Position numbers and translations under genes: made by a program
Notes under the pieces: generated by a model
What the model was told of the DNA's origin: nothing
Databases searched by the model: none
The model's input: the letters and a program-made list of their open reading frames with translations, nothing else
In this document: piece by piece, positions 1-64,000 of the stretch
How the letters are laid out: every line of letters starts with the position of its first letter
How positions within the stretch are numbered: position 1 is the stretch's first letter
DNA from: Phycisphaerae bacterium
Lineage (GTDB): Bacteria; Planctomycetota; Phycisphaerae; UBA1845; Fen-1342
DNA length: 64,000 nt
Direction of reading: 5' to 3'
Assembly (NCBI GenBank): GCA_050115495.1
Contig: JASFQK010000005.1
Coordinates: forward strand, 64,001 to 128,000

Positions 1-150
1 CTGCGTGTCGTGCGCACTCAACGTCGCATCGAAACCCGGGCCAGCGTCCAATCGGAAGCTGCGTATCACCTGGCCCGTCGTACCGCATTGCTGCGCGATT
101 GGACTACCGAAACGCCCACGTTCTCTCGGCCGGCTGAATCTCCCTTCTAA
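1..150 (+). CDS. C-terminal end of a TrbJ-like protein (partial, paralog of the next gene)
   Basis: Frame +1 reads LRVVRTQRRIETRASVQSEAAYHLARRTALLRDWTTETPTFSRPAESPF-stop(148-150), matching ETEAQHQAEAAFHRQRCAWLMRDW...QSPF at the end of 166-882. Confidence 0.75.
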   Translation: MRVVRTQRRIETRASVQSEAAYHLARRTALLRDWTTETPTFSRPAESPF

Positions 151-165
151 GCGAGGAGTAGACTC

Positions 166-882
166 ATGAACCGTACTCTCCGAACGACCGTCATTGCCAC
201 CATGACACTGCTGTTACTGACGCCGCCCTTGCTAGCGGCGGTGATCGTCTTTGACCCGACTAACTTCGGCGTCAACCTGGAACAGGTGGCCCACCACCTC
301 GAAGTGATCTCCCGGCTCGATCGCCAAATCCGCAACCAGGCCCGCATGCTGGAGAACTGGCAGTTCACGCACCTAGGCCAGCTCCTTGCGTCGATGGAGC
401 GAATTCGCGGCACGGTCGAGGGCGTCGCTGCCGTCGATCTTCTCGGCCTGTATCCCATCGACTCCGGTGCATACGCCGATCGTGATGCCAACGCCATGCA
501 GGAACTCCGTCGGCAACGATTGGAGTCACACCGCGCTGCCGTGCTTCAAGCCCGCACCGCCCAGAACCAGGTCGTCGGCGAGATGCCCGGCGCTCAGAGC
601 CGCGTGCGCGACTACCTCGAACACTCGCGCGTCGCCCCCGGACAGACTGCCGTCCTGCAGGCCAGCAACGAGACAATCGCCACTCTCGCCGCGCAATTGC
701 AGGACCTGCAAGCGTTGGAACTCGCCGAGGCCCGTGTCGAACTGGAAACCGAAGCACAGCATCAAGCGGAGGCTGCGTTCCACCGCCAGCGTTGCGCGTG
801 GCTCATGCGTGACTGGTCCGCTGACGACATGTCCACGTCTGCGCCACAGCGCCCAATCCAGTCACCGTTTGGGAATCAATAG
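166..882 (+). CDS. trbJ: P-type conjugative transfer protein TrbJ (VirB5-like)
   Basis: Signal peptide followed by IVFDPTN; GQTAVLQASNE motif; GAGGAG RBS; directly upstream of trbL. Confidence 0.85.
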   Translation: MNRTLRTTVIATMTLLLLTPPLLAAVIVFDPTNFGVNLEQVAHHLEVISRLDRQIRNQARMLENWQFTHLGQLLASMERIRGTVEGVAAVDLLGLYPIDSGAYADRDANAMQELRRQRLESHRAAVLQARTAQNQVVGEMPGAQSRVRDYLEHSRVAPGQTAVLQASNETIATLAAQLQDLQALELAEARVELETEAQHQAEAAFHRQRCAWLMRDWSADDMSTSAPQRPIQSPFGNQ

Positions 883-908
883 GGCACGAGTTCGGACGAG
901 GATTAGCG

Positions 909-1886
909 ATGAGCATCATCAACGAGACATTGCAGCAGTACCTCGACGCGATCAACTCCGGCTTTGGGTTCATCGGCGGCGACGTGCGCTGGCTGTTCAA
1001 CATCCTCGTCTTGCTAAACATCGTTGTGGCTGCGCTCTTCTGGGCGTTCAGTGAGGATCAGATCCTCGTTCCGCTGATTCGCAAAATCCTCTACATCGGC
1101 ATCTTCGCGTGGATCGTAGAGAATTGGGTCGAGCTCACCAACATTCTGGCCCAGACCTTCATGCTCCTGGGCATCAAGGCCGGCGGCGGGCACGTCGATC
1201 ACGATATCCTGCTCAATCCAGGCGACATCGCCGAACGCGGACTCACGACAATTACGCCGATGATCCAGGCCATTCGCGATCTATCGGGGCCGGTAGCCTT
1301 CTTCGAAAACTTCGCCGAAATCCTGCTGCTGACGCTTGCCACTCTAGCGGTCATCGCGGCCTTCTTCCTGATCGCGATTCAGGCAGCCATGGCCATTCTG
1401 ACATTCAAGCTGGGTTCGCTTGCCGCCTTCGTTCTACTCCCGTTCAGCCTCATCACGCATACCGCGTTCATGGCCGAGCGGCCGTTGGGTTGGGTCGTGA
1501 CCGCCGGTGTGCGTCTGATGTTGCTCACGCTGGTCGTTGGTCTTGGCGAGGCGATTTTCGCTCGCCTGGAGATTACCCCCGAGCAACTCACAATTCGCAC
1601 CGCACTGGACATCGCACTCGGGGCCATTGTCCTGATGGTGCTCGCGTTGACCTCTTCACGCCTCGCGAGCGACCTCGCCACCGGCACACCCCGTCTTGGC
1701 GCCCTGGACGCGGGCATTGCGCTCGGCGGCGTTGCAGTCACCGCCACGTATGCGACGCGCAAAGTCCTGGCTGGCGCCGGACACGTCGCATCCGGCGCGC
1801 GCCTCGCCGCTGCCAAGGCCGCTTCGGGGATATCGGGAGCAGCGAAGTCGTTCCGCGCAAACTCAAAGGACAAGAGCGGATCATGA
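909..1886 (+). CDS. trbL: Conjugative transfer protein TrbL (VirB6-like)
   Basis: INSGFGFIGGDV N-terminus, RKILYIGIFAWI, FKLGSLA, AFMAER motifs; multiple TM helices. Confidence 0.92.
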   Translation: MSIINETLQQYLDAINSGFGFIGGDVRWLFNILVLLNIVVAALFWAFSEDQILVPLIRKILYIGIFAWIVENWVELTNILAQTFMLLGIKAGGGHVDHDILLNPGDIAERGLTTITPMIQAIRDLSGPVAFFENFAEILLLTLATLAVIAAFFLIAIQAAMAILTFKLGSLAAFVLLPFSLITHTAFMAERPLGWVVTAGVRLMLLTLVVGLGEAIFARLEITPEQLTIRTALDIALGAIVLMVLALTSSRLASDLATGTPRLGALDAGIALGGVAVTATYATRKVLAGAGHVASGARLAAAKAASGISGAAKSFRANSKDKSGS

Positions 1887-1902
1887 TGGAGGAATCGACC
1901 CA

Positions 1903-2685
1903 ATGAGTTTCCCGAAACAAACCACGACCTATGGACCCCGTCCCGCACATGACACGACCGCGTCGCCGTACGATCGGGCCAAGCACGAATGGGACGAGCG
2001 CATCGGCTCGACTCGCGTGCAGGCCTTCCACTGGCGGCTCATCGCGTTTGTGTCGCTCGTTGGCATGCTCGGACTTGGCGTCACGCTCGCGTTTGTCACC
2101 GTCCGCAAGGACATCAAGACGTACGTTATCGAGATCGACCAACTCGGTAAGCCGGCTCGAATTACACTGGCCGGTGACTGCTACCGTCCCGATGCGGCCC
2201 ATGCCGCCTACTTCATCGGCCAGCTCGTGCGTTTGGTCCGCGCTCGCCCACTCGACCCCGTTGTCGTTCGCGACAACTGGAAATCAGCTTATGGATTCCT
2301 TGCCGGAGACGCCGTTCACACGATGAACGCGTATGCGGTCAGCGATCCACCGCTACGCAGCATCGAGGGACGACCGCTGACACGCACGGTGGCCATCACA
2401 AACGTGCTTCAGAAGAGCGCCGACACCTACCAAGTCCGTTGGCTGGAGACCGAATACGTCGGCGGAGTTCCGCAACGGCCCGAACAACATACGGGCCTTT
2501 TCCAGATCGAAGTCAAACCGCCGCGTACTGAAACAGACGTCTTCCGCAATCCGCTGGGCATGTACGTCGTTTCGTTCAGTTGGAGCCGGGAGTTCACCGA
2601 TGCCGTCGTCAGCGATACCCAACCGGCCTCAGTTCCCCAAGTACCGACCACTCAGGAGTCCGATCATGAAGTACACGAAAACTAG
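1903..2685 (+). CDS. trbF: Conjugative transfer protein TrbF (VirB8-like)
   Basis: SPYDRAKHEWDERIGSTRVQAFHWR, DPVVVRDNWKSAY, NPLGMYV; start moved to ATG 1903 after GGAGG. Confidence 0.93.
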   Translation: MSFPKQTTTYGPRPAHDTTASPYDRAKHEWDERIGSTRVQAFHWRLIAFVSLVGMLGLGVTLAFVTVRKDIKTYVIEIDQLGKPARITLAGDCYRPDAAHAAYFIGQLVRLVRARPLDPVVVRDNWKSAYGFLAGDAVHTMNAYAVSDPPLRSIEGRPLTRTVAITNVLQKSADTYQVRWLETEYVGGVPQRPEQHTGLFQIEVKPPRTETDVFRNPLGMYVVSFSWSREFTDAVVSDTQPASVPQVPTTQESDHEVHEN

Positions 2686-3751
2686 CGGTCTGCTGGTGCT
2701 CATACTGCTGCTTCCTTGCAGCGGCTGTTTTCTGGCACGGCCCACCGACGGATTGGTCGTCTATCGCCGGCCATGGCAAATGATTGATTCCTCGCCCGTT
2801 GCGCGGCCGCCACGCCAACCACCGGATGTTCCGACAGCTTCAGACACATCACAAAACGCTGCCACCGCGACGGGCACTACGAAGCGTCGTGTCATTGGGC
2901 CCAACACTGACCGGCAGGATGTAACCCCCGCCGAAGCCGTGGAAGCCGCTCGTGAAGACGCCACGCAACAGCCGACACCCGAGGGATTCATCGATGCCGT
3001 ACAGGTCTACGACTACGAACCCGGGGCAGTATACGAAGTGCTCACGGCACCCGGATTCGTCACCGTGCTCCGCCTGCGCCCCGGCGAACAAGTGCAGAAT
3101 TTGGCCGCAGGCGATACGAGCCGCTGGCTGATCGATACTGTCGCAGCCGGCGTCGTAGATCCGCAGGCCGTGCTCTCGGACGATCTGTTGATCAAAACCG
3201 ATCGGCAGCCGGACACGAGACTCTCCGTGCTCATCAAACCACGTCGGCCCGCACTACAGACGAATCTCGTCGTCACCACCTCCGAGCGCACGTATCTAAT
3301 CGACCTGAAGAGCGTGGAAACCACTGCGTACCACTCCGTGGTTGAATGGACTTACCCACACGCGCCAACGAACTCGCCGCCCGTTGCCCCCTCGGCTACA
3401 CGCACCTCGGTCGATAGCGACACGCGTAATTACGCCTATCTCATCAAGGTTCCGCACGACCACGTGCCGCGCTGGACACCTGTGTGCGTGTTTGACGACG
3501 GCCACCGCGTGTACGTGCGTTTCCCCGACCACATCAACGACGTCCGCCGCCCGCCACTCTTCATTGTGGACCCGGATGGCGCCGTGCGGCTGGTCAACTA
3601 TCACGTCGAGGACCGCAGCTACGTCGTCCATGAGCTGTTCGACCGCGCCGAGCTGCGCCTTGGTGCCGAACGCGTCATCATTGATCGCGTCAAACCCAAA
3701 CGTCCGAGCTTGCTTGGCGCTGTCGCGGATTTAATCGGTATCGGGGACTAG
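2666..3751 (+). CDS. trbG: Conjugative transfer protein TrbG (VirB9-like), possible lipoprotein
   Basis: AVQVYDYEPGAVY, AAGDTSRW, TNLVVTTSERTY, FDDG, LVNY, LFDRAELRLG; N-terminal CSGC lipobox-like; ATG 2666 after AGGAG. Confidence 0.92.
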   Translation: MKYTKTSGLLVLILLLPCSGCFLARPTDGLVVYRRPWQMIDSSPVARPPRQPPDVPTASDTSQNAATATGTTKRRVIGPNTDRQDVTPAEAVEAAREDATQQPTPEGFIDAVQVYDYEPGAVYEVLTAPGFVTVLRLRPGEQVQNLAAGDTSRWLIDTVAAGVVDPQAVLSDDLLIKTDRQPDTRLSVLIKPRRPALQTNLVVTTSERTYLIDLKSVETTAYHSVVEWTYPHAPTNSPPVAPSATRTSVDSDTRNYAYLIKVPHDHVPRWTPVCVFDDGHRVYVRFPDHINDVRRPPLFIVDPDGAVRLVNYHVEDRSYVVHELFDRAELRLGAERVIIDRVKPKRPSLLGAVADLIGIGD

Positions 3752-3758
3752 GTGAACC

Positions 3759-4955
3759 ATGGACACGAAACCTGATCCGACAACAAGGCGCCCAGTAGAC
3801 GAAGTGCTGCGCGCGTATCCACCTCTTCCACGCGTTCGCCGGCTCAAACCCCGCGCCGTCGCACTCATTCTCGGCGCGCTGGCCCTGCTTTTCTGCGGGC
3901 GGATGACCGTCAAGCTCTTTGATCACCAAGTCGAATCCGACGACCAATTCAGCGGCACTCGGCTGCGTGCGACGGACGACATGCTGCAACGCGGCCCGAT
4001 CGGCCAGCTTCCGACAGACTATTCGTTCATTCCGCCGGAACCGCCGCCACCCGAGCCGGTTGTTGAGCTGCCGGCACACGAAACCGTGGAGGAACCGCCG
4101 GAGTTGAGCGCTGAGCAACGCCGCCGCCTTGAGGCCTTGCGCCAGGAAATGGAAAACGCGCTGGATTCGCCCATCTGCTTCGCCGGCACACGCATTGCAC
4201 AACCAGTCTCACAACAACCAACGATCGGAATGCCGTTTCAACGGGACGAAGCGTTTCCTGACATGGGCGATGTCGCGTCCGATCAGCGTCCGCGCAGTGA
4301 TGCGCACAACCGGGCATTCCTGCGTGAGGTCGCCAACGTTAAGACTCGTGTGGACAGTGCATTGGAGTTGCCATGTTCACCGTATGAGTTGAAAGCTGGC
4401 GCCATCATCCCGGCCGCGCTGGTCACCGCCATAAACAGCGACCTGCCCGGTGATGTAATCGGACAGGTTACTGCGAACGTGTACGACTCGGTCACCGGCC
4501 GCCATCTTCTCGTCCCGCAGGGCACACGCATGATCGGCCGCTACAACAGCGAAGTCCTCAACGGGCAGAACCGCGTGCTCATCGCCTGGCAACGACTCAT
4601 TTTCCCGAACGGTAGCTCGATCATCCTGGAGGCCATGCCCGGAACGGATGCGGCGGGAGTGTCCGGCATGGCCGACCGTGTTGATTATCATGGCGCTCAG
4701 CTTGCCGGCGCCACGCTACTCTCCACGCTCGTCGCGCTCGGCGGTAACTTCGCCGCGGACGTGAACCGCGAACAACAGGAACTCGCCATCGTTGCCAACA
4801 CGGTCGCCGAGCAGGCATCACGCGTGGCACAACGAATCATCGATCGCGAACTCGACATCAAGCCGACGATACTCATCCGCGCCGGACTACCGCTCAACGT
4901 CCTGGTGAATCGCGACCTTGAGCTTGCGCCATACGCACCGCGCGGCTGTCAGTGA
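3759..4955 (+). CDS. trbI: Conjugative transfer protein TrbI (VirB10-like)
   Basis: SPYELKAGAIIPAALVTAINSDLPG, VYDSVTG, PTILIRAG motifs. Confidence 0.95.
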   Translation: MDTKPDPTTRRPVDEVLRAYPPLPRVRRLKPRAVALILGALALLFCGRMTVKLFDHQVESDDQFSGTRLRATDDMLQRGPIGQLPTDYSFIPPEPPPPEPVVELPAHETVEEPPELSAEQRRRLEALRQEMENALDSPICFAGTRIAQPVSQQPTIGMPFQRDEAFPDMGDVASDQRPRSDAHNRAFLREVANVKTRVDSALELPCSPYELKAGAIIPAALVTAINSDLPGDVIGQVTANVYDSVTGRHLLVPQGTRMIGRYNSEVLNGQNRVLIAWQRLIFPNGSSIILEAMPGTDAAGVSGMADRVDYHGAQLAGATLLSTLVALGGNFAADVNREQQELAIVANTVAEQASRVAQRIIDRELDIKPTILIRAGLPLNVLVNRDLELAPYAPRGCQ

Positions 4956-4982
4956 CTCGCAGCCCCAATCGGAGGAAAGGAC

Positions 4983-5285
4983 ATGAAAGCAGACATCGCC
5001 TTACGTCCGTGTCATATCACGGAGACCACACGCTTCACCGTCGAGGCCGACTACGAGTTGACCGAAGCGTTGCACCGTTACCAAGCGTACTATCGCGAGG
5101 CCTACGGTCACGCTGTTACAGAAGCGGACTTGTTGCGCGCCATGGCCAGGCAGTTCATAGCCGACGACAAGGACTTCCAGGGATTCGGCCGCAAGCAGCG
5201 ACGTTCCACTCGGAGACGGTCCACCGCAGGCAAAGGCGATGGCGTCCCGGGCGACAAACTCGCCTTTGAGCAGGCGACGAAGTAG
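4983..5285 (+). CDS. DUF2274-family small protein
   Basis: Position right after trbI; LHRYQAYYREAYG...LLRAMARQFIADDKDF pattern typical of DUF2274. Confidence 0.7.
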   Translation: MKADIALRPCHITETTRFTVEADYELTEALHRYQAYYREAYGHAVTEADLLRAMARQFIADDKDFQGFGRKQRRSTRRRSTAGKGDGVPGDKLAFEQATK

Positions 5286-5294
5286 GAGTCTCTC

Positions 5295-5639
5295 ATGCAC
5301 GACACGTCGAAGAGGCAACACCTATGCCGACCCAGCGCCGAGGGTGACCGTGCTTCGACGGTTGCGGCTTCTGCATCCCCTGGCTGGCACAATCACGCGG
5401 CCAGTCTCTCCGACCTGCCTGATCCGTGCACTTCCGCCCAACTAGCCGCCGTCCTGGGCAAATCCCCAAAGACCGTCGTCGACTGGTGCCAGGAGCGCGA
5501 TTACACTCTGATCCCGTGTTTCCGGCTCGGGAATCGGTGGTACCACCGTGTGCCCGAGTTGGTTCGATGGCTCAATGGGGTCAAGAGTGGTCGCATCGAG
5601 TTTCGCCGCAAACCGCGCATCTCCCGGCCAAGGAGGTGA
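5295..5639 (+). CDS. Excisionase-like helix-turn-helix protein
   Basis: TSAQLAAVLGKSPKTVVDWC...IPCFRLGNRW winged-HTH pattern; directly upstream of the integrase. Confidence 0.75.
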   Translation: MHDTSKRQHLCRPSAEGDRASTVAASASPGWHNHAASLSDLPDPCTSAQLAAVLGKSPKTVVDWCQERDYTLIPCFRLGNRWYHRVPELVRWLNGVKSGRIEFRRKPRISRPRR

Positions 5640-5642
5640 TGC

Positions 5643-6929
5643 ATGGCGAGAAAGGAGGACCGGACAAACCGGTGGATCAAATCGGAACGCGTTGGCGAGG
5701 TCACGCTGTTTCGCACATCGCGGAGTCCGTACTGGCAGATGTACTGGACCGAATCGGTCAGCGGCCAGCATGGTCCCCGCATCAAACAGCAGCAGCGTAG
5801 CACTCGCGAGACGGATATCGGTCTCGCTCGGCAAGTGGCTAGTCGGCAGAGCGAAGCGCTCTACCGGCGAAAGCACTATCCCGAGCGTGAACGAGAGCGG
5901 AAACGGACGCCGCTACGGCCCATCGTCGAGGATTTCGTACAGTACCTTGAGACGCTCGGCCGCAGTCATGGGCATATCAGCAAGCTCAAGGGCCGGCTGC
6001 ACTGCCTGGCAGATTGGTTGGAGAGGCGACAGGTGATCAACGTGCAGGACGTTAGTGCGACACTGCTACGCGACTTTCAGTCGCATCTACGCAGCGTCCG
6101 CAATGTAGGTCCTGCCACAGTAAACCACTACATCGCGGGCATTCACAACTTCTATGGGTACGCAATCTACAAGCGGAAGCTGCTCGATGGCCCGAATCCC
6201 GCGGCCACTGGAAGGCAGGCCGAATTGGATAAGCTGCCCACGCGAAGTGTGCCACCGCCGACCATCTATCCGGACCAAGTGAACGCCGTCATCCAAGTCG
6301 CTCGCAAGCACAACGACACGCAGATCGCCAACCTGATCGCGTTCGTGTGCGAGGGCGGTTTCCGCTTCCAGGAGATGCAGTTCCTTCAGGTCGGCGACAT
6401 CAACGTAGCCGAACGGGAGATCATCCTGGAGGTGAAGCGACCGGACCCGCATCGCGTGCGGGCCGAACTACGCCGGACTTGTTTGACGGAAGATGGCCTG
6501 TGGATCCCCAAGACGCCGGCGGCTCGGCGACCGATTCACATCACGGATCGGCTCGCGCGTGTAATCGGCGCGATGGGACTTGGAGACGCGTCGGACTGGG
6601 TCTTCATGAACCAAGCCGGCAACCAGATCTCCGAGAACAAGACCCTCAGCTTGCTTAAGCGCTACGCACTCGAAGCAAAGGTGCTTGTGGACGCACACCC
6701 GAAGACGGGCAAGCCGTGGTCGCTGCTCAAGTGGCACTGGCTACGGCATTACCACCGCACACGGGCACACGTGAGCCGAATCCGTCGCGAAGTATCGAAG
6801 CTGGCAATGGGCCACGCCGCCGACCCAATCCACGACCATTACCGTGGTCTGGACCGGTACGCGTTCCATGAGGAGTATGAGAAGTTTGACAGTGGGATCG
6901 ACGATGCGCTATTCGCCCGCGAAACCTGA
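5643..6929 (+). CDS. Tyrosine recombinase / integrase
   Basis: Catalytic R (GFRFQE), K (PKT), HxxR (HWLRH), H (MGH), Y (HDHY); SAM-like region ATVNHY. Confidence 0.93.
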   Translation: MARKEDRTNRWIKSERVGEVTLFRTSRSPYWQMYWTESVSGQHGPRIKQQQRSTRETDIGLARQVASRQSEALYRRKHYPERERERKRTPLRPIVEDFVQYLETLGRSHGHISKLKGRLHCLADWLERRQVINVQDVSATLLRDFQSHLRSVRNVGPATVNHYIAGIHNFYGYAIYKRKLLDGPNPAATGRQAELDKLPTRSVPPPTIYPDQVNAVIQVARKHNDTQIANLIAFVCEGGFRFQEMQFLQVGDINVAEREIILEVKRPDPHRVRAELRRTCLTEDGLWIPKTPAARRPIHITDRLARVIGAMGLGDASDWVFMNQAGNQISENKTLSLLKRYALEAKVLVDAHPKTGKPWSLLKWHWLRHYHRTRAHVSRIRREVSKLAMGHAADPIHDHYRGLDRYAFHEEYEKFDSGIDDALFARET

Positions 6930-6933
6930 AAAA

Positions 6934-6989
6934 AGTCCCCAGTTGGCACTGGGGACTGGCGTTTCGGAAGGCCCCGTTTACTGGGGACT
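6934..6989. repeat. Three copies of ACTGGGGACT (one inverted, two direct): putative integrase arm-type sites
   Basis: AGTCCCCAGT 6934-6943, ACTGGGGACT 6948-6957 and 6980-6989, between integrase stop and ssrA. Confidence 0.6.
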
Positions 6990-7046
6990 CATCCGGCGCG
7001 CGATTTTTCAGGAGCGTAAGTCGTTTCTAAAAAACTACTTAGCTAA

Positions 7047-7398
7047 TGGAGGCGGGGGGAATCGAACCCCCGTCCCGGAACATTTCAGCCTGAGCCTCTA
7101 CGTGTGTAGTCGGTCATTTTGTGTCTGAGCCCGCCGCAGACCGGCCAACAGGTCATCGGCGGACCGAGCCCGGCTGTTTCTTATCGCCGCGCCGCCAGAC
7201 GGGGACGCAACGACCAGCCTGCTGTCGCGTCGGTACCCGCTAGCAGGCGTCGCGGGCCGACGGGTTGCCTTAGTTAGGCAGCCAGACGGTAGCCATCATT
7301 GGCATGTAAACAGTTTCGCCAGGTGTTTAACGAGGCCTCCTGACAACCTCGACACGCCACTCAGACCTCAACCTGCCCGGTCGAAGCCAATCGCCCCC
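7047..7398 (-). ncRNA. ssrA: tmRNA (transfer-messenger RNA); tag peptide (A)ANDGYRLAA encoded at 7303-7274
   Basis: 5' GGGGGCGATTGGCTTCGAC; 3' T-arm GGGGGTTCGATTCCCCC and acceptor CGCCTCCA with G3.U wobble; internal ORF GCC AAT GAT GGC TAC CGT CTG GCT GCC TAA; 352 nt. Confidence 0.97.
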
Positions 7399-7470
7399 TG
7401 AGAACAAAGCACAGCCGCCGCTTGTCAAAGATCGCCGGCGAGCCCGCGAGCGAGCGTCGCCGTCCGCTGC

Positions 7471-7476
7471 ATTATA
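7471..7476 (-). promoter_or_regulatory. Candidate sigma-70 -10 box (TATAAT) for ssrA
   Basis: ATTATA on + strand, about 70 nt upstream of the tmRNA 5' end; no clear -35. Confidence 0.45.
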
Positions 7477-7744
7477 GCCGTCCCGCACGGCTTCCGCACG
7501 CCGACCGGCTGAGGCACCGAGCGCAGAACAGCCTGGGACCGATATAAAAATGCTTGGTTCCACGCATACCCGCCTGTTATACTCACGTCGTGAGCGGGAT
7601 CTCTGTTGTGCGGCGTGCCATCGCGCCGATAGAGAAGGAGGCGGATCGTTTTTTCCATCTAGATGAGTTAGCGCCGAGGTCGCATCGTTGTGGCCCTCGG
7701 TCTGGGTGTTTCACGACAGGAGCAGAAAAGGAGGAACGTTGGCT

Positions 7745-10069
7745 ATGACAAACAGGATGCTCATTGCCGCAATGCTACTCACTCTGCCCGCCGTCGGCTT
7801 CGCCGGCGACGACGTGCTGACCAGAACCGACGACCTGGGGCACCAGGCCTGTGTGCGGTTGTTCAGCCCACCGATGCCGCCCTCCGGTGGTGAACTGAGC
7901 ACCGCCGTCCCCGACTGGCGCCCGCTCGGTCCCTACGGCGGCGACGTTGACGCTGTGTGCGCCTCGCCGACCGCGGCAGGTGTCGTGCTCGCCGGCATCG
8001 CCCCCGACGGCAGCAGCGGCGGCACGCTCTACCGTTCCGTTGACGGCGGCGCCAGCTGGTCCGAGGTCTCGGCCCTCTCCGGCCTCAGCGTGTACGACAT
8101 CGAGTTTGCTCCCGACGGCGCGGTTTACATCGGCACCGACGACGGCGTCTGGAAGAGCATCGACGACGGCGCTTCCTGGACCCAACTGCCCTTGGGCATC
8201 GGGCTCAACGACCAGACCATGGAAATCGCCATCGATCCCAACAACCCCAACAACGTCTGGGCCGGCGTCGCCGACGCCCTCGGCAATCAGGACGTCAACA
8301 TCACCCGCTCTACCGACGCCGGCGCCTCCTGGGTCGACGTCACGCCGCCGATGGCCTCGCCGCTGACCGGCATGGGCATCGCGTTCGATCCGAACGACTC
8401 GAACAAGGTCTACACCTGCTTCCGTGGTTCGTTCGGCGGCGGGGCCTTCTGGGTCTCGACCGACGGCGGTACCACCTGGACCGACCGCTCGCTGGGCCTG
8501 CCGAGCAACCCCCTCAACGACATCGTCCACGATGGGACGCGCGTGCTCGTCACCGGCGGGCAGCTCTTCGGCTCGCAGGACGTCGGCCTGTATGAGTCCA
8601 CCGACGACGGCGCCCACTGGACCGCCCTGCACGACGGGACCTGGCCGATCATGGCCTTCTCCGCCATCGCCCTCGATCCGAACGACTATGACACGATCTA
8701 CCTGGCCAGCCTCGGCGGCGGCCTGTACTTGTCCACCGACGGCGGCGACAACTGGACCTTCAACGCCGGTGGCACCAACGGCATGTCGCTCAACGCCGTC
8801 CGCTTCGCCCCCAGCAGTTCGACGACCATCTACGCCGGCGCCAGCTCCATCGGCGTGGTGATCAGTGTCGACGGCGGCGTCTCCTTCAACCCGTCGTCCG
8901 TCGGCATCGGCGCCCTCGAGGTGATGGCCGTCGGCACGAACCCCAACGACGTGGATGAAATCGCCATCGCCTTCCAGGCGCTCAACAGCGGCGGCGTCTA
9001 CACGTCGCTCGACGGCGGCCAGAGCTGGTCGCTCGAGCCCCTGCCCGGCACGCGCTGGAGCAACGTCGTCTTCCACCCGAACGGCACGCTCTACGCGATC
9101 TCCGACGGCCCCTCCAGCATCGCGCCCGAGGGCCTCTACCGGCGCAACGTCGACGGCACCTGGACCTGCCTCGGGCCCGATCAGGGTACCTACTACGAGT
9201 CCGACGTGCCGGCCGTCCGCTTCAGCAACAACGATCCCAACCTCTTCCTGCTGGGCGGCTCGGACTTCGGCGTCGCCGGCTATGAGGCGACCGTCTGGCG
9301 CTCGCTCGACGCCGGCGATACCTGGACCAAGGTCTACGAGGGCACGCTGTCCAGCGAGGCCGTCACCGCCATCGAAATCGTCGAGGACGGCACCGACAAG
9401 GTCATGGTCGCCTCCTTCTCGGCGATGGGCACGCCCCAGGAGGGCGGTGCGTTGCGCACGACCGACGGGGGCGATCTCTGGTACGACTCCTCCAACGGCC
9501 TCGACATCGAGTCGCAGGGCTACGACCTGGCCGGCTCGTTCTCCCAACTGAACACGTTCTACTTCGCCGACGCTGACTACGGCACCGGCAACGGCGGCGT
9601 CTATCGCACGGATGACGCCGGCGAAAACTGGTCGCTGCTCGCCTCGGTGGGCGCGGTGCAACGCATCATCTGGGATCCGCTGGATGCCAACGTCTTCTAC
9701 ATCATGCAGTCCAGCGGTGCGAAGGTCAGCCGCTCCGACGACGGCGGCCTGAGCTTCACCGCCTACGACAGCGGCCTGGGCACCGCCGGCTGGGTCCGCG
9801 ACCTGACCTACGCTACGGGCCCGGCCCCGCGCTTGCTGCTGGCCACGACCACCGGTGTCTACGCCCGCACGCTGCGCGACATCGGCGACATGAACTGCGA
9901 CGGACAGGTCAATAACTTCGACATCGCCCCCTTCGTCCAGGCTGTTACCAACCCGGCCAACTACGCCGCCCAGCACCCGGGCTGCGACATCATGCTTGCC
10001 GACGTCAACGGCGATGGTCTGGTGAACAACTTCGACATCGGTCCCTTCGTCGGGCTGCTCACCAAGTAA
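7745..10069 (+). CDS. Secreted BNR/Asp-box beta-propeller protein (VPS10/GH74-like fold) with C-terminal dockerin-like domain
   Basis: Signal peptide MTNRMLIAAMLLTLPAVGFAG; many SxDGGxxW repeats; WRPLGPYGG; C-terminal GDMNCDGQVNNFDI...ADVNGDGLVNNFDIGPF; AAGGAGG RBS. Confidence 0.88.
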   Translation: MTNRMLIAAMLLTLPAVGFAGDDVLTRTDDLGHQACVRLFSPPMPPSGGELSTAVPDWRPLGPYGGDVDAVCASPTAAGVVLAGIAPDGSSGGTLYRSVDGGASWSEVSALSGLSVYDIEFAPDGAVYIGTDDGVWKSIDDGASWTQLPLGIGLNDQTMEIAIDPNNPNNVWAGVADALGNQDVNITRSTDAGASWVDVTPPMASPLTGMGIAFDPNDSNKVYTCFRGSFGGGAFWVSTDGGTTWTDRSLGLPSNPLNDIVHDGTRVLVTGGQLFGSQDVGLYESTDDGAHWTALHDGTWPIMAFSAIALDPNDYDTIYLASLGGGLYLSTDGGDNWTFNAGGTNGMSLNAVRFAPSSSTTIYAGASSIGVVISVDGGVSFNPSSVGIGALEVMAVGTNPNDVDEIAIAFQALNSGGVYTSLDGGQSWSLEPLPGTRWSNVVFHPNGTLYAISDGPSSIAPEGLYRRNVDGTWTCLGPDQGTYYESDVPAVRFSNNDPNLFLLGGSDFGVAGYEATVWRSLDAGDTWTKVYEGTLSSEAVTAIEIVEDGTDKVMVASFSAMGTPQEGGALRTTDGGDLWYDSSNGLDIESQGYDLAGSFSQLNTFYFADADYGTGNGGVYRTDDAGENWSLLASVGAVQRIIWDPLDANVFYIMQSSGAKVSRSDDGGLSFTAYDSGLGTAGWVRDLTYATGPAPRLLLATTTGVYARTLRDIGDMNCDGQVNNFDIAPFVQAVTNPANYAAQHPGCDIMLADVNGDGLVNNFDIGPFVGLLTK

Positions 10070-10128
10070 CCCCCCGGCGGCGGCGTCCATCCTGACGCCC
10101 CCCGGTGGAACCGGACACTAATCGGCAA

Positions 10129-10161
10129 CGGCCGGCGCCCACGTGGCGTCGGCCGCTGTTG
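10129..10161 (+). terminator. Hairpin, copy 1 of an identical 33-bp element
   Basis: CGGCCGGCGCCCACGTGGCGTCGGCCGCTGTTG followed by TTTGGTT; identical to 14561-14593. Confidence 0.65.
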
Positions 10162-10208
10162 TTTGGTTCCTCACGGGCTGGTGCAGTGCCTCAGAATAAC
10201 CGCATCAT

Positions 10209-10273
10209 GGGCAGGGCGGGCGTCTCGCCCGCCGACTGGCCCCTGCCTGGCAGGCGAAACGCCTGCCCCACCC
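10209..10273. repeat. REP-like inverted pair of small palindromes
   Basis: GGGCAGGGCGGGCGTCTCGCCCGCC and GGCAGGCGAAACGCCTGCCCCACCC in opposite orientation in an intergenic gap. Confidence 0.6.
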
Positions 10274-10389
10274 GGAACAGGGTGGCTTGCTTCTGACTCA
10301 CTGCACTAGCGGGGACGAACGTGGCGGGGTGGCGGTGGACCGAACAGACCACCATCGCACGTGGTACAAAGGACCCTGGCTCGCCGAGG

Positions 10390-11763
10390 CTACACTCCTT
10401 TCGGCGAAAGCTCTTCGGGCGCAGGCACGTCGGGCAGGTCGAGGGCCATCACAACGGAGGAACCGTAGAACGGATACTCGATGCGGCAACGGTAGCCCCG
10501 GAACTTGTCGGCGGCCCACCCGAGCTTGTCGCAGCAGTAACGCAGGGCGTCCACGTACCCGTCGATCTCCGACGTCGCGAAGTGCGACATCCCCTTGCCC
10601 ATGAATTGGATCGACTCCACGAAATGAAGCTGATCCAGGTCGCGGTTAGGGTCGTTGAGGTCGGGACAACCACGGACCGCCGTGTCGTAAATGCGCAGAT
10701 CGAACTCACACTCCGGCCAGATATCCTCGTGCAGCAGCACGTCGAGCAGCAACGTTCGGGCTGGGTGCTGGAGCTCGGCCCCGATGCCGCGCGTTCGCGG
10801 ATGCTCACCAGATAGCCGGTACCGAGGGAAGACGCGGCGACCCACCTCGGCTACAACGAAGTCGACGGGCGAGTTCCAGCCAACCGTGCTTCCGCCGAGA
10901 AGGTACTGATAGACGTTGCCGGTGCTCAGGAATTCCACCTCCGGGAGCGGAGACGAGCACAGTTGCATCATGAGAACGCCGTGTAAGTCACGGATGGGCC
11001 GACCCTCGAGCGTCTCGCGCACGAACGGGTCTCGCGGCGGCACTTCGCTTGGGTTCTCAATAACGTTGTTGGCGAGGCGAACCACAGCGCCAGGGCGAAG
11101 CCGGCGGAGCCCTACGAGACCCTCCATGCCCGCGTAGTCACACCACATCGGGTCGTTCGATGGGTGCATGATCGCCGTGGAGAAGCACACGTCGGCCATC
11201 ACGCCCTTGAGGTGGCTGTTGGCTCGGAAGGCGGCCTGCTTCTGCGTGGCCTCGAAGTTCTGCCGGGCCTCAGGTAGCCACCCGCTCAGGAGGGCGTCCA
11301 GCGATTGCCGGCCACCGACGTCCTGGTCGAGCATGTCTTCGTAGCGCTGCACCGCCGCCGCCGCGTCCTCAATCGTCGAGCGCGCCACGCCGGCTTTGTC
11401 GGCCTGTGCCAACAGGCGACGGAGCATGCTCGGCCCCGGCATCAACCGCAGAGCCGCCAGCGTACTGCCACGTCGGAGAGACGACAGGAGACGGCTGGTC
11501 AGCGGCTGGCTCAGATCGAGTTCACGCTGAAAGTCAGCATGGGAACGACATCCGCGGCGTTGGGCCACTTCGTCAATCGTTCGGCGAAGTGCATCACGGA
11601 GTTCGCTTCCAATACGTCTCACGCGGTGCTCGAGCGCCTCTCGCGAGGCGCCCGCCGACGTTGCTGGGGATAGCCCAATAACAGTGCCCCTGACGGGGGG
11701 CGGAGGCACCGAACGTGGTGGTTCGGGCGGCGCGGATTCGGAGTTGGGCAGGTTAGATTGCAC
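10390..11763 (-). CDS. Uncharacterised protein with N-terminal HTH-like segment (putative regulator, paralog A)
   Basis: 457-aa ORF, collinear with 14618-15898 (WLPEAR, KQAAF, GLRRLRP, CSSP, LLHEDxWP, RGYRC..YP.YG); no signal peptide; start uncertain. Confidence 0.8.
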   Translation of the reverse strand: MQSNLPNSESAPPEPPRSVPPPPVRGTVIGLSPATSAGASREALEHRVRRIGSELRDALRRTIDEVAQRRGCRSHADFQRELDLSQPLTSRLLSSLRRGSTLAALRLMPGPSMLRRLLAQADKAGVARSTIEDAAAAVQRYEDMLDQDVGGRQSLDALLSGWLPEARQNFEATQKQAAFRANSHLKGVMADVCFSTAIMHPSNDPMWCDYAGMEGLVGLRRLRPGAVVRLANNVIENPSEVPPRDPFVRETLEGRPIRDLHGVLMMQLCSSPLPEVEFLSTGNVYQYLLGGSTVGWNSPVDFVVAEVGRRVFPRYRLSGEHPRTRGIGAELQHPARTLLLDVLLHEDIWPECEFDLRIYDTAVRGCPDLNDPNRDLDQLHFVESIQFMGKGMSHFATSEIDGYVDALRYCCDKLGWAADKFRGYRCRIEYPFYGSSVVMALDLPDVPAPEELSPKGV

Positions 11764-11808
11764 GGTGGCATCATACGCGATTCTGGTTTCGACGGCAAGT
11801 CGCCGTTC

Positions 11809-11956
11809 AAAATTCTGGAATATTCTCGGGATAGCCGCTTCTTTCGGCCCGAGATGGCTCGCTTCCCTCTAATACGCATATATACAGACGTATCGAGTCA
11901 ATCCGGGCAGCGCTGGGGCTGACAACAAAAATTCCTGGAATACGCAAGGAATAACC
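11809..11956. promoter_or_regulatory. Two copies of an operator-like site, each with 11-bp-phased GG(A/G)ATA half-sites
   Basis: AAAATTCTGGAATATTCTCGGGATAGCC (from 11809) and AAAAATTCCTGGAATACGCAAGGAATAACC (from 11927) in the divergent intergenic region. Confidence 0.5.
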
Positions 11957-12149
11957 TTGACAGGGGACCCGTTCCCCCGATATCCTGCAGAAGATGGGTG
12001 AGTAACTGGGCCCCTCGGCGATGGGGACGCCGCCGGGAAGGTGATCCAGCACCTGTCCAGAATGGAATGTGCTCATCGTGAGCGCAGATATTTGTGCTCG
12101 GTTGTTCTCGAGTACACGGCATGTCCCGTTTTCACAATGGAGGAGAATC

Positions 12150-12848
12150 ATGATCGTGCGAGGTCTCTTGGTGTGCTGCGCTGTGGCGCTGTTTGTATCC
12201 GCACCCACCATGGCGGCTCAGGAATGGCTCGACGACATGGAGGCCTATCGGGTCGGCAGCTACCTGGGTGGCCAAGGGGGTTGGGAAGGCTGGGATGGTG
12301 TTTCGTACATGGGCGCGGCGTCGGTGGTTAGTCTCAGGGCGCATAGCCCAGTGGCTTCGTTCGTCACGTGGGAGTCCATCAACGTGGTCCATCCGTTCTC
12401 CGGGTATACGGAAGGGCAATGGACCTTCAGCGCCTGGCAGTATGCGGAGTCCGACCGCATCGGTGACTCGTGGGTCAACCTGTTGAACACCTACGACGTG
12501 GGGAACCACAACTGGTCGACCAGGTTGCGGTTCGACCCCGACCTCGACGTGATTGAGTCCCAGTCCGACGGGGCGCAGCTTCCCCTCATCTTGGACGAGT
12601 GGGTCCAACTGCGTGTGGAGATCGACCTGGATGCCAACATGCAGTCGGTCTACTACGGCGATGACCTTCTCACCACGAAGAGCTGGACCGAAGGCGAGAC
12701 CGGTGGCGGCGCGCTGAACATCGGCGGAATCAGCTTCGAGGCCTGCCCCTACGCCAGCATGATCTGGTATGACGACATCAGTCTGACGCCGGAGCCAGGG
12801 ACTTGCCTGTTGCTTGTGCTGGGCGCTGTCGCGCTTCGCCGGCGCTAG
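12150..12848 (+). CDS. PEP-CTERM sorting-domain secreted protein (LamG/lectin-like beta-sandwich)
   Basis: Signal peptide; C-terminal TPEPGTCLLLVLGAVALRRR; GGAGGAG RBS before ATG 12150. Confidence 0.9.
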   Translation: MIVRGLLVCCAVALFVSAPTMAAQEWLDDMEAYRVGSYLGGQGGWEGWDGVSYMGAASVVSLRAHSPVASFVTWESINVVHPFSGYTEGQWTFSAWQYAESDRIGDSWVNLLNTYDVGNHNWSTRLRFDPDLDVIESQSDGAQLPLILDEWVQLRVEIDLDANMQSVYYGDDLLTTKSWTEGETGGGALNIGGISFEACPYASMIWYDDISLTPEPGTCLLLVLGAVALRRR

Positions 12849-13108
12849 CTGAAAATCGTGGAACCTGCCCAGTTTCTTGTGCCGGCTGCGGGAGCCTGAG
12901 TGAAGTGGCGGGCCTGTCTTCAAGATAATCTCCGGAAGGAGCGCCAAGCGAGGTTCAGGCAGTCAGTTCCAGAGAAACGAGAGTCGGACGAAACGGTGCG
13001 GGCGCGGCTGACGACGAATCGGCCGCGCCCCACCTTGGCCCGCAGCGTGTGTCCCGCGCCGGACGAAACTCCGGGGCAGCAGTAGTAGGGTATTTAGGAG
13101 GAGAGTTG

Positions 13109-14497
13109 ATGAAACGTCTGTTTGCCCTTGCAACCCTATTCTCATTGATTCTGATCAACCGCGCGTCGGCTGATAGTCCCCCCGCGTTGCCGACGCTCAT
13201 CGGCGATATCATCGTTGTCGATGACGCCTCGGTGTGGAACGTCGGCGGCATCTCGGTGGCGTACAACTCCACGGACGACGAGTTCAGGGTGTTCTGGTTT
13301 GACTCGCGCATCGAGGACCAGAACGACGTCTACAGCCAACGGCTTTCGACGCTCGGCGAGTTGCTGGGTGCCAACCTGACGATTTGCGCCGGAATACCTT
13401 CGTACAGCACCACGGCGTGTGCTTACGACCCGATCGCCAACCAGTATTTCTTCGTGTGTCGGTACCAGAACGGCGGGCCGGGCACCGAGGGATTCAACCA
13501 TGCATACGGCGGTCTGGTGTCTGCGAGGGGCGGGCTGATCAACGGGTTAACCGACGTCTGCAATGGCGGGTTGGAGCCGACGCTGGCGTACAACAGCGTG
13601 GATCAGCAGTTCTTCCTCGAGGCACGCAATTTCTACGGCGGCGGCGCGGAGGGCATTCGCGGGCAGCGCTTCGACCGCGATGGCAACGTGATCGGCGGCG
13701 GGGTCACCATCACAAACACCGACTGGCCGGCGCCGTGCGGCCAGGTGTGCTACAACAGCAATGCGAACCAGTATCTGGCAACGTGGCGCGAGCAGTCCAA
13801 CGAGAATCTCCAGGGGCGCATCATAAACGCCGACGGGACGTTCGCGACCAGCGCCTTCGTCATCAGCACCATGTTCCCGGAGTCCGTCCTGGCTGCGAGT
13901 GCCGCATTCGACCCCGTAAACGATCGCTACCTGGTGCTGTGGAGCGGATTCTACGGCGGCGGCGCCTATGGGCAATTCCTGAGTCTGACAGGTGCTCCGG
14001 TGGGCGGGCCATTCATGGTATTCGAGCCGGACGGCTACCGGCTGAAGACGTTCGTGGCGTACGACCCGGTCAATCGGGTGTATCTGGCGGCGTGGCAGGA
14101 CCTGCTGGACGTGTGGGTGCAACTGCTGTCCGACAGTGGTGAGCTGCTGGGTGATCCGATTAACCTCGGGGGGTATCCGGACGGAAGCCCGCGCGTCGCT
14201 GTCAACACCACGAGCGGCGGCTTCCTGGTCGTGTGGTGGGATCGGACGTACGTCGATAACAACAACGTGCTCGCGCAGCTCGTGGGTGTCGAACCCGAGT
14301 TCATGATCGGCGACGTCAACTGTGACGGCGTGATCAACAACTTCGACATCAATCCCTTCGTGCTGGCCCTGACTAATCCGGCCGGCTACGCAGCGCAGTA
14401 TCCGGGTTGCGATATCATGCTCGCCGACACCTCCGGCGACGGCGTGGTCAACAACTTCGACATCAGTCCCTTCGTGGGTCTGCTGACCGCCCCGTGA
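13109..14497 (+). CDS. Secreted repeat (probable beta-propeller) protein with C-terminal dockerin-like domain
   Basis: Signal peptide MKRLFALATLFSLILINRASA; about 7 repeats of AY(N/D)xxxNxYLxxW...GQ; C-terminal GDVNCDGVINNFDI...GDGVVNNFDISPF; AGGAGG RBS. Confidence 0.88.
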   Translation: MKRLFALATLFSLILINRASADSPPALPTLIGDIIVVDDASVWNVGGISVAYNSTDDEFRVFWFDSRIEDQNDVYSQRLSTLGELLGANLTICAGIPSYSTTACAYDPIANQYFFVCRYQNGGPGTEGFNHAYGGLVSARGGLINGLTDVCNGGLEPTLAYNSVDQQFFLEARNFYGGGAEGIRGQRFDRDGNVIGGGVTITNTDWPAPCGQVCYNSNANQYLATWREQSNENLQGRIINADGTFATSAFVISTMFPESVLAASAAFDPVNDRYLVLWSGFYGGGAYGQFLSLTGAPVGGPFMVFEPDGYRLKTFVAYDPVNRVYLAAWQDLLDVWVQLLSDSGELLGDPINLGGYPDGSPRVAVNTTSGGFLVVWWDRTYVDNNNVLAQLVGVEPEFMIGDVNCDGVINNFDINPFVLALTNPAGYAAQYPGCDIMLADTSGDGVVNNFDISPFVGLLTAP

Positions 14498-14560
14498 TCC
14501 TGATCGCGCACACCGCGCAGTGACAAACGACTCTCCGCTGAGAGAGAACGTTCGAATCAG

Positions 14561-14593
14561 CGGCCGGCGCCCACGTGGCGTCGGCCGCTGTTG
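14561..14593 (+). terminator. Hairpin, copy 2 of the identical 33-bp element
   Basis: Identical to 10129-10161; same position between a dockerin gene and a convergent regulator-like gene. Confidence 0.65.
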
Positions 14594-14617
14594 CCTGGTG
14601 GTATGTGGAGGCCTCGT

Positions 14618-15898
14618 CTACGGGTTGAGGTCGCTATTGGCGGACGGCCTCGCCGGTGGGTCGAAGACAACGCAGGCGGACGTTCCGTAGATCGGATACC
14701 GAATATGGCAACGATAGCCACGCAGCCGCGACGCGTCCCACGACAGCGTGTCGCACACGTGCTGGAGCATCTCCACGTAATGTCCGACGCCGGCCACGCG
14801 GAAACGAGCCACCCCCTGGCCCATGTACGTGATCGACTCGTTCACTTTCAGTCGATACAGCTCGCCCGTCTGCGAGTTCGGGTTTGCCAGATCCTGCTGT
14901 GTCGTGTCGTACATGATCAGTTCGGGCGCCGCCTCGGGCCACACGTCCTCGTGCAGGAGCATGTCGATCAGCAACGACTTGCACGGCACCGTCGGATCGC
15001 CGAAGGCGGCGATGCGCCGAGGCGGCGTCGTCTGGTACCGCGGGTGTCGGCCCTTCATCGTGCAGGCCGTCGCCACGTCCACCGCCGACCCGGGGCCCAC
15101 CCCGTTGCCCGTCAGCAGGTAATGCGCCCGCAACTCCGTACGAACCACCTTGAACTGCGGCGGCGGCGATGAGCAGAACCGCCGCAACAGCGGGTACTCG
15201 TCCGACGCCTCCGGCGCCGCCAAACCGGCCATCGTGATCGCCTGCGAACCGTTGGCAAAGGCCCCGAGCGACGTGACACAGATCTCCGCGCTGGGCCGCA
15301 GCCGGCGCAAGCCCACCGAGCCGGCGACCAGCGCTGCGTCCACGCGCTCCCCCGTATCGTCCGGGTAGCCGATGAACGCACAGAACTCCGTGTCGGCGTA
15401 GTAACCCTTGAGATTGGCCATGGCCTTGAACGCGGCCTGCTTGTTGGCCATCTCGAACTTCCGGCGGGCCTCGGGCAGCCAGTCGCTGGCCACGCTGTGC
15501 AGGGCGCCCCAGCCGCCCACCTCCTGGTCGAGCAGCCGCTCGAGATCCACGATCGCCTGGCTGGCCCGCTCGATCGCCTCCTTGCGGACGCAGGCCCGGG
15601 AGGCCTTGAGGATCGTGCGCAGCCCTTCGGCCCGCGGCATCTCGCACAACGCCGCCAGCGGGTCGCTGTACTCCACGGCCTTCAGCAATCGCCCCACCAC
15701 GACGCGGTGTGCCTTGAGCACGCGGGCGAACTCGCGCGGCTTCGTGCTCTGCGCGGGCACATCGGCCACAACCTCGCGCAGCGCATCGCGCAGCTTCGCC
15801 GCCCCGTGGCGCAGCCGCACATCCAGTGACTCTCCCCGCGAGTCATCCGAGGGCGCGTGGCCGGAATGCGAAGGGTCATCAGTCGACGTGGGATACAT
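14618..15898 (-). CDS. Uncharacterised protein with N-terminal HTH-like segment (putative regulator, paralog B)
   Basis: 426-aa ORF homologous over its full length to 10390-11763; KPREFARVLKAHRVVVGRLL HTH-like segment. Confidence 0.8.
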   Translation of the reverse strand: MYPTSTDDPSHSGHAPSDDSRGESLDVRLRHGAAKLRDALREVVADVPAQSTKPREFARVLKAHRVVVGRLLKAVEYSDPLAALCEMPRAEGLRTILKASRACVRKEAIERASQAIVDLERLLDQEVGGWGALHSVASDWLPEARRKFEMANKQAAFKAMANLKGYYADTEFCAFIGYPDDTGERVDAALVAGSVGLRRLRPSAEICVTSLGAFANGSQAITMAGLAAPEASDEYPLLRRFCSSPPPQFKVVRTELRAHYLLTGNGVGPGSAVDVATACTMKGRHPRYQTTPPRRIAAFGDPTVPCKSLLIDMLLHEDVWPEAAPELIMYDTTQQDLANPNSQTGELYRLKVNESITYMGQGVARFRVAGVGHYVEMLQHVCDTLSWDASRLRGYRCHIRYPIYGTSACVVFDPPARPSANSDLNP

Positions 15899-15999
15899 CG
15901 TCAGAAATTGTCCAGGATGGAATGGTTGATGTCAACACCTACTGAGATGACTGCGCATAAATTTAGTATTAACGATAACTTACATCATATCATGTCGGG

Positions 16000-16030
16000 T
16001 CTCAGATGTCTCTCAGATTCCTCTTGATTC
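16000..16030. promoter_or_regulatory. Phased direct repeats TCTCAGAT (11-bp period), operator-like
   Basis: TCTCAGAT at 16000 and 16011, degenerate CTCTTGATTC at 16021, in an AT-rich divergent intergenic region. Confidence 0.45.
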
Positions 16031-16230
16031 ACGACCGGCACCGTGTTAGAATCACCTTTGTGCTCTGCAGGAACGCGCACTCGTCGCGCGCCTGCCCGAC
16101 CGCCCGGAGTATTTCCGCCGCGGCGATCCGCGGCACGCCGGCCAGCCGGTCAGAAGCACCGTTGGTGGACAGTGCGACCCCAGCGTCGGTGTCCGGCAGC
16201 GTTCGTAACCCACGTCAGGAGGAACATGTC

Positions 16231-17046
16231 ATGAGGCAAGTGGTGTATAGTGCGATGGGGGCTCTCCTGATGGCCGGTCTGCTTATCTGTCCGGCCACCA
16301 TCGCAGACTCGACCTTCACCATCTCCGATCCCGCCGTCGATTTCCAGGTCATCGACGCCGACGACGGCAGCGGTGAGTACTTCTTCGACGGCATCGGCGA
16401 CTTCGGCCCCTTCTCCACCTTTGCCGATGCCGCCCTCGGCACCGTGGGTGAGGCCCGCTCCATGGCCGAGTTCGACATTTCCGGCTTCAGCATCCCGTCC
16501 GGCGAGACGATTCTCTCCGCCACGCTCGAAGTGCGCCTCACGTCCATCGGCGTCTTCGGCATGGGCATCAACGGTGAGGTGCCGGAGAGCCTGGCCGTTC
16601 ACGGCTACATCGCCAACGGCGTCGACGAGCTGTCCGACTTCGAGGCCGGTATCGGCAACCAGTTGGATTTGGAGCCATTGGTCGACCCCCAGCTCCACGA
16701 CATCGTCACCTTCGACGTGACCGACTACACGGCCGACACGGTCGCCGCCGGCCGGCCCTACCTCGGGCTCATGGTCCGGGCCGCGACGTTCGGCGGGGTC
16801 TGGGTCGGCGAAGGCCAGGGCTATCCCCAGCTCATCATCGAGACGGGGACCCAGTCCTACGACATCGGCGACATGAACTGCGACGGGATCGTCAACAACT
16901 TCGACATCAGCCCGTTCATTCAGGCGCTGACCGACCCCACGGCGTACGAACTCCAGCACCCGGATTGCGACCGCATGCTGGCTGACGTCAACGGCGACGG
17001 CACCGTCAACAACTTCGACATCGGCCCCTTCATCGGGCTGCTATAG
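16231..17046 (+). CDS. Secreted protein (DNRLRE-like beta-sandwich) with C-terminal dockerin-like domain
   Basis: Signal peptide MRQVVYSAMGALLMAGLLICPATIA; FDISG...ILSATL...FDVT...PQLII pattern; GDMNCDGIVNNFDI...ADVNGDGTVNNFDIGPF; AGGAGG RBS. Confidence 0.85.
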   Translation: MRQVVYSAMGALLMAGLLICPATIADSTFTISDPAVDFQVIDADDGSGEYFFDGIGDFGPFSTFADAALGTVGEARSMAEFDISGFSIPSGETILSATLEVRLTSIGVFGMGINGEVPESLAVHGYIANGVDELSDFEAGIGNQLDLEPLVDPQLHDIVTFDVTDYTADTVAAGRPYLGLMVRAATFGGVWVGEGQGYPQLIIETGTQSYDIGDMNCDGIVNNFDISPFIQALTDPTAYELQHPDCDRMLADVNGDGTVNNFDIGPFIGLL

Positions 17047-17047
17047 C

Positions 17048-18511
17048 CTACCCTGCGGCCGAGGGTTGTGGGCCGCGCGACGACCCCTGCCCGGTCCCCC
17101 GATACTGGCGGGAGACCAGCTCGTTCAGGCGACGGGCGAGCACCAGTTCGTCCGTCGCCACGAGCGTTCCGTCACGCACGACCTCGCGACCCGCCACGTA
17201 CACGCGCTCCGCTCGCGGCGCTGCGCACAGGACGAGCGCCGCCAGCGGATCGTGCTCCACTGCCCCCGCCAGCGATAAGTCATCCCGACAGAACATCGCG
17301 AAGTCCGCCGCCGCTCCCGGCTGCAAGTGCCCCAGTTCCGGCCGATTCAGGCACGCCGCCGTGCCGGTTGTCGCCAGTCGGAACGCCTCGGTGACCGGGA
17401 AAAGCGCTTCGTGGTCATCCAGCGGCCCCGGCCGCGCGCGATCGGCGTGCGCCGCCGCCGGCCGCACCCGCGCGGTCAGCAGCGCCTGCTTGACCTCCGC
17501 CAGCAGGTTGCCGCCGTCCTGGCTGCTCGACCCGTCCACGCCGAGCCCCACGCGCACACCGCAATTCAGGAGCTGCCGAACCGGCGCCAGCCCGCTGCCG
17601 AGCCGCATGTTCGAGCTCGGGCAATGCACGACGCCCGTCCGCGTCTGCCCCAGCAGCCGCCGCTCGGCCTCACTGAGCCACACGCAATGCGCCAGATAGA
17701 CATCCGGACCGAGCCAGTCGAGGCCTTCGAGATATCGGACCGGCCGCTGCCGATACCGCTTCCGACAGTACTTCTCCTCGCTCAACGTCTCCGCCAGGTG
17801 CGTGTGCAGCAGCACCCCCCGCTCACGCGCCAGCACCCGCGTGTCCCGCAGCATCTCCCGCGTGACGTTGAACGGCGAGCACGGCGCCAAATCAATCCGG
17901 CACATCGCATACGGCGCCGGATCGTGATACGCGTCCAGCACGCGCACGTAGTCCGCCAGCACGTCGGCGTCGCGTTCCACGCAGTCGTCCGGCGGCAGCC
18001 CTCCGGCCGACGCCCCCAGCGTCATGCTCCCCCGGCACAGATGCAGCCGAATCCCCAGCGTCTCCGCCGCCTCGAGCACCGCCTCCAGCCGCGCGTCCCC
18101 CGCCGGCGGCATCATGTAAAAATGATCGTTCGTCGTCGTGCAACCGTGCAGCAGTAACTCGCCGAGGCTCACCAGGGCGGCCGTCCGCACCGCGTCGTAA
18201 TCCAGACGCCGCCAGTACGGATATAGCCCGACCAGCCAGTCGAAGAGCTGCCGGTCCTGCACGGCGGGCAGGCAGCGGGTCAACGACTGATAAAGATGGT
18301 GATGCCCGTTCACCAGCCCCGGTATCACCAGGTAACGCTCGCCGGCGATCACCGCCGCGAACTCGCCCTGTTCGACCCGTCGGCCAACGGCGCTGGCTGG
18401 CAACAGCTCTGTAACTCGCCCGTCGGCGAAGGCGAGACTGTGCTCCGGCAGCACGCGAACCTCGTCGCCCGCAGGCGTGATAATCGTCGCATTGTGGATG
18501 ATCGCGCTCAC
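17048..18511 (-). CDS. Amidohydrolase, 8-oxoguanine deaminase / AtzB-like
   Basis: PGLVNGHHHLYQSLTR, APCSPF, HTHLAET, AHCV, HCPSSNMRLGSG, GLGVDGSSS; start uncertain (GTG). Confidence 0.88.
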   Translation of the reverse strand: MSAIIHNATIITPAGDEVRVLPEHSLAFADGRVTELLPASAVGRRVEQGEFAAVIAGERYLVIPGLVNGHHHLYQSLTRCLPAVQDRQLFDWLVGLYPYWRRLDYDAVRTAALVSLGELLLHGCTTTNDHFYMMPPAGDARLEAVLEAAETLGIRLHLCRGSMTLGASAGGLPPDDCVERDADVLADYVRVLDAYHDPAPYAMCRIDLAPCSPFNVTREMLRDTRVLARERGVLLHTHLAETLSEEKYCRKRYRQRPVRYLEGLDWLGPDVYLAHCVWLSEAERRLLGQTRTGVVHCPSSNMRLGSGLAPVRQLLNCGVRVGLGVDGSSSQDGGNLLAEVKQALLTARVRPAAAHADRARPGPLDDHEALFPVTEAFRLATTGTAACLNRPELGHLQPGAAADFAMFCRDDLSLAGAVEHDPLAALVLCAAPRAERVYVAGREVVRDGTLVATDELVLARRLNELVSRQYRGTGQGSSRGPQPSAAG

Positions 18512-18759
18512 GCGTGTCCGCTCCTGCAACCGCCGCTCCCGGCCGCGGTTCGGCGGATTGTAGCACAGTCTGCCGCGCGAAACGGACCCGGAACACGCTC
18601 CCGGGGGTCGTTGGCTTCGGACGCCGGCCGGCTACAATACGCAGGGATAATGGTTTCCCGACGGGCCGTGGCGCGGGATGTGATGCCCGGCGGCGAATTC
18701 CCCTCGAACGGTTTCCGAGTATGCTGGCGACGACCACCTACCCAACAACAGATCCTCAC

Positions 18760-20136
18760 ATGCCCACGCTGCGTCGACGCTGGCTGCCCGGCTCCCGAAC
18801 AACGGCCGGACGCCTCGCCGTCGCGGCGCTGCTGCTGGCCGCCGCCGTCGGCTGCGCCGTGCCTCAGCCACGCGGTGCGGGCGAGCTCAAACGGGTCACC
18901 GAGCCGACGACGTCGCGCGCCTACTGGCTCTACCTGCCCGAGTCCTACGTCCAGGCCGACGAGACCGGCCGCGCCTCCCGCCCCTGGCCACTGGTCTTCA
19001 GCTTCCACGGCATGAAGCCGTTCGATACGGCTCACGCCCAGGCCCGCGAATGGCAGCAGGAGGCGGACCGCTACGGTTTCATCGTCGTCGCCCCCGAGCT
19101 GATCGCCCCCGACGTTCTGCGGCAGTTCCCCGTCCGCCGTGTCGCCCCCAGCTTCAAATCCGACGAAGAGGCGACGCTCGCCATCCTCGATCATGTTTGC
19201 GCCACGACGCATGCCGACTCGAAGCACGTTCTCGCCACGAGCTGGTCCTCCGGCGGGTACCTCGCGCACTACATGCTGAACCATCACCCGGACCGGTTCA
19301 CGTGCCTGGCCGTCCGGCAGTCCAATTACTCCGAACCCATCCTCGATGCCGCCGCCGTGCCTCGGTCTTTGCACCACCCGGTCCTGATCCTCAGCACGCA
19401 GAACGACTTCGCCGGCGTCAAACGCGAAACCCAGCAGGCCATCAACTGGTACCAGCGGTACGGCTACACGAACTTCGCCTGGATCGAAATCAAGGCGCTC
19501 GGCCACGAACGCACGCCCGACATGGCCGCGGCTTTCTTCGCCCGCGTCGCCGGCGTCTCGCCGAACCGCCCGCCGCTCGTCCTGGCTCGTCGCCAGGCTA
19601 TCGGCGGAAACCCGCGCGGGCTGGCCCTCCTCACCGATGCCGCCGCGCCTCCACCGCCGGTGGTCGCCCGCGCCACGCCGCAGCAGCCGGAGACCACCCG
19701 GACGCGTCCGCCGACAGGACCGCGTCCCACCCCGCACGCACGAGCCGTCACGCTCTCAGAGCGGAACGACCTCGAACAGCCCCGGCCACGACCGAGTACG
19801 CTCTCCCAGACCCCCGCCGAGACGCCGCAACCGTTGCCACGCGTCCCCGTCTCCATCCGCGTCTCGTCGGCCATCGGCACCGAGCCTTTCCTACTCGCCT
19901 TCTCCGCCGATTGCCCCGCCGATTGGCAGCGCACCGCCGACTTCCTCTGGACGCTCGACGGCAACCCTATCTGCACCGGCTTGAATGGACACAAGACCAT
20001 CACCGACACCGGCGAGCATACGCTGGGCCTGCTCGTCAAGACGCAGGAAAACAGCGAACACCGCGCTTACCGGCTCATCCGCGTGCTGCCCCACATCGGC
20101 TCTGCCGAACGCCCCGGCTGCTCCGGCGGCTCCTGA
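18760..20136 (+). CDS. Lipoprotein alpha/beta hydrolase (PHB depolymerase/esterase-like) with Pro-rich linker and PKD-like C-terminus
   Basis: AAVGC lipobox; YWLYLP, PLVFSFHG, GFIVVAP, SWSSGG nucleophile elbow, LGH. Confidence 0.75.
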   Translation: MPTLRRRWLPGSRTTAGRLAVAALLLAAAVGCAVPQPRGAGELKRVTEPTTSRAYWLYLPESYVQADETGRASRPWPLVFSFHGMKPFDTAHAQAREWQQEADRYGFIVVAPELIAPDVLRQFPVRRVAPSFKSDEEATLAILDHVCATTHADSKHVLATSWSSGGYLAHYMLNHHPDRFTCLAVRQSNYSEPILDAAAVPRSLHHPVLILSTQNDFAGVKRETQQAINWYQRYGYTNFAWIEIKALGHERTPDMAAAFFARVAGVSPNRPPLVLARRQAIGGNPRGLALLTDAAAPPPPVVARATPQQPETTRTRPPTGPRPTPHARAVTLSERNDLEQPRPRPSTLSQTPAETPQPLPRVPVSIRVSSAIGTEPFLLAFSADCPADWQRTADFLWTLDGNPICTGLNGHKTITDTGEHTLGLLVKTQENSEHRAYRLIRVLPHIGSAERPGCSGGS

Positions 20137-20140
20137 TCCG

Positions 20141-20560
20141 CTACGCTACCGCATTCAGCACGAACGCCGCTGCCAGCGCCACTGCCGACAGAATGACGCC
20201 CGCGACCGCCTGCCGGCGCCGCTGCGCCCGTCGGTGCCGCCCCCAGTCCGCGACCAAGTCGGCGACGAATGCCGCCGGCACGGCCCCCGCCGGATGCAGC
20301 ACCTCCACGCGGACGGCGCCGGCCGGCCACTCGTCCACGGCCAGTGTGCCGCTCCATAGTCCGCCGAGCAGCACGTCCGTTTGCGTGAAGATGACGCGGC
20401 TGGCGCTTTTCTCGCGAGCGGCGCGATCCACTTCATCCACGTCGCGTGGTGCGCACCAGCGCACGGCTGCCCCGGCCGGCACCAGTTCCTCGACGCTCGC
20501 CGCCAAAGCGTCGTTTTGCCCACCCACGATAATGATCGGCGTATCGTCGCGCTCGTTCAT
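20141..20560 (-). CDS. Hypothetical protein with C-terminal TM helix
   Basis: ATG overlaps the stop of the upstream CPBP gene (translational coupling); C-terminal hydrophobic helix. Confidence 0.6.
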   Translation of the reverse strand: MNERDDTPIIIVGGQNDALAASVEELVPAGAAVRWCAPRDVDEVDRAAREKSASRVIFTQTDVLLGGLWSGTLAVDEWPAGAVRVEVLHPAGAVPAAFVADLVADWGRHRRAQRRRQAVAGVILSAVALAAAFVLNAVA

Positions 20561-21354
20561 GGCGTGACCCCATAAGCAAGCCACATGTTGATCGTCAGCA
20601 GGCCCAGGGCGATGACGCCAACGACGCCCGCGTACGGAAAGATGCTCGCCCCCACCAGCCAACCCGGCCCCGTGTAGCGAATCAGCGGCCGAACCGTCAT
20701 GAGCACCAGCACGCCGCCGCCGTGCAGCCCCATCGACAGCCACAGCGAACCGCCCGTCGCCACAAACGCCACGCACAGCAGCAGGCCCAGCGCGACGTGC
20801 CCCGGAAACGTCCAGTAGCGCTTCACGCTCCGCACGTAGTGCGCACCGGCGAACACCAGCGCTCCGATCCCGACGGCGACGGCGGTCGGGCAGGAATCAA
20901 TCAATTCGCCCAGCAGCATGGCCCGAAACAGCAGCTCTTCCACCAGCGCCGCCAACACGGCCGTTCCCGGCACGCCGGCCAGCCGCCGCAACAGCCGCCC
21001 GGCACCATGCCGCATACGGAACTCCACGTTGCCCGTCAGCAGCCACGCCAAGTACAGCAGCGCCAGGTACAGCACGGCCGCCGCCGCCCCGTGGGCCAGC
21101 TCCGCCGGTCGTTCACCCAGCGGCAGAAACCTGGCGTAATACGTCACCGGCGACGCACCACGCAACAGCGGGTACACCAGCACCGCCGCGGCCAGCACAA
21201 CGTTGGCGATCACGCGGTTGGCCGTTCGCAGCCAGCGCGGCAGATCATTCCCGCCGATCTTCCCGCGCAGCGGCAGCCCCGCCCGCCACAGCAGCAGCGT
21301 CTGCCCGAGCCACATCGCCGCCGGCACCAGTACGAGTAGACCCAGCGCCCACAT
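20557..21354 (-). CDS. CPBP family intramembrane glutamic endopeptidase (Abi/CAAX)
   Basis: EELLFR, FAGAH and SLWLSMGLH motifs; multiple TM helices. Confidence 0.88.
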   Translation of the reverse strand: MWALGLLVLVPAAMWLGQTLLLWRAGLPLRGKIGGNDLPRWLRTANRVIANVVLAAAVLVYPLLRGASPVTYYARFLPLGERPAELAHGAAAAVLYLALLYLAWLLTGNVEFRMRHGAGRLLRRLAGVPGTAVLAALVEELLFRAMLLGELIDSCPTAVAVGIGALVFAGAHYVRSVKRYWTFPGHVALGLLLCVAFVATGGSLWLSMGLHGGGVLVLMTVRPLIRYTGPGWLVGASIFPYAGVVGVIALGLLTINMWLAYGVTP

Positions 21355-21358
21355 GCCG

Positions 21359-22390
21359 CTACTCCGTCCTCTCGCCGAGCGGCTGCGCGTAGCGCGCGTC
21401 GCCCCGCAGCAGCCGCGTCCAGCGTTTGTCCCCCCACAAGTACCATAGCGCCGGCTGCTCCTGCACGAACCGAGCGAACTCGTCCGCGAACCACTGCATA
21501 CAGCGGTGCACGATGTCCCGCCGCTCATCTCCGCCGCGGTCGCCGGTCGTGTGCGGACACGGTCCGCGCAGCACCAGCCTATGTCGCGAGCCCTCCATCT
21601 CCGCCAGCAGCATGTATAGCGACCGGCCCGTGCGCAGCGCCAGCCATGCCGCTCCCGCCGGCAGGTAGATCTCCCGTCCGCACCAGCGCACCGCCGTTCC
21701 GGACTCGCGCTTCTGCGGCAGGTCCGGCGTGATGAACAGCGTACGGCCGGCGCGCAGCGCATTCACCATGCGCCCCAGCCGTCCGAGCGAACCGGAAGCC
21801 CCGGCCGGCTCGGAGATCCAGTCCACGCCGCTGGCCTGGTACCATCGCTGCTTGGCTGTCTGCCGGCTCGCATCCTTCGAATAGCGCAGGTACACCGTCA
21901 GCGGCATCTCGCTGTTGAGCCGCGTCAGGTGGAGCAGGTAATCGTTGATGTGCGGGCCGACGAGAACCACGCCCTGCCCGCCCTGCGATGAGGCGCACAG
22001 CTCAGACACGGCGTCATCGAGCGTGATCCGCTCGGCGGCCAGCGCTGCCAGTACCTCGGTCCCGCCCGCCGGCGGCCGCCGCCCCGCACAGCGCAAGGCG
22101 TGCAGCGCCCCCGAGAAATGCCGGCCCGCCTGGGCGAAGTACGTGTGATGCACTGCTGGCGTGTACACCCCCACCGCCCGCATGTTCTCGGCCACCTGCC
22201 GGGCCAGCACCGGTAGCCACGCCCCGCACGTCCCCAGCGCCCGCCCGACGCACTCCACGCCGCCCGCCGTCAGCCGCGGCGCCGCCGCCACGGCGAGGTC
22301 CGTCGCTCGTCGGGTCAGCCAGTGCCGCAGCGCTCGCCGCAATATGCGTCTCCCATACCAACCACGCGGCCGCCGCGCGGTCCATATCAT
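21359..22390 (-). CDS. Lysophospholipid/lipid A acyltransferase family protein (LpxL/HtrB-like)
   Basis: VLVGPH, LFITPD, YLPAGAAWLALRTG, PALWYLWGDKRW. Confidence 0.7.
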   Translation of the reverse strand: MIWTARRPRGWYGRRILRRALRHWLTRRATDLAVAAAPRLTAGGVECVGRALGTCGAWLPVLARQVAENMRAVGVYTPAVHHTYFAQAGRHFSGALHALRCAGRRPPAGGTEVLAALAAERITLDDAVSELCASSQGGQGVVLVGPHINDYLLHLTRLNSEMPLTVYLRYSKDASRQTAKQRWYQASGVDWISEPAGASGSLGRLGRMVNALRAGRTLFITPDLPQKRESGTAVRWCGREIYLPAGAAWLALRTGRSLYMLLAEMEGSRHRLVLRGPCPHTTGDRGGDERRDIVHRCMQWFADEFARFVQEQPALWYLWGDKRWTRLLRGDARYAQPLGERTE

Positions 22391-22473
22391 CGTGCGTGAG
22401 TATAATCCCGGCCGGCACGCGGCGACATCAACGCGACGACGACACGCACTCCGAGAACCCGGAGGACTCTGAT

Positions 22474-22812
22474 ATGCTCAAACGACTTCACTTCGCGGCG
22501 GTGGCCCTGGCCCTGCTCGCCCTGTCCGGGTGTGCCCACAACGCCATCACCGGCGACGGCAGCCGGCACGATCTCCTGCTCCACAACACGGCCCGGCTCG
22601 ACGGCGAGGACATCGACCTGACCATCCTCGCCGGCTCGGACGTGCGCAAGCTCTCCATCGTGGGTGAAGGCAACCGCGTCGTCATTCAGGACGGCGCCGT
22701 CGTGCACAAGGTCGAGGTTGTCGGCGAGGATAACGAGGTGACCTGCCCCGCCGGCATGCGGGTCGAGTACACCGAAATCGGTGAAGACAACGACCTCCGC
22801 TACCGGCCGTAG
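22474..22812 (+). CDS. Small lipoprotein with (I/V)xGxxNx(V/L) beta-helix repeats (DUF3060-like)
   Basis: LSGC lipobox; IVGEGNRV, VVGEDNEV, IGEDNDL; GGAGG RBS; TATAAT at 22401. Confidence 0.75.
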   Translation: MLKRLHFAAVALALLALSGCAHNAITGDGSRHDLLLHNTARLDGEDIDLTILAGSDVRKLSIVGEGNRVVIQDGAVVHKVEVVGEDNEVTCPAGMRVEYTEIGEDNDLRYRP

Positions 22813-22818
22813 CCGCCG

Positions 22819-24249
22819 CTAGCTTCCGCCGACCTGCGGTTGGATTGGCCCGCCGCCCCCGCCGGGCGCCGGACCGCCCAGCGCCGGCGGCCCGCCACCG
22901 CCCACCGGCTGCGTCACGATGCGACGAACGATGAACACGCGGCGTGCGGCGGGCTGTCGGGCCAGGGCGGCCGCCCGCTCAATCAGCACGATACAGAACA
23001 GCATCATCGACGCGTTGAAGTTCGTCGGGCTGGCCAGCTTGCTCTCCACGAGACCGGTCGCAGCCAGTGCCAGGAATCCGCCGAAGACCCCTCGCATCGC
23101 GTCCTTCAACACCGGATCCGCGTGCTTGCTGGCCAGCACGCGCACGCACTGCCACGCGGCGCGGGACATGGCCGCCAGCCACAATCCCAGGGCAACCGCC
23201 CCGCCGTCGTACCACAGCGACAGGTATGAGTTGTGCAACCCGCCCGTGAAGTACCGGTGCGAGAAATACTCGCTCATCCCGGCGCCGTGCCCAATGATCG
23301 GGTTCCGCATGATCGCGCCTAATGCCACCATCCAGCGGGTCATGCGACCGGTCGTCCCGCTCTCCTGGTACCACAGGCGTTTCACGATGATGGCATGCGT
23401 GACCGGGTCGACCATGCTCAGCACGATTGCCGTCGCCGCGACCACCAGCCCTATCAGCACTGCCGCCCCCAGCAGACGCTTCAGCCCGAGGCGAAACAGC
23501 AGCAGCGGTATCATGCCGATCATCGCCCCGAATAACCCGCCGCGCTGCGCCGTGCGAATCAGCATCGGCAGCATGATGATGGCGCCAGCCCCACAGGTGT
23601 ACTTGTACAGCTTGCGGTTACCTGGCTTCATCAACCCCCACAGGACAAACGAAGCCACACCGGCCGAAACCACGCCCAGCGACTGCGGATCCGTCACGCC
23701 GGCGAACTTGCCGCCACCCGTGGCCGCCTGCCCGCCGGCCGCACTACCGAAAACCAGGTTGACTGCGATCCAGACGACACCGACCAGGGCGACGACACCG
23801 ATGGCCCGTTGCAGACGCGCCGTGTCGGTCACATAGCGCAGCGTCGCCCCGGTCAACCCCACGGACAGCAGAACGAAGCCTATGCAGATTTGCAGGCTCC
23901 AACTGACGTTCTCTGCAAACGGCACCCATAGGAACATGTACAGGCCGTAACAGAGCATCAGCGCCGGGCCCAGGCCGACGCGCCGCATGCCGTACAACCC
24001 CAGCGGGAACAAGGCGAACACGGCTCCGTACCGCAACAGGGTCAGCACGCCCTGCGTCGGGCCGCCCATCAGCGAGAACGTTTGCCCCACCAGCAGCAGC
24101 ATTAGCAGCGGGCGATACGCCCGCATCACGATCAGCGCCACGCCGATCGCCACCGCCAGCGACAGCACCATGATCAGCAGGCCGCTGTACTCCGACTCCA
24201 TGACCTGCTGCAGACGTTCCAGAAGTGGATTTTGGTCGCCGCGTTGCAT
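22819..24249 (-). CDS. O-antigen ligase / Wzy polymerase family membrane protein
   Basis: Many TM helices; TAQRGG, GR..RW, PIIGHGAG, LHNSYL motifs. Confidence 0.85.
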   Translation of the reverse strand: MQRGDQNPLLERLQQVMESEYSGLLIMVLSLAVAIGVALIVMRAYRPLLMLLLVGQTFSLMGGPTQGVLTLLRYGAVFALFPLGLYGMRRVGLGPALMLCYGLYMFLWVPFAENVSWSLQICIGFVLLSVGLTGATLRYVTDTARLQRAIGVVALVGVVWIAVNLVFGSAAGGQAATGGGKFAGVTDPQSLGVVSAGVASFVLWGLMKPGNRKLYKYTCGAGAIIMLPMLIRTAQRGGLFGAMIGMIPLLLFRLGLKRLLGAAVLIGLVVAATAIVLSMVDPVTHAIIVKRLWYQESGTTGRMTRWMVALGAIMRNPIIGHGAGMSEYFSHRYFTGGLHNSYLSLWYDGGAVALGLWLAAMSRAAWQCVRVLASKHADPVLKDAMRGVFGGFLALAATGLVESKLASPTNFNASMMLFCIVLIERAAALARQPAARRVFIVRRIVTQPVGGGGPPALGGPAPGGGGGPIQPQVGGS

Positions 24250-24287
24250 GTATGCTCAGCTCTGCGGTTGCTGTCAGGTTCCTTCGT

Positions 24288-25238
24288 TCAGCGGTGCTGA
24301 AACCGCACGATCCTCTCGTCCACGATCTGCCCCTCCCGAATGACGGTCGCCTGCTCCAGCACCGGGTTCACGCGTCCGCCGGCCAGGTCGTCGGCATACT
24401 CGGCCACTACCTCGCTGATCGACTGTGTCGCTGTCCGGTGATATAGCGCCGGGGCGTGATCCACGCAATAGTGCAGCACGCCGTCGCGGACATACACCGG
24501 GTCATCAATCGTCGTCGGCCGCGAGCTCTCCACGCCCATGCCTTCGTCGCAACTGATGTCGATGATCAGACTGCCCGGCTTCATCCGCCGCAAGTCCTCG
24601 ATATACACGAGGTGATCCGTCCGAAACACGTCCCACAGCACGCCGTTGACGACGACGTCGTACTGCTCGATCTCCTCGCGCAGCAGCGGCGACGTCTTGC
24701 GGTCGTAGACCGTAACCAGGCAGCCCATTCGCTCAAGCGCCCGCGTCGCCCCGCGGGCGACGTTTCCACGCCCGATAACTGCGGCCTGCGCATGGTACGG
24801 CACGCGCCCCCACTTCAGCATCGCGTGCGCCACGGCCGCCTCGCCGGATAGTTCATTATTGCGCCAGAAGCAATGCCGCCCGCGCTTGAACATGTCCTCC
24901 CAGGCGATCGCCGTCATCCGATGCTTCACCAGCAGGTCGGTGATCTCCCGGCCCTGGACGGCGTGCATCCAGCCAAACAGGGTCCGCCCCGTCTGGAAGT
25001 ACTCATCGGTGAGCATCGGCTTGGGGCAGCAGATGACGGAGCAGGCCACAACTTCTTCCCGATTAACAACTTGCGCTCCGGCCTCTCGATAGGCCTTGTC
25101 GTCGCACCCCATCGGCGCGCCGTAACCGGTCTCGACCAGCATGTCGCCTGGCCGGTTCAGTCGGCGAACGTCCTCCGGCGCGAGCGCCCGCCGAAGTTCA
25201 TTCTCCTTCCGGGGAATCGGAAAGCCTACTTTCGCCAT
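24288..25238 (-). CDS. N5-(carboxyethyl)ornithine synthase-like protein (AlaDH/PNT family)
   Basis: GFPIPRKENELRRAL, ETGYG, GWMHAVQ, AIAWEDM, RNNELSGEA, GRGNVARG, IIDISCD, VDHAP. Confidence 0.8.
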   Translation of the reverse strand: MAKVGFPIPRKENELRRALAPEDVRRLNRPGDMLVETGYGAPMGCDDKAYREAGAQVVNREEVVACSVICCPKPMLTDEYFQTGRTLFGWMHAVQGREITDLLVKHRMTAIAWEDMFKRGRHCFWRNNELSGEAAVAHAMLKWGRVPYHAQAAVIGRGNVARGATRALERMGCLVTVYDRKTSPLLREEIEQYDVVVNGVLWDVFRTDHLVYIEDLRRMKPGSLIIDISCDEGMGVESSRPTTIDDPVYVRDGVLHYCVDHAPALYHRTATQSISEVVAEYADDLAGGRVNPVLEQATVIREGQIVDERIVRFQHR

Positions 25239-25292
25239 CGCAGCCATTCTCCAGAGTATTTATCGGCGCCGCACGCCTCGCCACCGGAAGGC

Positions 25293-26942
25293 TTATTGGC
25301 CGGACCCTTCGCCGCCGACCGGGGCTTGGAACGTGGCCAGACCCAGCCGCTCGAGCGCCAGAAACGGGATGATTGTATTGCGGCCGTTGTACAGTTTTCG
25401 GAACTGGGTCTTCGGCATGATGCCGTAGTAGGCCATGTAGTGGTCATCATACAACGTATAACGGCCGGCGAGCTTGCACATCGCCCGATAAAACGGATTC
25501 GTGTACAGCCCGTGCTGCACCGCCCAATTGAGCCACCGCTTGACTAATGTCGGCTTGGCCTCCATCGGGTGCGTCTCCGCGGCTCCCGGTCGGCGGGACC
25601 ACATCTCCTGGGCGTGCGCCTCGTACAACAGTTCACGATCGGGGCTGTAGGTGCGGTAGACGACGGGAACGCGACTCCAAAAATCGAGAAGCTCCAGGTC
25701 CATCAGCGGCAGCCACCAGTCGTACCCCCAGAACTCGTAAACGCGCACGGCGTTGATGTTCAGCTTGGTGTTACGCTCCTGCCAGACCCACTTCTCGTAA
25801 GCGCGCTCCACCTCTTCAAACGTGTCCAGGCGCGGGGCTTCGCAGCAGGCCAGGACACGCTCCACGAGCTGCGGACGCAGGCGTTTCGCCCGAGCGTCCC
25901 AATCCGTCAGGCGGTAGTGCATGCCCACGATCGCCTCGGCGAGGACGTGCGCTCCGCTCTGCCCGGGCAGGAGCTTCAGGTAGCGGCTGCGCAATCTCGT
26001 GCCGGCGTGTCCGGGAACGAAAATCGTGTCGTCCGGCAACGTGCCGCGACGCTTCAACTCCCACACCGCCGGCCAATCCTGGAGGTGTTGCAGCGAGCTC
26101 ATCCGATCCGTGTACCGGTAGTACGCCTCGCGCTCCGGGCTGTGGAACCAGCGCCCCCAGGCCTCGTTGCTGTACGGCACGAAATGCCACGGGATGCCCA
26201 GCGACTCGGCGATCTGGCGGCTGACCTCCGACTCCTGGTTGCCCGGCTTGCCGTAGCTGAAGGCCATCACGCGGTCGTAACCGAGCCGGTTCAGCATGAG
26301 GCAGATCGACCGTGAATCCAGCCCGGCGCTGAGCGGCACACACACGTATCGCCCGTTCGCCCAAGTCAGCATCCGCTGCACGGCCTGCTCGAGGACTTCC
26401 TCGTGCAGCCGCTTCAGTTCCGCCTCCGTGGCGTCGAGTGGGTTTTCGTACAGCCGGCGGTAGTACCGGGCCATCCGGACGGTCACGCCCTGGTCGCTCG
26501 TCGCGAGGAGCAGGGTCTCGCCAGCCTGGAGGTTCTTGACGTTCGGGTAGAGCGTGTCCGGGCCAAGCACGTAGCCCACGAGCAGCAGTTCGGCGGCGGC
26601 CACTTCGTCGAAGGCTTTGTCGCCAACGCGGGCCCGCACCCACTCGGCATCATCGCTGATGTATACGCGGTCGGCGCATTGTCCGTAGAAGAGCGGGCAA
26701 CTGCGCGTGTGATCGACGGCCGCCCAGACTTCGCCCTCGCGCTCGACGATGACAGAGTGGAAGCCATTCAACCGTTTCAGGGTGGCCACGAAATCGTCCG
26801 CGGACTTCGTCGCCGCAAACACCTGCGGCAAGTCCGCCGCTTCCCGGGCACCATCCTTCCAGAATGCGCTGCCGCGAACGTGCGCGCCGCCTTCCGTCCG
26901 CCACAGGTGCGTGCTTCGGAGATGCACCTCGACGCCATTCAT
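25293..26942 (-). CDS. Asparagine synthetase-like ATP-dependent amide ligase lacking the N-terminal Cys
   Basis: VPLSAGLDSR PP-loop; AVDHTRSCPLFY; WQER; starts MNGVEV; ATG overlaps the wzx stop. Confidence 0.85.
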   Translation of the reverse strand: MNGVEVHLRSTHLWRTEGGAHVRGSAFWKDGAREAADLPQVFAATKSADDFVATLKRLNGFHSVIVEREGEVWAAVDHTRSCPLFYGQCADRVYISDDAEWVRARVGDKAFDEVAAAELLLVGYVLGPDTLYPNVKNLQAGETLLLATSDQGVTVRMARYYRRLYENPLDATEAELKRLHEEVLEQAVQRMLTWANGRYVCVPLSAGLDSRSICLMLNRLGYDRVMAFSYGKPGNQESEVSRQIAESLGIPWHFVPYSNEAWGRWFHSPEREAYYRYTDRMSSLQHLQDWPAVWELKRRGTLPDDTIFVPGHAGTRLRSRYLKLLPGQSGAHVLAEAIVGMHYRLTDWDARAKRLRPQLVERVLACCEAPRLDTFEEVERAYEKWVWQERNTKLNINAVRVYEFWGYDWWLPLMDLELLDFWSRVPVVYRTYSPDRELLYEAHAQEMWSRRPGAAETHPMEAKPTLVKRWLNWAVQHGLYTNPFYRAMCKLAGRYTLYDDHYMAYYGIMPKTQFRKLYNGRNTIIPFLALERLGLATFQAPVGGEGSGQ

Positions 26943-28408
26943 GCTCGCCGCTCCTTGCGCAATCGATGCGCCACGCCAACCGTGGCCCAGGTGCCGCTGA
27001 TCGCCAGGCCGACGGCGACCCAGATCGGCCCGCCCAGGAAGAGCTTGGCCGCCGCCGCCGGCAGAACGATGGGCAGCGTCGCCGCCAGGTTCCTGGCCAG
27101 GCGAACCAACCCCTCCCGCGGTTCGTTGCCGCTGATGCGCAGCAGCCACAGCATATACACGAACCACAGCGCCACGCTAACCGCGCCGAACAGCGCAATG
27201 GCCAGCAGCGGATCATCCCACAGACCGCCAACCAACAGGGCCCCGACCCGTCCCGCCAACAGGCACGCCTGGAAAATCAGGTCCCCCTGCTGCCGTTCGA
27301 GCACGTAGACCAGCGACGACAGCGGGGCCACCGTGAACACCACGAGCAGCCACGGACAGAGGAACTGGGCGTACACGCCCGCCATCATCCACTTCGGCCC
27401 GAACACGAGAGAGAAGACCTCCGGCGCGGTGATCATCAGCAGCGCCGCGTAGGGCGTACCGACGCCCGCCAGCCCGGTGAAGACGCGCAGCGTGATCCCC
27501 GCCGTCTGGCCCTGGCGGCTGGCCTCCGCGGCGTTGGAGAAGAACACCTGGCTGATCGCCTGGCCGATGAAGTTGAGCGGCGTCCACAACACCTGACTGG
27601 TCAGCACGTACAGCCCCACCGGGGCGGTGCCGAAGAACGCCGACAACAGCATGACCGGCAACTGCGCGCTGCACGTGTTCAGCAGGGCGGACCACGACGT
27701 GAACATCGGGAAGCGGCGATAACGCCGGGCTTCCTCCAGCACACGGGGCACCGAAACCTGCTTCAAACAGGCGAAATGGTCTCTCCAGAAAATACGGATC
27801 AGGGCGGCACCGCCCCCACCCCAGCGAACCACGTGCCCGAGCAGCAGCCCGAGCGGCCCGAGATACAGCAACCCCAGGCCGATCTGCGTGGTAACGGCCC
27901 CTACAGCCTGTGACAGCTTGCTTTGCGCAATCGCCGCGAAGGCCTTCTTGCGGACGCTCCAGAGCTGGAACGCCCCGTAGATACCTCCGACCAGCGTGTT
28001 GAAGGGCACGAGCCACAAGTACGGCCGCAGACGTGGAGCATCGAGCCACAACAGGACAACGTCCCCGAGCACCCACAGGACCACGGCGATCAGCGTGCTC
28101 ATGCCCACGACCAACGCCAGCACCAGCGCCAGCACGTTCGCGGCGCTGCCGTCCTCCTCCGGCGCCGGGATCGCCGACTCGTAACGCCAACTGATGACCA
28201 CCAGCCCCATCGATACCAGTGAGATGTACACGCCCAACACGCCGAAGTCGGGCGGCAGATACAGACGCGTGATGATCGGCGAGGCCGCCAGCACGAGCGC
28301 ATAGCCGACGCCGGTGCCGCCACCCACGACGGCCACGCTCCGAGCGAACGGCCCCATCGGCACGACGCGCTCGACGAGGCTCCAGAGCTTGCGCAGCCAT
28401 GCGGTCAT
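26939..28408 (-). CDS. Oligosaccharide flippase (Wzx)
   Basis: SPIITRLYLPPDFG, RYESAI, YRRFP motifs; many TM helices. Confidence 0.9.
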   Translation of the reverse strand: MTAWLRKLWSLVERVVPMGPFARSVAVVGGGTGVGYALVLAASPIITRLYLPPDFGVLGVYISLVSMGLVVISWRYESAIPAPEEDGSAANVLALVLALVVGMSTLIAVVLWVLGDVVLLWLDAPRLRPYLWLVPFNTLVGGIYGAFQLWSVRKKAFAAIAQSKLSQAVGAVTTQIGLGLLYLGPLGLLLGHVVRWGGGGAALIRIFWRDHFACLKQVSVPRVLEEARRYRRFPMFTSWSALLNTCSAQLPVMLLSAFFGTAPVGLYVLTSQVLWTPLNFIGQAISQVFFSNAAEASRQGQTAGITLRVFTGLAGVGTPYAALLMITAPEVFSLVFGPKWMMAGVYAQFLCPWLLVVFTVAPLSSLVYVLERQQGDLIFQACLLAGRVGALLVGGLWDDPLLAIALFGAVSVALWFVYMLWLLRISGNEPREGLVRLARNLAATLPIVLPAAAAKLFLGGPIWVAVGLAISGTWATVGVAHRLRKERRA

Positions 28409-28597
28409 GCCGGTTACGAACAAACCTTTGCGCAGCACGGGTCTGGCCTCGTCCCCCGCCGGTGGCCACGAGGGCCACGACGGATCCAGAAGCCTGAAGA
28501 TCCTTCGGAAGAAGAACTTACGTCAACAGAGACGCAAACACGGAGAAGTCTATCACCTTTATCGGTCGTCCACACGGCGAGCCGCCAGCGCCCCGCG

Positions 28598-29674
28598 CTA
28601 ACCCTCACCCAGCAGCCTCCGGGCACGCTTGCGGCGAGCTTCGACCTTCGCCCGGTACAGCTCGTCGTGGCCCTGGGCGAGGAACTCGTCCGCCAAGCGG
28701 ATGACCTCGCGGGCTCGGGACGGATCCCGGTCGGCGCTGTCCAGGTACAGGTCCATCCGTCCCAGCAGGAAGTAGGGCCAGTCGGGGCGGAGCGCCTCGC
28801 CGTAGCGGAAGAGCGCCTCCGCCTCGTCGTTCCGTCTGAGCCGCTGCTGGCAGACCGCCGCGCGATAGACCGCGATCGTCTCGAGGTCCACGGGTCGTAG
28901 CGCCAGCACACGCGAGTAGCAGGTCAGGGCTCGTTCGGGGTCGCCGGCTCTATCCCACTCCTGTCCGCGCCGCATCTGATCCCAGGCGAGCACCTGCACG
29001 CCTGCCAGGATGATTACGGGGGTCGCCAGCACCAGGTTCCACAAATGTCTGATTCGAATTCGGGGCCAGACCAGAACCACGGCCGTCACGCCCAGAGCTC
29101 CGGTAACACAGGCCACCAGCAACGAGCTGCCGGCGACGGCCAGGCCTATGGCCGCCAAGCCCCCGACGACGGCCGCGTACTCGACCACCGTCCGGCGCGA
29201 GTAGCGGACCAGCGCCACGGCGAGTCCCACCGCCAGTACGGGCAGAAACAGCCGGCACTCCCACAGGAACCGGCGTTCGCCGGACACCTCGCCGAGTTGG
29301 AGCCAGTCGGGCCCGCGGATTTCGCCGCTGAGCGGCCACAGGTACGGTATCCCGCCGGCGAGGAGATCCAGCACGGTGTGCGAGGCAACCGCGGCGAAGG
29401 CGATCAGCAGGACCCGCCAGCGGTACTCGCGACAGACGAAGCGCAGGATGAGCAGCGTGGCCGTACCCGTGACCAGCAGCACCGGCAGCGCCGCCGGCGC
29501 TGAGTGTGGGAAGCGAAGGCCGGCGAGGCGGGCGAGCCATTCGAGCACATCGGGGAGGTAGGCCAGCAGGAAGATCGTCCCGAGCCATGAGGAAGACAGC
29601 GCGGGCCGTTGGGGATCGCCGGCAGTCGACACCCCAAGTGCCACCCCGACCAATCCGTGACCGAAATGGGGCAC
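28598..29674 (-). CDS. Membrane-bound metal-dependent hydrolase (YdjM-like) with C-terminal TPR
   Basis: HFGH, LPD, HS, SHTVLD, PYLWP motifs; C-terminal TPR-like helices. Confidence 0.7.
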   Translation of the reverse strand: MPHFGHGLVGVALGVSTAGDPQRPALSSSWLGTIFLLAYLPDVLEWLARLAGLRFPHSAPAALPVLLVTGTATLLILRFVCREYRWRVLLIAFAAVASHTVLDLLAGGIPYLWPLSGEIRGPDWLQLGEVSGERRFLWECRLFLPVLAVGLAVALVRYSRRTVVEYAAVVGGLAAIGLAVAGSSLLVACVTGALGVTAVVLVWPRIRIRHLWNLVLATPVIILAGVQVLAWDQMRRGQEWDRAGDPERALTCYSRVLALRPVDLETIAVYRAAVCQQRLRRNDEAEALFRYGEALRPDWPYFLLGRMDLYLDSADRDPSRAREVIRLADEFLAQGHDELYRAKVEARRKRARRLLGEG

Positions 29675-29779
29675 AACCGACCTTTCCGCGACGCCCGCCG
29701 CACTTCCGACCGTCCGGCGCCTCGGACGGCACCGGCGCGCGGGGAGTCTACCCGGTGACGGCAACACTGGCCAGCCGCG

Positions 29780-32158
29780 CTAGGCTCCCGGGGCCTCGGC
29801 TTCCACCTGCGCCCGCGGCAACGTGATGGTCACCGCGGTGCCGCGACCCGGCTCGCTCTGTATCTCGATCGTCCCCCCATGCTCGGCGACGATGCCGTGA
29901 CAGGTGCTCAGACCCAGGCCGGTGCCGCCCTTCTCCAGACGCGTCGTGTAGAACGGGTCGAAGGCCCGCTCGACGTCCTGCGCGCTCATGCCGCAGCCGT
30001 TGTCCCGCACGACGGACACGATGCCGGCGCCATCCGGCCGCGTCTCGACCATGACCTGCCCGCCGGGAACGCAGGCGTGCGCAGCGTTGTGGATCAGGTT
30101 GACGAAGACGAGCTCCAGCTCGGTGGCGTTGGCCATAATCGTCGGCAGCGCCTCGCCGAGTTGAACGGTGACGTCGACGTGGTGCTTGCGGGCGTACTCG
30201 CGCGTGGCATCGATGGCGTGGCCGATGATCCGGTTGACCTCTTCGGGCCACTTCTCCGGGCGCTGGTCTTTGGCAAAACGCAATACGCTCTTGACGATGC
30301 GCGCGCAGCGCAGGACGTTGGTCTTCATCTGGCTGAGCAAATCGCTGACCGCGGCCTGGTCGGCGGCGGATTCCATCGCCTCGTCCGCGTCCAGCAGGAT
30401 CATGCCCAACGGGTTGTTGATTTCGTGGGCGATGCCGGCGGCCAGCGTACCGATTGACGCCAGCCGCTCCGAGCGGCGCAGCTTCTCCTGGGCCTGCCGC
30501 CAGGCGGTGATGTCCCGCCCGATGAGCGTCAGGGCGACGATCCGACCCTCCTGGCGGAACGGCCCCACGTGCGTCGCGTACCGCAGCGGCTCGGCCGCGT
30601 CATCCGCCGCCGGAATCGCCATCTCATAGGTTTCGAACCGGCCGGTGCGGAACACCTCGTCGTGGCAGGCCTGCACGTGCGGGCGATCCGTCGGCGAGAT
30701 GTACTCGAAGAAGCTCCGTCCGATGAACTGCGCCGCCTCGCCGCCGCCGGGCGGACGGTTGGCGTAGCGCACCGTTCCGTCGGGATCGACGATGGCGACG
30801 AAGTCGGGGGCGGTGGCCACGAGCGAGCGCCAGCGTTCCTCTGAAGCGGCCAGCTCCTCGGTGCGCTGGCGGACGCGCTCTTCGAGGTCGTGGTGCGCGC
30901 GGCGCAGATCCTCGGCCGCCTGCTTACGGGCCGTGATATCCAGGGCGCTGAAGGTGACGCCGGCCGCGAGATTCTCCAGGTCCAGAGGCGTCGAGCTGAG
31001 CAGTACGTCGATGATCCGCCCATCCTTGCGCTGCCAACGTGTCTCCACCGTGCCCGTGCCGGCCGCGCGAATCTGGGCGTACTTCTCACGCCCGACGTAG
31101 TCGTAGTCCTCCCGCGTGGGGTAAAGGAAGCGGGCTTCCCGGCCGATGAGCTCGGCCCGCTCGTAGCCGACCATTTCGCACATGCGGTCGTTAACCCGCC
31201 GAACGATACGGTTGGCGACCAGGCCGATCCCCACGGGCGCCACGCGGAAGATGCCCTGGAGCGTCGCTTCGCGGTCACGCAGAGCCGCCTCAGCCCGGCG
31301 CACTTCAGTCACGTCGTGGCCGGTCCCGATCACGTACTCGACGCGGCCGGTCCGGTCCATAAGCGCGGCGTTCGACCACTCGATCAGTCGGCGTTCGCCA
31401 CCCCTGGTCACCCAGTGGTTCTCGTACCGGCTCGGCAGGCCCTGCTCGGCCAGATCGGCGAAGACACGCTGCACGGCCGCGCTCTCTTCCGGCAATAGCA
31501 GGTCCCACACGTACCGCCCTTGCATCTCGTCCGACCGATAGCCGCTACACTCCTCGCAGGCCCGGTTGAAGCTCACGATGCGCCCCTCGCGATCCAGGAC
31601 GATGACCAGCGCCCCCACGGTGCGCAGCACGGTCGTGCTGAAGTCCCGCTCGCGACGCAAGGCCTCCGCCGCTCGCCGGCGCTCCGTGACGTCCCGGCCC
31701 GTCACCACGATCAGCGACCGGTTGCTGATCCGCGCCGCCCGCATGCTGACCTCGACGTCGAAGCAGGTGCCGTCCATGCGCTGGCAACGCCATTCCAGAA
31801 ACTGCGGCTGACCGGCCAGCACCAGCGCGCAGCGCTCCTGCACGACCTGCGCGGAGGCTGAGCCATCCGGCTGGTACTCCGGCGCCAGCTCGGCGGGCGT
31901 CTTGCCCATGATCTGCTCGCGCGTCGCCCTAAACATCTCGAACAGGCGACAGTTGCCGTCGATGAGCCGCTCACCGTCGAGGATCAGAATGGCGTCGCTG
32001 GCCGAAACGAACAGCGCCCGGTAGAGGTCCTCGCGCAGGCGCAAGGCAGCCTCCATGTGCGGGACCGTGCCTTCCCCCCGTTCGAGCTCCATGACGCGGG
32101 CGCGCAACCGCTCCAGCTCACGCTCCAGCTCGCCGGAGACTTGCGGTGCATCGCTCAT
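29780..32158 (-). CDS. Cytoplasmic multi-PAS sensor histidine kinase
   Basis: Four PAS/PAC repeats; H-box AHEINNPL; N-box NLIHNA; DNGCG, FDPFYTT, GTGLGL. Confidence 0.93.
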   Translation of the reverse strand: MSDAPQVSGELERELERLRARVMELERGEGTVPHMEAALRLREDLYRALFVSASDAILILDGERLIDGNCRLFEMFRATREQIMGKTPAELAPEYQPDGSASAQVVQERCALVLAGQPQFLEWRCQRMDGTCFDVEVSMRAARISNRSLIVVTGRDVTERRRAAEALRRERDFSTTVLRTVGALVIVLDREGRIVSFNRACEECSGYRSDEMQGRYVWDLLLPEESAAVQRVFADLAEQGLPSRYENHWVTRGGERRLIEWSNAALMDRTGRVEYVIGTGHDVTEVRRAEAALRDREATLQGIFRVAPVGIGLVANRIVRRVNDRMCEMVGYERAELIGREARFLYPTREDYDYVGREKYAQIRAAGTGTVETRWQRKDGRIIDVLLSSTPLDLENLAAGVTFSALDITARKQAAEDLRRAHHDLEERVRQRTEELAASEERWRSLVATAPDFVAIVDPDGTVRYANRPPGGGEAAQFIGRSFFEYISPTDRPHVQACHDEVFRTGRFETYEMAIPAADDAAEPLRYATHVGPFRQEGRIVALTLIGRDITAWRQAQEKLRRSERLASIGTLAAGIAHEINNPLGMILLDADEAMESAADQAAVSDLLSQMKTNVLRCARIVKSVLRFAKDQRPEKWPEEVNRIIGHAIDATREYARKHHVDVTVQLGEALPTIMANATELELVFVNLIHNAAHACVPGGQVMVETRPDGAGIVSVVRDNGCGMSAQDVERAFDPFYTTRLEKGGTGLGLSTCHGIVAEHGGTIEIQSEPGRGTAVTITLPRAQVEAEAPGA

Positions 32159-32238
32159 GTCCAAGGTCCCGAAACGCCTGAACGTTGCAGCGTACGAGAT
32201 GAGACGGAACCACGCAACGCGCCCCGCGGCCGCACCCC

Positions 32239-32721
32239 TCAATGCCGCAGTTCTGCCGGCACGCGCGGCAACCAGCCCGCTGCCAGCGCCCCCCACAATC
32301 CAATCAGAATGGCCTCGGCCGCATCATGACGCAACGCGGTCGCCCGCGGCGCTCCGGACCAGGCAATCACCTGCCGGGCCAGGCGTCCCGCCGTCTCTTT
32401 CGCCTGGCGTCCGCCCCGCTGCTCGCGAGGATACAGCAGCACCTGCCGCCATTGCTCGGCGCTCACGCGCCACACGCCGATCTGCCGCCGCTGGGCCTCG
32501 TGTGCCCAGATCTCCGCCAGCGGTCCGCCCCCCTCCACAACCAACCGAACCAGCCCCGGAAACTCGTCCAGTAACTGCCGCGCAGCCCGGCGCAGGCGTA
32601 CGCTGTTGCCGAAGTTCCGCGAGCGGTAGGCGCGCAGCCGCCCGTCCTGGCCGTACCAGGCCAGACCCGTGCGCAACCCCACATCAACGGCCAGCAACAC
32701 GTGGATCTCCGGAGCGTCCAC
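32239..32721 (-). CDS. Hypothetical protein, RuvC/RNase H-like fold
   Basis: LLAVDVGLRTGLA, VVEG and HDAAEAILIG acidic motifs. Confidence 0.55.
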   Translation of the reverse strand: MDAPEIHVLLAVDVGLRTGLAWYGQDGRLRAYRSRNFGNSVRLRRAARQLLDEFPGLVRLVVEGGGPLAEIWAHEAQRRQIGVWRVSAEQWRQVLLYPREQRGGRQAKETAGRLARQVIAWSGAPRATALRHDAAEAILIGLWGALAAGWLPRVPAELRH

Positions 32722-32746
32722 CCGCCGGCGGACGCCATATCATAGC

Positions 32747-34015
32747 CTATTCGTGCCGGAGAGCGTCGATTGGGTGGATAATGGCCGCTTTGAAGGCCGG
32801 AATGATGCCGAAGAAGATGCCCACCGCAGCGCTGAAGCCCAGAGCCAGGGCCACCGACCAGGCGGGGACTTTCGATTCGACCATATTGGGGTGCAGCGTG
32901 GCCACGTGGATAACCGCGTAGCCCAGGGTGATGCCGATCGCTCCGCCGACCGTGCTGAGTACGACGGCCTCGGTCAGGAATTGCAGCAGGATGTCGCGCC
33001 GCCGGGCACCGACGCTTTTGCGCAGGCCGATCTCGCGTGTCCGCTCCGTCACCGACACCAACATCACGTTCATGATGCCGATGCCGCCCACCAGCAGCGA
33101 AATGCTCACGATGCCGGCCAGCACGCTGGTGGCGATGATCCGCACCGTGTGAAACTCATTGAGAATCTCGTCCTGCTTGAACACGCCGAAGTCGTTGCGG
33201 TCGCCCGCCTTCAGGCCGTGCCGCTGTCGCAGGATGCGGGCGATCTGATGCTCGGCCTCCGGGATCTGTGGTTCGCTCATGGCCTCGACGTAGAAGGCCA
33301 GGTAATCCCGCCGCTCCGGGTACATCTTCAGCCCGGTCGTCCAGGGGATGATGATCATCTCGTCCTGGTTCTCGCCCATGAAGCTGCCCTTCGATTCGAG
33401 CAGCCCGACGACCTGGAAGCGCTGGCTGTCGATGTGCACGAAGTCGCTCACGATGCTCTCGTCGCATTCGAGCTTGCGCAGTACCTCGCGACCTAGCACG
33501 CACACCGGCGACCCGCTCTCCACGTCCACCGCCCCGAAGAACCGCCCGGTGTCCACGTAAAAGTTGCGGATCGGTTGGAAGAACTCGCTCGTCGCCCGCA
33601 GATCCACACCGGTAAGCTGTTGCCGACCGTATTCGATGGTTGCCCGGGAAAAGACCAGCGGCGCCGTCCGCCGGACAGCCGATGCCCCAGCTTCCACCGC
33701 CTGGATGTCCTCGATGGTCAACTCCGCCGGCTTCAGGTACTCGCCGCGCGGGCCGCGCACCCACTCGGGGTATACGACCATCATGTTCGTGCCCAGCCCG
33801 CGCAGAAACGACGTCACGTACTCGCCGAACCCCTCCACCATCGACACCACCGTGATGATCGAGGTCACCGCGATGATGATCCCCAGCACCGTCAGCAGTG
33901 AGCGGGCCTTGTTCGCCCAGATCTGCACGAAGGCCGTGGCGACGTTCCGGCCGATCGACAGCATCATGCCGATGAGGAGACGCGGTCCGATGATCGGCAG
34001 CCGCAGCAGGATCAT
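32747..34015 (-). CDS. ABC transporter permease (MacB/FtsX family)
   Basis: RSLLTVLGIIIAV; VGGIGIMNVMLVSVTERTREIGLRKSVGA; PIDALRHE. Confidence 0.95.
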   Translation of the reverse strand: MILLRLPIIGPRLLIGMMLSIGRNVATAFVQIWANKARSLLTVLGIIIAVTSIITVVSMVEGFGEYVTSFLRGLGTNMMVVYPEWVRGPRGEYLKPAELTIEDIQAVEAGASAVRRTAPLVFSRATIEYGRQQLTGVDLRATSEFFQPIRNFYVDTGRFFGAVDVESGSPVCVLGREVLRKLECDESIVSDFVHIDSQRFQVVGLLESKGSFMGENQDEMIIIPWTTGLKMYPERRDYLAFYVEAMSEPQIPEAEHQIARILRQRHGLKAGDRNDFGVFKQDEILNEFHTVRIIATSVLAGIVSISLLVGGIGIMNVMLVSVTERTREIGLRKSVGARRRDILLQFLTEAVVLSTVGGAIGITLGYAVIHVATLHPNMVESKVPAWSVALALGFSAAVGIFFGIIPAFKAAIIHPIDALRHE

Positions 34016-34773
34016 GGGGCCTCCGCTGCACTGGGGGCCGCGGAGCCCGAGTCAGGTTCCGCCCGGTCCGGCTCACCCGTATCCGTCACGATCTGTCCGT
34101 CGCGCAGCTTGATGGTGCGCGTGCAGCGTTGGGCGATGTCCTCTTCGTGGGTGACGATGATGATGGTCTGCCCGTCGGCGTGCAGGCGATCGAAGACGGC
34201 CATGATCTCGTCGCCGGTGACGCTGTCGAGGTTGCCGGTGGGTTCGTCGGCGAGAATGATCGCCGGCTGCTGGGCGAGGGCCCGGGCGATGGCCACGCGC
34301 TGCTTCTGTCCGCCGGAAAGCTGGTTGGGGCGATGGTGGGCCCGGTCGAGCAGACCGACGCGTTCGAGCGCCTCCATCGCCCGCTGTCGCCGATGGCGGG
34401 CGCGGGTGTAGCTCAGCGGCAGCTCAACGTTCTTGAGGGCGGTCGTCCGCGGCAGCAGCTCGAACGACTGGAAAACGAAGCCGATCTGCCGGCCGCGAAT
34501 GCCGGCCAGCTTCGTCTGCGACAGGCGGGAGACGTCCTGGCCGCGTAGCCGGTACTCGCCGCTGGTAGGCACGTCGAGGCAGCCGAGGATGTTCAGCATG
34601 GTGCTCTTGCCGCTGCCCGAAGCGCCCATGATGGCGACGTACTCGTTCTCGTAGATCGACATGGTCGTTCCGCGCAGGGCGTGGACGAGCTCGGTGCCGA
34701 CGCGATAGGTCTTGTGCAGGTCGATGAGCTCAATCACCGGCGACGGATTGTCCGAGCGGCGCGGGGCGATCAT
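34012..34773 (-). CDS. ABC transporter ATP-binding protein (MacB/LolD type)
   Basis: GASGSGKST, LSGGQKQRVAIARA, ADEPTGNLD. Confidence 0.96.
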   Translation of the reverse strand: MIAPRRSDNPSPVIELIDLHKTYRVGTELVHALRGTTMSIYENEYVAIMGASGSGKSTMLNILGCLDVPTSGEYRLRGQDVSRLSQTKLAGIRGRQIGFVFQSFELLPRTTALKNVELPLSYTRARHRRQRAMEALERVGLLDRAHHRPNQLSGGQKQRVAIARALAQQPAIILADEPTGNLDSVTGDEIMAVFDRLHADGQTIIIVTHEEDIAQRCTRTIKLRDGQIVTDTGEPDRAEPDSGSAAPSAAEAP

Positions 34774-36140
34774 GACCGGCTGTCCTCATCGGCGGCGGCT
34801 GGCTGCGTGGTCGTTGGCGCGGTGGTCGGGGCCGACGTCGGTGCAGATGTGGGCGACTCTGCCGCCGCGCCTTCGCCCGGCTTCTTGGCCTTCACCGGCG
34901 AGCCTTCCTTGAGCTGGTCGAGACTGCGATAGGGTCCGGTAATGACCTCATCCCCCGCCGACAGGCCGGCGACGATCTCCACGCCGGTGGCGTCGTTGAT
35001 GCCCGTTTCGACAAAGTGCGGGCGGGCCTTGCCGTCCTCAATGCAGAACACCACCTTGACGTACTCGGCCTGGCTCTGCCGCGTACCGGTTCCGTCGGCC
35101 TGGTGATAGGCGTCGTAGGCCTGGACGATCTCCGCGGGCAGGTCGGCCCGTTTGCGGTACACCACCGTCTCGACGGGAATGACGAGAGCCTGCTCGCGGC
35201 GAGCGACCTCGATCTCGATGTTCGCGGACATGCCCGGCTTGACCCGCTGATCCTGTCCGGTGATCAACACGAGCGTCTCGAACGTGACCACGTCGCGGCC
35301 GACCGGCTTGGTGCCCTTGGTGCCCACGCGCAGCACCTCGCCGGGAATGCTCCGCCGCGTGTCCGACTGGAGGTAGATGCGAGCCGTCTGCCCCGGTGCC
35401 ACCAGCGGGGCGTCCGCCTCGTCCACGCGGCAGCGGACCTGCATCTTCGACAGGTCGCTGATGACCATGATCCGCGTGCCGGGGTTGTTCATCGTACCGG
35501 TGATGACGACCTCGCCCGGCTCGGCGAAACGCTGCGAAACGACGCCGGTGAGCGGCGCGGTGATCACCGTCTTGGCCAGGTCCTCGCGGGCCGATTCGCG
35601 CAGGGCTTCGGCCTCGATCAGCTCCTGCTTGCGAATTTCGAGCAGGGCGCCGGCCTTGATCAGCGCCGTGCGGTAGTTGGCCAGCTCCATCGCCGACGTG
35701 GCGTGCGTCTCGCGAAGCTGCTGCTGCTGTTCCCAGTCGCGCTGCGCCTTCTCCAGATCGGCCTCGGCCTGCACGATGACCGCCTGCAGCTTGGCCACGT
35801 TCGCTTCGGCCTGGAGCACGCGGGCGCGGTAGTCGGCGTCGTCCAGCCGACAGACCAGGTCGCCCTGCTGCACGCAGTCACCTTCCTCCAGCGGCAGTTC
35901 GATGATCTTCGAGACGAGCTCGGAGCTGATGTCCACCTCGTCAAAGGCCTCGACCTCGCCGGGGGCCTGCACCGTGCGGAAGATCTCGCGCAGTTCCGGC
36001 CGGGTCGCCTCGACCTCGATCTCAAGCTCGCGGGCCACGTGCAGCAGGCTCTGCCCGTCCTCCGAGCGGACGACGCTGTTCAACACGCACAGGCCGCCCA
36101 CGATCACGCCCAGCGCGACGATGACAGCTACGGTCTTCAT
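34770..36140 (-). CDS. Efflux periplasmic adaptor subunit (MacA/HlyD family)
   Basis: N-terminal TM; EEGDCVQQGD lipoyl half; coiled coil; ITAPLTGVV; VDEAD. Confidence 0.92.
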   Translation of the reverse strand: MKTVAVIVALGVIVGGLCVLNSVVRSEDGQSLLHVARELEIEVEATRPELREIFRTVQAPGEVEAFDEVDISSELVSKIIELPLEEGDCVQQGDLVCRLDDADYRARVLQAEANVAKLQAVIVQAEADLEKAQRDWEQQQQLRETHATSAMELANYRTALIKAGALLEIRKQELIEAEALRESAREDLAKTVITAPLTGVVSQRFAEPGEVVITGTMNNPGTRIMVISDLSKMQVRCRVDEADAPLVAPGQTARIYLQSDTRRSIPGEVLRVGTKGTKPVGRDVVTFETLVLITGQDQRVKPGMSANIEIEVARREQALVIPVETVVYRKRADLPAEIVQAYDAYHQADGTGTRQSQAEYVKVVFCIEDGKARPHFVETGINDATGVEIVAGLSAGDEVITGPYRSLDQLKEGSPVKAKKPGEGAAAESPTSAPTSAPTTAPTTTQPAAADEDSRS

Positions 36141-36203
36141 GTCCTGCTCCACCAACGGCCGCCACCGGCTCCGGCGGGCTCAGCCCCGCCGACCGCCGGC
36201 AAC

Positions 36204-37013
36204 TCAGTTCGTCCCAACCCCGGCACCGGCGGTCACCGCCGCCGACGCCACCAGCAGCCCCATACGGACGCCGGACGCCACCAGGAAACACAATGTGCAC
36301 ACGACCCACGCCCGCCAGCCACGGAGCTGCGCCGTCGTCTTCAGCCCGATCACCACGAGCAGCCAGAACCACAGCCGAAACGGATCCACCGCCGCCAGCG
36401 ACCCGTAGATGGTCGCCACCGTGGTCGGCGAGGCCTGCGCGGGATCAACGAGATATCGAGTCAGCGGGGCGAGCGACGTGTACACCTCGAGCGTTGCGAA
36501 ATGCAGCATCAGCCCCAGTGTCAACAACAGCCGCATCACGTCCGCGAACGACGCCAGCACGCAGATGGTCAGCAACGTATGCCATTCCGGCTTGTGCCCG
36601 GTCAGGGCCACCGCCCCGTACAGCACCGCGGCGATCAGCAGCACCGAGGCCAGCGCCGTCGCCGGCTCGGCCCCGATCACCCGCATCCGCGCCAGCAGCT
36701 TCTTGAACTCCCCCATCTTGCGCTCCTGCGCGTACAGCTCACGCAGTTCCGAGCGCTCGGTCACGTCACGCTGCACGGCGTCGATCTGGGCGATGCTGGC
36801 CCGCACGCCGCGCTCCACCTCGCGGTCGATCAACCCGGTCTGCACCGTGGCGTAGCCGATCAGCGTCACCGTCGTCAGCAGGATCACCAGCGGCCAGCCC
36901 CAGGCCGGCACATCCTCGACGCGGGCGAACACCCGGCGCGGCGACAGGATCACCAGCGGGATATCCCGCAACCCGACCGTTCTGCGTCGCGTTGTGCTCA
37001 ACTGCGCCGACAA
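36204..37013 (-). CDS. YIP1 family membrane protein
   Basis: ILSPRRVF..WGWPL, DPFRLW; precedes the MacA/B genes; TATAAT on minus strand at 37102-37107. Confidence 0.8.
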   Translation of the reverse strand: MSAQLSTTRRRTVGLRDIPLVILSPRRVFARVEDVPAWGWPLVILLTTVTLIGYATVQTGLIDREVERGVRASIAQIDAVQRDVTERSELRELYAQERKMGEFKKLLARMRVIGAEPATALASVLLIAAVLYGAVALTGHKPEWHTLLTICVLASFADVMRLLLTLGLMLHFATLEVYTSLAPLTRYLVDPAQASPTTVATIYGSLAAVDPFRLWFWLLVVIGLKTTAQLRGWRAWVVCTLCFLVASGVRMGLLVASAAVTAGAGVGTN

Positions 37014-37193
37014 TGGATGGCTCGCTCAAGACACGCCGAGGCGTTCGACCTGCTGCAAGGCAGGAGGCGATTGCTTCCCACGGGCTGCCGAGACCGCCCG
37101 CATTATATGTCGCATCGCAACAGGTACCGTGGTATTCGTTCAACCCCCCACAACATTCCGCGACGGCCGACAAGTTCTGACAGCGTGCTCGCG

Positions 37194-37826
37194 CTACGCT
37201 CGCGTGTCCGGCAGCATCGTCCGCCGAATGTACTGGCTGTAGATCGCGCCGACCGGGTTATGGGCCAGCACGCGGTCTTTGGCGATGAGTGTCGTCACCG
37301 GCGCCGCCGAGACCATGCCGAAGATCGCGTCGTGCCCCACGCACAGCCCGCACAGGACGTTCAGCTCGGTGCCCGCCTCGTTGAGCAGCGTCGCCTGACC
37401 GGCGGGGTTGCACATCACCTCCGGGTCCTTCTCCGGCAGGATCTGCTCGAGCCCCAGCACGTCCTTCGGAATGCCGCACGCCTTGCAGCACACCGAAACC
37501 ACGTCGAACTCCGTCCCCAGGATCTCGGCCACCACCGCCGCCTCGTCGGCCAACCCGACGCAGAACGCCAGCCCCAGCCGCCGCAACCCCAGCTCCCGTG
37601 CCAGCAGGATCACCTCGCGCAGCCGCGGCTCCCGGCAGTAGTGCCGGGCCTCGATCGCCGACGCCGCCCGGTGCAGCTTCGCCAGCAGCGGATCGCCGTA
37701 CAGGGCCTGCTGCGCCTCGGCCGCCCCGAAGCAGTCCTGCCCGCCGCGGCACTCTTTGCTCCCGCAAGCCGCACATCGCGGCCCCGCACCGGACTTCTTC
37801 GCTCCGCGTTCGCTCGCCTGGCTCAT
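37194..37826 (-). CDS. DUF1847 domain Cys-rich metal-binding protein
   Basis: GLAFCVGL, VCCKAC, MCNPAGQA, GLCVGHD, KDRVLAHNP. Confidence 0.88.
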   Translation of the reverse strand: MSQASERGAKKSGAGPRCAACGSKECRGGQDCFGAAEAQQALYGDPLLAKLHRAASAIEARHYCREPRLREVILLARELGLRRLGLAFCVGLADEAAVVAEILGTEFDVVSVCCKACGIPKDVLGLEQILPEKDPEVMCNPAGQATLLNEAGTELNVLCGLCVGHDAIFGMVSAAPVTTLIAKDRVLAHNPVGAIYSQYIRRTMLPDTRA

Positions 37827-37922
37827 GACGTCTCCGTAAACACCACCCGCGATACCACGTCTGCGCCGCATTCTACCGTCTTCGCGCTGCCATCGTGGCC
37901 GCGGCCCGCCGGACGTCCTACA

Positions 37923-39293
37923 ATGCCTACCGAGATGCCCGACAGGAAGCGTCAACCCGGCCTCAGCCCGGATCACCTGGCCGCCATCCTTGACTCGGTC
38001 GCCGACGGCGTCTTCACCGTCGACCCCGACTTCGTCATCACCAGCTTCAATCGCGCCGCCGAGCGGATCACGGGCTTCACCGCCGAGGAGGCAGTTGGCC
38101 AGCATTGCTACAACGTCTTCCGCACGAACATCTGCCAGTCCGGCTGCCTACTGGACCAGTCGATCCGCACGAGCGAGCCGATCAGCGGTCTCGAGCTGAC
38201 CATCCTCAACCGCGACAACCGCGAGGTGCCAATCAGCGTCTCCACCGCCGTACTGCGCGACCGCGACGGGCGGGTCATCGGCGGTGTCGAGACCTTCCGC
38301 GACCTCTCCGCCGTCCAGGAGCTCCGTCGCGACATCGGCCAGCGCTACCGCCTGCACGACCTGGTCAGCAAGAACCACCGCATGCAGGACATCTTCGCCA
38401 TCGTGCCGGATGTGGCCCGCAGTGCGGCGGTCGTGCTGCTGCTGGGCGAAACCGGTACGGGTAAGGAGCTTCTGGCCCGGGCCATCCACCAGGAGAGCAC
38501 CCGCGCCGACGGCCCGTTCATTAAGGTCAACTGCGGCGCCCTGCCCGATACGCTGCTCGAATCCGAGCTCTTCGGCCACGTCGCCGGCGCGTTCACCGAC
38601 GCCCGCGCCGACCGCCCCGGCCGCTTCGAGCTCGCCGCCGGCGGGACGCTGTTCCTCGACGAGATCGGCGACACGTCGCCGGCCTTGCAGGTCAAACTGC
38701 TGCGGGTGCTTCAGGATGGGCAGTTCGAGCCAGTCGGCGCCAGTCAGACGCACACGAGCGACGCCCGCGTGGTCGCCGCCACGCACCGCGATCTCCAGGC
38801 GCTCGTGGCGGAGGGCCGCTTCCGCGCCGACCTTTACTACCGCATCAACACGATCCCGCTGACGCTGCCGCCGCTGCGCGATCGCTGGGAGGACATCCCC
38901 CTCCTGATCGAGCACTTCATCGAGCGTTTCAACCACCTCACCGGCAAGGAGGTTCACGGCGTTTCCGCGGACGCCCTGCGGCATCTGCTCGCCCACGACT
39001 GGCCCGGCAACGTGCGCGAGCTCGAACACGCCATCGAGCATGCGTTCGTGCTGGTCAAAGGCCCGACGATCGACACCGCTAATCTGCCTGAGTCTGCGCT
39101 GAACGGCGCCAGTCGGCCGCAATCTGCGCCGACCCCACCGGCCCGGGCGGGCAGCCTCGCCGACTCCGAGCGACAGGCTCTCCTGTCCGCGTTGGAGCGG
39201 AACCGATGGAACAAGCTCGCCGTCGCCCGCGAGCTGGGCGTCAGCCGGACGACGCTCTGGCGCAAGCTCCGCAAGCACGGCATCGTCGACTGA
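37923..39293 (+). CDS. Sigma-54-dependent activator (PAS-AAA+-Fis HTH)
   Basis: [51 protein letters not shown]; the real C-terminal part of the 1425-aa ORF call. Confidence 0.95.
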
Positions 39294-39294
39294 T

Positions 39295-39403
39295 TGTTGC
39301 TAATATGAAACATTCAGTTGCATAACAGGTGAAACATTGATATCATATTGTTAATAAGATGGTTATGTTCAGACTTGTGTATGTGTGTTTCATAATAGAA
39401 ACA
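39295..39403. promoter_or_regulatory. Enhancer (UAS) palindromes TGTTTC-N6-GAAACA
   Basis: Perfect TGTTTCATAATAGAAACA 39386-39403; near-match TGTTGCTAATATGAAACA 39295-39312; half-site TGAAACA 39330-39336; AT-rich tract. Confidence 0.7.
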
Positions 39404-39481
39404 TCATGTCCACATCAGCTCATTCAGTACTCCGTGACGTAAATGCTTTTCTTTAAACATCTTAGGATCCAGAGCTGCGTC

Positions 39482-39497
39482 CGGCACGCCACGTGTA
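39482..39497 (+). promoter_or_regulatory. Candidate sigma-54 promoter (-24 GG / -12 GT variant)
   Basis: CGGCACG-CCAC-GTGTA versus consensus TGGCACG-N4-TTGCW; about 25 nt before the first ATG and about 80 bp downstream of the UAS. Confidence 0.55.
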
Positions 39498-39522
39498 ACC
39501 GTCATCGCCAGCAAGGTGCCCC

Positions 39523-39942
39523 ATGAAAGTGGCTGTTCCGTTGTTCAACCAGGAAGTCTCGCCCCGCTTCGGCTGCTCCAGCCATGTGCTCATCGCCGAC
39601 GTCGAGTCGGCGGGCGTGCAGGCCGAACGGGTCGAGGACCTCAGCCATCTGCCCCCGTGGCAGTGGGCGTCGTACCTGGCTCAGCAGGGCGTCACGACCG
39701 TCATTTGTGGCGGGATCCACCAACGATTCCAGGAGGCGTTCGCCGCCGCCGGCATCGAGGTGATCTGGGGTGTCATCGGGCCGGCGGCAGACGCCCTCGC
39801 CGCCCTGCGCCAGGGCACGCTTCAGCCCAACCAGTTCGTCTGTCCCGGCCGCCACGGGCGGCGCGGACACGGACGCGGGGCCGGGCGGGGCCGTGGACGG
39901 GGAGCGGGACGTCGGCCGCCGACAAGTGGACCTGTTACGTGA
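39523..39942 (+). CDS. NifB/NifX-family (FeMo-co biosynthesis domain) protein with Gly/Arg-rich tail
   Basis: MKVAVP..VSPRFG, VICGGI; C-terminal GRHGRRGHGRGAGRGRG. Confidence 0.85.
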   Translation: MKVAVPLFNQEVSPRFGCSSHVLIADVESAGVQAERVEDLSHLPPWQWASYLAQQGVTTVICGGIHQRFQEAFAAAGIEVIWGVIGPAADALAALRQGTLQPNQFVCPGRHGRRGHGRGAGRGRGRGAGRRPPTSGPVT

Positions 39943-39987
39943 TTGCGGCCGGGCGAGCGGCCGCGTCGAAGCGAAGGAGGTATGAAC

Positions 39988-40359
39988 ATGCCTGCTGGTG
40001 ATGGAACTGGACCGATGGGCGCTGGACCGATGACCGGTCGCGCCGCTGGGTATTGCGCTGGTTTCCCCTATCCCGGTTATGCGAATCCGATGCCCGGGCG
40101 TGGCGGAGGCTTTGGTCGGGGACGGGGGATGGGTCGCGGCATGGGCCGTGGATTCGGTCGCGGCTGGGGCCGCGGCTACGGGATGGGCGGCTTCCCGCAA
40201 TGGCCGGCCGTACCGATGACGCCACCGGTCTACGCCGCTCCGCCCTCCGCGGAGCAGGAAGCCGACATGCTGAAGGCTCAGGCACAACACCTCGAGCGCA
40301 GCCTCGCCGACATCCGCGCCCGCCTGGCTACCCTCGAATCCACGAAGGAAGGGACCTAG
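39988..40359 (+). CDS. DUF5320 family protein
   Basis: MPAGDGTGPMGAGPMTGRAAGYC, GRG repeats, C-terminal coiled coil; AAGGAGG RBS. Confidence 0.88.
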   Translation: MPAGDGTGPMGAGPMTGRAAGYCAGFPYPGYANPMPGRGGGFGRGRGMGRGMGRGFGRGWGRGYGMGGFPQWPAVPMTPPVYAAPPSAEQEADMLKAQAQHLERSLADIRARLATLESTKEGT

Positions 40360-40361
40360 GC

Positions 40362-40745
40362 ATGCCGCGCGGTATGGGCCGAGGAATGGGCGGAGGGGGC
40401 GGCGGTGGCCGTGGACGTGGAGGTGGTGGCGGCGGCGGTGGTGGTCGCGCCGCCGGCCGTGGCCGCCGCATGGGTGGTGGCCGCGGATTCGGAGCCGGTC
40501 GGGGCATGGGCTGCACGAGCTCGACGCCCCCGGCGCCCACGAACGCCGCGCCGGTGACAACCGACGTCCGTCGGCACGCCGTCGTGGACGGCGACCGCTG
40601 CAATCTGTGCGGCGCTTGCGAAGCCGTCTGCCCGTTCGAAGCCGTCAATCTCGGCGGTGACTTCGCCGTCGTGAATGCCGATCTGTGTCGCGGCTGTGGG
40701 GCCTGCGTGAGTGCCTGTCCGAACGAGGCCATTCGTCTGACCTGA
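40362..40745 (+). CDS. 2x[4Fe-4S] ferredoxin with Gly/Arg-rich N-terminus
   Basis: CNLCGACEAVCP and CRGCGACVSACP. Confidence 0.85.
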   Translation: MPRGMGRGMGGGGGGGRGRGGGGGGGGGRAAGRGRRMGGGRGFGAGRGMGCTSSTPPAPTNAAPVTTDVRRHAVVDGDRCNLCGACEAVCPFEAVNLGGDFAVVNADLCRGCGACVSACPNEAIRLT

Positions 40746-40774
40746 CGCTGCATCGCAAGGAGCGATTCGCCCTC

Positions 40775-41683
40775 ATGCAGACCTGCCTGGAATGTGTACC
40801 GTGCTTCGTCCGGCAAGCGCTGGATGCCTCGCACCTCGTCTCGAACGATCCGAGCATTCACGAGCGTGTGCTGCGCCAGACGCTGGCGCTGGCTGCGCAG
40901 CTCGACTTCCAGCAGTCGCCGCCCTGGGTGGGTCAGCAGATTCACCACTTCCTCCGCCAGGCTACGGTGTGCGACGACCCCTATCTGCCTGCCAAGCAGC
41001 AGGCGAACCAGTTCGCCCTGGCCCTGCGCCCGATGCTGGCCGAGCGTCTCGCCGAGGCGACCGACCCTTTCGCCCTTGCCACACGCCTGGCCATTGCCGG
41101 CAACATCATCGACCTCGGCTGCAAAACGCGCGTGCGTGACGAGGAGATCCGGCGGGCGGTCGAGGACGCCCTCCGCACGCCGCTCGATCCACAGGCCCTG
41201 GCTCGCTTCCGCGCCGCGGTCGACGCGGCGACGAAGATCCTCTACCTCGCGGACAACGCCGGCGAGATCGTTCTCGACGCGCTGCTCATCGCGAAGCTGC
41301 CGGTCGAACGAGTCACGGTCGCCGTGCGCGGCCGGCCCGTCATCAACGATGCCACGCGCGACGATGCGGCCGCCGCCGGCCTGACGGAGCTGGTGCCGAT
41401 CATCGACAACGGCAGCGACGTGCCGGGAACGATCCTCGCGTCGTGCTCGTCCGAATTCCGCCAGCAGTTCGCCCTGGCCGACCTGATCATCGCCAAAGGC
41501 CAGGGCAACTACGAGACACTGAACGACGTCGACCAGAACATCTGGTTTCTCCTCCAGGCCAAGTGCCCGGTTATCGCCCGGGACATCGGCTGTCCCGTGG
41601 GTCAGGCGGTGCTGTGCACCGGCTCGCGGAACCACACAGCCGGCACGCACTCCGCACTCTCACCGCAAGGAGCCAACGAATGA
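40775..41683 (+). CDS. DUF89 / ARMT1-like damage-control phosphatase
   Basis: ECVPC, DPY..K, IAGNIID, DNAGEIVLD, INDAT, KGQGNYETL, KC. Confidence 0.92.
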   Translation: MQTCLECVPCFVRQALDASHLVSNDPSIHERVLRQTLALAAQLDFQQSPPWVGQQIHHFLRQATVCDDPYLPAKQQANQFALALRPMLAERLAEATDPFALATRLAIAGNIIDLGCKTRVRDEEIRRAVEDALRTPLDPQALARFRAAVDAATKILYLADNAGEIVLDALLIAKLPVERVTVAVRGRPVINDATRDDAAAAGLTELVPIIDNGSDVPGTILASCSSEFRQQFALADLIIAKGQGNYETLNDVDQNIWFLLQAKCPVIARDIGCPVGQAVLCTGSRNHTAGTHSALSPQGANE

Positions 41684-41988
41684 AGATCGGTGTCGCCGCC
41701 GCAGACCAGACCCTGGACGCCCAGGTTTCCGAGCGTTTCGGGCGCTGCCCGTGGTTTCTGATCGTTGAGTCCGAGGACATGAGCTGCACGGCGCACCGCA
41801 ATCCCGCCGCCGACATGCCCGGTGGTGCCGGACCGGCGGCGGTGCAGGAGCTAATCCGGCTCGGCGCCCAGGTCGTCCTGGCCGGCGAGTTCGGGCCGAA
41901 GGCCGACCACGCATTGCGAGCGGCGAACATTCGCTTCGAGATCGCCAGCGGTCCGATCCGCGACGCGATCGCCAATCTCAAGCTCTGA
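41680..41988 (+). CDS. NifB/NifX-family protein
   Basis: RFGRCPWF, GGAG, GEFGPKA; ATG overlaps the upstream stop. Confidence 0.88.
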   Translation: MKIGVAAADQTLDAQVSERFGRCPWFLIVESEDMSCTAHRNPAADMPGGAGPAAVQELIRLGAQVVLAGEFGPKADHALRAANIRFEIASGPIRDAIANLKL

Positions 41989-41998
41989 GGAGTCTGCC

Positions 41999-42856
41999 AT
42001 GCAAGTGGCCATCGCCAGCGGCAAGGGCGGGACCGGCAAGACGACCGTCGCCGCCAACCTGGCCGTGCTCCTCGCCCGGCGCGGGCAGCACGTGCAGCTA
42101 CTCGATGCCGACGTCGAAGAGCCCAACAGCCACCTGCTGCTGCATCCGGAGATCACGCGGCGCGTGCCGGTGACGGTGCAGATTCCCGAGCTCATACCGG
42201 GCCGCTGCACGCGCTGCGGCGCTTGCGCCAGCGTGTGCCAGTACGGCGCGATCATGTGCCCGGACGGCTTCCCCATGATCTTCCGCGAACTGTGCCACTC
42301 CTGCGGCGGCTGTGCCCTGGTCTGCATCGAGCGGGCCATCGAGGAACACCCGCACGAGGTGGGCCAGCTCGAGTTCGGCGACGTAAACGGACTGTCCTTC
42401 GGACTCGGCCGGCTGAATGTCGGCGAGGCCCGAGCGGTGCCGGTGATCGACGCTCTGCGCGACCATGCCGCCACCGACGGGCTGGTGCTCATCGACGCCC
42501 CGCCCGGGGCGAGCTGCCCGGTGATGGCGGCGGTGAAGGGCTGCGACTTCGTCTGCCTGGTCGCCGAGTCGACCCCGTTCGGATTGCATGACCTGGATCT
42601 GACTGTGGCCCTGGCCCGCGAGTTGAAGCTGCCGATCGGCGTGATCGCCAACCGTGTCGGGATGGGCGACGACCGCGTGCAGGATTACTGCCGCGAGCGA
42701 CAGATTCCTATCCTCGGCGAGATTCCGGACGACTGCCGGCTGGCCGCCGCCCACGCCGAGGGCCATCTCGCCCTCGACGCCGTTCCCGACTTGGAGCAGC
42801 CGTTCGCCGTCGTCGCCGAAGCCATCCTGCAACAGGTGTCCCCGTGCGAGAGCTAA
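41999..42856 (+). CDS. MinD-superfamily P-loop ATPase with inserted ferredoxin domain
   Basis: ASGKGGTGKT, DADVEEPN, CTRCGACASVC, CHSCGGC, DAPPGASCP. Confidence 0.92.
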   Translation: MQVAIASGKGGTGKTTVAANLAVLLARRGQHVQLLDADVEEPNSHLLLHPEITRRVPVTVQIPELIPGRCTRCGACASVCQYGAIMCPDGFPMIFRELCHSCGGCALVCIERAIEEHPHEVGQLEFGDVNGLSFGLGRLNVGEARAVPVIDALRDHAATDGLVLIDAPPGASCPVMAAVKGCDFVCLVAESTPFGLHDLDLTVALARELKLPIGVIANRVGMGDDRVQDYCRERQIPILGEIPDDCRLAAAHAEGHLALDAVPDLEQPFAVVAEAILQQVSPCES

Positions 42857-43767
42857 CCATCATCAGTGGCAAGGGCGGCACGGGCAAGACGAGCCTGACC
42901 GCTTCGTTCGCGGCTCTCGCCGACGGCGCCATCCTCGTCGATTGCGACGTCGACGCTCCGGATATGCACCTCGTGCTCGAGCCCGACATTCAACGCCGCG
43001 AGTCATTCACCGGCGGAAAGAAAGCCCGGCTCGATCCGGATCGCTGCGGAGCCTGCGGGCGCTGCCTGGAAGTCTGCCGCTTCGATGCCATCACAGCCAA
43101 CGGCGACGGTGAACCACCCACGCTGAGCAGTCTCGCGTGCGAAGGATGCAGCGTGTGCGCCACACTCTGCCCGACGCAGGCCATCGAGATGATCCCGTCG
43201 ATCGCTGGCGAGTGGTTCATCTCGACGACTCGCCGCGGACCGATGGTGCACGCCTGTCTCGGCCCGGCACAAGACAACTCGGGCAAGCTCGTCGCGTTGC
43301 TGCGCCGGGAAGCTCGCACGCTGGCCCGCGCCGAAGGGCGCGAGCTGATCCTCTCCGACGGCCCGCCGGGCATCGGCTGCCCGGTGATTGCCTCGCTCGG
43401 CGGCACGAGTCTCGTGCTGATCGTGATCGAGCCGACCGTCTTCGGCCTGCACGATTTCGAGCGGGCCCTGGAGCTGACCCGCCGGTTCAAGATCCCCACC
43501 GTCGCCTGTCTCAACAAGGCCGACCTGCACCCGGGTCTCGCCGAACGCGTCGCCGCCCGCACCGCCGAACTCGGCGTCGACCTGCTCGGCCGCGTCCCCT
43601 ATGATCCAGCAGTCGTCCGCGCCCAGTTGCAGCGGCGAAGTGTCGTCGAGACTGGCGACGGCCCCGCGGCCACGGCCATCCGTGACCTGTTCGACAAGCT
43701 GCTCGCCCGGCTCGAGGATGCACCGTTGCCGACGGCCGCCAGCAGGTTGCCCATGAGCCAAACGTAG
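42844..43767 (+). CDS. MinD-superfamily P-loop ATPase with inserted ferredoxin domain (second subunit)
   Basis: SGKGGTGKT, DCDVDAPD, CGACGRCLEVC, CEGCSVCATLCP, NSGKLV, DGPPGIGCP. Confidence 0.92.
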   Translation: MRELTIISGKGGTGKTSLTASFAALADGAILVDCDVDAPDMHLVLEPDIQRRESFTGGKKARLDPDRCGACGRCLEVCRFDAITANGDGEPPTLSSLACEGCSVCATLCPTQAIEMIPSIAGEWFISTTRRGPMVHACLGPAQDNSGKLVALLRREARTLARAEGRELILSDGPPGIGCPVIASLGGTSLVLIVIEPTVFGLHDFERALELTRRFKIPTVACLNKADLHPGLAERVAARTAELGVDLLGRVPYDPAVVRAQLQRRSVVETGDGPAATAIRDLFDKLLARLEDAPLPTAASRLPMSQT

Positions 43768-43796
43768 TATTGAACCCGACCATTCGGAGACTGAGT

Positions 43797-44135
43797 ATGC
43801 GACTCGCCATTCCGTGTCAGGACAGCCAGATTTGCGAACACTTCGGCCACGCCCCGCAGTTCATCTTCTTTGAGGCGGATCCGGCGACGGGCCAGATCAC
43901 GGGCGAAGAAACGATCGACGCACCGCCGCATCAGCCGGGGTTGCTGCCGCGCTGGCTCGCCGAGCAGGGCGCGAACGTCATTCTCGCTGTCGGCATGGGC
44001 GGCCGGGCGCTCGAGCTGTTCGCCCAACACGGTGTGCAGGCGGTCACCGGCGTCGTGACGCGCGACCCGCGTGAGGCAGCCCAGCAGTACCTGGCCGGCA
44101 GCCTCGCCAGCGGAAAAAACGTCTGCGATCACTAG
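43797..44135 (+). CDS. NifB/NifX-family protein
   Basis: CEHFGH, PPHQPGLLPRWL, GMGGRA, NVCDH end. Confidence 0.9.
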   Translation: MRLAIPCQDSQICEHFGHAPQFIFFEADPATGQITGEETIDAPPHQPGLLPRWLAEQGANVILAVGMGGRALELFAQHGVQAVTGVVTRDPREAAQQYLAGSLASGKNVCDH

Positions 44136-44137
44136 CC

Positions 44138-44974
44138 ATGGTCGAGCATCTGCGGATCACCGTTCTGGCCGAGAACACCGTCCGCGGGCGGGACCTGCTC
44201 GCCGAACACGGTCTCGCCCTCTGGGTGGAGGCGGATGATACGCGTCTGCTGTTCGATACCGGGCAGGGACAGGTGCTCGCTGCGAACGCGCGGGCACTTG
44301 GCATCGACCTGACCACCGCCCAACACGTCGTGCTCAGCCACGGGCACTACGACCACACCGGCGGCCTGGCGGCCAGCCTAGAGTTGTTCGCCCGGGCCAA
44401 GATCTACGCCCACTCCGCCGCGTTCCAGACACGCTACGGCTTTCGCGATGCGCACACGCCGACCGCCAACGGCATACCCATGTCCGGCCGGGCCGAGCTC
44501 GCCGGGCACGTCGTGGATGTCATCAGCACGGATGGCCACACACCGATCGCTCCCGGCATCTGGGCGACGGGCGAGGTCCCCCGCCACACCGACTTCGAAG
44601 ACACGGGCGGGCATTTCTACCTCGACACGGCTGCGACCACGCCCGACACGATCCCCGACGATCAGGCCCTGTACATCGAAACGCCGACGGGCCTCGTCGT
44701 GCTGCTCGGCTGCGCGCACGCCGGCCTGGTGAACACGCTCGATCACATCGCCACGCTCACCAAACGCCGCCGAGTCCGTGCCATTCTCGGCGGGACGCAC
44801 CTCGTCCGCGCCGCACCGGAACGGCTCACGAAATCCATCGCCGCCGTCCGCCGGCGGAAAGTGGAATTGATCGCCCCCGGACATTGCACGGGCCTGCCCG
44901 CTGTGGCCGCGTTTCACCGCGCCTTCCCCAGCCGATTCCGCGAGTTGTCGGTCGGTACCGTGCTGAAGCTGTAG
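44138..44974 (+). CDS. MBL-fold metallo-hydrolase
   Basis: AEHGL, LFDTG, LSHGHYDHTGG, GCAHAG, GGTHL, HCTG. Confidence 0.92.
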   Translation: MVEHLRITVLAENTVRGRDLLAEHGLALWVEADDTRLLFDTGQGQVLAANARALGIDLTTAQHVVLSHGHYDHTGGLAASLELFARAKIYAHSAAFQTRYGFRDAHTPTANGIPMSGRAELAGHVVDVISTDGHTPIAPGIWATGEVPRHTDFEDTGGHFYLDTAATTPDTIPDDQALYIETPTGLVVLLGCAHAGLVNTLDHIATLTKRRRVRAILGGTHLVRAAPERLTKSIAAVRRRKVELIAPGHCTGLPAVAAFHRAFPSRFRELSVGTVLKL

Positions 44975-44978
44975 CGCG

Positions 44979-45866
44979 TCAGCCAGCCGCGTCGACCATC
45001 GCCCGCAGCGCCGCGATGTGCGCCGGCGTCGTCCCGCAACAGCCGCCGATGACCCGGACGCCGAGCGCGATCAACTCTCGCGCCTTGTCGGCCATGAACT
45101 CCGGCGTCTCGGGATACACGGGCTCGCCGTCGCGAATCTGCGGCAGGCCGGCATTCGCCTGAATGATGAGCGGTAGGTCCGTCGCCGACCGGAACTCGCG
45201 GGCGATCTCCACCATCCGCTCGATCCCGTTGCCGCAGTTCGAGCCGACGAGATCCGCCCCGGCCGCCCGCAGTCCCTCCGCAGCCTTCCCCACGTTCACG
45301 CCCATCACGGTGTAGTACCCCCGCTTCGTCGCGTCGAACGTCATCGTGGCCATGACCGGCGTCGTTGGCGACGCTTCCTTCGCTGCCCGCACGGCGAGCG
45401 TCGCCTCGTTCAGATCGATCATGGTCTCGACGCAAACAACATCCACGCCGGCGGCGACCAGCGCGGCCATCTGCCGCCGATAGCTCGCCGACACCGCCTC
45501 CGGGTCGGCGTCGCCGTACGGCTTCAGGATCTTGCCGCTCGGCCCGCACGAGCCGGAGACGTACGCCCGCTCACCGACGGCCCGGCGGACGGCTTCGACC
45601 GCGTTGCGGTTGATCTCCTCCGCTTGCTCGTCGAGCCCGTACGCACTCAGCTTCAGCGGTGAACCGCCGAACGTGTTCGTCTGCACGACCTCCGCGCCGG
45701 CGGCGAGGTAGGCCGCGGCGATGCGTTCGAGCGTCTGCGGCTGCGACAGGTTGAGCGCCTCCGGGCACTGGCCGGCGGCGACGCCCTCCCGCATGAGCAT
45801 CGTGCCCATCGCCCCATCAGCCACCAACGGCCGCCCACTACGCACTCTTTCCAGAAACGGCGTCAT
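44979..45866 (-). CDS. Homocysteine S-methyltransferase domain protein (split MetH)
   Basis: DGAMGT, TNTFG, GSNC, NAGLP, GGCCGT. Confidence 0.92.
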   Translation of the reverse strand: MTPFLERVRSGRPLVADGAMGTMLMREGVAAGQCPEALNLSQPQTLERIAAAYLAAGAEVVQTNTFGGSPLKLSAYGLDEQAEEINRNAVEAVRRAVGERAYVSGSCGPSGKILKPYGDADPEAVSASYRRQMAALVAAGVDVVCVETMIDLNEATLAVRAAKEASPTTPVMATMTFDATKRGYYTVMGVNVGKAAEGLRAAGADLVGSNCGNGIERMVEIAREFRSATDLPLIIQANAGLPQIRDGEPVYPETPEFMADKARELIALGVRVIGGCCGTTPAHIAALRAMVDAAG

Positions 45867-45868
45867 GA

Positions 45869-46507
45869 TCAGTTCTTCCCGACGAGTTGCTTGACACGTT
45901 CGACCGCGTTGGCCGCATCATAGCCGTACGCGCTAGCCCCGATCTCCTCGGCGAACACCGCCGACACCGGCGCCCCGCCGACGATCGTCTTCACGCGGCC
46001 GCCAAGACCCTGCTCCTTCACGAGCGCCACCACGCGGCTCATCGCCGGCATCGTCGTAGTCAGCAGCGCAGACATGCCGATGATACCGGCGTCATGCTCG
46101 CGAGCCGCTTCGACGAAACGCTCCGGCGCGACGTCGTTGCCCAGGTCGATCACCTCGAAGCCCGCCCCGCGCAGCATCGTGCCGACGAGGTTCTTGCCAA
46201 TGTCATGCAGGTCGCCCTGCACCGAGCCCAACACGACCTTGCCCACCGCCGTCACACCAGCTTGTTCCAGCAACGGTCGCAACACATCCATCCCCGCGTA
46301 CATCGCCCGCGCCGCCAGCAGTACATCCGGCAGGAAGATCTCGTGCGCTTTGAACTGCGCCCCGACCACGTCCATGCCGGCGATCAGCCCCTCGTCCAGA
46401 ATACGTTTCGGCGGCAAACCCGCCGCCACGGCCGCTCGCGTCAGCTCCCCCACCTTCTCATCGTCCCCGCCCTGCAGCTCCTTCGCGATCTGGTTCAGCA
46501 CGTCCAC
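45869..46507 (-). CDS. Corrinoid (B12-binding) protein
   Basis: GDLHDIGKNLV, SALLTTT, GGAP; GTG start after GAGGAG. Confidence 0.92.
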   Translation of the reverse strand: MDVLNQIAKELQGGDDEKVGELTRAAVAAGLPPKRILDEGLIAGMDVVGAQFKAHEIFLPDVLLAARAMYAGMDVLRPLLEQAGVTAVGKVVLGSVQGDLHDIGKNLVGTMLRGAGFEVIDLGNDVAPERFVEAAREHDAGIIGMSALLTTTMPAMSRVVALVKEQGLGGRVKTIVGGAPVSAVFAEEIGASAYGYDAANAVERVKQLVGKN

Positions 46508-46533
46508 GGCGATCTCCTCGGCGGTTGGCCGAA

Positions 46534-47247
46534 TCACTCCGTCAGCAGCGACCGTATTCTCTCGCGGCAGCCCTGCGTCTTGCAGTACGGGCACGCCGGA
46601 TAGGCCATGTCGATCTGGTGCATGTCGCGGGGGCCGGCGAGGATCGCACCGGACACCGACTTCAGCGGTTCCATCAGGAAGCTGTCGCGCAACGTAATGC
46701 CGATGCGGCTCGGGTTCAGCCGGGCGAACAGGCGTTTCTGCCCGCTGATGTGCCAACCGCAGTAGCCGGGGCTGTAGCGCAGCACGCCGTCACCGGCCAG
46801 CAGCACTCCGCGTTCGGCCAGCGCGTGGCGGAAGCGCTGCTGCAACAATTCGCCCAACCGATCGGCCAGCGCCGACGCCGCCGAATCGAGCATCGCCCCG
46901 ACGGCCAGCTCGCGCGTCCCGAAACAGCGCCCGATCTCCTGGCTAACCTCGGCACCGCACGTCGCCGCGAAGAGGGCCACGTGCGTAATGCGCTCCATCA
47001 TGTCGCCGACGGGCGTGGCGTGCTCGTTGCGCCCCTCGCCGGTGTACAACTCGGCGAACTCAGCCAGCGTGATTTCGGCGACTACTCCCGCCGGCCGGCT
47101 CAACTCCGCCAGCCGGGCCAGCGCCGTGTCGTAGACCGCCGCCACGTCGCCGCGGAGCACCGTTCCCGGCGGAATACCCTGGTTGGCCAGAATCTCGTCG
47201 CGCCCCGGCGACGCTTCCTCTAACGTGAACTGGATAATGTCGTTCAT
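46534..47247 (-). CDS. B12-dependent methionine synthase reactivation-domain protein
   Basis: FAATCG, RYSPGYCGW, GITL..S.LM.PLKSVS; C-terminal CxxCxxxxC. Confidence 0.85.
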   Translation of the reverse strand: MNDIIQFTLEEASPGRDEILANQGIPPGTVLRGDVAAVYDTALARLAELSRPAGVVAEITLAEFAELYTGEGRNEHATPVGDMMERITHVALFAATCGAEVSQEIGRCFGTRELAVGAMLDSAASALADRLGELLQQRFRHALAERGVLLAGDGVLRYSPGYCGWHISGQKRLFARLNPSRIGITLRDSFLMEPLKSVSGAILAGPRDMHQIDMAYPACPYCKTQGCRERIRSLLTE

Positions 47248-48704
47248 CGCATCTCAGGCGGCAGCTTGTCCATCCCGTAACGCCGCGCTTCCTTCTCCAT
47301 TCGTTCCGTGAGCGCCGCTCGCACCGTGTCCGGCAGCGCCGGCGGCTCGTGCATCTCCAACAATCGTACCACCTCGCGATGGGCCCGCTCGCCGAGCGTC
47401 AGCCCGCCCTCTTCCTGCCAGCGCGAGCGGTTCGCCCGGTCGATCGTCGGCCCGGGCATGAAGTGCTCCTCGCGTAGGTACCGCCGGGTGTGCCGCGAGA
47501 TGAGCAGGTGCTGGTCGCGCAGCAACTCCTCGAAGTGCGGCAACGACGGGAAGTCCTCGCGCGGCTCGATACCGCGGCCGAGGCGCAGGGCCATGCCGCA
47601 GACCTCGTTGTCCAGGACCAGGTTCTCGAGGCTCATGCAGCTCTCGAAGTCCAGCATGCCCGGCCCTGAGACGCTGTTGATTCCGGCGAGCACGGCCAGC
47701 GTCGCCCCCATCGACGCTTCGAGACCGGCCTGGGCATCGAGCAGCTTCGCATCGCTGAGACCGATGTACGCCTGTGTCGGCAGGCCCAGGTACTTGCCGA
47801 TCTCGGCAGAGGCGCAGTCGATCATCATCGTTTCGATCGCGCCCATCGGCGTCGTTTCGTAGCGCACGTCAAAGATCGCCGGCGAGCCGCCGTAAAGCAT
47901 CGGCGCTCCGGGCTGGGCGCACTGGCTGATCACGACGCCACTGAGCGTCTCGGCCGTGTGCTGCACGAGCGAGCCGACCAGCGTCACCGGAGCGACGAAG
48001 CCCGACAGCGGCATCGAGATGAACTCGACGGGGATGAAGGCCCGGGCGCAGTCGACCACGTTCTGGCTGGTCACGTCACTCCACTTCAGCGGGGCCGTCG
48101 GACAGCACGAGAAGATGGTCAGCGGCTTGGCCCGCAGCGCTTCCGCCGAGCCGCGCACGGCGAGTTGCAAGTCGCGCATCACGCTGAACGCGTCGATGGT
48201 GAACGCTCCGGTCACGACCGGCTTCGGGCAGTTCATCAGCCCCAGGTACAGCCGAATGCTGTCGGAGATGCGCTGCGGTACGTCGCTGGGCACGACACAC
48301 GTCGACTGGGCGGCGATGTGCTCGAGCCCGCTGACCAGCCGGGCGAACTGCACGACATCGGTCGTCGTCGCCGCCCGCATGCGTCCGCTGGCGTAGTCGA
48401 GCACGTTGATGGCCGCCGATCCCGGCGTGAAATGGACGTTCTCGCCGCCGAGGTCGTGCGTCTGTTGGCCGAAGACGTCGTACAACGCGATGGATCGCGG
48501 CGCTGTCCGCAGGGCCTGGTCCACGAGCGCGTCGCCCAGCCGCGCCCGGCGTTTCTCGCGGTCGACCTCGGCCCCGTGCTCGGCGAGCAAATCGAGTACG
48601 GCGGAGTTGTGGATTTCGACGCCGAGCCGGGCGAGAACCGTGCGAGCCTCGCCGACGATGCGTTCGCGCAGCTCATCGCTCAGGAACCTGACCGCCGGTC
48701 TCAT
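47244..48704 (-). CDS. Trimethylamine methyltransferase (MttB) family, non-pyrrolysine
   Basis: APVTLVGSLVQHTAETLSG, PGAP..YG, GLSDAK..DAQAG.E, GML; no in-frame amber. Confidence 0.9.
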   Translation of the reverse strand: MRPAVRFLSDELRERIVGEARTVLARLGVEIHNSAVLDLLAEHGAEVDREKRRARLGDALVDQALRTAPRSIALYDVFGQQTHDLGGENVHFTPGSAAINVLDYASGRMRAATTTDVVQFARLVSGLEHIAAQSTCVVPSDVPQRISDSIRLYLGLMNCPKPVVTGAFTIDAFSVMRDLQLAVRGSAEALRAKPLTIFSCCPTAPLKWSDVTSQNVVDCARAFIPVEFISMPLSGFVAPVTLVGSLVQHTAETLSGVVISQCAQPGAPMLYGGSPAIFDVRYETTPMGAIETMMIDCASAEIGKYLGLPTQAYIGLSDAKLLDAQAGLEASMGATLAVLAGINSVSGPGMLDFESCMSLENLVLDNEVCGMALRLGRGIEPREDFPSLPHFEELLRDQHLLISRHTRRYLREEHFMPGPTIDRANRSRWQEEGGLTLGERAHREVVRLLEMHEPPALPDTVRAALTERMEKEARRYGMDKLPPEMR

Positions 48705-48877
48705 GGCCCATCACCTCCACACCCGGCCGCCCGGCCCGTCCCGCCGCCGGCGGCCGTCTCCGGAGATAGTACTCCCCACCCGGCCGATTGCCAGAACCGG
48801 CCACGTCGGCGGCCGGTTATACTGCCGCGACGGCCCGGGCGGACAGCGCCCGGGTCGAGATGAAAGGAGCCTCATCC

Positions 48878-49834
48878 ATGATGCGCTTCACGTGGCCGGT
48901 GCTCGCCGCCGGCGTGCTGCTCGGGTTGAGTTCGCTTGTCGCCACGGGGCAGACGCCTGATACGCCTCCGACCAAACAGCCCAGCGTGTACGACACGACC
49001 GCCAACGCCCGCGTGCAGATCGACGCCGCCCTCGCTCGGGCCAAGCGCGACAACCAGCGCGTGTTGGTCATGTATGGCGGGAACTGGTGCGGCTGGTGCA
49101 TCAAGCTCCACCACCTGCTGACGACCGATAAGACGCTGGCCCGCACGATGCTGTACGAATACCAGTGGGTGCTCGTCGACATCGGGCGGTTCGACAGGAA
49201 CGTCGACATCGCCGCGGGCTACGGCGCTGACCTCAAGAAGAACGGCGTGCCGTTCCTCACGGTGCTCGACGCCGACGGCAAGGTGCTCGCCAACCAGGAA
49301 ACCGGCGCCCTCGAAAAGGGTCCGCAGCACGATCCGGAAAAGGTCGCCGCCTTCCTCAACAAGTGGAAAGCCACACCGCTCGACGCCGGCAAGGTCGTCA
49401 CCGACGCTCTGGCCCGGGCCAAGGCTGACGACAAGCGGATCTTCCTGCACTTCGGCGCGCCGTGGTGCCGGTACTGCCGGCTGCTCGAAGAGTTCCTCGC
49501 TGTTCCCGACGTGGCCCGCCTGCTCGCCGAAGACTACATCGACCTCAAGGTCGACCTGGACCGCATGACCGGGGCCAACGAGATCGTCACCCGATTCCGC
49601 GATCAGTTGGGCGCCGGCATCCCCTGGATCGCCATCCTCGACGCCGAAGGCAAGGTGCTCGTCACGGCGGACGGGCCCGACGGCAACATCGGCTATCCCG
49701 TCACACCCGAGGAGATCAAGCACTTCCTCGATATGCTGAAGCAAACGGCCCGCCGCCTGTCCGCCGACGGCCAGCGCAAGATCGGCGAGATGCTCGAAGC
49801 TGCCGCCCGGAAGCTCCGCCGCCCGGCGCCGTAG
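48878..49834 (+). CDS. Secreted tandem thioredoxin-domain protein
   Basis: Signal peptide; WCGWC and WCRYC; GVP/GIP cis-Pro loops; AAGGAG RBS. Confidence 0.88.
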   Translation: MMRFTWPVLAAGVLLGLSSLVATGQTPDTPPTKQPSVYDTTANARVQIDAALARAKRDNQRVLVMYGGNWCGWCIKLHHLLTTDKTLARTMLYEYQWVLVDIGRFDRNVDIAAGYGADLKKNGVPFLTVLDADGKVLANQETGALEKGPQHDPEKVAAFLNKWKATPLDAGKVVTDALARAKADDKRIFLHFGAPWCRYCRLLEEFLAVPDVARLLAEDYIDLKVDLDRMTGANEIVTRFRDQLGAGIPWIAILDAEGKVLVTADGPDGNIGYPVTPEEIKHFLDMLKQTARRLSADGQRKIGEMLEAAARKLRRPAP

Positions 49835-49860
49835 CATCCCGGCGGTGTGGCAGCCATTCT

Positions 49861-49988
49861 GTAGCGTCCGGGCTCCGTACCGGACGTCTTCATGTTGTGG
49901 TGTGGCATGCCGAAGCGCAGCGCCGGCATGTGGCCCCTGACGCGAGAGGAAGACATGCCGGCGCCTGAGAGCTTCGGCATGCCACACC
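49861..49988. repeat. Cluster of REP-like palindromes
   Basis: GTAG-CGTCCGG..CCGGACG (49861-49886) and long inverted pair GGTGTGGCATGCCGAAGC..CGCCGGCATGT / ACATGCCGGCG..GCTTCGGCATGCCACACC (49899-49988). Confidence 0.7.
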
Positions 49989-50060
49989 CCGTGTCGGCCG
50001 CCAGCACGCGCCCGACCTCGCGCCTTCTGACTCCCGACTGCTGACTCCCCTCTTCCCCCC

Positions 50061-52688
50061 TCACACTCCCGCCAGCTGCTCGCGCAGCGCACGATAATCC
50101 GTCTTCCCCGTCCCCAGCACCGGGATCGACTCGAGCTGCACGACGCGACTGACATTGTGCAGCGCCGACAGCCCCGCCGCTCGAATGCGTGCATTGGCCT
50201 CGCTGCGTTCGACCGGCCGCACCGTGAACAGAACCAATTCCGGCCGCTCTTCGTCCGGCGTCGCGGCGACGGCCAGGACCGGCCCCTCGTCATCGTCGCG
50301 CACGTAGTGCTCTTCGAGCAGCGCCTCGATCGCCGGCAACGACACCATTTCGCCGCCGAGCTTCACGAAGCGCTTCAACCGCCCGCGGAACGTCAGCACA
50401 CCGGTTTCGTCGGCGCTGACCAAGTCGCCCGTACGATACCACTGCCGGCCAGCGAACTCGACGAACGGCGACGCCGCATCCTGCCCCAGGTAGCCACCGA
50501 ACACGCTCGGCCCGCGCACCAGCAGCATCCCCGGCGTCCCCACCAGCACCTCGCGCCCGGCCTCCTCGTCCACGATCACGTACTCCACCGACGGCAACAC
50601 CCGCCCGATCGTCAGCGGCTGCGCGTCTTCCTCGCAATTGACCGACACGATCGGCGAACACTCCGTCACGCCGTAGCCTTCGAGGATCTTCGACCCGGGG
50701 CAGCGCTCCCGCAGCGCCGCGTACGTCCGCTCCGGGCATTTCTCCGCCCCGGTGACCGCCAGCCGCAGCGAGGCAAGCTGCTCCCCGCGGGCCGCCCGCA
50801 CGATCCCCGCGAGAAACGTCGGTGTGCCCAGCATCAGGGTTGCCTTGTACGTCTCGATCAGCCGGGCGAGCACCCAGGCCTCCGTAGGGTTCGCGTGATG
50901 CACCGTGCGAATGCCGCCGAGCAGCGGCGCCAGCAGCGTCACCGTCAGCCCGAACGAGTGGAACGGCGGCAGGAACCCGAGCATGCGGTCACTCTCGCGG
51001 ATCGTCACCACCTGGAGGACGTCGCGCAGGTTCGTCAGGATGTTCTCGTGGCTCAGCGGCACCGCCTTGGGCACCGTCTCCGAACCACTGGTCACGAGGA
51101 TCGCCGCTGTGTCCGGCACGCGTGCCGCCCGTAGCGAGCGCCAGCTCAGATGAGCGCCGAGCCACGCCCGCAACCTGGCCAATCGCCCGATCCGTCGGCC
51201 GATGTCTTCGAGGAAGTCGAGGTGCTCCGTCAGTCCCGACAGGTCCACCCCCTGCGACGCCAGCCGTGCGACGAGCGCCCGCGCCGTGACCACGCGCTCT
51301 ACACTCGTCACCTCGAGCGCGTGCAGCATGTTCCGCGTTCCGGTCGTCCAGTTCACCAGCACGGGCACTTTACCGGCCAACAGCGTCGTCATGTACAGCA
51401 CGTCCGCCGCCACCGACGCCGGCAGCATGATCCCCAGGTGCTCGCCCGGCAGCTTCGCGATCTCCGGCCGCAGGGCCAGGATCGCCGTCACGATGTCCCG
51501 GTACGACTTCGCCCCGCTCGTCTGATCCGCAACGACCAGCTTCGCCGGCGATCGCCGCGCCTGCGCCAGGAAGACCTCGGCGACGGTTCGCCCCGGCGGT
51601 ATGTCGACCCCCGCCGGGCTGCCGTCGGCGAGCCACTTCGCCGGCGGCGGTCGCAGCTCCACCGGGCGTGTCACCACCGCCTCGCCCCGGGCGGCCAGCA
51701 TCACATCCGCCACGGTCACCAGCGCGTCCACGTCGCCGACGGAGAAACCGAACTCCTGCGCCAGCCAGAGCACGATCTCCGCTTTGCTGAGACTATCCAG
51801 ACCCAAATCCTCGGCGAGGCGGTCCTGGTCATCCACGGTTTCGACGCCGGCCGCCTCGCGCAAGTGCGCCCGGACGAGTTCGCGCGTCCCCTCGGGAACG
51901 CTCGACACGTCACCGCCGCGCCGTTCCAGGTCCGGCTCGGGCATCTCGCGCACGCCGCCGCGCTCCCAGATCGTGTAGGGCACGTACAGCGCGGGCGGGG
52001 CGTCCTCGTTGTAGTAGCTTTCGAGAAAGGCGTTCAGCTCCGCTCGACCCGCCGACCGCGGGAACGCTTCCGGCTCGTACAGCTCGAACTCGACCTCTCG
52101 CCGGGGAGCGAAGAAGATGAAGCTCTTCAGCAAGCCGATGGCCGCCCGGCGCACGCATTGCGCGACGTTGGGCACGTGCCCGCTGGCGAGGCCGAAGCTG
52201 CTACCCCACAAACCGCGCATCCGCACCAGCACGACGCGGACGTCAGGCAACTGGCGCAGGATGGTCTCGACGGCGCTGTTTCCGCGCAGATCCTCGTAGC
52301 GTGTGCGGTACACGTGCCCCGAGGGGTAGAGCACGAGGTTCTCCCCCCGGCGGAGCCCCTCCACGCACTCCGCGATGGTTGCTTTGACCTCCGCCCGAGC
52401 CGCTGGCCCTTCGGTGCGCACGTCGGAAATCGGGCGCACGCCCATCCGCCGAGCCAGTCGACGAATGAAGAACCGGTCGACCTGGTCCTTGTCGGCCAGC
52501 GCCCGCGGCGCAAAGTCCCCGTGCAGGTGGGCCATCACGATGATCGGGTCGATGTACGCCGGGTGGTTGGGTAGAAAGAGGATGCCGCGGTCGCCTCGTC
52601 GGTGGACGGCGTCGAGCCCGCGAACGCGCACGCGGTACCGCAAGCTCAGCATCAGCTTGACCCAGATCCGCAGCAGTGCGTTGATCAT
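50061..52688 (-). CDS. Aas-like fusion: acyltransferase - acyl carrier protein - AMP-dependent ligase
   Basis: NHPAYID and LYPSG (PlsC); DLGLDSL (ACP); TSGSETVPK, GYGVTE, YRTGD, GRLKRF, GKTDY. Confidence 0.92.
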   Translation of the reverse strand: MINALLRIWVKLMLSLRYRVRVRGLDAVHRRGDRGILFLPNHPAYIDPIIVMAHLHGDFAPRALADKDQVDRFFIRRLARRMGVRPISDVRTEGPAARAEVKATIAECVEGLRRGENLVLYPSGHVYRTRYEDLRGNSAVETILRQLPDVRVVLVRMRGLWGSSFGLASGHVPNVAQCVRRAAIGLLKSFIFFAPRREVEFELYEPEAFPRSAGRAELNAFLESYYNEDAPPALYVPYTIWERGGVREMPEPDLERRGGDVSSVPEGTRELVRAHLREAAGVETVDDQDRLAEDLGLDSLSKAEIVLWLAQEFGFSVGDVDALVTVADVMLAARGEAVVTRPVELRPPPAKWLADGSPAGVDIPPGRTVAEVFLAQARRSPAKLVVADQTSGAKSYRDIVTAILALRPEIAKLPGEHLGIMLPASVAADVLYMTTLLAGKVPVLVNWTTGTRNMLHALEVTSVERVVTARALVARLASQGVDLSGLTEHLDFLEDIGRRIGRLARLRAWLGAHLSWRSLRAARVPDTAAILVTSGSETVPKAVPLSHENILTNLRDVLQVVTIRESDRMLGFLPPFHSFGLTVTLLAPLLGGIRTVHHANPTEAWVLARLIETYKATLMLGTPTFLAGIVRAARGEQLASLRLAVTGAEKCPERTYAALRERCPGSKILEGYGVTECSPIVSVNCEEDAQPLTIGRVLPSVEYVIVDEEAGREVLVGTPGMLLVRGPSVFGGYLGQDAASPFVEFAGRQWYRTGDLVSADETGVLTFRGRLKRFVKLGGEMVSLPAIEALLEEHYVRDDDEGPVLAVAATPDEERPELVLFTVRPVERSEANARIRAAGLSALHNVSRVVQLESIPVLGTGKTDYRALREQLAGV

Positions 52689-53046
52689 GCCACCCTCTCC
52701 GGCCTCGCGTGTTCGACCGCGCTCCGCAGGCATCATACCGACGAGGCGGCCGGCGGTGGCGAGACCTGGCCCCCCAGATGGACGGCCGGAGCGCCAAAGC
52801 CGTCCGCGTCAGTAGGAATGGGGACGTAATCGCGTCATCCGACTCTCGCCGTCTCAAAGCATCGGGAGAACCAGTCATTCAAACTCCGGTTTTAAACGAC
52901 GAGCATAGCCCTTGTGTCAAAAGACGTTATGACGCAGCGCTCGATGCGGCCGCAACCAAAGCCGGTGCCAAACTTGACCGGAGCACCATTATAGATGAGA
53001 CTACACGTAGTTCTTCACATTTCGCGGTCAACCCAAATCGGTGGAT

Positions 53047-53210
53047 CGGGCACGGATGGAGGGCGTAGGTCGTCTGCGGGGGCGGCCGGCTGCCCCTTTG
53101 GCTGACGTTCCGGGGGCGTCACCAAAGGAGCGGTCGGTCTTTTTCAATCCCGTCAAAGAGCTGCGAACTGCATCGCCGCCGGCGCTAGCTTTGCGCCGCC
53201 GTCCGCCGAA
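53047..53210 (+). ncRNA. Candidate structured non-coding RNA (unassigned)
   Basis: About 26-bp inner hairpin 53084-53139 with several G.U pairs followed by a T-run, enclosed by outer arms 53053-53069 / 53189-53205; no credible CDS in the gap. Confidence 0.35.
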
Positions 53211-53242
53211 CATCAGTTGTCGAAGGAAGATCCCCCGCTGCG

Positions 53243-54496
53243 TCAGCCGCTGGCTGCCTGGATCAGGTTGCCAATGATGCTCAGCGCCGCCACCGCGCCC
53301 AGCACGATCGCCACCAGCGTGCGCCCGTCCATCCCGCCGGAGTCACCGGACGCCCGCCGGTCATGCAGCTCGCCGCCGTTCTCACCGAATACGACCTCGC
53401 CGTTGGAGAGCGTGTCCAGATCCAGGCCGCTGAGGTTGCGCTGGGCGTACTGCGGTGGCTCACCCCGCGCCAACTGGGCCAGGTCGGTGAGCAACTCGCT
53501 GGCCGAGGGGTAGCGCTGCTCGCGGTCCTTGGCCATCAGCATCTCGATCAGCGCCCCGCAGCCCGAGCTCAACCGCGTGTTCAGGTGGTCCGGCGGCGTC
53601 AGCGGCACCTTGAGGTGCTTGTGCATGACCGCCGACGGGGTCGGTCCCTCGAACGGCACGCGCCCCGTCACCATGTGGTAGAACGTTGCCCCCAGGGAGT
53701 AGAGGTCCGCCCGGTGGTCGATGTCGACCTCGCCACGGATCTGCTCGGGACTGATGTAATACGGTGTACCATAGGCTCGCCCGGCCTCGGCCATCGCCGC
53801 CGCCACGTCCGACGTCTCGCGAGCCAGACCCATGTCAGCGAGCTTGGCCACGCGGTCCTTGGTCAGCATGATGTTCTTGGGCTTGACGTCGCGGTGGATG
53901 ATGCCGCGCTCGTGGGCGTGCAGCAGGGCCTGGGCCGTCTGCCGGATAATGTCGATGGCCTCGGCCTCGTCGTAGACCTTGTCCGTCGCCAACTCGTCGT
54001 AAACGGTGCAGCCCTCGACGAACTCCATGACGAAGTAGTGGAAGCCGGCCGCCTCGCCGACGTCGATGGCCTGCACGATGTTATTGTGGTTGAGCTGCGC
54101 GGCCGCCCGCCCCTCGCGGTAGAAGCGCTCGACGAACTCCTTGTTCCGGCTCAGCCGCTTCGGCAGCACCTTCACCGCCACGATGCGGTTCAGGCTGATC
54201 TGCCGGGCTTTATAAACGACGGCCATCGCCCCCGCCCCGCATTTTCGGATGAGCTGGTAGCCGGGGATCTGCTGGGCCGGGCGGCCGCCGGAATCGTCGT
54301 TGGTCCCCTGGAGGCGATCGAGCTGCGTCCGTGTCAGAAACCCCAAATCAATCAGGACTTCCGCGATCGGACGCTGGTTACCGGTCGCAGAAAGCCGGCG
54401 TTGGTGCTCCACCGCCGTCCGTGACTCCTGCTCGGTCACCAGACGGCGTTCTACCGCCAACCGGCAAATTTGGCTATCTTCCGGCGTGTCTGCCAC
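53243..54496 (-). CDS. Hanks-type Ser/Thr protein kinase with C-terminal TM
   Basis: GAGAMAVV, VAVK, HRDVKPKN, DMGLA, GTPYYISPE, DLYSLG; TATAAT on minus strand at 54508-54513. Confidence 0.95.
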   Translation of the reverse strand: MADTPEDSQICRLAVERRLVTEQESRTAVEHQRRLSATGNQRPIAEVLIDLGFLTRTQLDRLQGTNDDSGGRPAQQIPGYQLIRKCGAGAMAVVYKARQISLNRIVAVKVLPKRLSRNKEFVERFYREGRAAAQLNHNNIVQAIDVGEAAGFHYFVMEFVEGCTVYDELATDKVYDEAEAIDIIRQTAQALLHAHERGIIHRDVKPKNIMLTKDRVAKLADMGLARETSDVAAAMAEAGRAYGTPYYISPEQIRGEVDIDHRADLYSLGATFYHMVTGRVPFEGPTPSAVMHKHLKVPLTPPDHLNTRLSSGCGALIEMLMAKDREQRYPSASELLTDLAQLARGEPPQYAQRNLSGLDLDTLSNGEVVFGENGGELHDRRASGDSGGMDGRTLVAIVLGAVAALSIIGNLIQAASG

Positions 54497-54615
54497 TGGG
54501 ACTACCTATTATAGGCGAGGACGGCCGACGCTCTCACGGCTCGTCTGAGCGTCGAATTTTACGCAGCCGCTTCGCCGGATTCAAACGGCCGAGGGCGCTT
54601 CCCGGGAAAGACACC

Positions 54616-56877
54616 ATGCGGGCCGCTGACCAATTAATTGTAGGATGCCGACAACTGTTTCGCTTCTGGCTGCCGGTTCTGATGCTGGCCCCGCTGCTGA
54701 CCGGGCCTGCTCGCGCCGCCGACCCGCCTGCCGTCACCGACGAGAGTGTCGACGCCGCCATCCGGCGGGCGATCACCTGGATCAAGACACAACGCACCAA
54801 CAACAACTGGGAAGAGCACGAGAACCGCGACGATCTCTTCTATGGCGGATCGAGCGCGCTGGCCAACCTCGCCCTGCTCTACGCCGGTGAGGATCCGCGC
54901 ACCGACTTCATGACCGCCTCGCTGGACTGGCTCGCGGCCCAGACGCTCAACGGCACGTACACGTACGGCGTCCGCGCTCACGCCCTGGCGCTCGTGCCCG
55001 GCACGAAGTACCAAAGCCGCCTCCAGTCCGACCTCGAGTGGCTCACCGGCAACGTTAACCCCGCCAACTCGCGCGCTCCCGGATCGTATGGATACCGCGG
55101 GGCCGAGGACCGCTGGGACAACTCCAACAGCCAGTACGGCGTCCTCGGCACGTGGATGGCCACCGACGCCGGCCTCACCGCCACCGACGCCTACTGGGAA
55201 CTGGTCGGCAGCCACTGGCTACGCACGCAGGCCGCCGACGGCGGCTGGGGCTATCAGGAAGGCTATCCCAGCACCGGCAGCATGACCGCTGCCGGCCTGG
55301 CCACGCTCTTCGTCGTCCTCGACCGCCTCTACACGAACCGCCCCGCCGACGCCGCCAGCGTCACGGCCGCCATCTCGTCCGGTCTCAACTGGCTCGGCCG
55401 CGAGTTCACGCCGGAGAATCCGTTCGGCGACAAGCAGTGGCTGTTCTACTACCTCTACGGCGTGGAGCGTGTGGGCCGAGCCAGCGGCTACAAGTACTTC
55501 CGCCAGCGCGACTGGTTCCGCGAAGGCGCCGCCTTCCTCCTCAGCGAGCAGCAGCCCGAAGGGCACTGGCGCGGCACCGGCGAGTACATGAGCGACCTGC
55601 GCAACACGTGCTTCGCCCTCATGTTCTTCTGCCACGGCCGGGCCCCGCTGCTGTGCAATAAGCTCGAACACGGGCCCGACTGGAACCGGCAGCTCCGCGA
55701 CGCCGCCGGCCTCACCCACTACGCGCAGCACGCCCTCGAGCGCCTGCTCAACTGGCAGATCGTCCGCCTCGACGGTTCGCTCGACGACCTGCTCGAAGCT
55801 CCCATCCTTCTCCTCACCGGCCGGGAAGCCTGGGAGTTCGACGACGTCGAGGTGCAGAAGATCCGTGAGTACTGCCTGCGCGGCGGCCTCGTGCTCGCCG
55901 TCTCCGGCGGCGAGAGCTTTCTGAACTCGATGCGCACTCTCGCCGAACGCGCCTTCCCCGACTTCCGCCTCCGCCCACTGACCAGCGAGCACCCGCTCTT
56001 CAGCGGCGAGGTCCAGTTCCCGATCGAGCGGCCCCCGCGCATGTCCCAGATCCACAACGGCCTGCGCGCCCTCATGCTCATTTGCGAGGAAGACCTGGCT
56101 GCCTCGTGGCACCGGGGCCGGGGCCACCGCGAGTACTTCCAGCTCGGCTGCAACCTGTACAACTACGCCACCGACAAGACCAACGTCCGCAGCCGCCTGC
56201 AAACGACGACCATCCCGGTGGAGCAGGTCGAGGTCACCCGCAAGATCTCCATCGCCCTTATCCGCTACGACGGTGCCTGGAACGTCGAGCCCTACGGCTG
56301 GACGCGTCTCAAGGCCTACCTCAACAACAAAACCGCCACTCGCCTCCTGGTCACCTCCGGTCTGGCCCTCGACGCCCCCGAGCTCAAGGACTTCAAGATC
56401 GCCTACATCACCGGCCTCGACGCCCACGAATTCACCGAGGCCGAACGCGAGGGCCTCAAGGCTTTCCTCCGCGGCGGCGGCACGCTGCTGGCCGACACCA
56501 CCGGCGGCCACGGCGAGTTCGACAAATCCCTCTCCGCCTGCTGCGCCGAGATCCTCAGGGTCGAGCCCCGCCGCCTGCCCGCCGATTCGTATGTCCTCAC
56601 CGGCGAGGGCATTCCCGACGCTGTGAGTATCACCGACGTCGGCTACACGCGCGTCGCCCGCGGCACGCGTGGTAACGCTCCGCCGATCTACGCCTTCGAC
56701 GTCGGCCGCCGACTGTCGGTCATCTACTCGCCGCTGGACATCAGCGCCGGCCTGCTGGGCACGCACGTCTACGATCGGCGAGGGTACGACGCCGACAGCG
56801 CCCTGAGCGTGATGCGCAACCTCCTGCTCTACGCCGACCTGCCCACTCGGGAGAAGTCCAAGCTCTCCCGTGAGTAG
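54616..56877 (+). CDS. Secreted prenyltransferase/squalene-cyclase-repeat protein with two DUF4159 domains
   Basis: Signal peptide; DNSNSQYG, QAADGGWGY, YYLYGVERVG; IREYCLRGGLV and LKAFLRGGGTLLAD. Confidence 0.85.
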   Translation: MRAADQLIVGCRQLFRFWLPVLMLAPLLTGPARAADPPAVTDESVDAAIRRAITWIKTQRTNNNWEEHENRDDLFYGGSSALANLALLYAGEDPRTDFMTASLDWLAAQTLNGTYTYGVRAHALALVPGTKYQSRLQSDLEWLTGNVNPANSRAPGSYGYRGAEDRWDNSNSQYGVLGTWMATDAGLTATDAYWELVGSHWLRTQAADGGWGYQEGYPSTGSMTAAGLATLFVVLDRLYTNRPADAASVTAAISSGLNWLGREFTPENPFGDKQWLFYYLYGVERVGRASGYKYFRQRDWFREGAAFLLSEQQPEGHWRGTGEYMSDLRNTCFALMFFCHGRAPLLCNKLEHGPDWNRQLRDAAGLTHYAQHALERLLNWQIVRLDGSLDDLLEAPILLLTGREAWEFDDVEVQKIREYCLRGGLVLAVSGGESFLNSMRTLAERAFPDFRLRPLTSEHPLFSGEVQFPIERPPRMSQIHNGLRALMLICEEDLAASWHRGRGHREYFQLGCNLYNYATDKTNVRSRLQTTTIPVEQVEVTRKISIALIRYDGAWNVEPYGWTRLKAYLNNKTATRLLVTSGLALDAPELKDFKIAYITGLDAHEFTEAEREGLKAFLRGGGTLLADTTGGHGEFDKSLSACCAEILRVEPRRLPADSYVLTGEGIPDAVSITDVGYTRVARGTRGNAPPIYAFDVGRRLSVIYSPLDISAGLLGTHVYDRRGYDADSALSVMRNLLLYADLPTREKSKLSRE

Positions 56878-56990
56878 CGACCGCGGGTCAACTCGGACGC
56901 AGGACGCGGCGCGCGACTGATAAACGTTCGCGAGAGAGCCCGCCACCGAAACCATTTGCCTTGCCGGCTGATGGTTCTCAAGCTTCCTGT

Positions 56991-57782
56991 ATGATCAACC
57001 CGCTCGCAGCCAACATGTACCGAGCCCAGACACAGTTCCAGAAGAACGTCCTGGAGCAACAGGGGACGCTCTACCGTCTGGCGACCGGGCGGCGCATCAA
57101 CGCCGGCCAGGACGATCCCGCCGGTCTGATCAGCGCCACAGAGCTGGACGCCCACATCGCCGCCCTCGATGCCGAGAGCCGGTCGATCGAGCGCGTACAG
57201 GCCAACGCCAACGTCGTCGACGGGAACCTGTCCCAGCTCTCCGGCATGATGACAGAATTGCGCGGACTCCTGGTGTCCAGCGGCAACACCGGGGCGATGA
57301 GCGACGACGAACTGGCGGCGAACCAGTTGCAGATCGACAGCTTGGTCGGCAGCATCCAGCGGTTCACAGAGGACGCCGTCGACAGCCTCGACGGCATCAG
57401 CCTGCCGGACGGTAACGACACCCTGGTCGACAGCCTGCGCAACGCAGCGGCCAGCGTCTCCTCGTTGACCAGCAGCGGCGAGAACCACCTCGCCAGCGGC
57501 AACTTCGAGGCGGCCGAGGAGGCGCTATCCACAGCGGCAACCACCGTCGCCGAGGCGCGGGGCCTCGTCGGCGCGTACCAGAAGGACACGCTGGAGACAC
57601 GGGGGCGTTCGCTGGCGGTCGAGCGAGAGAATCTGCTCGCCGCCCACAGTCAGATCATGGATGCTGACTACGCCGAGGAGACCAGCAACATGGCCCGGGC
57701 GGATGTGCTGGCGACAGCCAGCGCCTACGCGTTGCGGGTCGCCAACCAGACTGCGGCGACAACACTGAGCCTGCTTTCGTAG
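56991..57782 (+). CDS. Short flagellin-like protein
   Basis: RLATGRRINAGQDDPAGL; ENLLAAHSQIMDADYAEETSN; AN..LSLL end. Confidence 0.88.
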   Translation: MINPLAANMYRAQTQFQKNVLEQQGTLYRLATGRRINAGQDDPAGLISATELDAHIAALDAESRSIERVQANANVVDGNLSQLSGMMTELRGLLVSSGNTGAMSDDELAANQLQIDSLVGSIQRFTEDAVDSLDGISLPDGNDTLVDSLRNAAASVSSLTSSGENHLASGNFEAAEEALSTAATTVAEARGLVGAYQKDTLETRGRSLAVERENLLAAHSQIMDADYAEETSNMARADVLATASAYALRVANQTAATTLSLLS

Positions 57783-57825
57783 AGCAACGGGAGAGGGTTC
57801 TACCCGCACTCGACCAAAGGTCGGG

Positions 57826-57857
57826 ACGGCCGGCAGGGACGCCGGCCGTGTTCTTTT
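57826..57857 (+). terminator. Intrinsic terminator after the flagellin-like gene
   Basis: ACGGCCGGC-AGGGAC-GCCGGCCGT followed by GTTCTTTT. Confidence 0.65.
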
Positions 57858-59683
57858 CATCCCTCGGGATAGACGCCCAGGGCGTGGTTCCACTCGCGCA
57901 GGCGGCGGATGCGCTCGTCGCGGTCTGCGGGCAGACGCAACGGCCGGCCGCGGGTGTCCACAATCAGGCCGGCCACCCCGCCGGTAATCTCGCGTTCAAC
58001 CGGGCGACCCGTTCCGGCACCGACGTCAAACCGCCGCGCCGGGCGAACGGTGACCGTCGCCGACTGCTCCGCCGCCAGCGGAATCCGGACGAGCTGCCCG
58101 ACGGTCAGCTCGTGCGAGGTGTGCTGCCCGCCGCTGCGCACGTCGATCGACACGCAGGGCCGGCCGTCGCGATCGGTCCCGCGCGGTGCCAGGCACCAGC
58201 CCAGCCGCACCAGGCAGTCCTTGCGGAACACGTCAAGCGCCGCCTGCTCATTCACGGTGCTCAACACCCCCAACTGCGGCATCATGAAGATCGAATCGAC
58301 GGTCAGCTCCGTGAAGCCCTCCGGCTGGAAGGCGTCCAGCATCATCAGCGCGGCCTGCACGCGGCGGGGACTGTGCGAGAGCACACCGCCCGAGCCGACC
58401 AGCATGTCCAGGCCCATCATGTCGACGAGCGACTCCTCCGCCCGCTCCTGCCGGAAAGCGTCGGCCATGCTCCGGCTGCGCCGCACACCCTTCAACCCGA
58501 CGGCCATCTGCTTGTGCTGGTCGAAGGCGAGCCGCAGCGCCTCGCGGCAGACGGCCTGCTCGATCATGAGATCCTCGAGCGTCTGCGGAATCGTCGTCGG
58601 ACGGATCATCTTGTTGCGGATGCGGTTCCGCACGTCGCGCTCGTCCAGCTCGAGCGGCACCCAGCGCACAACGTTCTCGAAACCGGCGTCCGCCACGACC
58701 TGCGAGATCGAGTAGCTCATCCCCAGGTTGGCCGAGACCGTGCGATTGAACACCGGCTCGCTCGTCGGCTCGGCCGCATCCGCCCGGAACACGGAGAACA
58801 CGTCCGTCGTCGCCCCACCGATATCCACGCCGGCGAGCTGTATTCCCTCGTGCCGGGCGATCTGCTGCATGATGAGCCCCACCGCTCCGGGCGTGGGCAT
58901 CAGCGGCGTGGTGGTCCAGGTCATCAGCTTGGCGTAGCCCGGAGCCTGCTTCATGACGTGTTCGAGGAACAGGTCGTGGATGCGGTCGCGGGCCGGCTGG
59001 AGGTTCTCGTAGTCCAGCGTCGGCCGGATGTTGTCCGTCACCGACAGCGCCACCCGCCGCCCGAGGATCTCCTCCACCTCGACCCGGGCCTGCTGGTTAC
59101 CGGCGAAGATCACCGGCAACTGAAACCCCGCCCCGAACCGCGGCCGTGGGTCCGCCGCCGCGACCAGCTCGGCCATCTCGACCACGTGCTTGATCGTGCC
59201 GCCGTCGGTCCCGCCGGTAATGAGGATCATGTCCGGCCGCACGCGCCGGATGCGCTCGATCCGCTCGTGGTTGAGGCGTTGGTCGTTCGTGGCCAGCGTG
59301 TCCATGACAATCGCCCCCGCCCCGAGCGCCGCCCGGGCCGCGGACTCGGCGGTCATGTTCCGCACCACGCCGGCGACCATGAGCTGCAACCCCCCACCCG
59401 CCGACGACGTGCCGACATACGCGTCGCAGCCGTTTTCCCCCTCCCGCGGCGACCAGATCCCGCCGTCACGCAGGAATCGCCGACCGGTCAGGTCCTCGAT
59501 CTCGGCGACGGCGTTCACGACACCGCGGGTGACGTCCTCGGCCGGCGCTTCGACCGTCGTCGGCGCTTCGCCGCGGGCGATCAGCCGGAACACGCCGTCG
59601 GTCTTCTCGATCAGAATGGCCTTGGTCGTGGTGGAGCCGCAGTCGGTGGCGAGGATCGTCCGAAGTTGGGGAGCGTCGGGCAT
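57857..59683 (-). CDS. Glutamate mutase L (GlmL) family ASKHA ATPase
   Basis: TDCGSTTTK, SSAGGGL, ALGAGA, GGTDGG, MPTP, DIGGATTDVFS, RTVSANLGM, GSGGVL. Confidence 0.88.
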   Translation of the reverse strand: MPDAPQLRTILATDCGSTTTKAILIEKTDGVFRLIARGEAPTTVEAPAEDVTRGVVNAVAEIEDLTGRRFLRDGGIWSPREGENGCDAYVGTSSAGGGLQLMVAGVVRNMTAESAARAALGAGAIVMDTLATNDQRLNHERIERIRRVRPDMILITGGTDGGTIKHVVEMAELVAAADPRPRFGAGFQLPVIFAGNQQARVEVEEILGRRVALSVTDNIRPTLDYENLQPARDRIHDLFLEHVMKQAPGYAKLMTWTTTPLMPTPGAVGLIMQQIARHEGIQLAGVDIGGATTDVFSVFRADAAEPTSEPVFNRTVSANLGMSYSISQVVADAGFENVVRWVPLELDERDVRNRIRNKMIRPTTIPQTLEDLMIEQAVCREALRLAFDQHKQMAVGLKGVRRSRSMADAFRQERAEESLVDMMGLDMLVGSGGVLSHSPRRVQAALMMLDAFQPEGFTELTVDSIFMMPQLGVLSTVNEQAALDVFRKDCLVRLGWCLAPRGTDRDGRPCVSIDVRSGGQHTSHELTVGQLVRIPLAAEQSATVTVRPARRFDVGAGTGRPVEREITGGVAGLIVDTRGRPLRLPADRDERIRRLREWNHALGVYPEG

Positions 59684-59856
59684 CGGCGGTTCCAGGGATC
59701 TACGGCGTACCGGCCACATCATAAAGGACAGGGAATTGGGCGTTAAGAGCGGGGACTGCCGGTGATAACCGTGACGCTGGTTTGTAATGGTGTCGCCGGA
59801 GCGGTTGGCGTATGTTGATGTAGGAGGCATCAGGGTAAACTTGCGGGGTGCGCGTC

Positions 59857-60393
59857 ATGAAAACGCGGATTGGTCCAGGGTACCTTAAGGACGACCGGCC
59901 GGCGGGCGACGAGGACAACTGGACGCCGCTGGGCGGCGTGGTGCGGGCGGCGATAGTCGGAACGGTTGTCGCGCTGGTCCTCGCTGCTCTGACCGCGCCG
60001 ATCGTCTGGTATGTGCCGCCCATCATCATGCACTGGGCCGTGCGGTCCGGGCTGGCGTTTGTGCTGGCCTGGGTGCTCTTCGGCGTCACGCAGAAGACGG
60101 CCGGGTTCGTCGGCTGGCCGGTGTCGGGCCTGGCGATTCTGCTCGTGGTGGCCGTGCTGTTATCGCACCACGTCGTCATTGCATTGCACATCTGGCAGGC
60201 GAGCGCCCTGGCCGGACCGCCGACCGGGCTGATGTATTCGAACTGGCTCAGTCTCCCATACATCCTGCTGCTCAACGCGACGGCGTTCGTCACGCTGGGC
60301 ATGTGCACGTGGATGTTCCACAGCGGCGACAACGGCGGATTCGCCGCGCTGACGGAGTTCTTCACGCTGCCTGTGCGCGGGAGCCGGCGATAG
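59857..60393 (+). CDS. Hypothetical membrane protein (about 4 TM)
   Basis: Hydrophobic ORF filling the gap upstream of lpxB on the same strand. Confidence 0.6.
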   Translation: MKTRIGPGYLKDDRPAGDEDNWTPLGGVVRAAIVGTVVALVLAALTAPIVWYVPPIIMHWAVRSGLAFVLAWVLFGVTQKTAGFVGWPVSGLAILLVVAVLLSHHVVIALHIWQASALAGPPTGLMYSNWLSLPYILLLNATAFVTLGMCTWMFHSGDNGGFAALTEFFTLPVRGSRR

Positions 60394-60449
60394 TGATTCT
60401 TCGAGCGCACACTGGCGGGGCCGCGGCGAGTTTGTAACATCCCGGGGGC

Positions 60450-61616
60450 ATGATTCCGTTCGAACCCAAGCGGGTCTTCATCTCGGTGGCTGAGGACTCG
60501 GCGGACGTGCACGGTGCCTCGCTGCTGCGCGCCGCCGCCGACCGGCTACCGCATTGCCGCTTCTACGGCCTGACCGGGCCGCGGATGCGTGACGCGGGCG
60601 CCGAGACGCTGTACGACTTCACCGCGCATGCCGCGATGCTGGCCGGCGTCTTATCGGTCATTCGCCACGCCCGGGAGGCCGTGCGCATCGTGCGGCAGTC
60701 GTGGCAGGAGCAGCCGCCCGATCTGGTCGTCCTCCTCGACTCGCCCGAATTGCACCTGCGTCTGGCGAGCCGAGCCCGCCAGCTCGGCCTGCCGGTGCTC
60801 TACTACATCGCTCCGCAAACGTGGGCGTCGCGGGCCTATCGCAACCGGCGTATCGCCCGCGACGTCGACCGGCTGGCGTGCATCCTGCCGTTCGAAGAGG
60901 AGTACTTCCGCCAGGCCGGCGTGAACGCCGAGTTCGTCGGCCACCCCCTCTTCGAGGCCCTCGCTCGCCAGCAGCCGGACAAAGCCGAGGTTCGACGACT
61001 GCGTTCTGGCGACGGACCGCTGCTGGCCCTGCTGCCCGGCTCCCGGCGACACGTGATCGACGCCATGCTCCCGCGACAGCTCGACGTGATCAGGCAATTG
61101 CGGGCACGCGGTCTGGCCGTGCGGGCCGCGGTGTCCTGCGCCCGGCCGGAACGTGCGGAGCAGATTCAGCGGCACATACAGACCGCCGGCCTGCCGATCG
61201 AGGTGATCGCCGGCGGCAATGCGACGTTGCTGACAGCGGCGGATGCGGCGCTCGTGGCGTCGGGTACGGCGACGTTCGAAGTCGCCCACTACGGCACGCC
61301 GATGGTGGTGATGTACGACGCCGGCGGGCTATTGGCCTGGCCCTATCGCCTGTTCGGCCGCTGGGTGATCACGTCGCCGCACCTGGCGCTGGTGAACGTG
61401 CTGGCCGGTGCTCGTGTCGTACCCGAGTTCATGCCCTTCGTCCCCGACACGCGCCCCATCGCCGACACGACGGCCCGCCTGCTGAGCGATGAGTCCTGGC
61501 GGACGTCGATGCGGCAGCAACTCACTGAGCTGACTGCACCGCTGACGAAATCCGCGGCCAGTGCCCGGGTCTGTGCACTAATTCAGGAATTGCTCGAGAC
61601 CGCTGCTCAGGGATGA
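60450..61616 (+). CDS. lpxB: Lipid-A-disaccharide synthase
   Basis: AEDSADVHG, LDSPE, YYIAPQTWA, ILPFE, VGHPL, LLPGSR, SGTATFE. Confidence 0.93.
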   Translation: MIPFEPKRVFISVAEDSADVHGASLLRAAADRLPHCRFYGLTGPRMRDAGAETLYDFTAHAAMLAGVLSVIRHAREAVRIVRQSWQEQPPDLVVLLDSPELHLRLASRARQLGLPVLYYIAPQTWASRAYRNRRIARDVDRLACILPFEEEYFRQAGVNAEFVGHPLFEALARQQPDKAEVRRLRSGDGPLLALLPGSRRHVIDAMLPRQLDVIRQLRARGLAVRAAVSCARPERAEQIQRHIQTAGLPIEVIAGGNATLLTAADAALVASGTATFEVAHYGTPMVVMYDAGGLLAWPYRLFGRWVITSPHLALVNVLAGARVVPEFMPFVPDTRPIADTTARLLSDESWRTSMRQQLTELTAPLTKSAASARVCALIQELLETAAQG

Positions 61617-62083
61617 GACGATGCGCTGGCTGCCTCGTACGTGGCGACCACGTCGTGGAGCTCCTGCGCGCTGCGCGCACCCTCGATCGCCTTGCGGAAC
61701 TCTTCCATGTTCATCAGGCGGCTGATCTTGGCCAGGGCCTGGATGTGCGGGCCCGTCTGATCCGGCGGACTGACCAGCAGCACCACGAACGTCACCGGCC
61801 GCTGATCGAGACTCTGGAACTCCACGGGCTCGGCCGGCTTGCCGGCGGCGATGACGAGCTGTTTGCAGCCGTCGCTCTTACCGTGCGGAATGGCCAGTCC
61901 GTAGCCGATGCCGGTCGTTCGCTCCGCCTCACGCTTCAGGACGGCGTCGAGGGCCAGGTCACGATTGGTCAAACCACCCGTCGCATTCAGCAGGTCGACG
62001 AGCTCGGTGATCACACCGGTCTTGTCGTTGCTCTGAAGGGGAACACGAATGCGCTCGGGTGTCAGAATCTTGCTCAGTTCCAT
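61607..62083 (-). CDS. PTS IIA component (fructose/mannitol/Ntr type)
   Basis: RE..TTGIGYGLAIPHGK, HIQALAKISR. Confidence 0.92.
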   Translation of the reverse strand: MELSKILTPERIRVPLQSNDKTGVITELVDLLNATGGLTNRDLALDAVLKREAERTTGIGYGLAIPHGKSDGCKQLVIAAGKPAEPVEFQSLDQRPVTFVVLLVSPPDQTGPHIQALAKISRLMNMEEFRKAIEGARSAQELHDVVATYEAASASSHP

Positions 62084-62313
62084 GGAGTCTCGCCTTGCCC
62101 GCTGCGGTGCCGCCAAGGTCGCAAAACTCTCAGTATATCGCGTCTCTGCCATCAGTGCCAACTCCCATCGGCTGCTCGCTCGCCGTCCGGACCCGCGCCC
62201 GCGCGGCCCGGCCCCATGCCTTTCGCCAGCGCGGGCCAGCCGCTATAATGCCTGTTCAACTTACACGGCTGCCTCTTAGATAATTCAGATTCCAGCGGCC
62301 TTCTGGGAGCGGC

Positions 62314-63471
62314 ATGATGGATTTTGACCTGCCGGAGGATGTTGTTGCCATCCGCGATATGGTCCGGAAATTCGCGGCGGAGGAGATTCGTCCTCACGCC
62401 CGCGAATGGGACCGTGAGCAGTGGGTCCCCGACGAAGTCGTCGCCAAGCTCGGCGAACTCGGCCTTCTCGGCACGTTAACGCCAGAAGAATACGGGGGTG
62501 CCGGCCTCGGCTACCTGGCCAACGCCGTCATTATCGAGGAACTCGCCCGCCAGGACGGCGGCGTGGCCCTGCTCGTCGCCGCCCACAACGGACTGGCACA
62601 GTCGCAGATCAACCTGTGCGCAAATGAGGAGCAGAAGCGCAAATATCTACCCCGCATCGCCAGCGGCCAGGAGCTCTGCGCCTGGGGCCTGACCGAGCCG
62701 GAGTGTGGTTCCGACGCCGCGGCCTTGAAATCACGGGCCGTCCGCGACGGCGACGGCTGGCGGCTTACCGGGCACAAGATGTTCATAACCAACGCCGCCC
62801 GGGCGAAGGTCTTCGTCATCATGGCCCGCACCGATCCGGACCTTGGCCCCAAGGGCATCTCCGCCTTCATCGTCGAGCGCGACGACGAGGGCTTCGCCGT
62901 CGGGTCCAAGGAGGACAAGATGGGCATGCGGTCGAGCGACACCATGGCGCTCGACTACGAGAACGTCTATCTCGGGCCCGACCGGCTGCTCGGTGAGCTC
63001 AACCATGGCTACGCCGACGCCCTGAAGGTGCTCGAGCGCGGCCGCGTGGCCATCGGAGCCCTCTCCGTCGGCCTGGCCCGCGGCAGCATCGAGGAGTCGT
63101 CCGCCTACGCCAACGAGCGCGTGGCCTTCGGCAAGCCGATCGGCCGGCTCCAGGCGATCCAGTTCAAGCTCGCCGACATGGCCACCGAGTTCGAGGCCGC
63201 CCGCCTGCTCATCCACGACGCGGCCTGCACGCTCGACCGCGGCGGCGACGCCAAGCTGAAGGCCTGCCTCGGCAAGCTCTTCGCCAGCGAGATCGCCACC
63301 CGCGCCGGCCTGGAAGCCATCCAGATCCACGGCGGCTACGGCTATACCAAGGACCTCCCTGTCGAGCGCTACATGCGCGACGCCAAGCTCGACGAGATCG
63401 GCGAAGGCAGCAGCGAGGTGCAGCGCATCGTCATCGCCCGCGAACTGCTTCAGGGGGCGACCATCTGCTGA
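62314..63471 (+). CDS. Acyl-CoA dehydrogenase
   Basis: [46 protein letters not shown] at 62244-62249. Confidence 0.95.
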
Positions 63472-63500
63472 ACCGACCTTGAGGTACAAGGGGTCATACT

Positions 63501-64000
63501 GTGGACTTCCGATTCAACGACGATCAGCGGGAGATGCGTGACGCGGTCCGCAGCTTCTGCGAAGGCGCCGTCGCCCCCCATGCGGAGAAGCGCGACCAGG
63601 ATGGCTGCTTCGAGGACGGCTTCATCGAGGAGGTCGCCGAGCTCGGCCTCTTCGGCACGTACATCCCCGAGCAGTACGGCGGCACCGGCCTCGAATACAC
63701 CACCTACCTGATGACCGTCGAGGAGCTGTCGCGGGCCTGCGGCGCGACCGGCATCCTCGTCTCCGCCCACCATTCACTCTGCGTCGACCCGATCCTGGGC
63801 TTCGGCTCCGAGGAGCAGAAGCAGAAATACCTGCCGAAGCTCGCCAGCGGTGAGTGGATCGGCTGCTTCTCGCTCACCGAGCCCGGCAGCGGCAGCGACG
63901 CCGGCGCCGCCAAGTGCATGGCGGTCGAGACCGGCGACGGCTGGGTCATCAACGGCACCAAGAGCTTCGTGACCAACGGCCTGCACGCCCACGTCATCGT
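63501..64000 (+). CDS. Acyl-CoA dehydrogenase (second copy, truncated by the window edge; absent from the ORF track)
   Basis: GTG start: MDFRFNDDQREMRDAVRSF...IPEQYGG...SLTEPGSGSDA...INGTKSFVTNG. Confidence 0.9.
   Translation, partial: MDFRFNDDQREMRDAVRSFCEGAVAPHAEKRDQDGCFEDGFIEEVAELGLFGTYIPEQYGGTGLEYTTYLMTVEELSRACGATGILVSAHHSLCVDPILGFGSEEQKQKYLPKLASGEWIGCFSLTEPGSGSDAGAAKCMAVETGDGWVINGTKSFVTNGLHAHVI

Follow-up and report, generated by a model that had tools for sequence, protein, structure and literature searches.

A multicopy protein family of a Phycisphaerae bacterium, probable one-component regulators encoded opposite PEP-CTERM and dockerin-tailed proteins

Two paralogs and their secreted neighbours

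The window analyzed here is a stretch of 64,000 nucleotides from the genome of a Phycisphaerae bacterium (contig JASFQK010000005.1, positions 64,001 to 128,000). Within it, the segment 7745..17046 holds six genes and a hairpin that occurs twice:

7688/7745-10069, plus strand: secreted beta-propeller protein of the Sortilin/BNR type, carrying a type I dockerin-like tail (ORF, Pfam, signal-like N-terminus)
10126..10167, plus strand: hairpin copy 1, G+C-rich, with a T-rich tail after it that makes it resemble a terminator, in the gap between convergent genes
10390..11763, minus strand: paralog A, 457 aa (longest ORF), predicted HTH-type regulator
12069/12150-12848, plus strand: divergent partner of A, a 232-aa secreted protein with the PEP-CTERM sorting tail TPEPGTCLLLVLGAVALRRR (ORF, signal-like N-terminus)
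13049/13109-14497, plus strand: secreted protein of 462 aa whose tail is dockerin-like; the gene lies 3' of the one for the PEP-CTERM protein and converges on B
14558..14599, plus strand: hairpin copy 2, 93% identical to copy 1 over 42 nt
14618..15898, minus strand: paralog B, 426 aa, of the same family as A (ORF, homology)
16006/16231-17046, plus strand: divergent partner of B, a secreted protein of about 270 aa with a type I dockerin tail

The ORF list confirms the layout that a first-pass annotation had drawn, and both A and B indeed have a divergent secreted partner with a PEP-CTERM or dockerin tail. The paralogy of A and B also holds up: BLASTP aligns them end to end, 416 residues at 38% identity (E 4e-78), and the motifs quoted for the pair are present in the alignments. 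Neither protein has a hydrophobic stretch, as the Kyte-Doolittle mean over 19 residues peaks at 0.85 in A and at 1.08 in B. The start of A may lie about 30-40 codons further in, because its homologs begin about there. The public gene call for A (P0001, 345 aa) starts near residue 113 and therefore is without the HTH part.

Signal-peptide-like N-termini are found in all four neighbour proteins. The propeller protein matches Sortilin-Vps10 (E 6.5e-32), BNR and Dockerin_1 (E 1.7e-4) in Pfam; since its gene is convergent with A, it is the downstream neighbour of A and not its divergent partner. The PEP-CTERM protein matches PF07589 at E 0.027, below the cut-off, no Pfam family was matched by the 13109..14497 protein, and the partner of B matches Dockerin_1 (E 2.6e-6) and, weakly, a DNRLRE domain. 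What the three dockerin proteins have in common is only the tail of about 60 residues, with 68-70% identity. Just upstream in the window lie an integrase and a tmRNA gene, of which the integrase is the more distant, beyond the tmRNA gene. The hairpin (stem 10129-10155 in copy 1, 11 pairs, tail CTGTTGTTTG) is truly shared by the two places, as had been noticed. A search of the 5.97-Mb genome with up to three mismatches recovered only these two copies and the reversed-pattern control none, so that the hairpin is private to the A and B loci and we reject it as a general component of the module.

A large family with a helical N-domain and a beta C-domain

The genome of about 6 Mb encodes about 55 paralogs: A as query finds 55 places, and 55 ORFs match at E<1e-5. 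We examined 54 copies (C37_68848, missed by the gene caller, was dropped), 53 of which have an upstream neighbour. Identity among the copies is only 22-44%, which indicates that they are old. Clustered at 50% identity, the members in public data form about 3,000 groups, mostly from Phycisphaerae. The proposal that it is lineage-specific did not survive, since homologs occur in Ideonella azotifigens JCM 15503, two other Burkholderiales MAGs, a Thiocapsa MAG and a Fermentibacteria MAG. Copy number varies strongly, with 51 family matches in this genome versus 2-5 in genomes of the same genus. Relatives with 4 to 87 Dockerin_1 matches hold only 0 to 6 family copies, and thus most dockerin cargo genes are probably controlled otherwise. 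In a tree, A-like copies form 16 singleton clades and two pairs, with closer relatives in other genomes than here; because its outside sequences were picked by an A-like profile, the tree does not bear on whether the LxW clade of 34 members occurs in this genome alone. An LxW member has homologs outside this genome with up to 85% identity.

Pfam, NCBIfam, PADLOC and PHROG hold no matching family. The absence of PADLOC matches leads us to reject a defence system, and a phage gene is rejected because no PHROG match fell below E 0.09. A match to a characterized enzyme family, which the first-pass annotation had named as grounds for refutation, was not obtained in Pfam, NCBIfam or the PDB profile and fold searches; PDB profile searches with the whole family, the N-domain and the C-domain gave nothing below E 0.01. 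Feature searches of the Atlas returned unnamed Planctomycetota clusters only, and a full-text search of a limited collection of papers found nothing on the family.

The predicted structure of A has a helical N-domain (residues 35-186) and a beta C-domain (188-442). According to DSSP on this model, helices 75-82 and 86-97 form an HTH-like pair with a 3-residue turn, helices 101-107 and 111-123 follow the recognition helix, and there is no strand before residue 188. Fold matches of the N-domain in the VIA-align wide search lie within the chance range of helical bundles, and none of the Pfam HTH families was significant for A, B or other members. Among 48 members, winged-helix-type matches stayed below threshold (best E 0.011; HVO_A0261_N in five, HTH_IclR and MarR_2 in two each, four further families in one each). 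Winged-helix regulators (MarR, IclR, ArsR) were rejected for want of a profile match and of a beta-hairpin wing in the model, and the XRE or Cro/C1 type because there was no match to its Pfam profiles HTH_3 and HTH_31.

The same wide search places the C-domain with the ribophorin I / M1-aminopeptidase-N-domain-like beta folds. An M1 aminopeptidase is rejected, since only the fold of the M1 N-domain was matched, with neither a Peptidase_M1 match in Pfam nor a significant PDB match to the C-domain profile. Named Atlas clusters gave no usable feature match and only structural leads (TM 0.54-0.66), among them comparable beta domains joined to DNA-binding domains of the GerE and HTH_3/HTH_31 types (TM 0.54-0.59). 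Many polar residues of the C-domain are nearly invariant in aligned members (D341, H345, Y359, D360, R374, E383, R422, Y424, R425, Y430), and this beta domain of about 250 residues is the candidate input domain. Because these residues vary so little, we infer that all copies may receive the same kind of input, with DNA specificity as the main difference between them.

Divergent cargo genes and candidate operators

The neighbourhood of the family is clearly not random. A divergent upstream neighbour is found at 46 of 53 copies in this genome, compared to 1508/4163 genome-wide, and at 40 of 47 loci in other genomes, which were gathered with a profile from a 13-sequence alignment. With tails called by regex, 39/53 upstream neighbours in this genome carry a PEP-CTERM or dockerin motif versus 338/4243 genes overall (8%; hypergeometric P 1.5e-32). 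At least 18 neighbours in other genomes have such tails (dockerin_GC in 12, PEP-CTERM in two, a regex type I dockerin in four more). The loci L071-L074 all lie opposite dockerin_GC proteins of about 1000 aa, and L041 and L043 opposite the same dockerin protein. The link to displayed cargo is thus the usual arrangement, but not the obligatory one that had been supposed: dockerin-carrying relatives may have no copy at all, and some copies adjoin ispD, cysK, pckA, RtcB or a thioredoxin-like gene. Only 54 of the 338 motif-bearing genes adjoin a family copy.

At A and B, the intergenic regions contain the following sites:

11770..11798, minus strand: promoter-like site of A, TTGCCG-17-TATGAT, its end 6 nt upstream of the GTG that opens the longest ORF
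11812..11821, no strand: candidate operator 1 of A, the ATTC/GAAT inverted repeat ATTCTGGAAT within the box AAAATTCTGGAATATTC, immediately upstream of the promoter-like site of A
11931..11941, no strand: candidate operator 2 of A, ATTCCTGGAAT, with perfect 5-bp arms
11957..11986, plus strand: promoter-like site of the PEP-CTERM cargo, TTGACA-18-TATCCT (10/12)
15907..15935, minus strand: promoter-like site of B, TTGACA-17-GACAAT (10/12), ending 8 nt before the ATG
16000..16018, no strand: candidate operator of B, with TCTCAGAT-GTC-TCTCAGAT as a direct repeat, its end 5 nt upstream of the -35 box of the cargo gene
16024..16052, plus strand: promoter-like site of the divergent cargo of B, TTGATT-17-TAGAAT, TG-extended

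On the strand of A, candidate operator 1 reads ATTCCAGAAT at -58. A third GGAAT half-site (11948-11952) follows candidate operator 2, with 4 nt left to the -35 box of the cargo gene. The ATTCTCAGAAT palindrome type of operator 2 is also found upstream of homologs that share the 'LSQ' helix class of A, in Ideonella azotifigens (L069) and at L028, and with one change at L035 and L036 of the same helix class. The core of the B site resembles the palindromes ATGCTCTCAGAGCAT and ATGCTCTGAGCGCAT of the two sister paralogs of B; as a direct repeat instead of a palindrome, it is the weakest of the operator assignments. The promoter-like sites at both loci fit a layout in which the operator sits next to the -35 box of the neighbour.

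Across the family, perfect palindromes with 7-bp arms within -150..+30 occur in 17/54 copies versus 20/153 divergent upstream regions of matched GC content (P 0.004), and shuffled regions average 3.85/54; the candidate site of A, with its 5-bp arms, is shorter, and the perfect 7-bp form is limited to those 17 copies. Among 101 members, AGTTTC-N3-GAAACT accompanies the helix D[KR]VL[AT]SR in 17/21 cases (1/80 in other classes), GTTT[CT]-N2-[AG]AAAC the helix LxW in 9/29 (2/72) and ATTCTC-N3-GAGAAT the helix HRLxT in 3/3 (6/98), counts that overstate independence because members of one class are kin, and for which patterns and classes were defined post hoc from data already inspected. The consensus AAGTTTC-N3-GAAACTT emerged from loci of other genomes, none of which had been used in pattern finding. 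Of 22 GTTT[CT]-N2-4-[AG]AAAC sites in the genome, seven fall in the 0.42% just upstream of family genes. At loci with proteins 85% and 57% identical, GTCAAT and the TTTC..GAAA palindrome are kept while the rest of the spacer has diverged. Of 40 divergent loci with a palindrome, 18 have GTCAA (TTGAC on the strand of the neighbour) no more than 30 nt from it towards the neighbour and none has it on the other side, against backgrounds of 14/386 and 8/386. Two broader searches were negative: HTH identity did not covary with the best shared upstream 14-mer (Spearman 0.01, 1431 pairs), with only the 12 closest pairs standing out, and k-mer enrichment in the 54 upstream regions gave no universal motif beyond RBS-like AGGAGG and GTCAAG-type words.

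A proposed regulator class and its relation to known systems

We propose, at a probability of roughly 0.7, that the A/B proteins are one-component transcription factors that control their divergent neighbour and themselves via palindromic operators. Each protein would bind a palindrome between its own promoter and that of the neighbour, probably as a dimer, and would then control the neighbour, usually a secreted PEP-CTERM or dockerin-tailed protein, and its own gene. DNA binding, dimerization, control of the neighbour and its direction are all steps that we infer. Activation is a guess, based on the site abutting the -35 box from upstream, and autoregulation is suggested as well, because the palindrome lies between the two promoters. 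The strongest support for this reading is the tracking of predicted recognition-helix class by the upstream palindromes. Together with the HTH-like pair and the divergence, it sustains computationally the core of the earlier idea of one-component regulators of divergent secreted cargo, whereas lineage specificity and an obligatory display link fall away.

The best surviving alternative, itself improbable, is that these are DNA-binding proteins which regulate only themselves or distant genes and co-travel with surface genes in variable regions. It would account for palindromes lying closer to the start of the family gene (mostly -10 to -115), for the L035 and L036 sites, which abut the family gene's own -35 box, and for the copies beside ispD and the other genes named with it; the excess of copies over same-genus genomes suggests a gain of whole cassettes. 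Against it speak the one-sided placement of GTCAA, the predominance of divergent arrangements and the regulator-cargo pairs kept across genomes (L071-L074; L041 and L043). Less probable still, the proteins might be cytoplasmic helpers of the neighbour, such as a chaperone, targeting factor or modifying enzyme, with a peptide held by the C-domain. This would leave unexplained why the palindromes follow the helix class and why they persist at orthologous loci that have diverged; a match to a catalytic domain or motif of such enzymes was not obtained, and the comparable Atlas beta domains, leads only, are fused to DNA-binding domains. A selfish element inserting beside surface-protein genes, to which the very high copy number and the nearby integrase and tmRNA gene might point, is highly improbable given the low identity of the copies, their closer relatives in other genomes, the integrase position beyond the tmRNA gene, and searches that found neither shared terminal repeats nor a match to a transposase, a nuclease, PHROG or PADLOC.

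A regulator divergent from its target is in itself an ordinary idea, and many LysR-, AraC- and IclR-type one-component regulators are arranged in this way. Like them, the A/B proteins are single proteins that lack histidine kinase and receiver domains (Pfam and NCBIfam gave no match), predicted to be cytoplasmic (no hydrophobic segment), that in the model combine a small helical DNA-binding-like domain with a larger second domain and face a divergent target, with a candidate palindromic site between the two promoters. They differ in having no sequence match to any named regulator family and in their number, about 55 in a single genome, where most copies appear to have a private target of their own. 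For PEP-CTERM/exosortase loci, the regulators described are the PrsK/PrsR two-component system (TIGR02915/TIGR02916), in which PrsR is a sigma-54 enhancer-binding response regulator with many target genes. The A/B family would likewise control PEP-CTERM protein genes, but appears to act one gene at a time and on sigma-70-like promoters; identity with PrsR or PrsK is rejected, as neither A nor B has an NCBIfam or Pfam match. We know of no characterized regulator that uses a ribophorin I / M1-N-domain-like beta fold as sensor. M1 aminopeptidase N-domains, ribophorin I/OST1 and DUF3857-type N-domains (3kd4) share 6-10% identity with the C-domain, and most proteins of these groups are extracytoplasmic, whereas the C-domain is cytoplasmic, fused to a DNA-binding-like domain and without catalytic partner.

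In the DNA-binding domain of ChiS from Vibrio cholerae (PDB 7kpo), a beta-sheet insertion replaces the turn, giving a helix-sheet-helix, and the domain family is reported to be exclusively C-terminal and to come from Proteobacteria (Klancher et al. 2021, PMC8092284). The model of A has a 3-residue turn in an N-terminal domain and no sequence similarity to the ChiS domain described there, and both position and lack of the sheet lead us to reject membership. The dockerin-tailed secreted proteins recall the 'Planctosome', a cohesin-dockerin surface complex proposed for freshwater members of the same class, Phycisphaerae (Andrei et al. 2019, PMC6461901). That proposal concerns complex assembly; its passages retrieved by term search name no regulator, and the term 'transcriptional regulator' occurs 0 times in its text (PMC6461901).

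Few groups of uncharacterized secreted proteins in Planctomycetota are as large as the PEP-CTERM and dockerin-tailed proteins, and our literature search of limited scope found no description of their control one by one. If the proposal is true, the family would add a DNA-binding domain variant missed by profile libraries and a sensor fold that is not known from characterized regulators. Rather speculative, and unlikely in full, is a new transcription factor class of cryptic HTH and ribophorin-I-like beta sensor, multiplied into dozens of switches that regulate themselves and each serve a single surface-protein gene, with the same sensor pocket and an operator of their own; positive feedback would then turn each protein on or off independently and yield single-cell mosaics of PEP-CTERM and dockerin proteins under one shared cue. 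Because predicted operators are now given for four helix classes, the family is directly testable, and the homolog in the cultured strain Ideonella azotifigens JCM 15503 would allow genetics. If the regulators act as proposed, they would provide a handle to switch on single surface proteins and to learn their roles.

Two paralogs and their relatives in one genome

The paralogs A and B, members of an unnamed protein family, are encoded in the window as follows:

10390-11763, minus strand, A, 457 aa
14618-15898, minus strand, B, 426 aa

ORF calling bears out the order and positions of the six ORFs described in the first-pass annotation, and the homology it had claimed holds at 38% identity across 416 aligned residues (E 4e-78). 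Both proteins are without a hydrophobic stretch (maximum 19-residue Kyte-Doolittle mean: A 0.85, B 1.08). Neither has a Pfam or NCBIfam family match. A public gene call for A (P0001) is only 345 aa long and starts near residue 113, so that the whole HTH-like part is cut off; in some members the predicted DNA-binding domain may go unseen for this reason when genes are annotated automatically. All four neighbours of A and B have signal-peptide-like N-termini. The product of A's divergent gene carries a classical PEP-CTERM tail at its end, and the remaining three have in common a dockerin-like tail of about 60 residues (68-70% identity), the sole part that they share. A hairpin lies 3' of each convergent dockerin gene, in two copies 93% identical over 42 nt, the first of them terminator-like. 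No further copy was found elsewhere in the genome with up to 3 mismatches allowed; confined to the A and B loci, it is a local feature and does not belong to a general module. At 5295-7398, a tyrosine integrase gene (5643-6929) and an excisionase-like gene of the HTH_17 type (5295-5639) adjoin a tmRNA gene on the minus strand (7047-7398; tag ANDGYRLAA). G+C is 61% over the initial 8 kb of the window and 66-70% beyond. The region has the appearance of an island inserted at the ssrA 3' end, on the side facing away from the A and B loci.

With A as query, 55 places at 22-44% identity, almost all of them full length, were found in the 5.97-Mb genome that encodes it, and phmmer against the genome ORF set returned 55 ORFs at E<1e-5. 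Genes were called by a crude GC3-based method (4,243 genes); the neighbour table covers 54 copies, leaving out C37_68848, which gene calling missed, and 53 of the 54 have an upstream neighbour. This neighbour is divergent in 46 of 53 cases, compared with 1508 of 4163 (36%) genome-wide. A PEP-CTERM or dockerin motif, recognized by regular expressions, is present in 39 of the 53, compared with 338 of all 4,243 genes (hypergeometric P 1.5e-32), and 46 of the 54 copies have a motif-bearing gene on at least one side. Pfam models, which for such short motifs are less sensitive than regular expressions, detect 11 PEP-CTERM and 5 Dockerin_1 tails among the 53 (E<=0.001). The passenger domains are varied: Pfam assigns FGE-sulfatase-like (5), DUF3466 (3), DUF4394 (2), FG-GAP (2) and GEVED (2) domains, and there are also propellers, one beta-helix and one subtilase. 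A few neighbours, namely RtcB, a thioredoxin-like protein and an AAA protein, do not count as secreted cargo. The five FGE-sulfatase-like partners (formylglycine-generating-enzyme fold) are all divergent and lie on contigs C29, C53 and C58 (loci L097, L098, L111 and L120); regular expressions find a PEP-CTERM tail on all five and Pfam on two (E<=0.001). A secreted, surface-sorted domain of this kind is odd. The 35-kb contig C53 is a hotspot of the module, with six family copies interleaved with dockerin and PEP-CTERM genes:

92-1357, family copy
4366-5694, family copy
8779-10659, family copy
27719-29053, family copy
31452-32858, family copy
33159-34520, family copy

Predicted structure

An AlphaFold2 model of A, built from a 48-sequence alignment (mean pLDDT 89.7, pTM 0.84), is helical at residues 35-186, where a long helix (35-70) is followed by helix 75-82, a three-residue turn, helix 86-97 and five more helices. 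Profile searches with the 48 members gave sub-threshold hints of winged-helix families only (13 member-family matches, of which the best has E 0.011), and PDB sequence-profile searches with the family returned zero significant matches. Published work on ChiS portrays a cryptic variant of the HTH, reported in Proteobacteria, in which the turn holds a beta insertion and the position is invariably C-terminal (PMC8092284). The A model, in contrast, has a tight turn in an N-terminal domain, and assignment to the ChiS family as described there was therefore rejected.

Beta structure predominates at residues 188-442 of the model. A wide VIA-align search of 48,161 chains matched this C-domain to ribophorin I/OST1 (6s7o_E and 6c26_1, scores 10.4 and 10.3), the N-domain of the putative protease BDI_1141 (3kd4_B, 10.1), ITIH1 (6fpy_A, 8.4), lpg2210 (4g2a_A, 8.1) and many M1 aminopeptidase N-domains (6-8). 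Many of its polar residues are nearly invariant, namely D341, H345, Y359, D360, R374, E383, R422, Y424, R425 and Y430, which suggests a common input and not one signal per copy. The family is unnamed and its predicted DNA-binding domain escapes profile libraries; to our knowledge, the fold of its putative sensor is shared with no characterised regulator.

Candidate operators and promoters

Regions upstream of family genes are AT-rich (53% G+C, compared with 65% ahead of other divergent genes). In 17 of 54 copies a perfect palindrome with 7-bp arms occurs between -150 and +30; GC-matched controls have one in 20 of 153 cases (Fisher P 0.004) and the full control set in 146 of 818, and 20 Markov shuffles average 3.85 of 54 and reach 8 at most. 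Half-site types track the clades of the family, for example TTGTTTCtaGAAACAT, ACGTTTCcgGAAACGT and TGGTTTCtgGAAACTA in the LxW clade, named after its predicted recognition helix, and GATTCTCactGAGAATC, GAATATCgggGATATTC and GATGCTCtcaGAGCATC in the clade of A and B. The pattern TTTC-N0-6-GAAA, picked post hoc, lies upstream of 10 of 33 LxW copies and of 2 of the 21 remaining copies; among controls it precedes 8 of 818, and 2 of 153 when they are GC-matched. GTTT[CT]-N2-4-[AG]AAAC has 22 sites in the genome, 7 of them inside the 0.42% directly upstream of family genes. Loci of other genomes were unused in pattern discovery and thus form an independent set: ten share a sharp consensus, AAGTTTC-N3-GAAACTT, two more carry variants, and all 12 proteins have the helix (I/V)DKVL(A/T)SR.

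Helix classes and upstream sites among 101 members (classes were set after inspection, and members of a class are kin)
D[KR]VL[AT]SR (n=21): AGTTTC-N3-GAAACT, <=2 changes, 17/21 vs 1/80 in other classes
LxW (n=29): GTTT[CT]-N2-[AG]AAAC, <=1 change, 9/29 vs 2/72 in other classes
HRLxT (n=3): ATTCTC-N3-GAGAAT, <=2 changes, 3/3 vs 6/98 in other classes

A generic test of helix-operator covariation was negative (Spearman 0.01). The 'LSQ' class, to which A belongs, pairs with ATTC(C/T)-N-(G/A)GAAT, present twice before A and once before the Ideonella azotifigens homolog; locus L028 holds a further instance, L035 and L036 each have a version with one change, and none was found before the copy C4_156078. 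At one LxW copy, GTCAAT and the palindrome are kept at 85% and 57% protein identity while the remaining spacer has diverged, a footprint seen in three sequences only.

GTCAA, the -35-like word TTGAC read on the neighbour's strand, lies within 30 nt of the palindrome on the neighbour's side in 18 of 40 divergent palindrome loci and on the opposite side in none; the respective control counts are 14 and 8 of 386 and, GC-matched, 8 and 7 of 118. In several DKVLASR-class loci GTCAAG directly abuts the palindrome. A consensus scan of the window gave 6 promoter-like sites (1.2 +/- 1.1 in shuffles), 4 of which match the operator-promoter layout:

11957-11986, plus strand, TTGACA-18-TATCCT before the PEP-CTERM gene; directly upstream, candidate operator ATTCCTGGAAT (11931-11941) with an additional GGAAT
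11798-11770, minus strand, TTGCCG-17-TATGAT before A; upstream, candidate operator ATTCTGGAAT (11812-11821)
16024-16052, plus strand, TTGATT-17-TAGAAT before B's partner; abutted by direct repeat TCTCAGAT-GTC-TCTCAGAT (16000-16018)
15935-15907, minus strand, TTGACA-17-GACAAT before B

Activators usually sit at sites abutting the -35 box from upstream, and we infer from this that the family protein would bind the candidate operator and may activate the neighbour; the spacer that both genes share suggests autoregulation. A regulator divergent from its own target is a well-known arrangement. The best explanation is that the family comprises new putative one-component transcription factors, each usually dedicated to the adjoining divergent gene. 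Self-regulation only, with the neighbourhood arising from co-transfer, is a weaker explanation, as the TTGAC box is one-sided and pairs persist across genomes (loci L071-L074; L041 and L043). A role as chaperone or enzyme for the cargo would be compatible with the C-domain fold, yet this weaker reading leaves the helix-specific palindromes unexplained.

Distribution and expansion of the family

The 88 word-index matches of A are all unnamed "hypothetical proteins", mostly from Phycisphaerae, and full-text searches of a limited literature collection found no description of the family. At E<=0.001 the 48-member profile matches 2,989 clusters (50% identity level), and at E<=1e-30 it matches 1,682; lengths among the 150 matches listed are 242-454 aa, in nearly all cases 380-445. 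A family match was found in 20 of 301 sampled Planctomycetota genomes. Upstream neighbours are divergent in 40 of 47 loci from other genomes, and at least 18 carry tails (12 GC-type dockerin, 2 PEP-CTERM and, by regular expression, 4 type I dockerin), with 3 further ones dockerin-like by eye. Outside the source genome, ispD accounts for 4 of the other partners and a TPR/phosphatase protein for 2, alongside cysK, pckA and a lipoate ligase. The ispD-paired loci (L055, L057, L058 and L061, from four Phycisphaerae MAGs) form one orthologous group with helix DKVLASR, divergent from ispD and not from a secreted protein; a AGTTTCCCGGAAACT site is kept in three of the four.

At E<=1e-20, A has 51 matches in the source genome, 2-5 in six same-genus genomes and 0-6 in nine other same-family genomes. 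With scoring limited to 150 candidates, Dockerin_1 matches number at least 4-87 across all 25 relatives and at least 71 in the source genome. Thus, the expansion is peculiar to the source organism and uncoupled from dockerin abundance. The source genome is larger than those of the relatives G301-G315 by 1-2 Mb. It is unusual for a single genome to carry about 55 copies that are mostly one-to-one. A-like copies interleave with sequences from other genomes in the tree, and for one LxW-clade copy, homologs from outside the source genome show 85, 84, 79, 73 and 69% identity. Judged by their 22-44% identity, the copies are old, so that either relatives lost copies or the source lineage gained many cassettes. 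A mobile element is a weaker explanation, at odds with this low identity and with the absence of transposase-like domains.

Outside Planctomycetota the family occurs in Ideonella azotifigens JCM 15503 (locus L069, NZ_BAAAEW010000016.1) and in four MAGs, one of Thiocapsa, one of Fermentibacteria and two of other Burkholderiales. Burkholderiales harbour it in cultured and uncultured members (L069, L035 and L036). In L035 and L036 the family gene is divergent from a secreted protein of about 340 aa without sorting tail, and the upstream palindrome, ATTCTCAG(A/C)AT, is of the type found before A, which suggests that the family moved between phyla. Ideonella azotifigens JCM 15503 offers a cultivable test organism for the family.

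What the first reader, a model, noticed from the sequence alone, without database searches (positions are those of the whole stretch)
22819..28408. Polysaccharide locus that may decorate glycan with an opine (carboxyethyl-amino acid amide)
Seen: a compact operon wzx - asparagine-synthetase-like - CEOS-like - wzy/waaL, with no glycosyltransferase. The synthetase keeps the PP-loop (SAGLDSR) but starts MNGVEV, lacking the Cys1 needed for glutaminase activity. Established: N5-(carboxyethyl)ornithine synthase reductively condenses pyruvate with ornithine or lysine, and carboxyethyl-lysine amides of uronic acids occur in some Proteus/Providencia O-antigens. Inference: the CEOS-like enzyme makes the opine and the Cys-less ligase amidates a uronic acid with it. 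This two-gene tailoring module would give CEOS homologs a cell-surface role in a planctomycete.
Basis: partly seen in the sequence, partly recalled or inferred. Interest (0 to 1): 0.75.

Follow-up and report, generated by a model that had tools for sequence, protein, structure and literature searches.

The report
Sugar-amidating enzyme beside opine synthase
A four-gene surface-sugar operon joins a flippase and sugar-acid amidating enzyme of a kind known from Porphyromonas to an enzyme that probably makes a pyruvate-derived ("opine") amino acid; whether the first hangs the opine on the sugar or only adds ammonia is open and easy to test.

Summary
The four genes are as described: wzx, AsnB-like without Cys1 but with the PP-loop, CEOS-like, Wzy_C; no glycosyltransferase. 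The CEOS-like enzyme is not a plain alanine dehydrogenase. Its relatives are glycan genes: 63 of 80 loci carry polysaccharide genes and 57 of 80 have an ATP-dependent ligase-family gene directly adjacent, of several unrelated folds. The scan noted this cassette before on other DNA (7 notes). This particular pair is not conserved: 0 of 80 loci either way, no overlap in 300 class relatives or 401 genomes of a Bacteroidales-centred sample, and the sister paralogue in this genome has no CEOS neighbour. The missing Cys1 proves little. The subfamily normally sits behind the same wzx in Wbp/Vim loci, like P. gingivalis PGN_1234 (WbpS), which also lacks Cys1 (published primer) yet makes a primary uronamide in vivo (PMC7468200); full-length homology to PGN_1234 was not tested. 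Best reading (0.45): a WbpS-like module with a separately acquired opine synthase.

The parts
26939..28408 (-). Wzx/MOP flippase, 489 aa, of the subfamily that travels with the AsnB-like gene (PorS-like by context)
   Evidence: PF13440 E 1e-22; same subfamily in 51 of 80 loci of the AsnB-like family, directly upstream in 43; two paralogues of 65-70% identity on contig C3
25293..26942 (-). Cys1-less asparagine-synthetase-like adenylating amide synthetase, 549 aa, with shortened N-terminal domain; WbpS/PGN_1234-like by context and build
   Evidence: PF00733 37 bits; TIGR01536 53 bits against cutoff 267, match starts at profile position 115 = residue 53; best PDB match of the family profile is CarA, E 6e-7; family traits
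26310..26330 (-). PP-loop S205-A-G-L-D-S-R211 (ATP pyrophosphate binding)
   Evidence: read from the sequence; S-x-G-x-D-S in 85 of 92 homologues
24288..25247 (-). CEOS-like NAD(P)H-dependent reductive aminase (AlaDH/PNT fold), 319 aa (316 from the third Met)
   Evidence: PF05222+PF01262; TIGR00518 134 bits against cutoff 392; close homologues named N5-(carboxyethyl)ornithine synthase by their sources; residues; nearest Atlas cluster 'putative CEOS', TM 0.97
22819..24249 (-). Wzy_C (O-antigen polymerase/ligase family) membrane protein, 476 aa; polymerase versus ligase not resolved
   Evidence: PF04932 E 3e-14; no paralogue in the genome and no match in the other loci fetched

Best explanation
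The operon is a glycan-tailoring unit joined from two modules. Module 1 (wzx + AsnB-like) is a PorS/WbpS-like pair. The AsnB-like enzyme uses ATP to adenylate the C6 carboxylate of a uronic acid, most likely the 2,3-diacetamido-uronic acid of the Wbp pathway (candidate genes lie elsewhere in the genome), and amidates it with free ammonia to the primary amide, having no glutaminase. Module 2 is the CEOS-like enzyme, which reductively condenses pyruvate with an amino-acid amine (Orn or Lys) using NADPH to give an N-(1-carboxyethyl) amino acid. Shown: genes, motifs, family membership by profile, neighbourhood counts. Inferred: all substrates and products, orthology to PGN_1234, co-transcription.
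For: PGN_1234 lies directly behind wbpE-wzx and its knockout turns the uronamide into the acid (PMC7468200 passages). Its published cloning primer reads M-K-I-V-S-D-F-T, with no Cys1, and the primer ending before E71 reads W-A-V-V-F-Q-R-A at residues 63-70 (my hand translation of supplement file 9). That fits the family columns 62-68 (F/Y/W, A, V, V, x, Q, R), whereas the same strand is at residue 123 in the genome's canonical AsnB. The family lies directly behind the same wzx in 43 of 80 loci, with a DUF7033 gene in 24 (one representative matched NCBIfam VimE, E 3e-51, below cutoff), a GNAT in 21 and a UDP-sugar dehydrogenase in 22. It occurs without CEOS in 80 of 80 loci, in 41 of 41 positive genomes of 401 in the Bacteroidales-centred sample and in 4 of 4 positive class relatives of 300. 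The sister paralogue (59%, tree support 1.0) sits in wzx-AsnB-wzx with no CEOS. The window protein departs from 3 of 63 conserved columns, the family median. wbpB/D/E-like genes lie on the same contig, C5:170362-173074.
Against: CEOS-like genes in glycan loci nearly always have a ligase-family gene with them (58 of 63), mostly adjacent (52 of 63), and here the AsnB-like gene is the only candidate in the operon and holds the usual upstream slot. The genome has no TupA- or ST-type ATP-grasp and only weak RimK-like matches (24-32 bits). Other Cys-less AsnB types hold the same slot in 6 of 80 loci from three lineages. The window protein has local changes between the invariant K393 and N397 (F394L, I395N, S398A) not shared by its paralogue; 6 class-level departures against a median of 3, but 21% of members reach 6. 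The full PGN_1234 sequence could not be compared, and one characterised member does not fix the nucleophile of a whole family.
Confidence: 0.45

Rival explanations
1. One reading: the CEOS-like enzyme makes N5-(1-carboxyethyl)ornithine or N6-(1-carboxyethyl)lysine, and the Cys-less AsnB-like enzyme adenylates the uronate C6 carboxylate and joins it to the opine's alpha-amine. After duplication of wzx-AsnB this copy was recruited as the opine ligase, a further non-orthologous displacement in the ligase slot.
For: 57 of 80 CEOS-like loci have an adjacent ligase-family gene: TupA 23, CapK/ANL 15, ST-grasp 12, RimK-like 8, Cys-less AsnB types 6 (some loci have two). The five nearest CEOS relatives show ST-grasp, RimK-like, CapK and another AsnB type, with one locus cut at the contig end, so swaps are frequent (quick tree). 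Three Massilia loci have the same order wzx-AsnB(Cys-less)-CEOS with an AsnB subfamily only 18% alike by profile; 4 of the 5 loci with that subfamily hold no other ligase family. Opine and ornithine amides of uronic acids exist (P. rustigianii O14; T. medium diamino-mannuronic acid-ornithine; PMC10609480 passages). CarA and beta-lactam synthetase, matched, are Cys1-less members of the fold that acylate amino-acid amines (recalled).
Against: The pair recurs nowhere among the loci and genomes examined; no fusion found (weak test); the closest characterised counterpart makes a primary amide; no significant pocket remodelling by sequence; the ligase role of the Massilia/Nitrospirota AsnB type is itself only inferred, and neither gene was found in 220 further genomes of that family.
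Confidence: 0.38
2. Reversed polarity: the AsnB-like enzyme activates a carboxylate of the opine and N-acylates a free amino sugar (for example the 3-amino Wbp intermediate), giving an alanopine-type N-acyl decoration.
For: An alanopine N-acyl group on Qui4N is known in P. alcalifaciens O35. The genome has several DegT-type sugar aminotransferases. CapK/ANL partners in 25 of 80 CEOS loci are of a family that activates small acids.
Against: The counterpart PGN_1234 acts on the sugar carboxylate; in Wbp/Vim loci N-acylation is assigned to VimA-type enzymes, and no match to the family's GNAT or DUF7033 neighbours was found in this genome.
Confidence: 0.09
3. The dehydrogenase is not an opine synthase: it is an alanine or other amino-acid dehydrogenase that supplies a plain amino acid, or releases ammonia for the glutaminase-less amidase next door.
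For: It keeps the AlaDH catalytic set (K14, E17, R19, K76, H95, E117, D234); RefSeq names some relatives 'alanine dehydrogenase'; no direct comparison with the characterised Lactococcus enzyme was possible.
Against: Far below the AlaDH cutoff, 26% identical to the genome's own 370-aa AlaDH on C49; pocket residues differ family-wide (A-V-Q 96-98, N130-N131, D263-H264 against F-A-A, M-S, A-N), and the dinucleotide motif is GxGxxA with Arg, NADP-type by general knowledge. The AsnB-like family needs no such partner elsewhere.
Confidence: 0.08

Closest known systems
PGN_1234 (WbpS) with PorS (Wzx) of the Porphyromonas gingivalis Wbp/Vim pathway (PMC7468200)
   Same: AsnB-like gene directly behind a wzx; no Cys1; short N-terminal domain with the G-x-aromatic-A-V-V strand near residue 62; about 550 aa; Wbp and VimE-like neighbours in relatives; wbpB/D/E-like genes in this genome.
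   Different: Here wbp genes are about 80 kb away, no vimA/vimE-like match was found, and a CEOS-like gene and a Wzy_C gene follow. Full-length homology and activity untested.
N5-(1-carboxyethyl)-L-ornithine synthase (CEOS, EC 1.5.1.24) of Lactococcus lactis (recalled; no paper on it could be read)
   Same: AlaDH/PNT fold, about 316 aa, catalytic R/K/H/D set, NADP-type motif; close homologues carry this name in JGI and NCBI.
   Different: The Lactococcus enzyme makes a free metabolite of unknown role (recalled); this clade sits mostly in glycan loci beside ligases. Amine substrate and stereochemistry unknown; no direct alignment with the Lactococcus sequence.
Cj1438 C-terminal amidoligase of Campylobacter jejuni (PMC11800397 passages)
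   Same: ATP-dependent amide bond at C6 of a uronic acid with an amine made by neighbouring genes.
   Different: Yields ADP, uses serinol-phosphate, and acts after the sugar is in the chain (UDP-GlcA is no substrate). The window enzyme is an AsnB-fold adenylating enzyme. That Cj1438C is TupA-like comes from an earlier scan note and was not confirmed in the passages read.
CarA carbapenam synthetase and beta-lactam synthetase (PDB 1q15, 1jgt)
   Same: AsnB fold without glutaminase function; best and a weaker PDB match of the family profile.
   Different: Intramolecular lactam formation in antibiotic pathways (recalled); remote similarity only (E 6e-7, 3e-3); no glycan context.

Membership tests
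Glutamine-hydrolysing asparagine synthetase B / class II amidotransferase | Catalytic Cys1 after Met removal and full Ntn domain | tested here: not met
   Starts MNGVEV; no in-frame Cys upstream; no HRGP/D motif in 211 of 211 family sequences; TIGR01536 53 bits against 267
Glutamine-hydrolysing asparagine synthetase B / class II amidotransferase | PP-loop SxGxDS synthetase domain | tested here: met
   S205-R211; PF00733 above cutoff
PGN_1234/WbpS-type uronamide synthetase | Directly downstream of a PorS-like wzx, Wbp genes at hand | tested here: met
   ATGA overlap with wzx; 43 of 80 family loci; wbpB/D/E-like trio on C5, by family and order only
PGN_1234/WbpS-type uronamide synthetase | No Cys1 and shortened N-terminal domain | tested here: met
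   Primer-derived peptides of PGN_1234 against family columns; rests on 16 residues
PGN_1234/WbpS-type uronamide synthetase | Full-length homology to PGN_1234 | tested here: inconclusive
   Family present in 41 of 401 genomes of the Bacteroidales-centred sample, often behind the same wzx, but no protein carrying the primer-derived peptides was found
PGN_1234/WbpS-type uronamide synthetase | Forms the primary amide of a diacetamido-uronic acid | not testable with these tools
   Needs assay or glycan structure
CEOS (EC 1.5.1.24) | AlaDH/PNT two-domain fold with the catalytic Arg, Lys, His, Asp | tested here: met
   (R19, K76, H95 in 80 of 80; D234 in 76 of 80; H95 lay inside a search pattern, so its count is circular)
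CEOS (EC 1.5.1.24) | Separate from alanine dehydrogenase in length, pocket and cofactor motif | tested here: met
CEOS (EC 1.5.1.24) | Close homology to the characterised Lactococcus lactis enzyme | not tested
   Sequence not obtained from any tool; only database names of homologues
CEOS (EC 1.5.1.24) | NADPH-dependent condensation of pyruvate with Orn/Lys | not testable with these tools
   Needs assay
Alanine dehydrogenase (TIGR00518) | Curated cutoff, about 370 aa, GxGxxG motif, AlaDH pocket | tested here: not met
   134.5 against 391.85 bits; 319 aa; GxGxxA
   0 of 80 and 0 of 80 loci; no overlap in 300 and 401 genomes
CEOS + interchangeable amide-ligase glycan cassette (earlier scan notes) | CEOS-like gene in a glycan locus next to an ATP-dependent acid-amine ligase | tested here: inconclusive
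   True for the family (52 of 63 glycan loci adjacent); here it holds only if the AsnB-like enzyme accepts the opine

The most novel reading that the evidence does not exclude
A duplicated WbpS-like, glutaminase-less AsnB enzyme has been recruited as the ligase that joins an opine amino acid to a diamino-uronic acid. AsnB-fold enzymes would then be a further interchangeable ligase class of the CEOS glycan cassette, recruited more than once (here, Massilia/Nitrospirota, a Pirellulales record), and the product a sugar amide not found in the papers searched.
Probability: 0.38. Interest if true: 0.7.

Novelty: new variant of a known kind. Interest (0 to 1): 0.45.

Why it matters
Carboxyethyl-lysine and alanopine decorations are known from O-antigen chemistry, but no paper in six searches tied them to genes. 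The library lacks most carbohydrate journals, so this is not proof of absence. The CEOS-plus-ligase pattern gives testable candidates, and the scan has noted it at least seven times before. This locus adds a clean two-paralogue experiment: one genome holds two sister AsnB-like enzymes, one beside the opine synthase and one not, so ammonia versus opine can be compared directly. It also gives a caution for annotation: a missing Cys1 in a glycan-locus AsnB does not imply an amino-acid ligase.

Tried and rejected
Alternative start exposing Cys1: rejected. Plain alanine dehydrogenase: unlikely. Conserved AsnB-CEOS pair: not found. An apparent AsnB-CEOS fusion in L050 was an ORF-calling artefact; a search for longer fused forms found none among 6906 candidates, a weak test. 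Testing whether the Massilia AsnB type is tied to CEOS was uninformative: 0 of 220 further genomes had either gene. Looking for the PGN_1234 orthologue among 30 + 17 fetched Bacteroidales-sample stretches found family members but none with the primer-derived peptides. My first ligase count (50 of 80) missed the ST-grasp family and one mis-started ORF and was replaced. Beta-lactam-type intramolecular cyclisation of the opine was considered from the CarA match and set aside because the family lives in glycan loci without CEOS. Viral contigs gave 1 locus, not informative. No structure model of my own was obtained, so pocket size was judged from sequence only; the Atlas comparison confirms the folds. 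The careful tree did not finish; the quick tree is used for the local clade only. Papers not held: the CEOS biochemistry papers, the ATP-grasp survey, the Proteus locus paper of 2010, the Methanococcus AglU paper and its review, and the first Cj1438 paper; supplements of PMC5560731 (Proteus clusters and structures) could not be read and may bear on whether the CEOS-glycan link is already in print.
Full report
Observation. The minus strand carries four adjacent genes: a flippase (28408-26939), an asparagine-synthetase-like protein P0002 (26942-25293), an AlaDH/PNT-fold protein P0003 (25247-24288) and a Wzy_C membrane protein (24249-22819). The flippase stop overlaps the P0002 start and the other gaps are 45 and 38 bp. 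There is no glycosyltransferase among them. P0002 keeps the PP-loop and has no Cys1; no upstream start can supply one. G+C dips to about 0.635-0.645 over 24-27 kb against 0.68-0.70 on both sides, and both enzyme genes are rare among class relatives (1 and 4 of 300), which fits an acquired glycan cassette.

P0003 is CEOS-like, not alanine dehydrogenase. It scores 134 bits against the AlaDH cutoff of 392 and is 26% identical to the genome's own AlaDH on C49. Close homologues (52-67%) are named N5-(carboxyethyl)ornithine synthase where a source names them, and the nearest Atlas cluster carries that name. It keeps the catalytic Arg, Lys, His and Asp but has family-wide pocket changes and a GxGxxA-Arg dinucleotide motif (residue roles and the NADP reading are recalled knowledge; the HAVQ and VDH columns were part of the search patterns, so their invariance is circular). 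I could not align it with the characterised Lactococcus enzyme, so the amine substrate is inferred.

The family is mostly a glycan-locus family with interchangeable ligases. Of the best 80 of 455 genome loci (71 clusters at 90%), 63 carry polysaccharide genes, 64 hold a ligase-family gene and 57 have one within 450 bp on the same strand: TupA ATP-grasp 23, CapK/PaaK-like adenylate-forming 15, sugar-transfer ATP-grasp 12, RimK-like ATP-grasp 8, Cys-less AsnB types 6. Labels rest on Pfam/NCBIfam scans of representatives; the CapK matches are below curated cutoffs and two RimK-like representatives had no Pfam match. As a control, the 80 P0002-family loci, 65 with glycan genes, hold ST-grasp in 4 and TupA, CapK or RimK-like in none; they are shorter (median 8 against 21 kb), so the contrast is overstated. 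An E. coli plasmid capsule cassette has an ATP-grasp-type gene, CEOS, wzx, an epimerase and a nucleotide-sugar dehydrogenase together. The five nearest relatives of P0003 show four different partner types (quick tree). The scan's earlier notes describe this cassette on seven other genomes; I had reached the pattern before reading them, and they are not counted as evidence.

The specific pair is not conserved. No P0002-family gene lies in the 80 CEOS loci and no CEOS gene in the best 80 of 381 P0002-family loci (62 clusters at 90%). At whole-genome level there is no overlap among 300 class relatives or in a 401-genome sample centred on a Bacteroidales genome, where 41 have the AsnB-like family (one of them weakly) and only the centre genome, which lacks it, has CEOS. 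In this genome the sister paralogue (59%) sits in wzx-AsnB-wzx on C3 without CEOS. The conserved unit is wzx + AsnB-like: same wzx subfamily in 51 of 80 loci, directly upstream in 43 (67 have more than 600 bp upstream), often with Wbp-type genes, a GNAT (21) and a DUF7033 gene (24), one representative of which matches VimE below cutoff. By a stricter test with this genome's own genes as queries, wbpB- or wbpD-like genes were in 12 of 80 loci, 10 of the 28 with at least 5 kb upstream.

That arrangement is in print. Veith et al. 2020 (PMC7468200; passages, supplement file 9 whole, file 4 legend, parts of 5, 7, 8, 10) found an asnB-like gene, PGN_1234, directly behind wbpE and wzx in P. gingivalis and showed by knockout and MS that it turns the diamino-glucuronic acid into the primary amide. 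It is only 17% identical to canonical WbpS. Its cloning primer begins M-K-I-V-S-D-F-T, without Cys1, and the primer ending before E71 gives W-A-V-V-F-Q-R-A at 63-70 (hand translation). This matches the commonest family residues at columns 63-65 and 67-68 with one residue of offset, while canonical AsnB has that strand at residue 123. The genome has wbpB/D/E-like genes about 80 kb away on the same contig and a UDP-sugar dehydrogenase on C14, so the likely sugar substrate can be made.

What keeps the coupled reading alive. CEOS-like genes in glycan loci lack a ligase in only 5 of 63 cases, three of them cut short by a contig end. Here P0002 is the only candidate in the operon, and the genome has no TupA or ST-grasp; the only strong alternative is a GT4-GT4-CapK-like fusion on C23 (274 bits). 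A different Cys-less AsnB subfamily (18% alike) holds the slot in three Massilia and two Nitrospirota loci, in Massilia in the same order wzx-AsnB-CEOS, and a third type does so in L003; these are about three independent events. P0002 has local changes beside the invariant K393 and N397 that its paralogue lacks, and Thr where 150 of 210 have Asp after the PGH motif, but its total departures are within the family range. Amides of uronic acids with carboxyethyl-lysine and with ornithine are known (PMC10609480 passages); a Methanococcus AsnB-like threonine transferase, AglU, is recalled but could not be read.

Verdict. Shown: anatomy, families, neighbourhood pattern, non-conservation of the pair. 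Inferred: chemistry. I put 0.45 on P0002 making a primary uronamide with the opine synthase unpartnered or served elsewhere, 0.38 on P0002 being the opine ligase, 0.09 on reversed polarity and 0.08 on P0003 not being an opine synthase; these are judgement, not computed. Both parts are of known kinds and the combination is a variant of a cassette that the scan has already noted. No paper linking CEOS to glycans turned up in searches of a library that lacks most subscription journals. Other papers seen, as passages only: PMC11800397, PMC8003790, PMC11407970, PMC5560731, PMC7685785, PMC3210612, PMC5131992.

Noticed in passing
G000:C3:14840-20121 (L169): Second copy of the module as wzx - AsnB-like - wzx, with no CEOS or wzy; flippases 65-70% and synthetase 59% identical to the window's.
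   Followed up: yes
G000:C5:170362-173074 (L235): Oxidoreductase, hexapeptide acetyltransferase and DegT aminotransferase in wbpB-wbpD-wbpE order, with glycosyltransferases nearby, about 80 kb from the window locus.
   Followed up: partly
G000:C23:23600-27325 (L237:4600-8325): 1242-aa fusion of two GT4 domains and a CapK/PaaK-like adenylate-forming domain inside a large exopolysaccharide locus; possible acyl or amide ligase.
   Followed up: partly
L050, L051, L066 (Massilia), L007, L012 (Nitrospirota): A separate Cys1-less AsnB subfamily directly upstream of CEOS-like genes; the better place to test whether an AsnB fold can ligate an opine.
   Followed up: partly
L172 (NZ_AP027746.1) and L180 (NZ_CP148570.1): E. 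coli capsule cassette with ATP-grasp-type gene + CEOS + wzx + epimerase + nucleotide-sugar dehydrogenase between IS91 copies on a plasmid; IS-riddled remnant on a chromosome; 5 of 5426 genomes match.
   Followed up: partly
L015, L021, L043, L070, L078-L080: CEOS-like genes of Clostridium and Bacillaceae without glycan or ligase neighbours form one clade (support 96), possibly the free-metabolite type.
   Followed up: no
L107, L135, L137: Loci with two or three paralogues of the AsnB-like family, hinting at different acceptors or nucleophiles within the family.
   Followed up: no
window 166-6926: Lower-GC stretch (about 0.61) with ORFs that look like conjugation and integrase genes; look recalled, not scanned.
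   Followed up: no
window 20560-22390 (-): Lipid A acyltransferase-like gene and CAAX-protease-like gene just downstream of the operon, behind a small lipoprotein-like gene on the other strand.
   Followed up: no
L181 (NZ_CP031306.1): A haloarchaeal relative of the AsnB-like protein (31%) lies outside any glycan locus.
   Followed up: no
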